Under the pieces are notes generated by a model. It was not told the DNA's origin. It made no database searches and saw only the letters and a program-made list of their open reading frames with translations. DNA of 64,000 nucleotides, from the NCBI GenBank assembly GCA_002269645.1, contig NIVC01000751.1:186001-250000 (forward strand), written 5' to 3'. This DNA is from Macrostomum lignano. Taxonomy: Eukaryota. The position numbers and the translations under genes were made by a program. Positions 1-64,000 of the stretch are shown piece by piece (the first letter of the stretch is position 1; every line of letters starts with the position of its first letter).

Positions 1-14
1 CTTTAAAGAAAGAT

Positions 15-524
15 ATGGAAAGCGCTAGAGTGGTTCTGATTAGCAAGACCGGAAGCGGAAAGAGCTCGTTGGCGAACGCCCTGTTCAACACCACGGAGTT
101 CCACGTGGGCCGCGACATGCTGTCCAGCACTTCAAGCTGCAAAAGCATCTTATCTCGCCTCGCTGGGGCCGACACTCCCGGAACCATGGACGTTGCAGCA
201 GACGAGGAGAAGGCCAAGACCGAGAACCGTAGAGCCATGGAGCTTTGTATGAGAGCGTGTCGAGTTTGTCTTGTGCTAGTGGATTCCCATTGCGACGCTC
301 AGTCCAAGGAAAGAAATTACACTGCAAGGGAGCTGCAATCGGACATGCAACGAACAGAAAAAGCAAGCAAGGAGGAGAAAAAGGTAACAAAGGCGATGCA
401 GATTACGGAACAAGCCAAGCGGAAGAAGGCCGCAGACTGGCGCAGAGGAAGCCGGGAGCCGAAGGTCGGCCGAAACCAGCGAGTGCGAGTGCACCGGGTG
501 CAGCAACCGCGGAGGTCCAACTAA
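15..524 (+). pseudogene. AIG1/GIMAP GTPase paralogue, internally deleted but ORF intact (truncated gene or pseudogene)
   Basis: ISKTGSGKSSLANAL (G1) and DTPG (G3); nucleotide similarity to 2113-2400. After CDAQ it jumps to SKERNYTARELQ, equivalent to SKGGRKYTSLELE of the full paralogue, so the G4 region is missing. Confidence 0.7.
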
Positions 525-897
525 GACACCTGCCGGACTGGCCGCCTGATCAAGCATCACATTGCAACAATCGAAACATTGAAAACTCTCAAATTTGGCC
601 TGTAGTTTTTTAATGTAACCTTTCTACATGCACTTATAGAAACCACTAGAAAGCTCGTATTTGTACTACAGTTCCCTTTTTCTGGATTAAGGATCTAAAT
701 TCCTCTAAACCACATGCAAAATTGCCCGCTATAGTTATTTTGAATTTCGGGCAGAAGTACATTGTTTATATCATTGAAGCTGGAACACTTGGAAATAAAA
801 TTTTTGGAACTTCACTGGTTCATTGAATGATTGATGATTGAAATCACACTTGTGTTACATGCGCATCTGAAAAAGGCTCTGCCAAATTTGTTTGATC

Positions 898-1525
898 TTC
901 ACCCCGTCTGATCCGTCACCCCATCTGATCCATCACCCACCTGATTCCTCACCCCATCTGATTCCTCACCCCATCTGATCCGTCACCCCATCTGATCCGT
1001 CACCCCATCTGATCCATCACCCCACCTGATTCCTCACCCCATCTGATTCCTCACCCCATCTGATCCGTCACCCCATCTGATCCGTCACCCCATCTGATCC
1101 GTCACCCCATCTGATCCATCACCCCACCTGATTCCTCACCCCATCTGATTCCTCACCCCATCTGATCTGTCACCCCATCTGATCCATCACCCCACCTGAT
1201 TCCTCACCCCATCTGATTCCTCACCCCATCTGATCTGTCACCCCATCTGATCCATCACCCCACCTGATTCCTCACCCCATCTGATCCCTCACCCCATCTG
1301 ATTCCTCACCCCATCTGATCCCTCACCCCATCTGATTCCTCACCCCATCTGATCCCTCACCCCATCTGATTCCTCACCCCATCTGATCCCTCACCCCATC
1401 TGATTCCTCACCCCATCTGATCCCTCACCCCATCTGATTCCTCACCCCATCTGATCCCTCACCCCATCTGATCCCTCACCCCATCTGATTCCTCACCCCA
1501 TCTGATCCTTCAGCCCATCTGATCA
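898..1525. repeat. 17-bp minisatellite (tcaccccatctgatcc[g/c/a])
   Basis: About 36 tandem units visible. Confidence 0.95.
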
Positions 1526-2112
1526 TGCACCTTTATCATTCAATGTAGATAATTACATTCGGTCCGAATTCTGATTTTGTGATTTTATTTTGATACATCC
1601 TATACTTTATGCGTAGGAAACCTAGTCTAACCCAGATTCCAGACTCTAAGGTAGCTCGTGCATTTGCGTTGTATCAAGAATTAGTACAGTTTAATTGTAT
1701 TTCGGTCACTCGGTAAAGAACTGTCTATGTTAATTATAATTAACGAAACACAATACGATTCGAAGGGACCAGCTGCTGCTATTATAAAATTATGCATGAC
1801 GGGACTGGCGCTTCTAAAAATATTACTGAGTAACTGCTGAATTTTGGCTGTGTGCTTAAAATTGGCGCTATATACGAGCGTACAAAGGAGCGTACATACT
1901 AGCGTACAAAGGAGCGTACATACGAGCGTACAGACAAAAATTCGTTCCTAGTTAAATAGCCGCAAATGGGAAATACTTCATAATGAGAAATACTTGCGAC
2001 TGTTTAACTAGGAACGATTTTTTTCTGTATATATAGCCAAATTTTACGCACAGAGCCTAAATTCAGTACTGAGTCATCACCATCATTCTGTAACAGGAAA
2101 TTTTTCAGAAAA

Positions 2113-3612
2113 ATGGCCATGAGCAAAGAAGCTAGAAAAACAGCAATGCTTCTCGTCAGCAAGACCGGAAGCGGAAAGAGCTCGTTGGCGAACGCCTTGC
2201 TGGACACCAAGGAGTTCCAGGTGGGCCGCGGCATGCTGTCTGGCACTGCGCACTGCAAGTGCATCTCAACTCACGCCAGAGGTCGCGACCTCACTGTGGT
2301 CGACACCCCTGGAACCATGGACGTCGCAGACGAGGAGAAGGCCAAGACGGAGATCCGGAGAGCCATCAGCTTCTGTCCGGAGGGATTCGACATCTTCCTG
2401 GTGGTGCTGAAGTGCGACGCTCGGTTCACGGCCGAGGAGAGGCGGGCCATCGAGGTGGTCGCTGAGATGTTCGGCGCTGAGTTCTACAAGCACGCCATCG
2501 TTGTGTTTAGCCACGGAGACGAGTTTGACAACAATGAGACCGAGTTTCGCAATGAGCTGCAGGAGATCAGGTGCAGTTCGTTCAAAACTCATGCAATACC
2601 GTTTACAGCTGTATTGTCTGAATCAGACTACTCATTTGGAGCTTGTACCCTGTAGAAGCAAGTTAACAAGTTGGGTGGGGCCGGGCCGTAGCGATCGCGA
2701 TGAGTCAAATTAGTCTGGAAGCGGAAGCTAGCGATGTACGTATGATAGCGGCGCTTTCTCGCTGTAGGATAGGATCCCGTTTATTTCACCGTAACTCAGG
2801 GTGTGTCAATAGTTGTACAGTTGCTAAATTTTACTCAGCACGGTTTGAACCCCTCGAGAGCAAGGTCGGAGCGTTTCATATTTTACCATATCCAACATGC
2901 AGCTGTCAGAGCAACAGCAGTCCTTAAAGAGCTACATGTACATGTAGTGAACCGCCTCTTTCTCAAATAATTACATGTACATGTAGGTGCCCTCTGTTGG
3001 AACACGCCTTTTTATCGTCGCGACACGGACCAGCATCACGGTACATTTATATGATAAATAAATGTATATTTAATCATCAGTGGAACACATTACACGTAAC
3101 TTTTGAATACATGTAACCTAAAACACAGGAAGAAGATCCCCTACCTGGACCAGCTGCTCACAAGATGCGGCAATCGGTTCGCCCTGGTGGACAATGGCAG
3201 ACGGTGCGACAGAGCTGTTCAAAACAAGCAGATTGAAGCTCTGCTGTCGAAGGCTGAGGGTCTGGTTGCCAGCAAAGGAGGCCGAAAGTACACCTCCTTG
3301 GAGTTGGAGGCCGAGCGGAGGAGGGCGGAGGAAGCGGAGCGCAAGAAAGCGGAAGAGGCGGAGCGGAGGGAAAAGGAGAGGAGAGAGCAGGAGCGGCGCG
3401 AGATGGAGAGTCAATTAATGGCTCAACAGCGAGAAAGGGACGAAAGCAGGCAGAAGGAGCAATTAATGCGAATTATGGGCGGCGTGCTGCAGCTGGGCCT
3501 TGCGCTGGCCTCTTCTGCCGGGACGTCAGCAGCTGAAAGACCGCCTACTGGACAATTAATGTCCATCTCATGGTCGACGCCAATGGATAACAGTGACGAT
3601 GATAGCGACTGA
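2113..3612 (+). CDS. AIG1/GIMAP-family GTPase, 2 exons (2113-2570, 3129-3612), ~313 aa, with C-terminal E/R-rich coiled coil and hydrophobic helix
   Basis: G1 SKTGSGKS, G3 DTPG, FLVV..RFTAEE, IVVFSHGD, RCGNRFALVDN. Phase-2 intron GT 2571 to AG 3128 joins in frame (ELQEIR|KKIPYL). Confidence 0.9.
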
Positions 3613-3800
3613 TTTGATGAAATCAGTTTATGAACAATTACAATTTGCGACTGATTTCAATTTTGGTGTAGTGTAGTGTAGTGTAGTGTGTAATGTAGTA
3701 TGCATATTCATATGTGTAGCCTAGCATATACATGTACATGTAGTAAGAGGTTGTAGCCTTAGTGGTTGTAGTCTAGTACATGTACGTCGTGTGGGGGGGT

Positions 3801-4085
3801 GGGGTTGTAGCCTAGTGGTTAGAACGTCAGCCAATTACGTCTTGAAGGTCAGGGGTTCGACACTGAAAAAATTAGTGTCCTTGAGCAGGACACTTACATG
3901 TAACTTTGCATTGCTTTAGTTCACCCAGTACCAGCATTAGCTGGGGTAATTGATCGAGGGTGTGTATGGCATGGTGACTCCCTCCTTCCCTCCCAGTCCT
4001 TGGACTGAGTCGTACGCAGCCTTCAGATGCACCGCGCAATAGCTGCGGCTGAGCTGCCGGTTGCACATCTCTGCCCATTAATCAA
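3801..4085 (+). mobile_element. tRNA-derived SINE with CORE-like segment
   Basis: A box tagcctagtggttag (~3808), B box ggttcga (~3854), then gtgtccttgagcaggacactta resembling the CORE-SINE motif. 3' end approximate. Confidence 0.65.
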
Positions 4086-4454
4086 TTGTTATAACTTTTT
4101 TGTAGTAGCATGTGCACGTGAAATAAATACCGAGCTTATCCAGCTGAGTTTTATGAATTTTAAGTTGAAGTCTCAATTAAGATGATTTTATAGTTTTTTT
4201 ATTTTACTGTAAAATTATTTTAATGGCCCTATGGCCCTATTAGTCATACTCACATGTACACAAATGTTAACTAGCTGCGACTATGGAATACACATTCACT
4301 AATTAGTACGTGTATATATAGTTGCATACATGTACAAGGCAACTTTATTTTCATGTCTTTCCTTATGCAGTACGCATGCACTCGTAACTTGAAAAGCTAT
4401 ACTATTACTAACTACTGTATAGATCGATGTACTCATAAAAATTAGGTGAGAATT

Positions 4455-4770
4455 CGCTAGCGAATGGGGAGGGAGGAGACTGAGCGGAAGATGACGGATA
4501 GGGAAGCGGAGGATGGCGGATGGGGAAATTGAGGATCGATGGCAGATAGGGGAAAGGAATCAGAGGATGGCGGATGGGGATTTGGGAAGCTGCATGAGGA
4601 TGGCGGATGAGGAGGGCAAATGAGGAAGCAGAGGATGACATGTCAGATGGGAAGGCAGATGAGGGTCAGGGAGCAGATGGCCGATGGCCGATAGGGGCGA
4701 ATATGACGGATGGGGGAGCGGAGGCTGGTCCGCTGGTGGGTCGGGACGGGAGCGGATAAGCTCGAACGCC
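4455..4770. repeat. Purine-rich degenerate repeat (gaggatggcggatggg-like)
   Basis: Low-complexity G/A-rich imperfect units. Confidence 0.6.
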
Positions 4771-5113
4771 TCGAAGCATCGATTTATCAAATCGAAGTCC
4801 GCTTGCCTACAATTTAAAACGAATTCTATGACCTACTATGTCTATGATATAATTATAATATAAAGTTTTAAACTTGGGATGGGAAAGCAAGTTAAGGACC
4901 GACACATTTTCTGTTTTCGACATCGACAATTAAAAATTCGACTGTTTTCGAGCTTCGCCTTAAGTCAGAGAAGTCAGAATCAGAGAAGTCAAGAACACAG
5001 AAGTCTCCTAGTGCATTAGGCAACTCAGACGCTGCAAGAGAAATCAAATAGAGTAGAGAATAGAGATTAAGAGAAAGACCGAATCGACGAGTGTAGGCAC
5101 ATTTTGATGTGGT

Positions 5114-5129
5114 GGCCCTGAAAAGGGCC
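5114..5129 (-). terminator. Histone 3' stem-loop of H2A
   Basis: Minus strand AAAAC-GGCCCTTTTCAGGGCC-ACCACA, a perfect match to the SLBP-bound hairpin, 85 nt after the stop. Confidence 0.95.
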
Positions 5130-5214
5130 GTTTTAGCGTTCAAATAGCTGCAATCTAGTTCTTAGACGACAGAAGAAAGAAGAGCCAAAGACGAAGACGA
5201 AACATGCGATGCTT

Positions 5215-5586
5215 TTAGTTGGTCTTGGTCTTCTTGGGCAGCAGCACGGCCTGGATGTTCGGCAGGACGCCGCCCTGAGCCACGGTGACACCGCTGAGCA
5301 GCTTGTTCAGCTCCTCGTCGTTGCGGATAGCCAGCTGAAGGTGACGCGGAATAATGCGAGTCTTCTTGTTGTCCCGAGCAGCGTTGCCAGCCAGTTCGAG
5401 TACTTCGGCGGCGAGGTACTCCAGCACGGCGGCCATGTACACGGGAGAGCCGGCGCCCACGCGCTCAGCGTAGTTGCCCTTGCGCAGCAGACGGTGGATG
5501 CGACCGACTGGGAACTGCAGTCCAGCGCGGGAGGACTTGGTCCTGGCCTTGGCCTTGGTCTTGCCGCCTTTGCCGCGTCCGCTCAT
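5215..5586 (-). CDS. H2A: Histone H2A, replication-dependent type, 123 aa
   Basis: [44 protein letters not shown]; intronless; 3' stem-loop; no SQ(E/D) H2A.X tail. Confidence 0.98.
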
Positions 5587-5671
5587 GATGACTGATTGAT
5601 TAGATGAGATGCTAAAAGAGAATTCTGGATATTGAAATGCTTTGATATTTTCTGAAAATGTTTGTGAAAGG

Positions 5672-5739
5672 TTTTATAGTTCGCGAAAACCTAAAATTAT
5701 CTTAGCAACGGCCCGGTCGTCAAGATGGTTCTTCATTGG
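5672..5739 (-). promoter_or_regulatory. H2A promoter: TATA (5672-5678) and CCAAT (5735-5739)
   Basis: Minus strand tataaaa about 90 nt upstream of the ATG, and agccaatg. Confidence 0.6.
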
Positions 5740-6765
5740 CTGGAGTCGAGTATTTTATTTTTGGTCAACAGTATTTTTCTAAACGTTTATTTTGTACTCT
5801 ACTTACAGTAGGGGCAAAAGTTATTTATGAACTTTTTGATTATTCAATAAGTGTCTATGTCTAGGTACAGACTAAACTTGCTTCATTTTTCATTAATTAA
5901 TTCATAAGTGCTGTTGCTTCCTGTAGACTGTAGAGAGTAAAAAATAGAAAAAATCTTTATTTATGCCAAACCAAAGTTTCAGACTAAAAACTACTTTTAC
6001 GAAGTTTCAGTGAGCTGTGAAAAATGTAATTCTGCTTTGAAGCTAAAACAGAAATGATCAAAACCTGTTAAATCAAACGACGAAAGCCATATCAAATTTT
6101 AAAAAATAAAAATCGGACGTGACTTGACTTGATTCGAGAAGTTGGGGTGGCACAGGGTAGTGTCTGTACTTGGAAAGCTAAGCAAACATAAACATTTATG
6201 CTTTCCTAAAAACGCAAAAACGACCCTTTTCAGGGCCTTTATTTCTTATAGTCGACTCGCCTTGGGCTCGGTTTATTTGAATTCTTAATTCTTATTAGAA
6301 GACTCGTAGATTCTTGTAGAGTCTGAGAAAACTCTTATCAGAAGTAGATTCGTATAATCACTTTAAATACGAGTACCAAGGACAAAAGGATAATTTTGTT
6401 CAGAGATACTGGGCAAAGCTATCAGAATCAAAAGCATCAAAGATAAAATGATGGATGGACTTTATCAAAAAATATTGGTTTGCACGTGACCCCATTTTTA
6501 CGCTTCAATCACGCCACTTAAAAGCATAAAATGGAAGAACGGCGTAATTTTGCATAAACTTTTTTACTTTTTTGCTGCAATTTGCTGCTATTTCTAGGCC
6601 CCGCCTGATAGACCCTGTTCTGGTCTTATAGTGTTTCTTAATCCCAAACAGCGGCCTGACAGAAATGAACATATATTTCTATTAACAGTAGAGTATGGAA
6701 TACATCCAGTGCTGTCTTCAAGATTTCCTCACTCAACTATGGTTCCTAAAGCCTGCTTCGCTCCC

Positions 6766-6834
6766 ATTGGTCAGGAAACAATTATCGATCGTTGACAATT
6801 TTCGAGCTTGGTTTCTTTGCTGGGGTTATAAATA
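6766..6834 (+). promoter_or_regulatory. H2B promoter: reverse CCAAT (6766-6770) and TATA (6827-6834)
   Basis: attgg and tataaata about 90 nt upstream of the ATG. Confidence 0.6.
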
Positions 6835-6924
6835 GAAAAAGCTTGCTGCTCTTGGTTCCTCATCATTCTCACTCCTCGACCTATAGTAACTAATCCTTCT
6901 GTCTAACTCCGTCTGCATTGCATC

Positions 6925-7290
6925 ATGCCGCCGAAGGTCAGTGGAAAGGCTGCCAAGAAGGCCAGCAAGGCTAAGGCCCCGAAGACTGACAAGAAGAGGA
7001 AGCGCAGGAGGAAGGAGTCCTACGCCATCTACATCTACAAGGTGCTCCGTCAGGTGCACCCCGACACTGGCATCTCCAGCAAGGCCATGATGATCATGAA
7101 CAGCTTCGTCAATGACGTGTTCGAGCGCATCGCCGGTGAGGCCAGCCGTCTGGCTCACTACAACAAGCGCAGCACCATCAGCAGCCGGGAGATCCAGACT
7201 GCTGTCCGTCTGCTCCTGCCTGGTGAGCTGGCCAAGCACGCCGTCAGCGAGGGCACCAAGGCCGTCACCAAGTACACCAGTGCCAAGTAA
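6925..7290 (+). CDS. H2B: Histone H2B, replication-dependent type, 121 aa
   Basis: [58 protein letters not shown]; divergent from H2A. Confidence 0.98.
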
Positions 7291-7380
7291 TCGGTCTGTC
7301 ACTGACAGACTATACGCTGGTCTACCGCGACGTCCGCTCTGGCTCCGGTGGCAGCTTAACGCTACAATGAACGCTAAAAC

Positions 7381-7396
7381 GGCCCTTTTCAGGGCC
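7381..7396 (+). terminator. Histone 3' stem-loop of H2B
   Basis: AAAAC-GGCCCTTTTCAGGGCC-ACCACA, 90 nt after the stop. Confidence 0.95.
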
Positions 7397-7787
7397 ACCA
7401 CATTCAAATTGTGCTCTACATTGCAGTCTTGAAACATACATAGGCTAGGGGCCTAGTAATAATTGTTTTTAAAGGCCATTTAATTGAACGAGTCTAGTGC
7501 CGTGAGGGGGTCCATGTGCCGTAGCCGTATTCAAAAATTTTATTCGGTTTTCCGTAAGCGTAGTGAGTTGTGACCCCAAAATTACCATATTTCTGTAGGC
7601 TAGCTGTAGCCATAGAGGAAAAACAGAACAGAGTCCTTCCGTTAAAACTTGATCATCAATCGAATTCTATTGATACTAAACTAAAGATTATACTCAACTA
7701 AATACTCTCACTTATGTTGTCTGTAATATGTCTACACAAACTCTATGAACTACTGCATGTACGGTACAGTTATGATTATGGACCGGA

Positions 7788-7874
7788 TAGGCAGTGCTTA
7801 TCCCCACGGCCCACGGTACCGTAGGAATAATTGCTGTCTTATTCCAACGGTACCGTGGGAATAAGCACTGCCTA
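7788..7874. mobile_element. 87-bp foldback / MITE-like palindrome with TA at both ends
   Basis: taggcagtgcttat..cccacggtaccgtaggaataa-ttgctgtc-ttattccaacggtaccgtggg..ataagcactgccta. Confidence 0.6.
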
Positions 7875-8904
7875 AAATAAGCATGGTAATTGCATAAATA
7901 CATGTAGCATACCATTGTTCATTACTGGCATTAAAATTAAACGCTGAAACGGCCCTTTTCAGGTCCACTCCACCACATAGCTGCGTCTTTTACATGCAGT
8001 TATCTCTCAGACCTGTTTTTATTCGAATTCTTTCTCTAGCATCAGGGATCACGCAAATGTAATTTAATGATTTGATTGATCATTCTTCAAGGCTGCCGTC
8101 ACAGCCTCTACAGCAGAGGTCGGCAAACTACGAGTACTGTCGTTGATTACACAGTAACACAGTATACATATAGCTATGGTCTGCAGTAATATTTGACCAC
8201 AAATCTATCCTTGTGAAGGCGAATGAGTCGCATTATCGTTTGTTTCTTTTGAAACACCCTTCGTACTTTGCATTATTAATAGTACGGGTACTACGAGCTA
8301 ATAAAAACACTAAGCTATAAACACATACGGTAAATCACGCCTAAAACGACTATAGACTTGTTAAACGACTAGTTAGTTCAAAATCATTATGAAAATACAA
8401 TTGGAAACTCCCGTCCCGAGTATGTACATGTAGTCTCTTAATTTAAGTCTTCTTGTGAGTTTTTCAATGACAATGAAAATTAAGAAAGACCAATTCAAGA
8501 ATGAATTATGTGGTAAAGAGCGATAGTTCTGTTTTCTAAATGGTTTAAACGAAGATTACGTTTAGCATAGGCCCTATTTAAACAATCAATTTTATTTATT
8601 CTCTCAATACGAAATATACTCCTAAAATTTTCATCTCTACCTACTTAACTGAAGTCAGTAGCGTATTGAGTTTACTAATTATTATTTCAACTCTTAAAAA
8701 CTCGTAAAATAGAAAAATTCCGGAGTGAATCAAACCGAATCCTTCCTAATTAGGAAGCCCCCCCCAGCGAGCAGCCAATCCGTTTAGGATGCTTAATACT
8801 TGAAAGCACAATCACATGTGTATATGAAGAATTGCGCTTTATTTGAATTTCTTGCAAAAAATCAAGCGTGAAAAGTTTTCTAAAATATATTACCAAAACT
8901 ATTA

Positions 8905-10563
8905 ATGGAGGCATTCAAGGAGGCTTGGCTCGCCATCGACCGTCTGGGCCGCGGCTACATCACGTCAGACGATCTGAACGTCTACATGCGCAAGCAAAAC
9001 TACGACGAATCATTTGTGCGCAAATGGCAGAAACTGTTCGACCCGGACAACACCGGAGTGATTCAGCTTGACGCCTTCTGCGACGTACTCGGGCTCAATG
9101 CTCGCGAGATTCAAGAGCAGGCCAGGTCCAATGCTGCCAGCAGCAACAGCCTGCCAGATGATGTGGTGGTCATCAGCGGCGACATGGGGCTCGAGTGGCA
9201 GGTCCGGGTCGTTAACATTGTCAAGGAGGCGCTGAGAGAGTGCGCCAAGATGAGCGTGAGTTCCGAGGGGGGAGATGGGTGAGAGGGAGATGGGTGAGAG
9301 TGAGAGGGATACATGTATGGGTGAAAATGAGAGGGAGATGGGTGAGAGGGAGATGGGTGAGAGGGAGATGAGTGAGAGGGAGATGGGTGAGAGGGAGATG
9401 GGTGAGAGGGAGATGGGTGAGAGGGAGATGGGTGAGAGGGAGATGGGTGAGAGGGAGATGGGTGAGAGTGAGAGGGATATGGGTGAGAGTGAGAGGGAGA
9501 TGGGCGAGAGGGAGATGGGTGCGAATGAGAGGGATATGGGTGAGAGTGAGAGGGAGATGGGTGAGAGGGAGATGGGTGAGAGGGAGATGGGTGAGAGGGA
9601 GATGGGTGAGAGGGAGATGGGTGAGAGGGAGATGGGTGAGAGGGAGATGGGTGAGAGGGAGATGGGTGAGAGGGAGATGGGTGAGAGGGAGATGGGTGAG
9701 AGGGAGATGGGTGAGAGGGAGATGGGTGAGAGGGAGATGGGTGAGAGGGAGATGGGTGAGAGGGAGATGGGTGAGAGGGAGATGGGTGAGAGTGAGAGTG
9801 AGAGGGAGATGGGCGAGAGGGAGATGGGTGCGAATGAGAGGGATATGGGTGAGAGTGAGAGGGAGATGGGTGAGAGGGAGATGGGTGAGAGGGAGATGCG
9901 TGAGAGGGAGATGGGTGAGATTGAAAGGGATATGGGTGAGAATGAGAGGGAGATGGGTGAGATTGAGAGGGAGATGGGTGAGATTGAGAGGGAGATGGGT
10001 GAGATTGAGAGGGAGATGGGTGAGATTGAGAGGGATATAGGTCAGAGGGAGATGGGTGAGAGTGGGAGGGAGATGGATGAGAGGGAGGGGAGAAGGGAGG
10101 AGGGGAGATAAGTACATGTAAGATCGGCGAATATATAGCCCAGATAAAGAAGTTGGGGTGAGAAGTACATGTATATCTAAGAGTGCTAGATTGAGAGATG
10201 AGGTTGTATGAAAGGGATGAGAGAATTAAGAAATGAAAAAGAGTTATAATTGAAGTAAGGAATGACGGGAGAGACAAGAGATAGTGAGCAGTGAGAGGTG
10301 AGAAGTAATTAAGAGTAACTACAATCAAATGTAACCTCCTTGAACCGCAATATCCCACGTTCTCACCTGGCGTGCAAATGCAATTACACAAGGACGTGCC
10401 CAAACAAGCGAAGACCAACTTGGACCGGCAGTGCAACCAGCTCTGGCATGTGATCATTGCTCAGGGCCAGTTCTGGTGTTACTATGGACACGAGCCGGCT
10501 TACTCGCTTGTGTTCCAGATCGGCAAGCAGGTGTTCATTGTGTTCAAGACGCCGGAGTACTGA
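8905..10563 (+). CDS. EF-hand + dynein-light-chain-like protein (tegumental allergen-like/TAL family), 2 exons (8905-9255, 10393-10563), ~173 aa
   Basis: EF-like loops DRLGRGYITSDD and DPDNTGVIQLDA; DLC-like tail KTNLDRQCNQLWHVII..F..FKTP. Phase-0 donor gtgagt at 9256 and AG at 10392 join in frame. Confidence 0.85.
9270..10090. repeat. 15-bp intronic minisatellite (gagagggagatgggt)n
   Basis: Fills the TAL intron and explains the spurious ORFs between 9111 and 10457. Confidence 0.95.
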
Positions 10564-10964
10564 CGAGATGCCGACCGCGGCCATCATGGGGTGGAGTTTG
10601 CCTGCCTTCCCTGCACGGCAACTAATAAAATATATAACTAATATATAACTATGGTGATATCCTAAATCCTTACGAGTACCAATATAGCTTGTTATTAAAA
10701 TCGCATGTATTGAATAGTAACTTTTATCTGTTATAAAAAAAATTATATTCATTTACTGTTACTCTGTAGTTTCTTTAGGTAAAGTCTATAATAAAAATTT
10801 GGAAACCAGCCAAGAGAATGTTTAATTAACTGGATATAACGATATACCTGCTTGCGAGCTCGCACTGCGTACTTCATCGAAATTAATGTTGCATGTATGT
10901 TTAGTTTTTTGTGTTTATATAGAGCACTTGGTGGCCTAAATCGAATCAAGGACCCCTATAGGAC

Positions 10965-11530
10965 CAAAAAGCGAGTCAAGGACCCCTATAGGACTGAAAG
11001 TCCTAGTCCCGGGAGTCAAGGACCTCTTGGACCGAAAGGGAGTCAAGGACCCCTTTAGGACTGAAAGGGAGTCAAGGACCCTTTAGGACAGGACCGAAAG
11101 GGAGTCAAGGAAGTCCTAGGACCAGGAGTCAATGAACTCCTCCGAGGACCCAACACGGGAGGTTCCAACACGGGAGTCAGTGACCTCCTTCGAGGACCCA
11201 ACACGGGAGGTTCCAACACAGGAGTCAATGACCTCCCTCGAGGACCCAACACGGGAGTCAGTGACCTCCTTCGAGGACCCAACACGGGAGGTTCCAACAC
11301 AGGAGTCAATGACCTCCCTCGAGGACCCAACACGGGAGTCAGTGACCTCCTTCGAGGACCCAACACGGGAGTCAATGACCTCCCTCGAGAACCCAACACG
11401 GGAGGTTCCAACACGGGAGTCAATGACCTCCCTCGAGGACCCAATAACCTCCCTCGAAGACTCAAAAACCTCCATCAATGACCTCCCTCGAGGACCCAAC
11501 AAACGAGTCAATGACCTCCCCCGAGGACGC
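10965..11530. repeat. Compound minisatellite (gagtcaaggaccc units, then 33/48-bp gagtcaatgacctccctcgaggacccaacacgg units)
   Basis: Tandem units directly visible. Confidence 0.9.
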
Positions 11531-11919
11531 ACCCAATTGAGTCACGCAATACAGAGCGAGCTCAACTTCTGGCTTCCTTCTTTTGCCTCGATAAACTACC
11601 CATCTGTACCTCCCGCAGAAACAGCAGCAAATATTGACTCTCAGTCCTAGCAGTGTGCCAGCTCCTTAGACTGCGTGTTCCACACGGCGACAGGTTCAAA
11701 TATTTGAACAATGAGCGCACACGATGTGACATTGGGAAGGGGACGGCAGACACCTTCGACACTGGGCAAATAAGGCTAATATAAGGCAGCCATTAGGACA
11801 TACTGAATAATAAACAATACTGATCTGATAAAACATTAGGCTGGATACGTATTGCCTTAGGCATGTATATTCCCTGTTACTCCATGGAGACCCAGATCTA
11901 AAACCTAGAGTGACATCTG

Positions 11920-12248
11920 CGGCGCTAAAATAAGTGACGGTGGCGCTAAAATAAGTGACGGTGGCGCTAAAATAAGTGACGGTGGCGCTAAAATGAGTGA
12001 AATCCGTGTTGCAAAAAATGAGTGATATCTGTGGCGCTAAAATGAGTGATATCTGTGGCGCTAAAATGAGTGACCGTAGCGCTAAAATGAGTGACATCTG
12101 TGGCGCTAAAATAAGTGACCATAGCGCTAAAATAGTGATATCCGTGGCGCTAAAATGAGTGACCGTGGCGCTAAAATAGTGATATCTGTGGCGCTGAAAT
12201 GAGTGACCGTGGCGCTAAAATGAGTGATATCTGTGGCGCTAAAATGAG
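11920..12248. repeat. 21-24-bp minisatellite (ggcgctaaaatgagtgac..)
   Basis: Tandem units visible. Confidence 0.9.
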
Positions 12249-12589
12249 AAAAGATGTGAGATTCGAGCTCATGTATGGTTAATGGAATCTTCAACTCTAG
12301 CCAGCTATATTCGAAAATGGCTAATCAAATCCACTTCTTGAGCAGTGCGTGTGGGCAGCCAAGCAATGCCTGTGTCTGTGTGTGTGTTCTTCATCATGAG
12401 CTCTTCCACCGGTTCTGCAAATACCAAAACTGTGTGTGATTCACGTCTCATTTATTCATTTTTTCTGCTTTTAATCTAAGATATAGTTGACTGAATTCTG
12501 CAAGATGTGTGCTTGAGAATTTAATTAAACGATCTTTGACTGCCCTGCATCAGCCATAAATGTAATAAATGTATATGCAATACAGAATT

Positions 12590-13512
12590 CCCTTCACTGC
12601 CTCAATCCCCTCCGTTTACTGCCTCAATCCCCTCCGTTCACTGCCTCAATCCCCTCCGTTTATTGCCTCAATCCCCTCCGTTTACTGCCTCAATCCCCTC
12701 CGTTTACTGCCTCAATCCCCTCCGTTCACTGCCTCAATCCCCTCCGTTTACTGCCTCAATCCCCTCCGTTTACTGCCTCAATCCCCTCCGTTTATTGCCT
12801 CAATCCCCTCCGTTTACTGCCTCAATCCCCTCCGTTTACTGCCTCAATCCCCTCCGTTTACTGCCTCAATCCCCTCCGTTTACTGCCTCAATCCCCTCCG
12901 TTTACTGCCTCAATCCCCTCCGTTTACTGCCTCAATCCCTCCGTTTACTGCCTCAATCCCCTCCGTTTACTGCCTCAATCCCCTCCGTTTACTGCCTCAA
13001 TCCCCTCCGTTTACTGCCTCAATCCCCTCCGTTTACTGCCTCAATCCCCTCCGTTTACTGCCTCAATCCCTCCGTTTACTGCCTCAATCCCCTCCATTTA
13101 CTGCCTCAATCCGCTCCCTTTACCGCCTCTATCCCCTTCTTCACCGCCTCTATCCCGTTCTTCACCGCCTCTATCCCCTTCTTCACCGCCTCTATCCCTC
13201 CCTTAACTGCCTCTATCCCCTTTCCTTCACTGCCTCTATCCCATTCTTCACCGCCTCTATCCCCTTCTTCACCGCCTCTATCCCCTTCTTCACCGCCTCT
13301 ATCCCCTTCTTCACCGCATCTATCCCCTTCTTCACCGCCTCTATCCCCTTCTTCACCGCCTCTATCCCCTTCTTCACCGCATCTATCCCTCCCTTAACTG
13401 CCTCTATCCCCTTTCCTTCACTGCCTCTATCCCCTTTCCTTCACTGCCTCTATCCCCTTTCCTTCACTGCCTCTATCCCCTTTCCTTCACTGCCTCTATC
13501 CCTCCCTTCACT
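12590..13512. repeat. 22-bp (tttactgcctcaatcccctccg)n grading into 21-bp (ttcaccgcctctatccccttc)n
   Basis: Tandem units visible; the unit changes at about 13110. Confidence 0.95.
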
Positions 13513-13954
13513 GCTAATGTAGGTAGAGCAAATCTCTCTACTTACAGTAACAGTAGTGTAACAAGTACACGCGCTAAACTATATCTTTCAAAATTCGGTC
13601 TCTATGGAAAACACTGAATAGTTTGCTGCAGTTCCATTAAAGGCAGCCTTTTAGCAGCTCTTTCAGCTCATACCGTCCGTGGCCCTGCCTCCTGCGTGCA
13701 TTGGAATCAGAAATGAAAGCAGACATCAGGCTCGACAGATTTGCACTCCGGAAAGGAACTGGCTGCGTTGCTGGCCTGTGGCATGCGCTGATACTGCCCA
13801 GCAACTCCACAGCTGATTTTTTTCAAGCACCGGAAAAGCAGATGATATAAAATGTATCGCCGCTTGAAGTAAAAGCAGTGTAAAGAATTTTTACTACCAA
13901 CCACTGCAGTCAGGGCCTGGCATTTTTTCACTCTTGAAAAGTGGGCGATTCTGT

Positions 13955-14880
<926 letters not shown>

Positions 14881-15938
14881 ACTCGTAGATAGATCCTCTG
14901 TAATTCCAGTCGCCCCAGAACCGACCAGACGGGATTACTGGCCATAAATTGTCTCCTTCACTCTTATCTACCAAATAAAAGGCAGCAGAAGATGCAGGGG
15001 GAGGCAAGAAAGTTGCGATGGAGCCGCAAGATAAAGCGCTGCCGTATGCGGATCTTCGGCACCAGCCCGCAGCAGCCCAAGGCTAAAGGGGCCGCACTGC
15101 AGGCGCAGCCGGGTTAAAAGAGTTATTTGGGGAAGAATTCTCCGTGTTGGTGGTGGAAACAGATCGACTTCCGCGTTGGAGTGCGCTGGCCCCCTAGCGG
15201 CTGCTGACGGCCAATCCGACTGACGGTGCTACGCGATTGCGGAATCAGTAGTAAAGCCAAAATCCTGATCTCAATCTGAAACTCGAGTCTCAGATAGTTA
15301 CAAATAGTCACCTCATGCACTGATGATTAAAAAAACTACAGATAGCAAATGAAGCTGTGTGTCGCAACAGTTTTGTTGAACTTTTTGTGGGAGAGTTGCT
15401 GCTAATTGGAATGTACTTTGAATGGATAAATTATTAATTGGGACTGAAGAGGGATGCGTTTATTCAAGGTAGTTTTACTGATAGCAGCTGTACCGTTAGA
15501 TTACGTAATTCAAGCATGATCTGTGCCAACGCCAACAATAGAGAACCGATTACGACAAACAAATAAACAAACAAACAACAACCAACCAAATACGACAATC
15601 GACAACAATCAACCAGCTAGCAGCAACAAACAAAAAACAAACAACAAACAACAAACAAACAAACAATAAGCAACAACCTACATCAAAGAGCGGATGACAG
15701 CGGCAGAAAACAATGACGAAACTTTAAATAAATATGAAAACTGCTGTTCATGATAATTTAATAAGAAAGAAATGCCAAAGCTCGGCAATTATAACAATTA
15801 ATTTATCGATGCATTGGGAAACAATGATTGAGTTGAGAAGAAATGCTCCGGGACCAGGCACGGCTGATGACGTCAATATAGAAACCGTAAAATATAAATT
15901 AAAGTCAGAGTGCAAGCAGTAAAAATAACTCCCTCCAA

Positions 15939-17867
<1,929 letters not shown>

Positions 17868-18049
17868 ACTTGTCGAATAGTTTCGGCCCTTTGCTTTGTC
17901 AATTTGTATGGGGTGTCTGTTTTTGTAAGCGCGAATTCGCTGCTGAAGTCCAGTTGCCAAGTAGTAGTGAGTGAGTGGCCACAGTTCTGAGGGCGAATGG
18001 GAGAGATTGCCTCAGCTGCGGGGCAGCGCAAAATCCCAATCTTCCACTT

Positions 18050-18780
18050 AAATATGTTTCCCCTCTCTTTCATCCCACTCTCTTCCTTTGTCTCCCTCTC
18101 TCCCTTTGTCTCCCTCTCTCCCTTTGTCTCCCTCTCTCCTCTGTCCCCCTCTCTCCCTTTGTCTCCCTCTCTCCTCTGTCCCCCTCTCTGTCTCCATCTC
18201 TCCTCTGTCCCCCTCTCTGTCTCCATCTCTCCTCTGTCTCCATCTCTCCTCTGTCTCCCTCTCTCCTCTATCTCCCTCTCTCCTCTATCTCCCTCTCTCC
18301 TCTATCTCCCTCTCTCCTCTATCTCCCTCTCTCCGGTCTCCCCCTCTCTCCCTTTGTCTCCCTCTCTCCTCTGTCCCCCTCTCTGTCTCCATCTCTCCTC
18401 TGTCCCCCTCTCTGTCTCCATCTCTCCTCTGTCTCCATCTCTCCTCTGCCTCCCTCTCTCCTCTATCTCCGTCTCTCCTCTATCTCCCTCTCTCCTCTAT
18501 CTCCGTCTCTCCTCTATCCCCCTCTGTCTCCATCTCTCCTCTGTCCCCCTCTCTGTCTCCATCTCTCCTCTGTCTCCCTCTCTCCTCTATCTCCCTCTCT
18601 CCGGTCTCCCCCTCTCACTCTTCATCTTCCACTCTCTCTTTCTTTATCTCACCCTTCCTCTATTTGTCTATCAAGGAATCTCTCGCTCCCTTCATCTCCC
18701 TACCCTCATCTCCCGCTCTCTCCCTTCATCTCCCTCTCCCGTCATCTCTCCATCCCTTCATCTCACTTTATCTTTCCACT
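18050..18780. repeat. CT-rich polypyrimidine tract (duplicate ~25443-26170)
   Basis: Direct observation. Confidence 0.9.
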
Positions 18781-19199
18781 TGTAACTTTTATCTTCCCTC
18801 TATCGGCTACTTGCCTTTGTTCCCTTTTTTGCCAGTCTCTCAGTCCATCTCGCATCCTGACCGAGACCACTCCATCACTTATACTCCCCAGCCCAGCAGC
18901 TGCTATAAAAAACTTTTGTGTTGCTAATTATCAACAATTATACATACAAATCATTTTCCATCTGTTTTTTTCTATGACAGGTAAACATCAGTAATTTATG
19001 ACTCGCTAAGCGTTGACCCGCGCACTTATAGACGCCACGCAAGCAGCTGCAAGTGTTAATCAAAACTGACATCGCTTGGCGAATTTCGACCGAATTAATG
19101 ATAATCAATCAATTTCCTTTCAACGCAATTGTGCCTGACCTTTTTAGCTGGGACCAGTTAGACAGGCAATGCCGGCTGAGTACAATGCCGTGCAGATGT

Positions 19200-20180
19200 A
19201 GAGAGACGGAAGGACAGAGGAGGAAGATGGATAAAGGAGAGAGGGAGAGGGAGAGAAGTGGGAGAAAGGGAGAGAGAGAGGGTGAGAGAGGGAAAGACTG
19301 AGAGGGAGATGGTTAAAAGGGGAGATGGAGAGAGGGAGAGGGGAGAAAGGTGAGATAGGGTGAGAGGGAGAGAGGTAGAGTGTAGAAGAGAGTTAAAGAG
19401 AGAGAGAGAATGTGTAGAAGAGAGGGAGAGAGGGAAAGAGGAAGAGTGTAGAAGTGAGGTAGAGAGGGAGAGAGGGAAAGAGGGAGAGAGGGAGATGGTT
19501 AGAGGGGGAGATGGAGAGAGGGAGAGGGGAGAAAGGAGGTGAGATAGGGTGAGAGGGAGAGAGGGAGAGAGGGAGAGGGAGAGAGGGAGAGTGTAGAAGA
19601 GAGGGAGAGAGTGAGAGGGAGAGAGGGAGAGAGGGAGAGGAGAGAGGGAGAGGGAGAGAGGGAGAGAGGGAGAGGGAGAGAGGGAGAGAGGGAGATGGTT
19701 AGAGAGATGGAGAGAGGGAGAGGGGAGAAAGGAGGTGAGATAGGGTGAGAGGGAGAGAGGGAGAGAGGGAGAGGGAGAGAGGGAGAGTGTAGAAGAGAGG
19801 GAGAGAGTGAGAGGGAGAGAGGGAGAGAGGGAGAGGGAGAGAGGGAGAGGGAGAGAGGGAGAGAGGGAGAGGGAGAGAGGGAGAGGGAGAGGGAGAGAGG
19901 GAGATGGTTAGAGGGGGAGATGGAGAGAGGGAGAGGGGAGAAAGGAGGTGAGATAGGGTGAGAGGGAGAGGGAGAGAGGGAGAGAGGGAGAGGGAGAGAG
20001 GGAGAGAGGGAGATGGTTAGAGGGGGAGATAGAGAAAGGGAGAGGGGAGAAAGGAGGTGAGATAGGGTGAGAGGGAGAGGAGAGAGGTGAGAGAGGGAGA
20101 GAGGGAGAGGGAGAGAGGGAGAGAGAGAGAGAGGGAGAGTGTAGAAGAGAGGTGAGAGAGGGAGAGAGGGAGAGAGCAGA
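19200..20180. repeat. GA-rich polypurine tract (duplicate ~26593-27565, where the two copies differ most)
   Basis: Direct observation. Confidence 0.9.
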
Positions 20181-21477
20181 AGAGAAGTTCCACCTTCCAC
20201 ATGGCCTGTGAAAGAATAAATAAGGCATCACACTGAAGCTTCAAATATTAAAAAAACATTCATATTGTACAATCGTACAAAAAGTGCACAAAATAATACC
20301 CAAATTTGCATCCCAATCGAGGACTTAAAGGCCCTACTAAACATGTGGCCTCTGAAATAAAAACAGCGGGCGGTGGCCGCCACGCCTCTTTGCATTCGAA
20401 TCCGCCTATTAAAATGTTCGAGGAAATTTCCGAGGAAATTCAAGGCAAAAATGTACACGCATTATTATACGAGTGCAAATGTAGAAATCGCTCTGTAAAG
20501 TAGATTTTCGATACATATCGGCTTTACTCTCCGGCAATTATCTTCAAGCCTTAATTAAGAGATTGAATCCCAAAAACTAAACACAAAGAAAAGACATAAA
20601 CAATGAAGACTCATGTGTTAGAGTGCACCGACAGCGTACGCGCAAGAGGCTACTTTCAGTAAGCTAATTAGACAGTAGTATATATTTTTGTTGTGCAAAA
20701 AATCATATTTTAGGGAAATACGCTTAAAAAGATTTAAAATTACACTACAGTGGACAGACACATCGACGCTGTTATTTGCCTGTTTGATAACGGTAGACAC
20801 GGATTAAAGTAATTGCAGGTACCAGCCTGTGCATAGCAACGGTCTGTTTACCATAGATACCATAAAGGACACTTAAGGACGGAATCATATTATCCTCGAG
20901 TAAAACGAACAAAAGCTTGAAAAAAAATGGAATAAATTTTAAACAAAGTAAAATTTTGGTTCGGATTTTTAAATAAGCGGTAAAACAAAAAATGGCGAGT
21001 GATTATAACAAAACAAATGGACGCAATTGTTCAGTTCAAATTGTTTTTAAAAAGCAAAACAAAATATCCAAGAGTTGCAAAACCTGTGCTGAAAAAAATT
21101 CTACAATCAATTTCTGTTGAATATAATACTTTTGTTCCGTCAAAAATGATTTATTGATTTTCAAGTCTCCCTTGCCAAGTACTCGGTGTGGACGGAAGCG
21201 ATAAAATAGTACATTTGAGAATTTATTGTTGGATATTCTAAGAAATCAATTTCCGCGAAGCATGCTGCTGATCTCGTCCCAGTCGATGAAGCTGCTGTGG
21301 CTCTGGCTGTCGCTGCGGGCTGACCCAGGCTGCTGCTGAGGCTGCGGGTCACGTGAGTCGATCATAAAATAGTGAGTCATGCTTCACCTTCGAACTTTTT
21401 GACTCGTTGGCTCAAATCCCTGACCCATTGACCATAAAAACCTGACCCAATAGCCTGACTCACTGACGGTTAATTCA

Positions 21478-22433
21478 CTGACCCAAGCTACGAAATCCGA
21501 TGACCCACATTGCACAGTGTGACCCAAGCTACGAATTCCGTTGACCCACATTGCTCAGTCTGACCCAAGCTACGAAATCCGTTGACTCACATTGCCTGAC
21601 CTAAGCTACGAAATCCCATGACCCACATTGCCTGACCCAAGCACCGAAATCCGTTAACCCAAATTGTCTGACCCAAGCTACGAAATCCCATGACCCACAC
21701 TGTCTGACCCAAGCTACGAAATCCGATGACCCACATTGCTCAGTCTGACCCAAGCTACGAAATCCCATGACCCACACTGTCTGACCCAAGCTACGAAATC
21801 CGATGACCCACATTGCACAGTCTGACCCAAGCTACGAAATCCCATGACCCACACTGTCTGACCCAAGCTACGAAATCCGATGACCCACATTGCTCAGTCT
21901 GACCCAAGCTACGAAATCCGATGACCCACATTGCTCAGTCTGACCCAAGCTACGAAATCCGATGACCCACATTGCTCAGTCTGACCCAAGCTACGAAATC
22001 CCATGACCCACACTGTCCGACCCAAGCTACGAAATCCGATGACCCACATTGCTCAGTCTGACCCAAGCTACGAAATCCGATGACCCACATTGCACAGTCT
22101 GACCCAAGCTACGAAATCCGATGACCCACATTGCACAGTCTGACCCAAGCTACGAAATCCGATGACCCACATTGCACAGCCTGACCCAAGCTACGAAATC
22201 CGATGACCCACATTGCATTGTCTGACCCAAGCTACGAAATCCGTTGACCTACATTGCCTGACCCAAGCTACGAAATCCCATGACCCACACTGCCTGACCC
22301 AAGCTACGAAATCCGATGACCTACATTGCCTGACCCAAGCTACGAAATCCGATGACTCACATTGCACAGTTTGACCCAAGCTACGAAATCCGATGACCCA
22401 CATTGCATTGTCTGACCCAAGCTACGAAATCCG
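21478..22433. repeat. 36-41-bp minisatellite (tctgacccaagctacgaaatccgatgacccacattgc)
   Basis: Direct observation. Confidence 0.95.
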
Positions 22434-22437
22434 GATA

Positions 22438-29816
<7,379 letters not shown>

Positions 29817-31008
29817 ATGACATTGCCTGACCCAAGCTACGAAATCCCATGACCCACACTGCCTGACCCAAGCTACGAAATCCGATGACTCACATTGCAT
29901 TGCCTGACCCAAGCTACAAAAACCAGTGAAGATTTGACAGCTCACCTGAGCCGGCCGACCGGCATCTCCGTAGACAATTCGAACCATATCGTCAGACAGA
30001 CTCCACGTGATATCGTCCAGCGACTCAGCCTGGCTGGGACTGGCGGGTCGCCGATCGGACTCAGGCTGAGCAGCGGCTCGACCGCCTGCCGGCGCTCTGC
30101 CACCCTTGGCAGCCTGCTTCATTGACGCTTGGCGCTTCAATTCTTGGGCTGAAAAATATAGTTAAAACGCGTTTGTTTTTTTGCTTATATTTCTACTTAC
30201 AGTAGAGTAGTCAGACGGTGACGCTTAATTCGGATTCAACCACAAATACTAGAATCACTAGATGGGCTTACTCAGCACATTTGCGTGTTAAGCTACTTTC
30301 AGTTCAGTACGAGTAGTAAGCTAAACAGAAGCATTTTAATGTATTGTATTTTTAAAGCCAAGGCACATTTATTGGCTTTAATCCGCCCAGCTTAAACTCT
30401 CAAACCGCGCCTTTCCACACTACTCCCCGCCCGCCCCAATTTTTATGGCCTTTCTCAGAATTCCAACCTAAAGCTGCCATGTACATTTCAGTGGCCAATG
30501 TACATTATTGCTGAACCAATTAGCAAGTTTTTTACGCCTGCAAGCTTGGACTTCTAAACTTATCAAAGTAATTTCAGCTGCCTTTATTTTTATAAAATAG
30601 CTTATGTATTCTTCTTTGCTACTGAGCTGAAAGTAGAAAGCTGTTTTACTAAGAATATGTGCCTGAGTGGCCCATCTAATTATTTGGATTCAATTTGGCT
30701 TCGATTTCGCCTGTTCTGCTTAGATTTCTACTTACAGTAGAGTAATAAGAACTTTAGTAGGTAAATTTAATCATTAATTTAGCAGCGCTTGATACTGGCT
30801 CACTGACCGAGAGTGGAGCCATAATTTTGCTGATAAGAAGAAATGTCAGAGATTAGAAAGTTAAAAATAAGGGCAGGGTACAGCCAGCAGAAACGGCCTA
30901 GCACGGACTGGTATTTAAAAGATAGCGAAACAAGAGCACCTGTTCCAGCTTAAGCAAGCTTAGCGCTCTAAGCAGTTGAGAAATACTGAGTATTCCACCT
31001 TGGAAAAA

Positions 31009-32586
31009 ATGCCGGACAATGGCTCCGATTCCAGCAGCCTGCTGGAAGCTGGAATCATGCAAACCGTGTGGGATCTGCGTGCCGGATACGAGGACACGCT
31101 TGCGTCCCCCCTGTTCCCAGTGTTCATCTCGGTGGGCTTCTACTTTGCCACCGTGTTCCCCATGACATTCTTCGACTTGTGCGCCAGCCGCTGGGCCTGG
31201 TACCGGAGCTACAAACTGCAGCCGGAGAAGGAGATCACCTGGCCAATGGTGAAGAAGTGCCTAGCCTTGGTGATGACTAATAACTTCCTGTACGTGCTCC
31301 CAGTCACGGTGGCGCAGTACATCTGGGTGCCGCCGACGCCTCTGCCAGCTAAGGCCCCGACAGCGCTGGAGTTCTTCGGCCAGCTGACGGCTCTGCTAGT
31401 GATCTTCGACTTTCAATACGGAGTCTGGCACGCGGTGCACCACAAGAATCGTTGGCTGTACAAGAACTTCCATTCCACTCATCATCAGTACCACACCAGC
31501 TTCGCCCTGGTTGGCCAGTACCTGCACCCGTGGGAGCTGTTCACCATTGGCCTACTGACCACCGTGGATCCGTGGTTCTTCCGATGCCATCCAATGACCT
31601 GCTGGGTGTGGATGCTGATGAACGTGTGGCTGGCTGTTGAGGCGCACTCAGGACTGGACATCTGGTTCAGTCTGAGCACTTTTGTGCCTTTCGGACTCTA
31701 TGGCGGCAGTCGCAAGCACGACATGCACCATATGAAACCGCTGACCAACTTCCAGCCGTACCTGAGCACGTGGGATCGATTCTTTGATTGGGACTGTCCC
31801 GGTGAGTCCGGCACTCGAGTAGGGGAGTTATTTAAAGTTACCATTTGCCCTCGAAAAGAACCGAATGTCCTTAGAAAATGAGCTGAAATGTCCTTGGAAT
31901 GAAGGAACCGAATGTCCTTAGAAAGGAGCTGAAATGTCCTTAGAAAGGAGCTGAAATGTCCTTGGAAGGAAGGAACCGAATGTCCTTAGAAAGGAGCTGA
32001 AATTTCCTTAGAAAGGAGCTGAAATGTCCTTAGAAAGGAGCTGAAATGTCCTTAGAAAGGAGCTGAAATGTCCTTAGAAAGGAGCTGAAATGTCCTTAGA
32101 AAGGAGCTGAAATGTCCTTAGAAAGGAGCTGAAATGTCCTTAGAAAGGAGCTGAAATGTCCTTAGAAAGGAGCTGAAATGTCCTTGGAAGGAAGGAAATG
32201 AATGTCCTTAGAATGGAGCTGAAATTTTCTCAAAAGGAACCGAATGTTGTTAGAAAAGGAGCTGAAATGTCCTCGAAAGGAACCGAATGTCCTTAGCAGC
32301 TAAATTCGAATGTCCCTTGGAAAAGACAAGAATGTTCTTAGAAAGAAGCTAAATAAAAGCATTTCAAAGCATTAACCACATCGTGTCCCCCATCAAACCG
32401 AGCGCAGGAATGAAAGGCGGCGGAGTCAAACCCGAGGAGCTGCTAGCCTGGGAGCAGCGCAACAAACGCAAACGGATGAGCAAGCACGCCACCGAGCTCA
32501 TGACTGGCACGGTGAACGGCTTCCTGTCTGTCACTGACGACGCCAAGGGTAACAATGAAACAACGGACACGGCCAAGGATAAATGA
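31009..32586 (+). CDS. CH25H: Cholesterol 25-hydroxylase-like protein (fatty acid hydroxylase superfamily), exons 31009-31801 and 32408-32586, ~323 aa
   Basis: His boxes WHAVHH, HSTHHQY, HDMHH; FDFQY, QYLHPWEL, CHPMT, VEAHSG, NFQPYLSTWD match the CH25H pattern. Phase-1 intron ccg|gtgagt to cgcag|ga joins in frame. Strict orthology not established. Confidence 0.85.
31855..32345. repeat. 22-bp intronic minisatellite (gagctgaaatgtccttagaaag)n
   Basis: Direct observation. Confidence 0.95.
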
Positions 32587-33181
32587 ATGCATAAATCTGT
32601 GTGCCGTTTCTTTCGATCTTAACTATGAAAGTCTATAAAAATATATGTCTAACTGCTACTATCAAGAAGTACTGACGGACAGTCTGACCTTTTCTTACTG
32701 TTATTAACCCTGTCTAATGCCTCAGTCCTTGAATACGCCAGTAAACAGGGTTAATTTAATAAACAACAAATATATATTGGACACCGAATTAGAAGTCTAA
32801 TAACAGTTTATTGAATAGGTTTAGCCACGCACCCTCGCAAATTTAGCCTCTACAATTTTTCTTAACCCTCCGCCATCATTGTTTGCTTAAGTTGCGCTTC
32901 TTCTTCTTCTGTTTTTCTATGCGCGAGACGAAACGAAACGAAACACCTTATATTAGCTCGACCCCCTGCTCAGGGTGACCAGAAAAATTTTGCCTGCAAC
33001 CCTCGCGAGGACAATGCACAGCGAGGCGGGCCTGGTTACAGCTTCTCTGTACAGTAGAAATATATAGAAGAAGGTGCGCAGAGTTAACCGTAGAAGAAAG
33101 ACCCAGGTGTTTGAGTCGCCATCGTTTCTATGTGAGAAGAACTGCATGCGCCAAAGACAGTTGGTAGACTGGTTTAACAAC

Positions 33182-36100
33182 ATGGAGTCAACTACATTCC
33201 GCGAACTGTTCCCGGTGCACGAGCTGACGGAAGAGATTAGCGGATTCTTTGGCTACATCAAGACGCGCCTACCGCGTCACTCTCTATTCGCTGCTCAACA
33301 GCAGCTCAACGTTCCGTCTGGGGCTAACGATAAAGCGGCGCTAGCAGCTCTTCAAGCCAAGGAGCGAAAAGAGGCCGAACTGCTGCTGAGAATGCAACGC
33401 GCCGCGGAGGAGAAAGACATGGCGGCTCTCTCCGGTCTGTTTTCCCCAGCCAACGTTGATAGGCCGGTGAAAGATGCCATGCGGTTAAGCGATTTGGCGG
33501 CCGCTTTGGGCAGCACGCCAATGCTGCAGCTGGTGCTGGACCATGGCGGCCAGATCAATGCCAAGAACGCTGCTGGCCAGCTGCCAATTCACTACGCCCT
33601 CACCAGTCCGGAGGTGCCGGCCACTGTTGCCTACCTGTTGGAGCGCGGTGCCGATCCGAATATTCCGATGCCGAACGGCGATTTTCTCATGCACAAAGCT
33701 TGCTCGGACAGCGCCACGACCTTGTTGGATCTGCTGTTAAACCATCAGGCAGATCCGGGCTGCTTGGACAGCCAGAGGCACACGCCGCTGCATCGAGCCT
33801 GTATCAATGATCTGAGAGAGCACGCCGAGATCGTCCTTGACGCTGCCCCGGATTTAATCAATCAGCAGGACGCGTTCGGTCGGACAGCGCTGCACATCGC
33901 CGTGGAGAATCAGAACATCCAGCTGATGAAGATGCTGCTAGAACAGGGCGCCACCATCGATCGTGAGACGGAGAACGGCATGACAGCCATCGATTCGATG
34001 ATGGTAACTAAGAACCGAGGCGCACTCAAAGAGCTCATCGTGTACTTCACTGAAAAAGTGTCTAAAGATGTCCGGGCGTACAAGATGACGGATCTCTACC
34101 GCAGTAAGCACTTTCGTCAATTCCTGAACGTTCTGAAGCTGATCGACTCGGAGGCGTGCAAATGCTACTACAGGGCCAGAGAGGAAGACTTGGAGCAGAA
34201 ACGCGAGACCGAGCTGAAGCTGGTCAACGATCTTCTAGACGTTGACGAGGAGAACACGCAGGACGTTATGGACTTTCAGTCCAAGATGATGGCGGCACTC
34301 AAAACTGGCGCCATACACGACTGCACTGACAACCGCGAGATCATTGACACGATCGCCATCTTCACTACAAAGTACATTCTGTTCAGAGAGGACGTTTCCA
34401 TGCTGCAAGACGTAATGCACTGCGGAGTGATTTGGCGACACGTGAGCCAATTTCTTGAAGAACACATCGCCACGCTGTATAGCAAGACCAACAAGGATGC
34501 CAGCATCATTAGCAAGCTGTTTGCGGAGCAGTTTATTGACTACAGCGCCGGTGGCAAGCGGGCCGCTTTGCGCAGAACAGCTTTGGTAAAGAAAGTTGGC
34601 GACGTCCTTGGCATGTACCAGCTGAGCCGGGTGAATGTCGCTCACTGCTTGGAGGTGACGAATCCGATTGACACGCTGCCAATCTGGTCCATACTGACCG
34701 GCAAGATGAACCTGACGCTAGAATTCTTAAGTCAGGTGCAATTCGAAGCTGTGCCAGTCTGCCTGATGGCGGCCGGATTGTTGAGAAATCTGCACAAAGT
34801 TCTCAACGTTGACACGCTGGAGCTGCCATCGATCGCTGTGCTAGCAGATCAATGCGAGATATTCGCCTGCAAAGTGGTTGAACGAATGTGCATGGTTGAC
34901 GTCAGCGAGCACAAGAAGACTACGTACCAATATCTGCTACAGATTCTGCCAGCGTTCGACAACCTGAACTGCCTTCACCTGGCTGCCAACTGCGGCTGCG
35001 ACACGTTCCTACGATTGGACACGTGCCAAAAAGCCATGGACGTTGCCTGGTACAGATTTCTGCTGGACGTGAATCCAATCTATCGCGAGATCATTATAGC
35101 CTTGGGCTGCATTCCGCTCAACCCACTGGTGTCTATCGCACTCTATCGGGATTATCGGCGATTGGCCCACGCTGAACAGGAGCGTCGACTAAGTCTCGAT
35201 GCTGTTCAGTCAGCAGATCAAACCGAAGGCTCTGGAAGTGGCGGCGGCGGCGGCGGCGGCGGCGGCTCGTCAAGGAATCGTCGAACCAGCTTCATGATCG
35301 AGGACGACGACACCAGAGACGCGACGAGTACAATGTTCTCAGACGCTTTGGAATTCCAGCCGCCGGATCCGCGGCTGCACGGCGGCACTATGGCCGCAAA
35401 AGTTTCCGAATGCTGCACCCTGTACTATTATTTCTATCAGATTCCGGCCGTGAAGTTTCGCTACTTCACCATCAGCCACCTGGTGCTGCTGTGCACCCTG
35501 TCCTATGTGGTGCAGTTTCAACTCAACGCCAGCATCACGGCGCTTGAGGTATTTGTCTACATCACGGCGTTTGGCTTCGTTGTTGAAGAGGCAAAAAAGT
35601 TTGTCCAGTCCATCTGGCGCCAGAAACTGTTGGACTATGTGAGAAACAAGTGGAACATTTTCGACTTTGTGACTAGCCTCATCTTTCTGACTGGTTTCGT
35701 CCTGCGGCTTGTGGTTCTGGAGTACGAGCCCTACAGTTTGGACCAGACTATGCTAGGCTTGTTCGACAACCGCCTGTGGTATTGTACCAGGGCATTTCTA
35801 GGCACTTACTGCCTGCTATTGTGGGTGAAGCTTTTGAACACATCTAGGGTGCATCAGTACTTTGGACCCAAACTAAAGATGATCTACAAAATGATCATCA
35901 AAGATCTCTTGCCGTTTCTATTCATCTTAATAATATTTCTATTGGGATTCGGCATACTCATGTGCAGCCTGCTCTATCCGAACGGTTACTACGCCTACAA
36001 TCCCAACAGGATGAGCCTAATCAGCATGGCCAAGCGACTCGTGCAATTCTGCTTCTTCAGCGTATTCGGCGAGTACCATCTGGACACGGTGAACGGCGAA

Positions 36101-36595
36101 AACTGCGAAGAGGTGTACACAGCCAGGACCAACAACACTCTGCCTTGTCCCAATCCTCAGTCAACCTTTATTGTACCCTACATACTACTGCCGCTGTACG
36201 TCACCATCACAACTATACTACTGCTCAGCCTCATTGTCGCCCTGTTCTCCAAAACAATTGAAGAGATCGACTGTAACAGCACGGCTCTGTGGCAGTTCGA
36301 ACGGTTCTTCTTCATCGCCTCCTACGCCAGCAACTCCTCGCTGCCGCCGCCGCTCAACGTCCTCGACATGGGCAGGGAGCTGCTACTGAAGGTGTGCCAC
36401 AGGTACCTGGAGCAGCCTCAGAAACCAATCGAAATGGACTTCTTCAACCAGGACGTGGCGTTGAAAGCTCTGATTTATCAGGCTATCGGGATGCGAAATT
36501 ATCGCAGCGAACTGCTGATCACGTGCGCCAACACTAAGGAGGCCAAAGCGGCCACTATCGGAGTGAAGCGGTCGGCAAGTCTGTTTCATCACTGA
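33182..36595 (+). CDS. TRP cation channel: ~6 N-terminal ankyrin repeats plus TRPM-type pre-TM/TM/TRP-box region, intronless, ~1137 aa (alternative ATG at 33146)
   Basis: Ankyrin motifs GQLPIHYA, RHTPLHRAC, GRTALHIAV; TRPM-like IWSILTGK..CLMAAGLL and LNCLHLAA..CQKAMDVAW; WNIFD, GPKLKMIYKM, FGEY pore, ALWQFERF..LPPPLN TRP domain. Confidence 0.9.
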   Translation: MESTTFRELFPVHELTEEISGFFGYIKTRLPRHSLFAAQQQLNVPSGANDKAALAALQAKERKEAELLLRMQRAAEEKDMAALSGLFSPANVDRPVKDAMRLSDLAAALGSTPMLQLVLDHGGQINAKNAAGQLPIHYALTSPEVPATVAYLLERGADPNIPMPNGDFLMHKACSDSATTLLDLLLNHQADPGCLDSQRHTPLHRACINDLREHAEIVLDAAPDLINQQDAFGRTALHIAVENQNIQLMKMLLEQGATIDRETENGMTAIDSMMVTKNRGALKELIVYFTEKVSKDVRAYKMTDLYRSKHFRQFLNVLKLIDSEACKCYYRAREEDLEQKRETELKLVNDLLDVDEENTQDVMDFQSKMMAALKTGAIHDCTDNREIIDTIAIFTTKYILFREDVSMLQDVMHCGVIWRHVSQFLEEHIATLYSKTNKDASIISKLFAEQFIDYSAGGKRAALRRTALVKKVGDVLGMYQLSRVNVAHCLEVTNPIDTLPIWSILTGKMNLTLEFLSQVQFEAVPVCLMAAGLLRNLHKVLNVDTLELPSIAVLADQCEIFACKVVERMCMVDVSEHKKTTYQYLLQILPAFDNLNCLHLAANCGCDTFLRLDTCQKAMDVAWYRFLLDVNPIYREIIIALGCIPLNPLVSIALYRDYRRLAHAEQERRLSLDAVQSADQTEGSGSGGGGGGGGGSSRNRRTSFMIEDDDTRDATSTMFSDALEFQPPDPRLHGGTMAAKVSECCTLYYYFYQIPAVKFRYFTISHLVLLCTLSYVVQFQLNASITALEVFVYITAFGFVVEEAKKFVQSIWRQKLLDYVRNKWNIFDFVTSLIFLTGFVLRLVVLEYEPYSLDQTMLGLFDNRLWYCTRAFLGTYCLLLWVKLLNTSRVHQYFGPKLKMIYKMIIKDLLPFLFILIIFLLGFGILMCSLLYPNGYYAYNPNRMSLISMAKRLVQFCFFSVFGEYHLDTVNGENCEEVYTARTNNTLPCPNPQSTFIVPYILLPLYVTITTILLLSLIVALFSKTIEEIDCNSTALWQFERFFFIASYASNSSLPPPLNVLDMGRELLLKVCHRYLEQPQKPIEMDFFNQDVALKALIYQAIGMRNYRSELLITCANTKEAKAATIGVKRSASLFHH

Positions 36596-36814
36596 GTCCA
36601 TCATCAATCAACAAATACGGATATGATCTTTTGCTTGTATTTTAACAGCCACACTCAACTTAATGTCTTTGTCTTAAAATTGCTGATAAAAAATCCATTA
36701 AACGTTATTTCTACCTAAAATATTATGGTAAAACGTGACTAAGTATTGTTTAATTTTTTGGTTTAGGAGCAATCAAAACTCATTTATAATTAAAAATTGT
36801 ACTTCTAATTATAA

Positions 36815-37692
36815 GCATCAGGGATGAGAAGCATCAGGGATGAGAAGCATCAGGGATGAGAAGCATCAGGGATGAGAAGCATCAGGGATGAGAAGCATCA
36901 GGGATGAGAAGCATGAGGGGTGAGAAGCATGAGGGGTGAGAAGCATGAGGGATGAGAAGCATGAGAGATGAGAAGCATGAGGGATGATGCATGAGGAATG
37001 AGAAGCTTTAGGGATGAGAAGCATCAGTGATGAGAAGCATCAGGGGTGAGAAGCATCAGTGATGAGAAGTATCAGGGATGAGAAGCATCAGTGATGAGAA
37101 GCATCAGTGATGAGAAGCATCAGGGATGAGAAGCATCAGTGATGAGAAGCATCAGGGATGAGAAGCATGAGGGGTGAGAAGCATGAGGGGTGAGAAGCAT
37201 CAGGGGTGAGAAGCATCAGTGATGAGAAGCATCAGGGATGATGCATGAGGAATGAGAAGCTTTAGGGATGAGAAGCATCAGTGATGAGAAGCATCAGGGG
37301 TGAGAAGCATCAGTGATGAGAAGTATCAGGGATGAGAAGCATCAGTGATGAGAAGCATCAGTGATGAGAAGCATCAGGGATGAGAAGCATCAGTGATGAG
37401 AAGCATCAGGGATGAGAAGCATCAGGGGTGAGAAGCATCAGTGATGAGAAGCATCAGGGATGAGAAGCATCAGGGATGAGAAGTATCAGGGATGAGAAGC
37501 ATCAGTGATGAGAAGCATCAGGGATGAGAAGCATCAGGGATGAGAAGCATCAGTGATGAGAAGCATCAGGGGTGAGAAGCATCAGTGATGAGAAGTATCA
37601 GGGATGAGAAGCATCAGTGATGAGAAGCATCAGGGATGAGAAGCATCAGGGATGAGAAGCATCAGGGATGAGAAGCATCAGGGGTGAGAAGC
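36815..37692. repeat. 16-bp minisatellite (gagaagcatcagggat)n
   Basis: Direct observation. Confidence 0.95.
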
Positions 37693-37715
37693 GACACAGA
37701 GGACAGGCCACTTAC

Positions 37716-38599
37716 CCTGCCGTTTCGTGATCATCACTGGTGTCTGGCGCATCTGCTCGTGCAGCCGTCTCTGCGCCTGCGGATCCGGTCGCCTCGACGG
37801 TCCCTTACGCGTCAACTCGGGCCGCTGCATTCGAACTACCTGGGTGAGAGGCTTCTGCGGCGGCGGCTGGTAGGGCACCAGCTCGTCCTCTGAGTCCGGC
37901 TCCCGCGGTGTCGGCCTGTTACTGCTAGCCTGCTGCATCATCGCCTCGGAGGCTGCGGCAGACGACAGCTCCACCATCCGGTTCAGGTAGTCCTCGTACT
38001 CCGCGTCAGTCTGGAATTCGCCTCTCAGACCGAAGCCCGAGTCGACTTGACGACCGGATTTGTCTTTGGCGTTCCTTCTCGACGAATTCGAAGCGGCCTT
38101 AGCTGCTGCGGCCATCCGGCGCTGCTCCATGGCCAGCTCCTCCTCCATCAGCTGGATGGCCGACTTCTGCGGCTCGAGGCGCGGTCGGATGGCCTCGTGC
38201 GAGTCGCGAAGTCCGCCAGAGGAGGCCGCGCCGGACAGGTCCTCCTGCATCAGGCGGCGGAGGTGAGCCTCTTCGCGTTGTTCGCGTTCAGCGCGTAGCT
38301 GCTCCCGGCGTCGCTGACGCTCGGCTTCGGCAGCTTTCCAGTCGGAGACGGTGGGTGCTGCCCCGCCGCCGCCGGCGCCACCCTGATAGGGCCTCGCCTC
38401 AGCCTCTCTTCGCTCTTGCTTCTGCTTGCGGTACTGCCCCAGCTGCTCCTTGCGACGCTGCTCCATCCACTGGCGCAGCTGAGCTCGCTCTTCGGGCGTT
38501 CGATGCTGCGGCTGCAGCTGGTGCTTCACGGCTGCCGCCGCGGCGCCCCGGCGTCGGTGTGACGACGCTGGACTGAGAGAGTGGGACCTGGCCGATGCA
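37716..38599 (-). CDS. CPLANE1: CPLANE1 exon 21 (Joubert-associated C-terminal domain; acceptor approximate)
   Basis: EERAQLRQWMEQRRKEQLGQYRKQKQERREAEARPY; donor cagg|gtaagt. Confidence 0.8.
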
Positions 38600-41500
38600 C
38601 TGCCAACGCCGAGATGCGAATTTCTTGTTAGGATCGGTTGGCACCCTGCTATGGACTCTAGTTAGTTACCTGGTCTGCTGTTACTCTCTCCGGATGCTAG
38701 TTACTCTCTCTGGATGCTAGTTACTCTCTCTGGATGCTAGTTACTCTCTCTCCGGATGCTAGTTACTCTCTCTGGATGCTAGTTACTCTCTCTGGATGCT
38801 AGTTACTCTCTCTCCGGATGCTAGTTACTCTCTCTGGATGCTAGTTACTCTCTCTGGATGCTAGTTACTCTCTCTGGATGCTAGTTACTCTCTCCGGATG
38901 CTAGTTACTCTCTCTGGATGCTAGTTACACTCTCCAGATGCTAGTTACTCTCTCTGGATGCTAGTTACACTCTCAGGATGCTAGTTACTCTGGATGCTAG
39001 TTACTCTCTCTGGATGCTAATTACTCTCTCTGGATGCTAGTTACTCTCTCTGGATGCTAGTTACTCTCTCTGGATGCTAGTTACTCTCTCTGTATGCTAG
39101 TTACTCTCTCCGGATGCTAGTTACTCTCTCTGGATGCTAGTTACTCTCTCTGGATGCTAGTTACTCTGTCCGGATGCTAGTTACTCTTTCCGGATGCTAG
39201 TTACTCTCTCTGGATGCTAGTTACTCTCTCCGGATGCTAGTTACTCTCTCTGGATGCTAGTTACACTCTCCGGATGCTAGTTACTCTCTCTGGATGCTAG
39301 TTACTCTCTCTGGATGCTAGTTACTCTCTCTGGATGCTAGTTACTCTCTCTGTATGCTAGTTACTCTCTCTGTATGCTAGTTACTCTCTCCGGATGCTAG
39401 TTACTCTCTCTGTATGCTAGTTACTCATAATGGATTCCAGTTACTCATAATGGCTGCTAGTTACTCTCTCTGGATGCTAGTTACTCTCTCTGGATGCTAG
39501 TTACTCTCTCCGGATGCTAGTTACTCTTTCCGGATGCTAGTTACTCTCTCTGGATGCTAGTTACTCTCTCCGGATGCTAGTTACACTCTCCGGATGCTAG
39601 TTAGTCTCTCCGGATGCTAGTTACTCTCTCTGGATGCTAGTTACACTCTCCGGATGCTAGTTACTCTCTCTGGATGCTAGTTACTCTCTCTGGACGCTAG
39701 TTACTCTCTCCGGATGCTAGTTACTCTCTCTGGATGCTAGTTACTCTCTCTGGATGCTAGTTACTCTGTCCGGATGCTAGTTACTCTTTCCGGATGCTAG
39801 TTACTCTCTCTGGATGCTAGTTACTCTCTCTGGATGCTAGTTACTCTCTCTGGATGCTAGTTACTCTCTCTGTATGCTAGTTACTCTCTCTGGATGCTAG
39901 TTACTCTCTCTGGATGCTAGTTACTCTCTCTGGATGCTAGTTACTCTCTCTGTATGCTAGTTACTCATAATGGATTCCAGTTACTCATAATGGCTGCTAG
40001 TTACTCATAATGGATTCCAGTTACTCATAATGGCTGCTAGTTACTCATAATGGATTCCAGCTACTCATAATGGCTGCTAGTTACTCATAATGGATTCCAG
40101 TTACTCATAATGGCTGCTAGTTACTCATGATGGATTCCAGTTACTCATTATGGATGCTAGTTACTCACTATGAATGCTAGTTACATGTTAATTACTCTAC
40201 ATAGAAAAATTAAAAACTTACGCATTAGCTGACGCTCCGGCCGAACGATGCGAGTGCAGCTGGTCGAGTTCCAATGGTGGCACCTCACTATTTGAGTCAG
40301 GCATTGGTGGGGTGCTGAAAGTTCATGAAGTTCATTTTTTAATTGATCGAACTTGTTACCGTTTTGCTAAGTGAATTTAGGCTGATGATGAGGAGAACAA
40401 GTCTCACCGCGCCAAATCGCGCCTCGGCGTGAACGGGTCCGGGTCTTTGCGCTGGTGCACTGGCGGCGCCTGCTGCTGACCAGCAGCTGGTCTTTGCTCA
40501 GCCATGTTAGTCTGGTTGGCTAAGGGCTGACGCTGAGGACTGCGGTCTCTCTGACCATCATCAGGTTCGTAAGTCTGCGACTGGTCAGCAGACTGCAGCT
40601 CGATGATGGTGGACAGAAGCTGGAAGGTTTTGGTTGAAAAAAATCTGTTTAAAGAGAGCACAAACTACGAAAATTGGATATAGCCTACACAGGCAATAAA
40701 CCCTGGATCAGCCAGTCAAATCAGCGAGAAGCACCCACCATCCATTGGCATAAGCCCTGGATCAGCCAGTCAAATCAGCGGGAAGCACCCACCATCCATT
40801 GGCATAAGCCCTGGATCAGGCAGTCAAATCAGCGGGAAGCACCCACCATCCATTGGCATAAGCCCTGGATCAGCCAGTCAAATCAGGTAGAAGCACTCAC
40901 CACCCAACTATACAGGCTATAAACCCTGGATCAGCCAGTCAAATCAGCGAGAATCACCCACCACCCCATTTACACGCAAGCCATAAGCCCTGGATCAGCC
41001 AGTCAAATCAGCTAGAAGCACCCACCTCCCTACTACACAGGCTATAAACCTTGGATCAGCCAGTCAAATCAGCGAGGAGTGCCAACCACCCCATTTACAT
41101 ACAGGCCATAAACCTTGAATCAGCCATTCAAATCAGCTAGAGAGAAGCACCCACCACCCCATTTGCACAGGCTATAAACCCTGGATCAGCCAGTCAAATC
41201 AGCGAGAAACACCCACCACCCCATTTACGTACAAGCCATAAACCCTGGATCAGCTAGTCAAATCAGCTAGAAGCATTCACTACCCCACTACACAAGCTAT
41301 AAACCTTGGATCAGCCATTCAAATCAGCGAGGAGTGCCAACCACCCCATTAACGCACAGTCCATAAACAGCAAATATGTTTACAAAAAATTAATCAAGCT
41401 GACCCTTTTATTTCTTTCATAGTCGCTGTCAAACCGATCGGACATATCCGCAATAAGACGCAGCCGTTTCTCCATGTCTTGCAGTACAGCATTTGAGTGT

Positions 41501-44500
41501 CCAGCTCGTTGAAGACTCTCCCATGACAGCGGCTGACGATCTGGTGGTTGTCCAGCTGCTGGTTCAGCCGATTGATCTACGTCATCTTGCTGCTGCTGCT
41601 GACGGTAGCGACGGTCGATCTTGGCGAGAGTGACAGGATCGCCGCCAGACTGGGGAGCATCTTCTGCTTCTGCTGCTGCTCCTCCTCGAGCCGAAGACAA
41701 CGGAGTCTTCTGCTTCTGCTGCTGATCAGATCTCTGACTAGCCAGAGCTTCCAAATCTATAGGCGGCATATCCTTAGCAACTAGATCGTCCCAGACTCCT
41801 TCATCAACGCTAACAACAGATAGGAACTTCCGTCCTTGACCGGAATTGTCTCCAGCGGAAGCCGCGGATTGATCGTCGAAACGCATCTGGCCCAGCACGC
41901 TTGGCGGCAGCGGCAGCCTCTGCTGGCCGGCCCGACTGCGAGCTGCGCGCATTAAATTAATAAATAAACTCTACTACTGTTCGAGTTGAAATAAGTAGAC
42001 AAGTGACAAAAACTTTATGAAAAATTTAAAAACTTACGCGTCTCGGTGACGAAACGTGGCGAAAACAGTGATAGATTGTTTAGCCTGGGTGTTGTGCCAG
42101 CGGAACGGTTCTCCTAGAAGATGAAACACATAAGTTAAGGCGATAAGGCGAGAATATACAAGCCAGTCAAATCAGCGAGGAACACCCACCACCCCATTTA
42201 GCACAGGCCATAAAATTGGATCAGCCAGTCCAATCAGCGAGGAACACCCACCACCCCATTTAGCACAGGCCATAAAATTGGATCAGCCAGTCCAATCAGC
42301 GAGGAACACCCACCACCCCATTTAGCACAGGCCATAAAATTGGATCAGCCAGTCCAATCAGCGAGGAACACCCACCACCCCATTTAGCACAGGCCAGAAA
42401 ATTGGATCAGCCAGTCCAATCAGCGAGGAACACCCACCACCCCATTTAGCACAGGCCATAAAATTGGATCAGCCAGTCCAATCAGCGAGGAACACCCACC
42501 ACCCCATTTAGCACAGGCCAGAAAATGGGATCAGCCAGTCCAATCAGCGAGGAACACCCATCACCCCATTTAGCACAGGCCATAAAATTGGATCAGCCAG
42601 TCCAATCAGCGAGGAACACCCACCACCCCATGAAGGATCCAGTAAACTCCATGAAGGGATTGGGTCATGATCTAAGTACACTGACGTAACTGCATATAGT
42701 GGCCCTGGCTCTCTCATAGTTTTTTAAACCCCCCTCTCCCCAAAAAACCAAGCGCTTCGATTTACCAAAGCTGCGGCAGCCTCCGGCCCGACCAGAGCGT
42801 CAATCAGTCCGGGCGTGATGGCGAATCCCTGCCGTCTGGCCGCCTCAGCCAGCAGCTCGTCCATAGACATGTCCTGACCGTCGTCGTGCTGCACCCAAGC
42901 GTCTCGGTGTCCAGTAGTGCCAGCGTCAACTTTAGCTGGGACTTTTTTCGGCGTACCGGAGCCCGCGTCCGCTCGACTGGGACCGGAGGATTGGTCTGCA
43001 AAGCTGCTGTCAGCCTGCTGCTCCTGTTGCTGCTGATACGAGTATTCTTGACCAAATGGCAACTGTTGATGTTGTTGTTGTTGCTGCTGCTGCTGCTGCT
43101 GCTGAGGCGGCCTATCCAGCCGCAACAACTGTTTGCCAAATCTTTCCAACTGTTCCATTCGAAGTCTTTCGTGTAGGCCGTCGTCTCCATCTCGTTCTTG
43201 CGCCGAGAACCCACCAGCAACGCCTGTCGATCTGAAATGGTCCAACACCAGCCGAGGATCCACTAGCGAAGGCCAGGCGCCACCTTCGCCAACGTCAACG
43301 TGGTCGTTCGCAGCAGACGCCGCCGGTCCCAACGTCGCAGTGGACACACTGGGCGGCGGCGGTTGACGTTCCATCGCGCGAAACACAGACGCCCAGGAAC
43401 CTCCTGCGGCGCCGCCGCCGCCGCCACCTCCAACTGAATCGTTCCGATTGGACAGAGTGAGCAAAGGAAACGGGAACTGCTGCTGCTGCTGCTGGGCAGG
43501 CGGCGGCAGCGAGTACTGCTGGTGCGCACGGCCAGACGTGACCGAAGCAGCTGGAACATCCGTGGCGTAGCGAGCCAACGGCGGCAAATTCAAATTCAAA
43601 TCGGATTCAAAAGCCGGATTGGCAAAGTTCAAGTCCTGAGCAGCCACCGAGGCGGAGGCGGCTGGCTGGTAGAACTCCGTGACCTCCGTCAGGTCGTCGC
43701 TCTGACCGGATTCTCGACGCGACCGACCGCTCTGACCGCCGGAAGCTTGTCGATTGTAGCGAAACGACGACTGGCCGAGGCTTCGTCGAGAGAATCGTCG
43801 TCGGCCTCCCGACCGTCTGCTCTCTCGGCCGCCGCCACCGGCTACTCCGTCTCTAGGCGACGAGTCGGGACTGTTGTTGGGATCCGAGTCGCCCGCGTCA
43901 GCCTCCAGGGCTTGGACTACGGCGGTTACGCTGGCCTGCTGGAACTGGAGGGCGAGGCGTCTGAGGCTGTAGGCTGGGGCTGGATGAAGGGATCGGGTCA
44001 TGATCTACAGCTGGATGAAGGGATCGGGTCATGACCTACAGCTGGATGAAGGGATCGGGTCATGACCTACAGCTGGATGAAGGGATCGGGTCATGACTCA
44101 AGCTGGATGAAGGGATCGGGTCATGACCTAGCCTGGATGAAGGGATCGGGTCATGACCTAAGCTGGATGAAGGGATCGGGTCATGACCTAAGCTGGATGA
44201 AGGGATCGGGTCATGACTCAAGCTGGATGAAGGGATCGGGTCATGACCTAAGCTGGATGAAGGGATCGGGTCATGACCTACAGCTGGATGAAGGGATCGG
44301 GTCATGACCTACAGCTGGATGAAGGGATCGGGTCATGACCTACAGCTGGATGAAGGGATCGGGTCATGACCTACAGCTGGATGAAGGGATCGGGTCATGA
44401 CCTAAGCTGGATGAAGGGATCGGGTCATGACCTACAGCTGGATGAAGGGATCGGGTCATGACCTACAGCTGGATGAAGGGATCGGGTCATGACCTACAGC

Positions 44501-46131
44501 TGGATGAAGGGATCGGGTCATGACTCAAGCTAGATGAAGGGATCGGGTCATGACCTAAGCTGGATGAAGGGATCGGGTCTTGACCTACAGCTGGATGAAG
44601 GGATCGGGTCATGACCTACAGCTGGATGAAGGGATCGGGTCATGACCTAAGCTAGATGAAGGGATCGGGTCATGACCTACAGCTGGATGAAGGGATCGGG
44701 TCATGACCTACAGCTGGATGAAGGGATCGGGTCATGACCTAAGCATTCAGAACTAACAAACCAGCACAGTCTCCTCACCTTGAACAAGCGCCTCATCTCC
44801 CTACGCAGGACCTGCTGTATCTGCTCGGCAATAACCGGTCCAGATGCGCCATTAACCGATCCGCTGGAAGCGTTGCCATTGACTACTCCGGTTGCCATGC
44901 TGTTGCTAATGATGTTACTAGGAACTTGACTCGAGCCCTCGACAGGATTCCGTCGATCCAATGCAGTCTGCTGATGCTGACCGACGGAATAGGAGGCTGG
45001 CGGTCGCTGATGAAGCTGCTGCTGCTGCTGCTGGTGTACCTGGCTGTTCCTGCAGAGAAATAGAAATTGAGTAGAGTTCTAGTACAGTATAAATATATAG
45101 CAACGAATAGCCAGAAAAAACTGTACTAGGTGACAGACAGGCAGACAGAATATACGCTCGCTTAAATTTGCTCTGTTCAAAGGCGTTCAGTGCACTGTAC
45201 TGCCTGTCACCTCATCAGTGTACGTCAATTTCCTATCTCTAGCTGTAGAAAGAGAAGGAAATGAGAGAGAAGAAGAGAATGGGTAGGGGAGGGGGGTTGT
45301 GGAGTAGTTCTCTGCACTAAATACCTGGCAGGTAGGTTTGCGGCTAAAGCTATGGGTGGCTGGAGAGAAACGGGAGAGGGGGGAGAGAAGGGAGAGAAGG
45401 GAGGAGTCATAAGGCTGCACGAGTGCTCAGAAAATTGGACGCCACGGCAGCCCAGAAAAGTGTAGCGTAGGGGCAGCCGTGTAAATAAAATCGCGCTAAA
45501 TTGTATGTTATAAGGCATTGGTTTTTGCGTCAAATAGCGCACAGTTTTGGGTGTCAGAACGGGGGAGGGGCGCCAAATTGAGAGTTGGGGGGCGCCAAAT
45601 CGAGAGTTGGGGGGCGCCAAATCGAGAGTTATGGGGCGCTAATTCGAGAGTTGAGGGGGGGCGCCGTTTTCGGTTATGTTTAGGTTAGGCTAAAGGACTG
45701 TCACTTACACAGCCGCTGGCACAGTCTCATCAGCTTCATCATGAATCTGCTCAGCCTCCAAAGGCGACTCAAGCCGGCCGCTACGACCGGTCTGACGCCG
45801 CCCCTCTCTGTTGCTGCTGCTGTCGTTTCTCTTGGCGCGCCGTCTCGATGCGCTGCCTGCCGAGGGCTCTCGCTCGTTTTTTGCATCGGTGACAAAATCT
45901 GACAGGTGCTTGTCGGCTGCGCGGCGGACCCGCTCGCTGTGCGACATCGACGAGCTCGGCGTGCCGACGCTGCTGGCCAGGGAGGCCGCTGGCGGGCTGC
46001 CGGCTCGATGGAGGTCCAGCGGAGGTGGCGGCTGCGGCCGCAGATGCGTTGGCGGCTGTTGCTGCTGCCGAAGGTCGTCACGATGGTCGCTTGGTGGCTG
46101 CGAGTGAAGTTCGGTTTGCGGATGCTGGGAT

Positions 46132-46199
<68 letters not shown>

Positions 46200-46213
46200 C
46201 ACACACAGACAGA

Positions 46214-46268
<55 letters not shown>

Positions 46269-49200
46269 AAACTTACGTGTTGCACACGCCGACGTTTCTG
46301 TAGCTTTTTCCGCTTTTGAACCTGCTGTTGCTGCTGTTGTTGATAAGAGTTCAAGGATGTCTCATCAGCAGTCCCTGCCGAGACGTCAGCCCCGACGGTC
46401 CCAGCCGTGGCGGGCTGCTGCTGCGGGCTCCTCACCGCCCCGTAGACAGCATAGACGAGCAGCTGCGGGCTCAGCCGGATGCGCACGCTCGGCAAGCCGG
46501 CGCCACCGACGACCGACGACTTACCAAATGACGAGTTCGACTTTGATGACGTCACTAACAGCGGCTGCTGCCGATAGGTCCATCGAACCAGCCAAGCCAG
46601 TCGATCGGCTATGGCTTGCGGACAGGCGCCGTCAGGCACGGCAATCGATGGCACCTCTTTGCGTTGCAGTCGCTGGTGTTGCTGTTGGATCTGCTGCAAC
46701 TGTTGCAGCTGTTGCAGTTGCTGCAATTCGGAACTGCGAGGAGTTGACAGGCTGTTGCTGCGACCTCGGCCAGCCAGGTCCAGCTCCGGCTTTCTAAATC
46801 CGTAGCTAACCGGCTGCTGAGACGACTGTTGAGACGACTGCTCGTGCGATCGTTGAGATTCGTCGGCTGTGTTGAGACTGTCCTGACTGCCGGCTTTGTT
46901 CAGGCTGCCGTGGCTGGCCGAGCGGGGCATGGCGTGGCTCGACTGCTCCGTCTGAAGGTTGACGAAATGGCGATAGGTTTTGAAACAATCCCTGCATTGA
47001 TTCCCCATTGTGTCTCTAGAACTTTGGCAAAGATGTCAGTCGAAGGACTGAAACAGTCTTCTTTCAAAGCTGACACCGATCACTGGAAAAGCACATCCCC
47101 CGGAAGCAGACACTCCGGAAGCAGACCTTCTGGAAGCAGACCCTCTCAAGACAGACACTCTGGAAGCAGACCTTGTGGAAACGGACCCTCTGGAAGCAGA
47201 CACTCTGGAAGCAGACACTCTGGAAGCAGACACCCTGGAAGCAGACACCCTGGAAGCAGACACTTTGGTGGCAGATAATCAAAAAGAAGACCCTCTGGAA
47301 GCAGACCCTCCGGAAGCAGACAATATGGAATAGAAGATAGCAATAGAAGATAGACTCACAAAAATTGGCGGCTTCTGCTTGTCGCGATGCTGCAACGAAG
47401 CTCTCGGTTTCCTTGGCGACGGTGGATTGGGCTGATGGCCCTGGTAGCTGAAGCTGCGCTGAAATACCGGATGCTGCGGCTGGGGCTGTTGCGGCTTTTG
47501 AGTCTTTTGCTTTTGCCATTCCTCCAGCCAGACAGCCTCTGCAGTGTCCAGCAGCATCGGAGATCCTTGATCACCAGAGGCGTCTTCTGTTGCCATGGCA
47601 ACCGACAGGAAAGTGTCAACTAGATCTAGAAACGCCGGCTCCAATTCGTGCTGCCGACAGCCGATTGGCGGCAGGTCGAATGGCGGCGTCGGCCATTGAA
47701 ACAACTCGGCTGATGCCTTCTCTGTTACCATGGCAACCGACTCGTTGCTGTCAATCGCAGTCGGCGGCGGCGGTTGCTGACTTCGCCGAAGCCGGTAATA
47801 ATCAGCCAGAGTGTTGTTCGGCTGGGCGGCGTCAGCCGGCTCGTCAGAGTCGGAGTCGGGCGGGCCCAGCGGCAGCCGGGACCAGTCCTCGTCTACCAGG
47901 CGCTCCAGCCGCAGCTGAGCCACCCCGGCAAGGCTGTTGGACAGGCTTGCCAACAGATCGGCCAGTTGTCTGCGAGTGTTTCAAAATGCATTGGTGCGTA
48001 CTGATAGTAGTGTAGTTCGGTGGAGCAAAAATGAACAAAGCTTTTTTGAGCTCAGTGGTCTAGCGCGGCGTGTTTGATGTGCCAGCGACCCAGGCTCGAT
48101 TCCAGGTGCAGTCACATTAATTTTGGGGCTAAATTGGAATCTCGGCTTGGCTCTGCTCGTGCAATTACGGCCTTGAGGGCCAACCCCTAAGGCACAGTGA
48201 AGTGTACATGCCTAACGATAAATAAAGATAGGGCCGCTGTACACTCCTGTGTGAGTGTGTGCCTGTTCAGAAGTCGGCGGAATGGGCCGTAATGCCTCTC
48301 GCCGGTTGTGTTATAATGTCGTTCAAAGTGCACCAGGGTGCACAGTCCCTGGTCTCTTAATGAAAATTAAAAACGGCCCTTTTAGGGCAGATTTATGAGT
48401 GCATTCATACGTGTATGCAAGGAGACAATCCCAATTTTCCAAATTTCACTCGCTTGCTTTTAGAATTTAGATAATAAGTGTTTAAATTATATACATTTCG
48501 CACATCAAAATATTATCCGCGCTTAAGATGCATAAGACGACCCCTTTAAGACTTAACTTTCAGGAATACAAACTGAAAGTAATCATTTTCTTAGGTTATG
48601 TAGAGCCTGGATTTTTTGCAAACAAAAACAGTTTTTAAACAAACTTCAAAGCCAGAAAAATTTCCCATTTTGTAAACATTTTTAATTTTAACACGAGACG
48701 AATTGCATAAAACGGCCCTTTTAAGGGCACACGAATTCCGGCGTATCTTTCAGGACGCACATGTGGTCGTGACTTCAGCTACTATTGAATATTTTTGCAG
48801 TCATATAATCTTTCCTATATAAGCTCTCTATTTTATACGAAACTTCCTTTTACCAATATCCATGGATACAGTTACGGACTAGGGATTCCAAAATCCCGAC
48901 ATTTTACAATCCCGGGATTGAATAGTCCCGAAATCCCGATGCTGTTGAAATCCCGGGATTCAAAATCCCGGAATCCCGGTGCTTTTGCAATCCCGGGATT
49001 CGATTCCCAAAAAAATCCCGGGATTCAAATCCCGGATTTTTGGCCCCAATCCCGGGATCCCGGGATTGGAATCCCTATTACGGAGGCACCAATTAAAAAA
49101 CACTATCAAACTTAAATCTTATCAATTTTATTACCTATCCTGCGGTAAATCGGCCGCCAAGCCCAACAGCAGACAGTGCAGGCTGTGCCAGTCTGTGAAG

Positions 49201-50705
49201 AGTCCCCAGCGAGCCAGCGGCACCAAATGCAGAGTCCAGGCCAGACAATCGGCAGACTTGGCTGACCAGACTGCATCGACATCGGCAGCAATGTCACCTG
49301 TTGCCGGCTGCAGAGCCAAGGCGGAGCGCTCTCTGGCCAGCAGCGACAGTCGATCGCGGCAGTGCAAAGCCCACAGGCAGCTGGCCAGGTCGCGAACCGC
49401 CGACACGCAGCTGACGGTCGACGCTCCACCGTCAAGCCGTCCTGCCGCTGCGCCACCATCGTCTTCAGCATCCGTTGACCTCAGCACGGAGGCGAACAAA
49501 CCGGCACTCCGCTCCAGGTGTCTCCGCAGTTCAGGCTGGCCCAGATGTCGGCAGGCGGTGAGCAGGCTCCGGCAGTAGCGCCGGAACATGGGCGAAAGCG
49601 TGTTGGACGCGCGCAGGGACAACAGGAACAGGCGAACAATGCTCCAGATTCGCTGGCGTTGTCCAGCTTCTGGCGACTGGTCAGCCGCTCCAGCAGTTCC
49701 CGCAGGCTGCGGGCAGTAGGCTGGCGGAGCCGGCAGGTAAGTGCCAGTTGGCACCAGAGCTGGCATCAACGACATCACCGAATGCAACTCGCGAAGAAGC
49801 CGACGAAGGAACGGCTCCAGCAGGGGTGTCTCGGTGACGCAGCCAGCCAGAAAGCAGTCTGTCAGCGCCTGCAAAGCCTCTTTGTCTGGCGTTGCCGATC
49901 GAACTGAAATATCGAAGGAAATTCGCAACGGAACAGTTAAAACGGCCCTTTTACGGACAACATATGAAATTGAAGAGTTCTTTATGGACTAATATAAGCG
50001 CTTACCATCCTGAACCACTAGTCTGTCGAATAGCAGATCCAATTTATCGGTGAGAATTTGTTGAACAGATCTTGTGCTGGTCTCATTCGACACTCGAATT
50101 GAGCTGCAATTAGTGTTAATTAATTATGTTAATTATTTATGTACTTACAGGCACAAAGGAGATACTCCTTCGACTAACAGGTGATGTAATTAATGTAACA
50201 AGTATATAAAATCCTCCCATGTAACAAGTTTAATCTTACAGGCAAAGTACCCAATCTAACAGGTAAAATTCCAATCTAACAGGTAAAATCCCTAATATAA
50301 CAGGTAAAATCCCCAACCTAATAGGTAAAATCCCTAATCCACCAGGTGAAAAAGTTCAACATACCAGGCCAACGCGTCCCTCTGCTGCAATTCCACAGCC
50401 AGCGACCGGAGATAGGTGAGCACCAGTGCCGACTTCCAATCGGACAGCTGTCCGGTCACGTGAATAGCCTCGTCCAACAGTCCGGACACCAGGTGTAATT
50501 CTACGCATTTCTCGGCCGTCCAGCTGGCCTCAAGGCCGTCTCGGCGAATCAGTTCAATCACGGTGGAGTGCAGAAACGGCATCCGGTTCTTGTCTGCGTT
50601 GGCGGCGAGGATGCGGAGATGTGGTTTCAGTTAATTACTAGCTAGCTGACTGACTGACTAACTAACTAACTAACTAACTGATTAACTAACTAACTAACTA
50701 ACTAG

Positions 50706-50744
<39 letters not shown>

Positions 50745-50881
50745 GCTAACTAACTAACTAGCTAACTAACTAACTAACTAACTAACTGATTAACTAACTA
50801 ACTAACTAACTAGCTAACTAACTGACTGACTGACTAACTAACTAACTAACTAACTGATTAACTAACTAACTAACTAACTAG

Positions 50882-50936
<55 letters not shown>

Positions 50937-51022
50937 GCTAACTAACTAACTAACTAGCTAACTAACTAACTAACTAACAAACAAACAAACAAACAAACTA
51001 ACTGACTAACTAACTAACTGAT

Positions 51023-51088
<66 letters not shown>

Positions 51089-51136
51089 GCTAACTAACAA
51101 ACTAACAAACAAACAAACAAACAAACTAACTAACTG

Positions 51137-51183
<47 letters not shown>

Positions 51184-51236
51184 GATTAACTAACTAACTA
51201 ACTAACTAACTAACTGACTGACTAACTAACTAACTG

Positions 51237-51271
<35 letters not shown>

Positions 51272-51319
51272 GACTAACTAACTAACTGACTAACTAACTG
51301 ACTAACTAACTAACTGACT

Positions 51320-51372
<53 letters not shown>

Positions 51373-51392
51373 GACTGACTAACTAACTGACT

Positions 51393-51437
<45 letters not shown>

Positions 51438-51481
51438 GACTGACTGACTAACTAACTGACTAACTAACTAACTAACTGACT

Positions 51482-51518
<37 letters not shown>

Positions 51519-51566
51519 GACTGACTGACTAACTAACTAACTAACTAACTAACTGACTAAACTAAA

Positions 51567-51607
<41 letters not shown>

Positions 51608-51739
51608 GACTGACTAACTAACTGACTAACTAACTAACTAACTGACTAACTAACTAACTGACTAACTAACTAACTAACTAACAAACTAACTAACTAACTG
51701 ACTGACTGACTAACTAACTAACTAACTAACTAACTGACT

Positions 51740-51780
<41 letters not shown>

Positions 51781-51895
51781 GACTAACTAACTAACTAACT
51801 AACTAACTAGCTAACTAACTAACTAACTAGCTAACTAACTAACTAACTAACAAACAAACAAACAAACTAACTAACTGACTAACTAACTAACTGAT

Positions 51896-51944
<49 letters not shown>

Positions 51945-51947
51945 GAT

Positions 51948-52020
<73 letters not shown>

Positions 52021-52093
52021 GACTGACTAACTAACTAACTAACTAACTGATTAACTAACTAACTAACTAACTAGCTAACTAACTGACTGACTG

Positions 52094-52136
<43 letters not shown>

Positions 52137-52228
52137 GACTGACTAACTAACTAACTGACTAACTAACTAACTAACTAACTGACTAACTAACTAACTGACT
52201 AACTAACTGACTAACTAACTAACTGACT

Positions 52229-52293
<65 letters not shown>

Positions 52294-52417
52294 GACTAAC
52301 TAACTGACTAACTAACTAACTAACTGACTGACTAACTAACTGACTAACTAACTAACTAACTAACAAACTAACTAACTAACTGACTGACTGACTAACTAAC
52401 TAACTAACTAACTGACT

Positions 52418-52458
<41 letters not shown>

Positions 52459-52566
52459 GACTAACTAACTAACTAACTAACTAACTAGCTAACTAACTAA
52501 CTAACTAGCTAACTAACTAACTAACTAACAAACTAACTAACTAACTGACTAACTGACTAACTGACT

Positions 52567-52615
<49 letters not shown>

Positions 52616-52730
52616 GACTAACTAACTAACTAACTAACTAACTAGCTAACTAACTAACTAACTAGCTAACTAACTAACTAACTAACAAACAAACAAACAA
52701 ACTAACTAACTGACTAACTAACTAACTGAT

Positions 52731-52787
<57 letters not shown>

Positions 52788-52790
52788 GAT

Positions 52791-52851
<61 letters not shown>

Positions 52852-52920
52852 GACTGACTAACTAACTAACTAACTAACTGATTAACTAACTAACTAACTA
52901 ACTAGCTAACTAACTGACTG

Positions 52921-52951
<31 letters not shown>

Positions 52952-52972
52952 GACTGACTAACTAACTAACTG

Positions 52973-53011
<39 letters not shown>

Positions 53012-53059
53012 GACTAACTAACTAACTGACTAACTAACTGACTAACTAACTAACTGACT

Positions 53060-53112
<53 letters not shown>

Positions 53113-53160
53113 GACTGACTAACTAACTGACTAACTAACTAACTAACTGACTAAACTAAT

Positions 53161-53205
<45 letters not shown>

Positions 53206-53226
53206 GACTGACTGACTAACTAACTG

Positions 53227-53261
<35 letters not shown>

Positions 53262-53306
53262 GACTGACTAACTAACTGACTAACTAACTAACTAACTAAC
53301 TGACTG

Positions 53307-53341
<35 letters not shown>

Positions 53342-53345
53342 GACT

Positions 53346-53422
<77 letters not shown>

Positions 53423-53442
53423 GACTAAACTAACTAACTAAA

Positions 53443-53491
<49 letters not shown>

Positions 53492-56400
53492 GACTAACTA
53501 ACTAACTAACTGACTGACTAACTAACTGACTAACTAACTAACTAACTGACTGACTAACTAACTGACTAACTCACTAACTAAAGCTGTCAGCTCCCTAAAC
53601 GAAATAAAATCAATACAGATCTACCAACCGTTAAAGTCTGTCTCCAACGTTGGCGGCGGTAGAGGCGCAGGCACGTGAGGCGGATTAACATACAACGGAC
53701 AGTTGAGAAAGAAGGCGGCCATGAAGCGAGCCATGGACTGCACAGGAGTGGACCTGCGCCGCTGCAGCAGACTCAAACTTGGCTGACCCTCCGCAATACT
53801 TGACGACGAGAAGAATGGTTGCAGAAACAGAAACCGTTGCTGCTGCTGCTGCTGAAAGGAGCTGTTGGCAGTGTCCGAATCCTCTGAGCCCAAACCGGCC
53901 ACGTGGTGCACAAGATCTAAGGCGTAGCGAAAATCACCTCTGAGCATTGAGACGTAGAGTAGAGAGTGGAGTAGCTGAGCAGCTGGCTTAGAGTGCAGCT
54001 TGCAGTCTGAAAAACATTGGAGAGTGTACTCGTGTAAATCAGTAATCTGTTTGCTTTTTTGGATGGGTACAGAATTTTGATCCAGCCTCTTCAACAGGTA
54101 CATCTAATCTCTGTTCTCCTGACCTTTGGTCTGTGTTCTCCTGATCTTTGGTATCTGTTCTCCTGACCTTTGGTCTGTGCTCTCCTGACCTTTGGTCTGT
54201 GTTCTCCTGACCTTTGGTATCTGTTCTCCTGACCTTTGGTCTGTGCTCTCCTGACCTTTGGTCTGTGTTCTCCTGACCTTTGGTCTGTGTTCTCCTGACC
54301 TTTGGATTGTGTTCTCCTGACCTTTGGTCGGTGTTCTCCTGACCTTTGGTATCTGTTCTCCTGACCTTTGGTCTGTGCTCTCCTGACCTTTGGTCTGTGT
54401 TCTCCTGACCTTTGGTCTGTGTTCTCCTGACCTTTGGATTGTGTTCTCCTGACCTTTGGTCGGTGTTCTCCTGACCTTTGGTATCTGTTCTCCTGACCTT
54501 TGGTCTGTGCTCTCCTGACCTTTGGTCTGTGTTCTCCTGACCTTTGGTCTGTGTTCTCCTGACCTTTGGATTGTGTTCTCCTGACCTTTGGTCGGTGTTC
54601 TCCTGACCTTTGGTATCTGTTCTCCTGACCTTTGGCCTGTGCTCTCCTGACCTTTGGCCTGTGTTCTCCTGACCTTTGGTCTGTGTTCTCCTGACCTTTG
54701 GTCTGTGTTCTCCTGACCTTTGGTCTGTGTTCTCCTGACCTTTTGGTCTGTGCTCTCCTGACCTTTGGTCTGTGTTCTCCTGACCTTTGGCCTGTGTTCT
54801 CCTGACCTATGGCCTGTGTTCTCCTGACCTTTGGTCTGTGTTCTCCTGACCTTTGGTCGGTGTTCTCCTGACCTTTGGTATCTGTTCTCCTGACCTTTGG
54901 CCTGTGCTCTCCTGACCTTTGGCCTGTGTTCTCCTGACCTTTGGTCTGTGTTCTCCTGACCTTTGATCTGTGTTCTCCTGACCTTTGGTCTGTGTTCTCC
55001 TGACCTTTGGTCTGTGTTCTCCTGACCTTTGGTCTGTGTTCTCCTGACCTTTGGATTGTGTTCTCCTGACCTTTGGCCTGTGTTCTCCTGACCTTTGGAT
55101 TGTGTTCTCCTGACCTTTGGATTGTGTTCTCCTGACCTTTGGTCTGTGTTCTCCTGACCTTTGGTCTGTGTTCTCCTGACCTTTGGATTGTGTTCTACTG
55201 ACCTTTGGTCGGTGTTCTCCTGACCTTTGGTCTGTGTTCTCCTGACCTTTGGTCTGTGTTCTCCTGATCTTTGGTCTGTGTTCTCCTGACCTTTGGTCTG
55301 TGTTCTCCTGACCTTTGGCCTGTGCTCTCCTGGCCTTTGGCCTGTGTTTTCCTGACCTTTGGTCTGTGTTCTCCTGACCTTTGGTCTGTGTTCTCCTGAC
55401 CTTTGGTCTGTGTTCTCCCTGACCTCAGTCTCTATCCTCCATGACCTCAGTCTCTATCCTCCGTGACCTCAGTCTCTATCCTTCATGACCTCAGTCTCTA
55501 TCCTCCATGACTTCAGTCTCTATCCTCTATAACCTCAGTCTATATCCTACAAGCCTCAAACCTCACCCTAAAACCGGCACGCTAGCATCATCAAACTACC
55601 AAAACTCACTTCTCGTTGCCAGTTCAGTCAGCTGCCGACGCCACTCCACCATGGCTTCCTCGTCGCGCCCCTCAAGCAGATGCCGCTCCCCTCGGCCAAT
55701 GATTTGTCCTTCGTGCTCAGGCAGATAGGAACAGCTGGCCTGTATAGCGGCCTGTATTGAGCACAAACTACTCTCAACGTCTTCATCAATCAGGCCTGTA
55801 GATTGATAGATTTTAGAGAAAAACTCGTGCAAAGTCAATCGACTAGCTAGCAGCATCTCGTCGGCTGAGCCAATCGCATTGGAAGCAGCGCTGGGGCCGC
55901 CGCCTAGCTGACGGCACAGCCTGGCTGGCAGCCAAGTGTTGGCAGCTGGCAGGTCGTGAAACGACCGAACTGGCGGCTTGGACCAGGCGTAGGTTTCAGC
56001 CAGAGACTGGGCCGCTCTTTGGACAAAGCTGAACGCTACAGCGCCGCCGTGCAGCACTGGAATGTAGTCTCGCAGGTGTTGGCTAGCAACCAGGTAAGAG
56101 GTGAACTCGGCATAGAATTTAGTCAACGGCTGGCACAGACTGAAAGTGCTCGAGTCAAATTGAGCAATTTCTAGCACAGTACCAGTCAGACTGTGCAGCT
56201 GTTCGAGCACGAATGCTAGGAAATCTTCCTGCGACAGTTCGTCCGCTTCCTCCAATGTCAGCACTAAATTGCTGGCCATGTGAAAGAAGCCCTCGAGTAC
56301 CAATTCAGCCAGACGCTGCTTGTGCCGCACCGGTTTACCCCGCTCCGTGACTAACAGTCCCCAGGCTGACGTCAAGTAGAAAAGCGCCTCGCGAAAGTAC

Positions 56401-58672
56401 GTTCCAGGATCGGTTTCGTCGCCGAATAAACTGTGCAAACCGCTGTCGCTGTGCTGCTGCACCGCTGTCGGGGGCAGCGGCGGCGGTAAAGGCGTTTGAA
56501 GCTGCGTCTGCTTCGACTGCTGCTTTGGTACCGATGAAGCGGCTGAAAAATTAGGTTGTGCAAGAGTCACAGATTGAATTTTATAAATGATCCATAAATG
56601 AATTTTGATGATTTATACTCGTCAGATTGAAAGCATATCGATTTTTAACGCCTTTCAAAAAATCTGAAATATTCAACTTCAATCAGGATGTTGATACTTC
56701 GAGGAGGATGTGACACGTGGTGGCATTTGTGATTTGTGTGACACAGGATGTGGCATTTTAATGAGGATGTGACACTTCAATGAGGATGTGACACTTCAAT
56801 GAGGATGTGATACTTCAATAAGGATGTGAAACTACAATGAGGATGTGACACTTTGATGAGGATGTGACACTTTGATGAGGATGTGACACTTTGATGAGGA
56901 TGTGACACTTTGATGAGGATGTGACACTTCAATGAGGATGTGACACTTTGATGAGGATGTGACACTTCAATGAGGATGTGACACTTCAATGAGGATGTGA
57001 CACTTCAATGAGGATGTGACACTTCAATGAGGATGTGACACTTCAATGAGGATGTGACACTTCAATGAGGATGTGACACTTCAATGAGGATGTGACACTT
57101 CAATGAGGATGTGACACTTCAATGAGGATGTGACACTTCAATGAGGATGTGACACTTCAATGAGGATGTGACACTTCAATGAGGATGTGACATTTCAATG
57201 AGGATGTGACATTTCAATGAGGATGTTTACACACAGAGTCTGGTACAAGTATCACTCGCTCTCTCACCTGTCTCGGAGCCCCGCCTATTGGCAGCACTGG
57301 CAGCACCGGGATCGTCTGAATCGTCTTCCTCTTCGTCGTCTTCGTCCTCAGACGAAGATCCCAAATTTCTACTGCGATAGTCGTAATAGTAGCTTCCCGT
57401 ACCGTCCTCCGCTGTGTCTGCGTCTTCTTCATCTTCTTGATGCTGCAGCTGAGGCTGCTGCTGCTGCTGCTGCGGCTGCGGCTGCGGTTGATTTGTCAAA
57501 GCCGGAGGAGGCCTCGGTGACGGCAGTGCAGACGCTGGCAGCCGTGGAGTAGCCGCCGCCGAACCAGCCCGAGAATTGTAGAGCGATCCGCCGCCGCCGC
57601 CGATGCTGCCGAAGCTGATTCGATACATCTCGCTGGCTCCCATCCTGTTTCTTGGCGTGTCGCCCGATTCCTCGTCAGCAACGCCGCGATTGTTAAACTC
57701 TCTCTCCTCATCATCGCGGTCATCAACTCTGAGCTCAGCGTCGAATCCGCTGCCGAAGCTCTCCCGGTGCCATTCTCGAACGCGGCTCATTTGATCTCGC
57801 GAGAATCGCTGACAGGCGTGCAGGCGCGGGGTGAGCACTCCGGCGGGGTCCAGCTGCAGCTGGGACAGCACCTGCTGAGCGTGCGCCACCTGTTGGCGAA
57901 CCACTCCGCTGAGTCCGGCGCCAGACGAAGGGAAACGAAGCAGGGAGACCGAGTAGCCGTCGGTCATGGCGAACAGAGGATGGCGAGGATGAGCGGACAC
58001 TGAGTAGCGTTGGACGCCGTGACGGCCTGGCGAGCTGCGGCGTTGGGGGGGGAAGCGCTGTTTTTAGATTGAGCTGTTAGCCTTTGCGGGTGAAGGAGCG
58101 AATGGCAACAGATGCAGGGAGGGAGAGTGGAAGGGTGAGATACAGAGAGACTAGAGAGAGATAGAAGAAGGGTCTGAGATCCAGAGAGAGTGAAAGGGTA
58201 GAGATTCAGGGATGGTGGAAAGTCAGAGATGCAGGGAGAGAGAGAGTCGAAGGGTCTGAGATTAAGAGAGAGTGGAAGGGTCAGAGATGCAGGGAGAGAG
58301 AGTGGAAGGGTGAGATACAGAGAGACTAGAGAGAGATAGAAGAAGGGTCTGAGATCCAGAGAGAGTGAAAGGGTTAGAGATTCAGGGATGGTGGAAAGTC
58401 AGAGATGCAGGTAGAGAGAGAGTCGAAGGGTCTGAGATGCAGGGAGGGAGAGTGGAAGGGTGAGATACAGAGAGACTAGAGAGAGATAGAAGAAGGGTCT
58501 GAGATCCAGAGAGAGTGAAAGGGTTAGAGATTCAGGGATGGTGGAAAGTCAGAGATGCAGGGAGAGAGAGAGTCGAAGGGTCTGAGATTAAGAGAGAGTG
58601 GAAGGGTCAGAGATGAAGGGAGAGATAGTGGTAGGGTCCGAGATGCAGGAAGAGAGTAGAAGGGTCTGAGAT

Positions 58673-58723
<51 letters not shown>

Positions 58724-61333
58724 CAAGGAGAAAGAGAGTAAAAGACCAGAGCTGCAGGGGAAGCCTGAAGGGCCAGATGGCCAACTGTAAAAGAATGAAA
58801 GGCGGGCAGCTCAAGCAGCTAACCGAAGCGTGTTAACGGGATGCACAGGCAGAAACATAGCCGGGCCGAGCTCCAGACAGCCTTTGCAGGTGAGAGTCAG
58901 TGGCGAGCCCATCCTAGCGCAGGCGAATGCAAAGCCCAAACCGGTGCAGCCGACCAAAAACAGGCCGCGACAGTCCCAGGCCAGGTCTCGAACCCAGGTT
59001 GCTGGGGCGCCTCGACTTCCAGCTTGGCCGCCGCCACCTCCTCCCAGGACATCCTGGTCGGATAGGCCGATGTCACGCAGGAGTTGAACGTAGCGACTGC
59101 TGCCGGTGCCGCTGGCGGCGCTGCCCGACCCGGCGCCGCCTCCGGGCCCGCCGGTGCCGTTGCCGCCGGCTCGATTCCGTCCTCCGTAATCGACAACGCC
59201 CAGGCCCATCAAGGACGAGTGCGTGGCGCAGCCAAGCAGCACGTCAACGTAGACAAGGCAGGCGGCTTCGGCTGAGCGCTGGTTGACGCACACAGCTAGG
59301 AGAGGCTGATTCGGGCAGAATCGAACCAGCAGAGAGCCGCGGACGTGTTCCACGGCGGCTTTGGAGCCGAATAGATCGGCAGGATAGCCGGTGCTAATCC
59401 AGCTTGAAATGAGCTCGCCAGGTGTGCTGCCACCGCCGGAGCGGCCAACAATCCATCGGGATAGATTTGTGGCTACTAATAGGCGGCCCTCGTGATAGAA
59501 GCAGTAGCTAACTAGTACGCACGGGCCGAGGTACTGCGAATGTTGCGTGGGAAAGACATTACTGTTGACGGATTTTAAAACAGTTGAAACACCCACCTCG
59601 CTCCGCGACACCCCATTCCTGCCGACTAATAAAAACAGTTAAACACCCACCTCACTCTGCGACACCCCATTCCTGCCGACTAATAAAAAACAGCTAAAAC
59701 ACTCACCTCATTCCGCGACACCCCATTCCTGCCGACTAATATTGTAAAAACAGTTAAAACACCCACCTCACCTCACTCCGCGACACCCCATTCCTGCCGA
59801 CTAATAAAAACAGTTAAACCTCCTTACACCGCGACACCCCATTCCTGCCGACTAATAAAAACAGTTAAAACACCCTCCTAGCTCCGCGACACCCCATTCC
59901 AGCCGACTAATAAAACAGTTACTAAACATCCAACAAACTGCGACAGACAAAAATAGCCTCACCTTGTCAACAAAGTATCCAACATCAACGCAGACTTCGC
60001 AGTTCTCATCAGGATCTGGCACGGGAGTGTCATAATCCCAGCGCAATTTGAACCAGCGACCACTTGGCTGGGATGAAGCATCGTTGCAGCTTCTTTCCCA
60101 CAGGTAAATATCGGTAACTTCTAGTATCAGAACAATCACGCTGATGTCTTTGGCAACAAACAGTACCGGCGGGTTGCGTTTTGACAAATCTGCATTTTTT
60201 GTGTTATGTAATGTAATTGCATTGATATAAAAGGATTGAGTAGAGAACCAGGTAGACAATCTAGCTGGTTTTATCTTGACAATCAATGAACGCTCAGATA
60301 CATTGATATTGATGTTTTACAAGCGTATCTAATGTACATAGAAAAAATGCACAATGGATAAATAGAGTTGAAAATACACTAATTATATGTCTGGCATTTT
60401 ATTCATACTCTACTTGTAGTAAAAAATTGAATATTACACGTATAAAATTGTTAGTAATGAAATATTATTCAATACCCTATTGATTGTAGAAATATAGACA
60501 AAATACGATAAATATTAACAAGTAAAAATTTATTTACTACTCTGCCTGTAGTAGCGACATTAGCATTTAATTTAGTGACGATTTTCAACAGTTAAAATTC
60601 GGGTTAAATTTTAAACAGAACGCCAATGCCAAAGACATTCAGCAACTCAGTGAACTCACTCTCTAAGGAGTTGTAGTGCGACGAGTCTAATGGTCCGGGA
60701 ACGACATGGACAGCGTTTGAATCGCGACGATAAATCACTATTTGACCATTGCTGCAGAAAGAGGCCAGATATTCGCCTGTTGATAGGATTACAGGTGGAC
60801 AAAGAGATTTTTACACATAATCTTTTAAGAACATTTCAAACTAGTATTGTAAAATATCAAAATCCACAAGGATTGAATAGTGTGCATGCTTGTCAATAAG
60901 AAAGTACATTGCTTCTGTACACTCTGTGTGAGCATGTACCTGTGCATCCTCCACTGAGTAATACAGACCAAAAATGACAATTTATGAACAGACTTTGTGC
61001 TAGAATACAAATAAGAACTCACTCACCCTGAGCAAAGGTGCTCAATGCAAGATTTTCACTTTTATAGAAAGCAGCAAAGTTCTTCTTTTTCTTCTTGGTT
61101 TTGCCAGTTGGCAAGGTCAGAGTGGCAATTTCATCCTTGTTCAGACAGAATAGACCTTCCTTTTCCTGTTGAGACCAAGATTTTGGCAAGTAATATCAAA
61201 TAAATAACTCTAAAATTGTTAAAACCATATCTTCATCAACAATAACCATTACCTTGCCAAGCCATTGCAGGTTGGCACAAAGGGACTTCTTCTTTACTGG
61301 ACAAGAAGAGACTGCATCCAGATAGAGTTCCAT
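37716..61333 (-). CDS. CPLANE1: CPLANE1 (C5orf42/JBTS17) ciliogenesis and planar polarity effector, >=21 exons, ~3,130+ aa; last exon unresolved
   Basis: N-terminus MELYLDAVSSCPVKKKSLCANLQWLGK|EKEGLF resembles recalled human MEIRLEILTS..VSWLGKEKEAVF; ELGPAMFLPVHP, HPRHPLFAMTDGY, GQLSDWKSA and the Joubert-type segment LRQWMEQRRKEQLGQY are present. All 20 predicted GT-AG junctions are phase-compatible. Confidence 0.88.
38685..40170. repeat. 20-bp intronic minisatellite (ttactctctctggatgctag)n
   Basis: Direct observation. Confidence 0.95.
40222..40314 (-). CDS. CPLANE1: CPLANE1 exon 20
   Basis: tttcag|..|gtaagt; phase 2/2. Confidence 0.65.
40408..40619 (-). CDS. CPLANE1: CPLANE1 exon 19
   Basis: ttccag|LLSTIIEL; phase 0/2. 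Confidence 0.7.
40680..41370. repeat. ~57-60-bp intronic minisatellite (ggatcagccagtcaaatcagcgag.. family)
   Basis: Direct observation. Confidence 0.9.
41404..41942 (-). CDS. CPLANE1: CPLANE1 exon 18
   Basis: FLSVVSVD..LQDMEKRLRLIADMSDRFDSDY; phase 1/0. Confidence 0.75.
42038..42113 (-). CDS. CPLANE1: CPLANE1 exon 17
   Basis: ttctag|ENRSAG..|gtaagt; phase 0/1. Confidence 0.65.
42165..42630. repeat. 59-bp intronic minisatellite of the same family
   Basis: ggatcagccagtccaatcagcgaggaacacccaccaccccatttagcacaggccataaaatt units. Confidence 0.95.
42766..43944 (-). CDS. CPLANE1: CPLANE1 exon 16 (5' boundary approximate)
   Basis: 393-codon open frame; WPSLVDPRLVLDHF. Confidence 0.7.
43980..44745. 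repeat. 31-bp intronic minisatellite (cagctggatgaagggatcgggtcatgaccta)n
   Basis: Direct observation. Confidence 0.95.
44779..45049 (-). CDS. CPLANE1: CPLANE1 exon 15
   Basis: IQQVLRREMRRLFK|gtgagg; phase 2/0. Confidence 0.7.
45709..46124 (-). CDS. CPLANE1: CPLANE1 exon 14
   Basis: cccag|HPQTEL..|gtaagt; phase 0/2. Confidence 0.7.
46133..46265. repeat. (CAGA)n intronic microsatellite
   Basis: Direct observation. Confidence 0.95.
46277..46951 (-). CDS. CPLANE1: CPLANE1 exon 13
   Basis: RLAWLVRW..VRIRLSPQLLVYA; phase 0/0. Confidence 0.7.
47085..47325. repeat. 15-bp intronic repeat (ctctggaagcagaca)n
   Basis: Direct observation. Confidence 0.9.
47360..47969 (-). CDS. CPLANE1: CPLANE1 exon 12
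   Basis: HELEPAFLDLVDTFL; phase 2/0. Confidence 0.75.
48047..48370 (+). mobile_element. tRNA-derived SINE-like element in a CPLANE1 intron
   Basis: A box agctcagtggtctagcgc, B-box-like ggctcgattcc; body ends in A-rich gaaaattaaaaa. No complete cloverleaf. Confidence 0.55.
48880..49077. mobile_element. hAT-type MITE, 198 bp
   Basis: TIR tagggattcca...tggaatcccta; flanking 8-mers ttacggac / ttacggag (7/8 TSD match); many internal atcccgggat palindromes. Confidence 0.85.
49135..49903 (-). CDS. CPLANE1: CPLANE1 exon 11
   Basis: LPAPPAYCPQP..LWALHCRDRLS; phase 1/2. Confidence 0.8.
50006..50103 (-). CDS. CPLANE1: CPLANE1 exon 10
   Basis: ttgcag|..VQQILTDKLDLLF..|gtaagc; phase 2/1. Confidence 0.75.
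50365..50593 (-). CDS. CPLANE1: CPLANE1 exon 9
   Basis: WTAEKCVELHLVSGLLDEAI..LSDWKSA; phase 1/2. Confidence 0.85.
50635..53580. repeat. (CTAA)n microsatellite, ~2.9 kb, intronic
   Basis: Direct observation; interspersed CTGA/CAAA/CTAG variants. Confidence 0.98.
53629..54006 (-). CDS. CPLANE1: CPLANE1 exon 8
   Basis: tttttcag| phase 1; SMARFMAAFFLNCPLYVNPPH. Confidence 0.75.
54110..55425. repeat. 22-bp intronic minisatellite (tgttctcctgacctttggtctg)n
   Basis: Direct observation. Confidence 0.95.
55610..56542 (-). CDS. CPLANE1: CPLANE1 exon 7
   Basis: tttttcag| acceptor, |gtgagt donor; long open frame; phase 1/1. Confidence 0.8.
56745..57225. repeat. 19-bp intronic minisatellite (atgaggatgtgacacttca)n
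   Basis: Direct observation. Confidence 0.95.
57268..58034 (-). CDS. CPLANE1: CPLANE1 exon 6
   Basis: VQRYSVSAHPRHPLFAMTDGYSV; phase 2/1. Confidence 0.8.
58110..58725. repeat. GA-rich intronic compound repeat
   Basis: Direct observation. Confidence 0.9.
58824..59533 (-). CDS. CPLANE1: CPLANE1 exon 5
   Basis: YLGPCVLVSYCF..WVRDLAWD..ELGPAMFLPVHP; phase 0/2. Confidence 0.85.
59585..59920 (-). repeat. Six ~55-bp tandem units, each shaped like AG | 24-33-nt segment | GT
   Basis: Minus strand ttaactgtttttattag|tcggcaggaatggggtgtcgcggagcgag|gtgggt. Confidence 0.85.
59963..60189 (-). CDS. CPLANE1: CPLANE1 exon 4
   Basis: PVLFVAKD..IYLWE..GRW; phase 1/0. Confidence 0.85.
60660..60776 (-). CDS. 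CPLANE1: CPLANE1 exon 3
   Basis: EYLASFCSNGQIVIYRRD; phase 1/1. Confidence 0.8.
61027..61165 (-). CDS. CPLANE1: CPLANE1 exon 2
   Basis: aacag|EKEGLFCLNKDEI..FAQG|gtgagt. Confidence 0.85.
61253..61333 (-). CDS. CPLANE1: CPLANE1 exon 1
   Basis: ATG at 61333; MELYLDAVSS..WLGK|gtaatg. Confidence 0.85.
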
Positions 61334-62957
61334 AGGACTCCACTGGAAACTGCTATTGTCATACCATGCACATTTTTCAGGAGACCAAAAGATTAAGAAA
61401 TGACTAAGGTTCAGTGACTTATATTTTTTATAAACAAAGTAAAAATATAAGAAAAATATAAATATAGATAAATAGCAATTTGAAATTAAAGCAAAAGATG
61501 TAAAAATTCTAAATTAATGATTAAGGTTATGTTTAGTGACATCATCTCATAGTCTTGTTATCAAATGTTTAACAGAAATGGCATAGTGCTTTTGTTGGCA
61601 TTTTATTATACATTTTAGTCTAAAGAAAATCTTAATTTTTGTGATAGATTGATAGGCAATTAAAAGAAATATATTATTTAATAATAAGCAAGATTCATGT
61701 ATAAAACTTTAAGATTTTTAAGTTATTACTATTACTATTATAATTATATCTGACTCATTATAGGAGTGGTCAAAGACCAATGGCAAAAGCACCAATGGTT
61801 GTCCCATGGTTATGGAGAGAAAAAAGGCAAAGGAATTGAAATAAAACAAAGGGAAAAGGTGGAAAGAAAACAAGACAAAGAAAAAAGAAGCCTAAAAAGA
61901 TCAAGGTAGGCCTAGTCTTTGAGATATCTGGCTCTTAAAAATGGATGGCCTAATACCCCTGGCTGGATGGCCTAATACCCCTGGCTAGATGGCCTAATAG
62001 GCCTAGCTAATGCTATAAGTAGAGAATCTATAATTTAGAGTAAGTGGGAATAAAGCATCACTTCTGTTGCTCTGTTCTAGGAAAAGGAAACCTAAGGAGA
62101 AGCTGTGCTAATTGTTGTTAGAATAGATACCATAGTGCAACTATAGAGCAGCAAAGGGAGGGAGGAGCTACTAAAGTTTACTAGGGCCTTGACTTCTAGA
62201 AATCTAAGGACAAAAGCAAGTTTACTAGGGGCCTAAGAGTTCTATGAATCTTAAGGCTACATGTATATTGAACCTTGAAGGAGTCATTATGATCCTGATA
62301 GCCTTTTGCTCAATATGGTCGAATAAAATAATTTGGGACTCATAGGGAGATCTTCCATCTATATATAATGGTACAATATACAGGGAATGATATTAAAAAG
62401 AAACAGGTAGAAAATCACAAAAATCCTTTTGTTACTAATGATTATATGCTCCTATTCATTATGGCTTAGGATTAAACTTTATATTTCAATCTAAACCCCA
62501 TTTGTTAACTTTTTAAGATCTATGGTATGCCTAATTGGAAATTCTTAGGATGCAACATTTATTCTAGATGCAAAAGGGATAATGGATAGCTAGTAGCTAG
62601 TAGGATAGGTTGTAATTTCAAGAAGGTCATTGATAAATTATTAAAAAGTAAGAATAGGGTAGGTCTAAGATAACCATGATATCCTAGTACACATTTGATT
62701 CTTCAAATTTCTTTCAAAATATATTTTTTATTTTAGGACAAAATACTACACTACAGTGACCAGACAATTCCATAGTCTTGTAATGAACATGGACTCACTA
62801 ACTAACTAGACAGGACATGTCCAGATAGCATAATCACTGCCTAGTAAATTGGTAAAATAAACAACATGTTAGGCCTATATGATAGTGAATATGTATACTA
62901 CTAGTAACCTATAATAGAAAATAAATTGTGTCTTTGAGTATATAAAAATTGGCTAGT

Positions 62958-63135
62958 CAGTGGCGTAGCCAGGATTTTCTTCTGGGGGGGGTCACAGTCA
63001 GTCACAGGCTCACAGCAGCAACTGGGGGCAGGGGTGCTAGGCCTCTGCGATGGGGGAGGGGGCCTGAAAATTTGGCCTGGATTAGGCCCTAGCCGGCTGG
63101 GGGGTCATGGGGGGGGGCCCTTGGCTACGCCCCTG
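62958..63135. mobile_element. MITE with imperfect TIRs (hAT-like ends)
   Basis: cagtggcgtagccagg ... ccttggctacgcccctg; no clear TSD. Confidence 0.65.
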
Positions 63136-64000
63136 AAAATAGTCCCACCAATATTCGCTTGGACAAAGCTAATACAATTATAACATAACAACTAGGCATA
63201 GGGGTTGCATAGAGACTGCAACTTCTAGATAAAATTTCCAATTTATGTAGTACATATTAATAATATGCCAGTGGTGCAACCAGGGGGGACCCTAGGGGCC
63301 CTTCCCCTCCTTAGGCAGAAACCAGAAAAAAATCAAGGGGGTTGCAGGCGAATTTTCACCAAATTACAGAGCCGAGCCACCCTCTCCGGTCTCTGCCTTC
63401 CGCCTTTGGGTCTTTACTCTTTACCCTCCAGAATCCGCCCCCCTCCAAAAAAAATTTATGGTGGCGCTACTTTAAATAAAAAAGCAAATAAAAATACATA
63501 TTTTGATCATAATTATCTAATGAGTTGAGTTGGTCCAATAAAAATAAAAGTATGCGCATCAGGTTACGGTATAATAATACGTCCTATTGTAAATTAAATT
63601 GCAAAGAAGAAGCGAAAAATAGCGTCAAAAAAACATTTAAAGCTTCTAGTCAGTAACTAAAAAAATATTTTAGGTCTTCACTGTTAGCCATCTACAGTAA
63701 ATCTACTTTTATTTTTTAAATGCTCTAATATTTGATGAAAAGGTTAAAACTTTGCAGGTTCGGGTCGTTCATTTTTAACTGTCATAATTTCACCACATCA
63801 CCTGGGGGTACATTAATTTTTTTGCTCATTCAAAAACGAACCTATTGAGTTTCTGTAATTCACTGTAAGCCAAGCCATGGACAGTATATTGTAATATAGC
63901 ATAATCGAAGACCAAAGTTTTATTGGTTTCATTTAAGTTTTAATGAGAATAATTCATAGTAAAATATAGCCTAGGCCTACTGTACCTGTTTATTGGGCCT

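What the first reader, a model, noticed from the sequence alone, without database searches (positions are those of the whole stretch)
33182..36595. Ankyrin-repeat N-terminus joined to a TRPM-type channel body in a single 3.4-kb exon
Seen: ~6 canonical ankyrin repeats (~33450-34040), then TRPM-like MHR4 motifs (IWSILTGK/CLMAAGLLRNL and LNCLHLAA..CQKAMDVAW), S1-S6 and a TRP box, with no recognisable SLOG (MHR1/2) or NUDT9-H domain. Established: canonical TRPM channels lack ankyrin repeats and start with SLOG, whereas ankyrins characterise TRPA/C/N/V; the praziquantel target in schistosomes is a TRPM. Inference: a domain-shuffled or distinct TRP lineage, possibly retroposed since neighbouring genes have introns.
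Basis: partly seen in the sequence, partly recalled or inferred. Interest (0 to 1): 0.75.

Follow-up and report, generated by a model that had tools for sequence, protein, structure and literature searches.

The report
Flatworm ankyrin-TRPM-like channel gene (TRPM_MCLZ family)
This is an intact, selectively maintained, intron-less gene of the free-living flatworm Macrostomum lignano for a cation channel with six ankyrin repeats on a melastatin-type (TRPM) body; the odd architecture is real but already described, because it is the family of the schistosome meclonazepam target TRPM_MCLZ.

Summary
Window 33146-36595 (+) is one uninterrupted 1149-codon ORF. It encodes six ankyrin repeats, a TRPM MHR3/4-type helical region, S1-S6 and a TRP helix. 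No SLOG or NUDT9H coding sequence occurs anywhere in the 64 kb window.

The organism is Macrostomum lignano (99% identical to BOX15_Mlig021145g1). The gene is under purifying selection (dN/dS 0.075 against two homeologous or allelic copies).

The transmembrane and MHR parts are unambiguously TRPM-type, but the architecture is not undescribed. It matches the 'TRPM-like' group of TRPM_MCLZ (Smp_333650), the schistosome meclonazepam target: N-terminal ankyrin repeats, no SLOG, no NUDT9H, three exons.

In my distance trees the window gene sits in a Macrostomum-specific expansion of at least 11 paralog lineages. That expansion joins the fluke and tapeworm TRPM_MCLZ orthologs with 100% bootstrap, excluding every SLOG-bearing TRPM.

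Recent retroposition of this gene is not supported. The whole subfamily is intron-poor (0-3 introns against 20 in a canonical Macrostomum TRPM) and shares no intron position with that TRPM. This points to an old intron-less ancestor.

The window copy and its sister paralog have diverged at the ligand pocket and Ca2+ site.

Verdict: a new member of a known kind, of modest interest.

The parts
33146..36595 (+). Complete single-exon CDS (1149 codons plus stop) of the ankyrin-TRPM-like channel.
   Evidence: ORF list. 99% identical to P0001 / BOX15_Mlig021145g1, which starts at the equivalent of 33146. P0001 loci are single-exon. dN/dS 0.075.
33455..34045 (+). Six ankyrin repeats (aa ~104-300).
   Evidence: Pfam Ank_2/Ank_3/Ank_4/Ank_5/Ank, E 1e-15 to 1e-22. 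AF2 helix pairs at aa 114-132, 147-166, 181-199, 214-233, 248-266 and 281-306 with pLDDT ~86-93.
34046..34351 (+). Helical linker (aa 301-402) between the ankyrin repeats and the TRPM-homologous region. It has no detectable counterpart in canonical TRPMs and occupies the place of SLOG/MHR1-2.
   Evidence: AF2 helices with lower pLDDT. It lies outside the hhalign match, which starts at aa 403.
34352..35215 (+). TRPM homology region, MHR3(part)/MHR4-like (aa 403-690). It holds the motifs IWSILTGK, CLMAAGLLRNL, LNCLHLAA and CQKAMDVAW.
   Evidence: Pfam PF25508 TRPM2-like, 26.6 bits (cut-off 27) for this copy and 28-46 bits in paralogs. hhalign 100%, E 5e-90. Motif coordinates.
35192..35388 (+). 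Disordered pre-S1 linker (aa 683-747) containing a (GGC)9 poly-Gly tract at 35240-35266. The tract is length-polymorphic between copies (9 vs 7 Gly).
   Evidence: AF2 pLDDT <50. TRF. Alignment with L010/L011.
35390..36247 (+). Pre-S1 helix and transmembrane domain. S1 aa 767-792, S2 799-824, S3 835-860, S4 876-900, S4-S5 linker 907-916, S5 921-943, pore helix 958-972, filter FGEY 974-977 (36065-36076), S6 1006-1034.
   Evidence: Pfam Ion_trans, E 6e-13. PDB phmmer of the TM part: the top 60 hits are all TRPM, 2e-29 to 2e-13. AF2. Foldseek top hits are TRPM2/3/4/5/7.
36257..36358 (+). TRP helix (aa 1038-1062, LWQFERFFFIASY) followed by the clade-wide LPPPLN motif (36341-36358).
   Evidence: AF2. 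Alignment to the canonical W-x-L-Q-R-Y TRP box. PPP is invariant in 15 clade members.
36359..36592 (+). Short helical C-terminus (aa ~1072-1149). There is no NUDT9H and no kinase domain.
   Evidence: AF2. Pfam finds nothing there. tblastn with NUDT9H-bearing TRPMs finds nothing in the window outside 34508-36406.
32587..33145 (+). Intergenic / 5' region between the stop of the upstream fatty-acid-hydroxylase gene (~32586) and the ATG. A TATATA sits at 33061-33066, 80 nt upstream of the ATG. Its promoter role is inferred only.
   Evidence: Sequence read. The upstream gene was identified by Pfam FA_hydroxylase and by the fused model P0002.

Best explanation
The locus is a functional gene of Macrostomum lignano. 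It encodes one subunit of a tetrameric, probably Ca2+-permeable, non-selective cation channel of the flatworm-specific 'TRPM-like' subfamily. The best-known member of that subfamily is TRPM_MCLZ, the schistosome channel opened by the anthelmintic meclonazepam.

Shown here: the protein keeps the TRPM MHR3/4 shell, the S1-S4 voltage-sensor-like domain, the pore and the TRP helix. A six-repeat ankyrin solenoid plus a ~100-aa helical linker sit where canonical TRPMs carry the nucleotide-binding SLOG domain. There is no C-terminal NUDT9H.

Inferred: gating cannot use the ADP-ribose/SLOG/NUDT9H route. It most likely depends on a ligand or physical cue acting in the S1-S4/TRP pocket, where meclonazepam is proposed to bind in the schistosome channel. 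The ankyrin domain would serve as the bottom cytosolic layer or as a partner-binding platform. The FGEY filter resembles the Glu-containing filters of divalent-permeable TRPM3/6/7 (my own knowledge of those filters), so Ca2+ entry is the likely output.

The gene is one of at least 11 Macrostomum paralog lineages that are jointly co-orthologous to the single parasite gene. Together with its sister paralog it has changed several pocket and Ca2+-site residues: H->F774, Y->F811, Q->K818, R->K895, N898 and Y->F1054 in both copies, and E->S1059 in the window copy only. I therefore expect different pharmacology and no canonical Ca2+ co-activation.

Its intron-less state reflects the intron-poor state of the whole subfamily, not a recent retroposition.
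For: Architecture.

TRPM-type body:
- PDB phmmer gives nvTRPM2 at 2e-32 over aa 494-1061, and TRPM3 at 2e-29 with the TM part alone. All 60 best hits are TRPM.
- Foldseek top hits are nvTRPM2, TRPM2 chanzyme and TRPM5/3/4/7.
- hhalign to canonical TRPMs gives E 5e-90.

Functional gene: 27 synonymous against 7 non-synonymous differences to two other genomic copies, dN/dS 0.075.

Family placement:
- The exhaustive HMMER search finds Macrostomum paralogs first. The first non-Macrostomum hits are ANK-only, SLOG-less flatworm proteins.
- Neighbour-joining trees on 494 columns and 69 sequences give 100% bootstrap for the ANK-only clade with two distance measures. The TM-only tree gives 94% and 70%.

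Identity of the parasite members as TRPM_MCLZ orthologs:
- The Dicrocoelium protein (1378 aa) carries the published key residues H827, H831, Y864, E868 and R943 at a constant +18 offset, with Tyr at the variable S4 site (H946 in S. mansoni).
- The cestode protein has Phe at the variable S4 site, as published.
- The O. felineus gene has 3 exons over ~50 kb plus an alternative terminal-exon model, as published.

Free-living homologs of Smp_333650 (Schmidtea, Dendrocoelum) appear in a supplementary table of PMC12058154.

Residue mapping.
Against: - I could not obtain the Smp_333650 sequence, so the link to TRPM_MCLZ runs through fluke and tapeworm orthologs identified by signature, not by name.
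- The trees are distance-based (NJ) without TRPS, TRPC or TRPN outgroups. Only the 150 best of 1177 HMMER hits were visible.
- By raw score the window protein is no closer to the O. felineus ortholog (158 bits) than to a canonical Macrostomum TRPM (181 bits). Its clade membership rests on the tree, the shared architecture and less-diverged paralogs (206-218 bits to O. felineus, against at most 154 for canonical TRPMs).
- No expression or functional data exist for this gene. Ion selectivity, the gating cue and the role of the ankyrin domain are inferences.
- PF25508 scores 26.6 bits in this copy, just under its 27-bit cut-off.
Confidence: 0.8

Rival explanations
1. A categorically new TRP lineage produced by a recent domain shuffle in this genome.
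For: Pan-metazoan TRPM/TRPS surveys report both families as ankyrin-free and did not sample flatworms. No paper in the library mentions these Macrostomum genes.
Against: The same architecture is published for TRPM_MCLZ in 63 parasitic flatworms. The window gene clusters with those orthologs at 100% bootstrap. The architecture is shared by at least 11 Macrostomum paralog lineages that are only 26-52% identical to the window protein, so it is old.
Confidence: 0.05
2. A recent retrogene: a processed mRNA copy of an intron-containing parent inserted here, either on its way to pseudogenisation or newly functional.
For: The CDS has no intron, whereas the upstream FA-hydroxylase gene and a canonical Macrostomum TRPM (20 introns) are spliced. 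In the NCBI annotation of the sister contigs the gene lies inside the span of a large opposite-strand gene.
Against: There is no poly(A) tract after the 3' UTR. Divergent paralogs P0003 (51-52% identical) and P0127 (28%) are also intron-less. No close intron-bearing parent exists, because the nearest intron-bearing paralogs are only ~34% identical. Selection is strongly purifying.
Confidence: 0.07
3. An assembly or annotation chimera that joins an unrelated ankyrin gene to a 5'-truncated TRPM gene.
For: One public model of this very locus (P0002) is a chimera, fused to the upstream fatty-acid hydroxylase. Macrostomum assemblies are repeat-rich and polyploid.
Against: ANK and TRPM parts lie in one continuous ORF in three independent genomic copies (the window, L010 and L011). 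The same holds for single-exon paralogs and for trematode and cestode orthologs.
Confidence: 0.01
4. A TRPN/TRPA/TRPC-type ankyrin channel whose TM region only superficially resembles TRPM.
For: NOMPC appears among the best hits (rank 3).
Against: The NOMPC sequence hit covers only the ankyrin part (aa 160-271). With the TM part alone, all 60 best PDB hits are TRPMs. MHR4 motifs and PF25508 are TRPM-specific.
Confidence: 0.01

Closest known systems
TRPM_MCLZ (Schistosoma mansoni Smp_333650) and its orthologs in trematodes, cestodes and monogeneans; the 'TRPM-like' group of Rohr et al. 2026 (PMC12861061), Park et al. 2024 (PMC10788528) and Sprague et al. 2024 (PMC11731825)
   Same: - N-terminal ankyrin repeats, then MHR3/4-like region, S1-S6 and TRP helix.
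- No SLOG/MHR1-2 and no NUDT9H.
- Very few exons.
- Groups with the fluke and tapeworm orthologs to the exclusion of all SLOG-bearing TRPMs.
- Shared clade signatures such as GP(K/R)LKM and LPPP(L/F)N.
   Different: - Shorter (1149 vs 1380 aa) and with no introns rather than two.
- Not a one-to-one ortholog: it is one of at least 11 Macrostomum-specific paralog lineages.
- Only 2 of the 6 published meclonazepam-contact residues are kept (H778, E815). The S4 Arg is Lys895, the variable S4 site is Asn898 and the TRP-helix Tyr is Phe1054.
- It comes from a free-living host, and drug sensitivity is untested.
Canonical TRPM channels (e.g. Nematostella TRPM2 6co7, TRPM3, TRPM5, TRPM7; Macrostomum Mlig003066 and Mlig025325)
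   Same: MHR3/4, pre-S1, S1-S6, pore helix and TRP helix are homologous (hhalign E 5e-90; PDB E 1e-22 to 1e-32; Foldseek top hits). A Glu-containing filter (FGEY) recalls TRPM3/6/7.
   Different: - No SLOG domain, no NUDT9H or kinase, and six bona fide ankyrin repeats instead.
- 0 introns against 20.
- Two of the five canonical Ca2+-site positions are replaced: Q->K818 and E->S1059. The site definition comes from the TRPM4/TRPM5 literature and is my own knowledge.
TRPS (soromelastatin; C. elegans ced-11), sister family of TRPM
   Same: A divergent TRPM-like channel family found in protostomes.
   Different: TRPS has SLOG and Nudix domains and no ankyrin repeats (PMC7306681). Its phylogenetic relation to the flatworm clade was not tested here, because no named TRPS sequence was in my set.
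TRPN/NOMPC, TRPA1, TRPC and TRPV (ankyrin-bearing TRP families)
   Same: An N-terminal ankyrin solenoid in front of a 6-TM TRP channel.
   Different: The TM and TRP-domain sequence is TRPM-type, not TRPN/A/C/V. The MHR4 region is present. There are only six repeats, against 29 in NOMPC.

Membership tests
TRPM (canonical melastatin) | N-terminal SLOG (MHR1/2) domain | tested here: not met
   No LSDAT_euk hit. The hhalign match to canonical TRPMs begins after their SLOG domain. tblastn of five SLOG-bearing TRPMs finds nothing in the 64-kb window outside 34508-36406.
TRPM (canonical melastatin) | MHR3/MHR4 homology region upstream of S1 | tested here: met
   PF25508 scores 26.6 bits here (cut-off 27) and 28-46 bits in paralogs. 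hhalign 100%, E 5e-90, from aa 403.
TRPM (canonical melastatin) | TRPM-type S1-S6, pore and TRP helix | tested here: met
   TM-only phmmer against the PDB: the top 60 hits are all TRPM, 2e-29 to 2e-13. Foldseek top hits are TRPM2/3/4/5/7.
TRPM (canonical melastatin) | Absence of canonical N-terminal ankyrin repeats (Himmel et al. 2020) | tested here: not met
   Six repeats by Pfam (E 7e-22) and AF2.
TRPM (canonical melastatin) | C-terminal coiled-coil (pole helix) used for tetramer assembly | tested here: inconclusive
   AF2 shows short helices at aa 1102-1139 with mixed confidence. No oligomer was modelled.
Flatworm 'TRPM-like' / TRPM_MCLZ subfamily | Architecture: N-terminal ankyrin repeats, no SLOG, no NUDT9H, TRPM-type channel | tested here: met
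.
Flatworm 'TRPM-like' / TRPM_MCLZ subfamily | Monophyly with parasite TRPM_MCLZ orthologs, excluding SLOG-bearing TRPMs | tested here: met
   NJ on 494 columns: 100% bootstrap with both Kimura and Scoredist distances. TM-only trees: 94% and 70%. Parasite members were identified by residue signature and exon structure. Caveats: distance method only, and Smp_333650 itself was not in the set.
Flatworm 'TRPM-like' / TRPM_MCLZ subfamily | Very few exons (three in parasites) | tested here: met
   0 introns here and in P0003 and P0127. 1-3 introns in P0123, P0122 and P0004. 2 introns in O. felineus. 20 introns in the canonical P0147.
Flatworm 'TRPM-like' / TRPM_MCLZ subfamily | One-to-one orthology with Smp_333650 | tested here: not met
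   The window gene lies in a Macrostomum-only clade of at least 11 lineages (99.5-100% bootstrap) that as a whole is sister to the parasite group.
Flatworm 'TRPM-like' / TRPM_MCLZ subfamily | Conserved meclonazepam-contact residues (Sm H827, H831, Y864, E868, R943, Y1117) | tested here: not met
   The window protein has F774, H778, F811, E815, K895 and F1054, so 2 of 6 are kept. This is a pharmacological feature rather than a family-defining one.
Flatworm 'TRPM-like' / TRPM_MCLZ subfamily | Activation by meclonazepam, giving Ca2+ entry | not testable with these tools
   Needs heterologous expression and Ca2+ imaging.
TRPS (soromelastatin) | SLOG and Nudix domains, ankyrin-free, divergent TRP box | tested here: not met
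   No SLOG or Nudix is present and ankyrin repeats are. Phylogenetic distance to TRPS was not tested.
TRPN/NOMPC | About 29 ankyrin repeats and a TRPN-type TM domain | tested here: not met
   Six repeats. The NOMPC sequence match is confined to the ankyrin part. The TM part matches only TRPMs among the top 60 hits.

The most novel reading that the evidence does not exclude
The whole flatworm ankyrin-TRPM-like subfamily, including the anthelmintic target TRPM_MCLZ, began as a 5'-truncated, intron-less (retroposed) copy of a TRPM gene that lost SLOG and NUDT9H and became joined to ankyrin-repeat coding sequence. This would have happened before macrostomorphs, triclads and neodermatans split. The subfamily then stayed single-copy in parasites and expanded to at least 11 lineages in Macrostomum.

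Evidence so far:
- Clade members have 0-3 introns, and none matches in position and phase any of the 20 introns of a canonical Macrostomum TRPM.
- Three divergent paralogs have no introns at all.

An alternative route is SLOG deletion from the ANK+SLOG TRPMs that flatworms also possess. That group is the weakly supported sister of the clade (62-70% bootstrap).
Probability: 0.3. Interest if true: 0.5.

Novelty: new member of a known kind. Interest (0 to 1): 0.33.

Why it matters
TRPM_MCLZ is a validated drug target in schistosomes, yet its natural stimulus, ion selectivity and physiological role are unknown, and parasites are hard to manipulate.

Macrostomum lignano is a free-living flatworm that I understand to be genetically tractable (my own knowledge). 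Showing that it carries a large, selectively maintained expansion of the same ankyrin-TRPM-like subfamily offers a model for asking what these channels sense and what the ankyrin domain does. It also provides natural variants of the drug pocket: Arg/Lys and Tyr/Asn in S4, His/Phe in S1, and Gln/Lys at the Ca2+ site.

The two pan-metazoan TRPM/TRPS classifications (Himmel 2020, Morini 2026) omitted flatworms. Their statement that the TRPM/TRPS lineage is ankyrin-free therefore needs a flatworm exception.

For genome annotation, the locus is ordinary: a real gene, correctly modelled in NCBI and mis-fused in one UniProt/WormBase model.

Tried and rejected
- **Whole-protein homolog search.** It was swamped by generic ankyrin proteins. 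Only the top four hits were informative.
- **Word-index searches with the ankyrin-less part and with a clade profile.** Both returned only Macrostomum proteins. The profile search apparently seeded from the first sequence only and was wasted.
- **Obtaining the Smp_333650 sequence.** I could not get it. The supplements of PMC12861061 and PMC10788528 are not held, so I anchored the parasite clade by published residue numbers and exon structure instead.
- **Source organism of Logan run DRR639838.** This run holds two clade members, P0132 and P0129, but the organism could not be identified. The same is true of the two MetaClust-only members, P0143 and P0151.
- **Raw similarity as a clade test.** I rejected it. 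The high WIN-to-Opisthorchis score (280 bits) is inflated because model P0126 appears to carry two channel-coding terminal exons (inferred from its length and three matched stretches). Against the single-copy P0279 the score is 158 bits, no better than against canonical TRPMs.
- **Considered and rejected.** Chance ORF, pseudogene, assembly chimera, TRPN/TRPA/TRPC identity and recent retrogene (see the rival explanations).
- **Promoter/terminator scan.** The sigma-70 tool was not used because the genome is eukaryotic.

Full report
**1. What is in the sequence**

Window 33074-36595 (+) is a single open frame. The 99%-identical NCBI protein BOX15_Mlig021145g1 (P0001) starts at the equivalent of 33146, which gives 1149 codons here.

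Pfam finds ankyrin repeats (E 7e-22), an Ion_trans domain (aa 762-1030 of the 1137-aa version) and a borderline TRPM2-like/MHR hit (PF25508, 26.6 bits against a cut-off of 27).

I built an AlphaFold2 model from a 15-sequence clade alignment (mean pLDDT 73.8, pTM 0.67). It shows:
- six ankyrin helix pairs at aa 114-306 (domain about window 33455-34045);
- a helical region to aa ~689;
- a disordered Gly-rich linker at aa 683-747;
- then pre-S1, S1-S6, a pore helix and a TRP helix.

Two tests show there is no SLOG or NUDT9H:
- A profile-profile comparison of the clade alignment with seven canonical SLOG-bearing TRPMs gives 100% probability and E 5e-90. It aligns window aa 403-1096 to aa 658-1349 of Macrostomum TRPM P0147, that is, from just after the SLOG domain to past the TRP helix.
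- tblastn of five canonical TRPMs against the whole 64-kb window hits only 34508-36406.

**2. It is a real, constrained gene**

Two other contigs of the M. lignano assembly GCA_002269645.1 carry the same gene as a single 3444-nt CDS. Their flanks are 88-95% identical to the window, so they are homeologs or alleles. Against them the window CDS has 26-27 synonymous and 7 non-synonymous differences (dN/dS about 0.075) and a 2-codon length change in a (GGC)n tract.

The upstream gene is a fatty-acid hydroxylase that ends at ~32586. The UniProt model P0002, which splices it onto the channel ORF, is an artefact.

**3. Which TRP family**

With the TM part alone, the 60 best PDB sequence matches are all TRPMs: TRPM3 at 2e-29, TRPM1, TRPM5, TRPM2 chanzyme, nvTRPM2, TRPM7, TRPM8 and TRPM4. 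No TRPC, TRPN, TRPA or TRPV appears in that range.

Foldseek on the model returns nvTRPM2, TRPM2 chanzyme and TRPM5/3/4/7. NOMPC appears only because of its ankyrin repeats.

**4. Relatives**

An exhaustive HMMER search with the ankyrin-less 848 aa found 1177 relatives.
- The closest are Macrostomum paralogs: Mlig023207, 030565, 019746, 012389, 033956/026745, 022043/007691, 004154, 008432/029514, 011337 and 000356. Every full-length one I scanned has ANK, TRPM2-like and Ion_trans domains and no SLOG.
- The next hits are SLOG-less ankyrin channels from other flatworms: Opisthorchis, Dicrocoelium, Fasciolopsis ('TRPM7'), Schistocephalus ('TRPM7') and Protopolystoma. There are also four sequences of unknown source.

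Neighbour-joining trees gave the following support:

| Grouping | Data set | Bootstrap |
|---|---|---|
| Window gene + Mlig023207 | all sets | 100% |
| Macrostomum-only clade | TM-only; TM-only and MHR4-to-TRP | 99.5%; 100% |
| All ANK-only sequences, no SLOG-bearing member | MHR4-to-TRP, 494 columns, 69 sequences, two distance measures | 100% |
| All ANK-only sequences | TM-only | 94% and 70% |

The sister group, with 62-70% support, is a set of flatworm SLOG-bearing TRPMs.

Raw scores alone would not place the window protein. It scores 158 bits to O. felineus against 181 bits to a canonical Macrostomum TRPM. Less-diverged paralogs score 206-218 bits to O. felineus, while canonical TRPMs score at most 154.

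**5. This architecture is already described**

The Marchant laboratory identified S. mansoni Smp_333650 (TRPM_MCLZ) as the meclonazepam target. It is 1380 aa, with three exons over ~50 kb. They noted that it lacks MHR1/2-SLOG and NUDT9H and has N-terminal ankyrin repeats. They suggested calling the group 'TRPM-like' and catalogued 63 orthologs in trematodes, cestodes and monogeneans (PMC10788528, PMC11731825, PMC12861061).

I could not retrieve Smp_333650 itself, but the parasite sequences in my clade carry its signatures:
- The 1378-aa Dicrocoelium protein has H, H, Y, E and R at Sm positions 827, 831, 864, 868 and 943, each at a constant +18 offset. It has Tyr at the variable S4 site.
- The cestode protein has Phe at that site, as published.
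- The O. felineus gene has exactly three exons over ~50 kb and a second model with another terminal exon. This matches the published exon 3a/3b duplication.

A supplementary BLAST table of PMC12058154 lists planarian homologs of Smp_333650: Schmidtea at E 1e-150 and Dendrocoelum at E 3e-145.

No paper in the library mentions the Macrostomum genes. The two pan-metazoan TRPM/TRPS studies sampled no flatworms and describe the lineage as ankyrin-free.

**6. Intron evidence**

I determined exact GT-AG junctions:

| Gene | Type | Introns |
|---|---|---|
| Window gene, P0003, P0127 | ANK-only clade, Macrostomum | 0 |
| P0123 | ANK-only clade, Macrostomum | 1 |
| P0122, P0004 | ANK-only clade, Macrostomum | 3 (shared positions) |
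| O. felineus ortholog (P0279) | ANK-only clade, parasite | 2 |
| P0147 | canonical Macrostomum TRPM | 20 |

None of the clade's introns coincides in position and phase with any of the 20 in P0147. No poly(A) remnant follows the window gene.

So 'retroposed' is not supported for this gene in particular. An intron-less, possibly retroposed founder of the whole subfamily is a live hypothesis. The rival route is SLOG deletion from the ANK+SLOG+TRPM architecture that flatworms also possess.

**7. Likely mechanism (inferred)**

The protein probably forms a tetrameric cation channel.
- The filter FGEY (aa 974-977) carries a Glu, as in divalent-permeable TRPM3/6/7, which suggests Ca2+ permeation.
- Without SLOG and NUDT9H, ADP-ribose-type gating is excluded.
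- The S1-S4/TRP pocket, the proposed meclonazepam site in the schistosome channel, is the likeliest ligand site.

Mapped through the alignments, the window protein and its sister paralog differ from the rest of the clade at S1 F774 (His elsewhere), S4 K895 (Arg), N898 (Tyr, His or Phe) and TRP-helix F1054 (Tyr). F811 (Tyr in the parasite orthologs) is not special to this pair: other Macrostomum paralogs also lack Tyr there, and most have Phe. Two positions equivalent to the TRPM4/5 Ca2+ ligands are changed in the window protein: Q->K818 and E->S1059. N837, D840 and E815 are kept.

I therefore expect it not to respond to meclonazepam and not to use canonical Ca2+ co-activation. Both predictions are untested.

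**8. Verdict**

The feature is real and correctly read. It is a new, free-living-flatworm member of a known and recently described kind. Two points are modestly new: the size of the Macrostomum expansion, and the intron pattern that bears on how the subfamily arose.

Noticed in passing
window 30976-32586 (+), minisatellite 31864-32296: The upstream neighbour is a fatty-acid-hydroxylase gene (Pfam E 4e-21). Its last intron holds a 22-nt minisatellite of about 19.5 copies. UniProt model P0002 wrongly splices this gene onto the channel ORF through a GT at ~32512 and an AG at ~33067.
   Followed up: partly
window 36813-37692: A 16-nt minisatellite (AAGCATCAGGGATGAG, ~55 copies, 90% matches) lies about 220 nt downstream of the channel's stop codon. 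A further 20/62-nt array lies at 38676-38991.
   Followed up: no
window ~15555-22433 and ~22948-29921: A tandem duplication with a 7393-bp offset: identical-length ORFs recur at +7393, and both copies match the same single stretch of the sister contigs L010/L011 at 87-96% identity. The duplication may be specific to this haplotype or homeolog.
   Followed up: partly
P0283 (Mlig025325g2), P0147 (Mlig003066), P0141 (Clonorchis), P0288 (S. mekongi): Canonical flatworm TRPMs carry 2-3 ankyrin repeats (Pfam Ank_2, 33-37 bits) N-terminal to the SLOG domain. This ANK+SLOG+TRPM arrangement contradicts the 'ankyrin-free TRPM' generalisation and may be the precursor of the SLOG-less subfamily.
   Followed up: partly
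L010 4257-23444 (-), L011 5962-23444 (-), L003 1-9484 (-): In the NCBI annotation, the channel gene's sister copies and paralog Mlig012389 both lie inside the span of a large opposite-strand gene model (3230/3240 aa, and 506 aa respectively). They are nested genes or over-extended models. In the window, minus-strand ORFs flank the locus at 26551-27615 and 37678-38529.
   Followed up: no
window 35240-35266: A (GGC)9 tract encoding poly-Gly in the disordered pre-S1 linker is two codons longer than in the two sister copies. It is the only indel in the CDS.
   Followed up: yes
P0126 / P0278 (Opisthorchis viverrini, 1906 / 2059 aa) vs P0279 (O. felineus, 1321 aa); L007: The O. viverrini models are much longer than the O. 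felineus one and match the query in three stretches. This is consistent with both alternative terminal exons (published 3a/3b) being concatenated into one model, which inflates similarity scores.
   Followed up: partly
window 50001-54000 and 60001-64000: These segments have low GC (0.34-0.37). The first also has strong negative GC skew (-0.44). Both contrast with the ~0.5 GC of the rest of the window and are probably repeats or transposon remnants.
   Followed up: no
L008, L009 (Logan run DRR639838): Two further SLOG-less ankyrin-TRPM-like transcripts (P0132, 1072 aa; P0129, 801 aa) come from an unidentified organism. They group with the parasite branch of the clade and carry Tyr/Tyr instead of His/His in S1.
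   Followed up: partly
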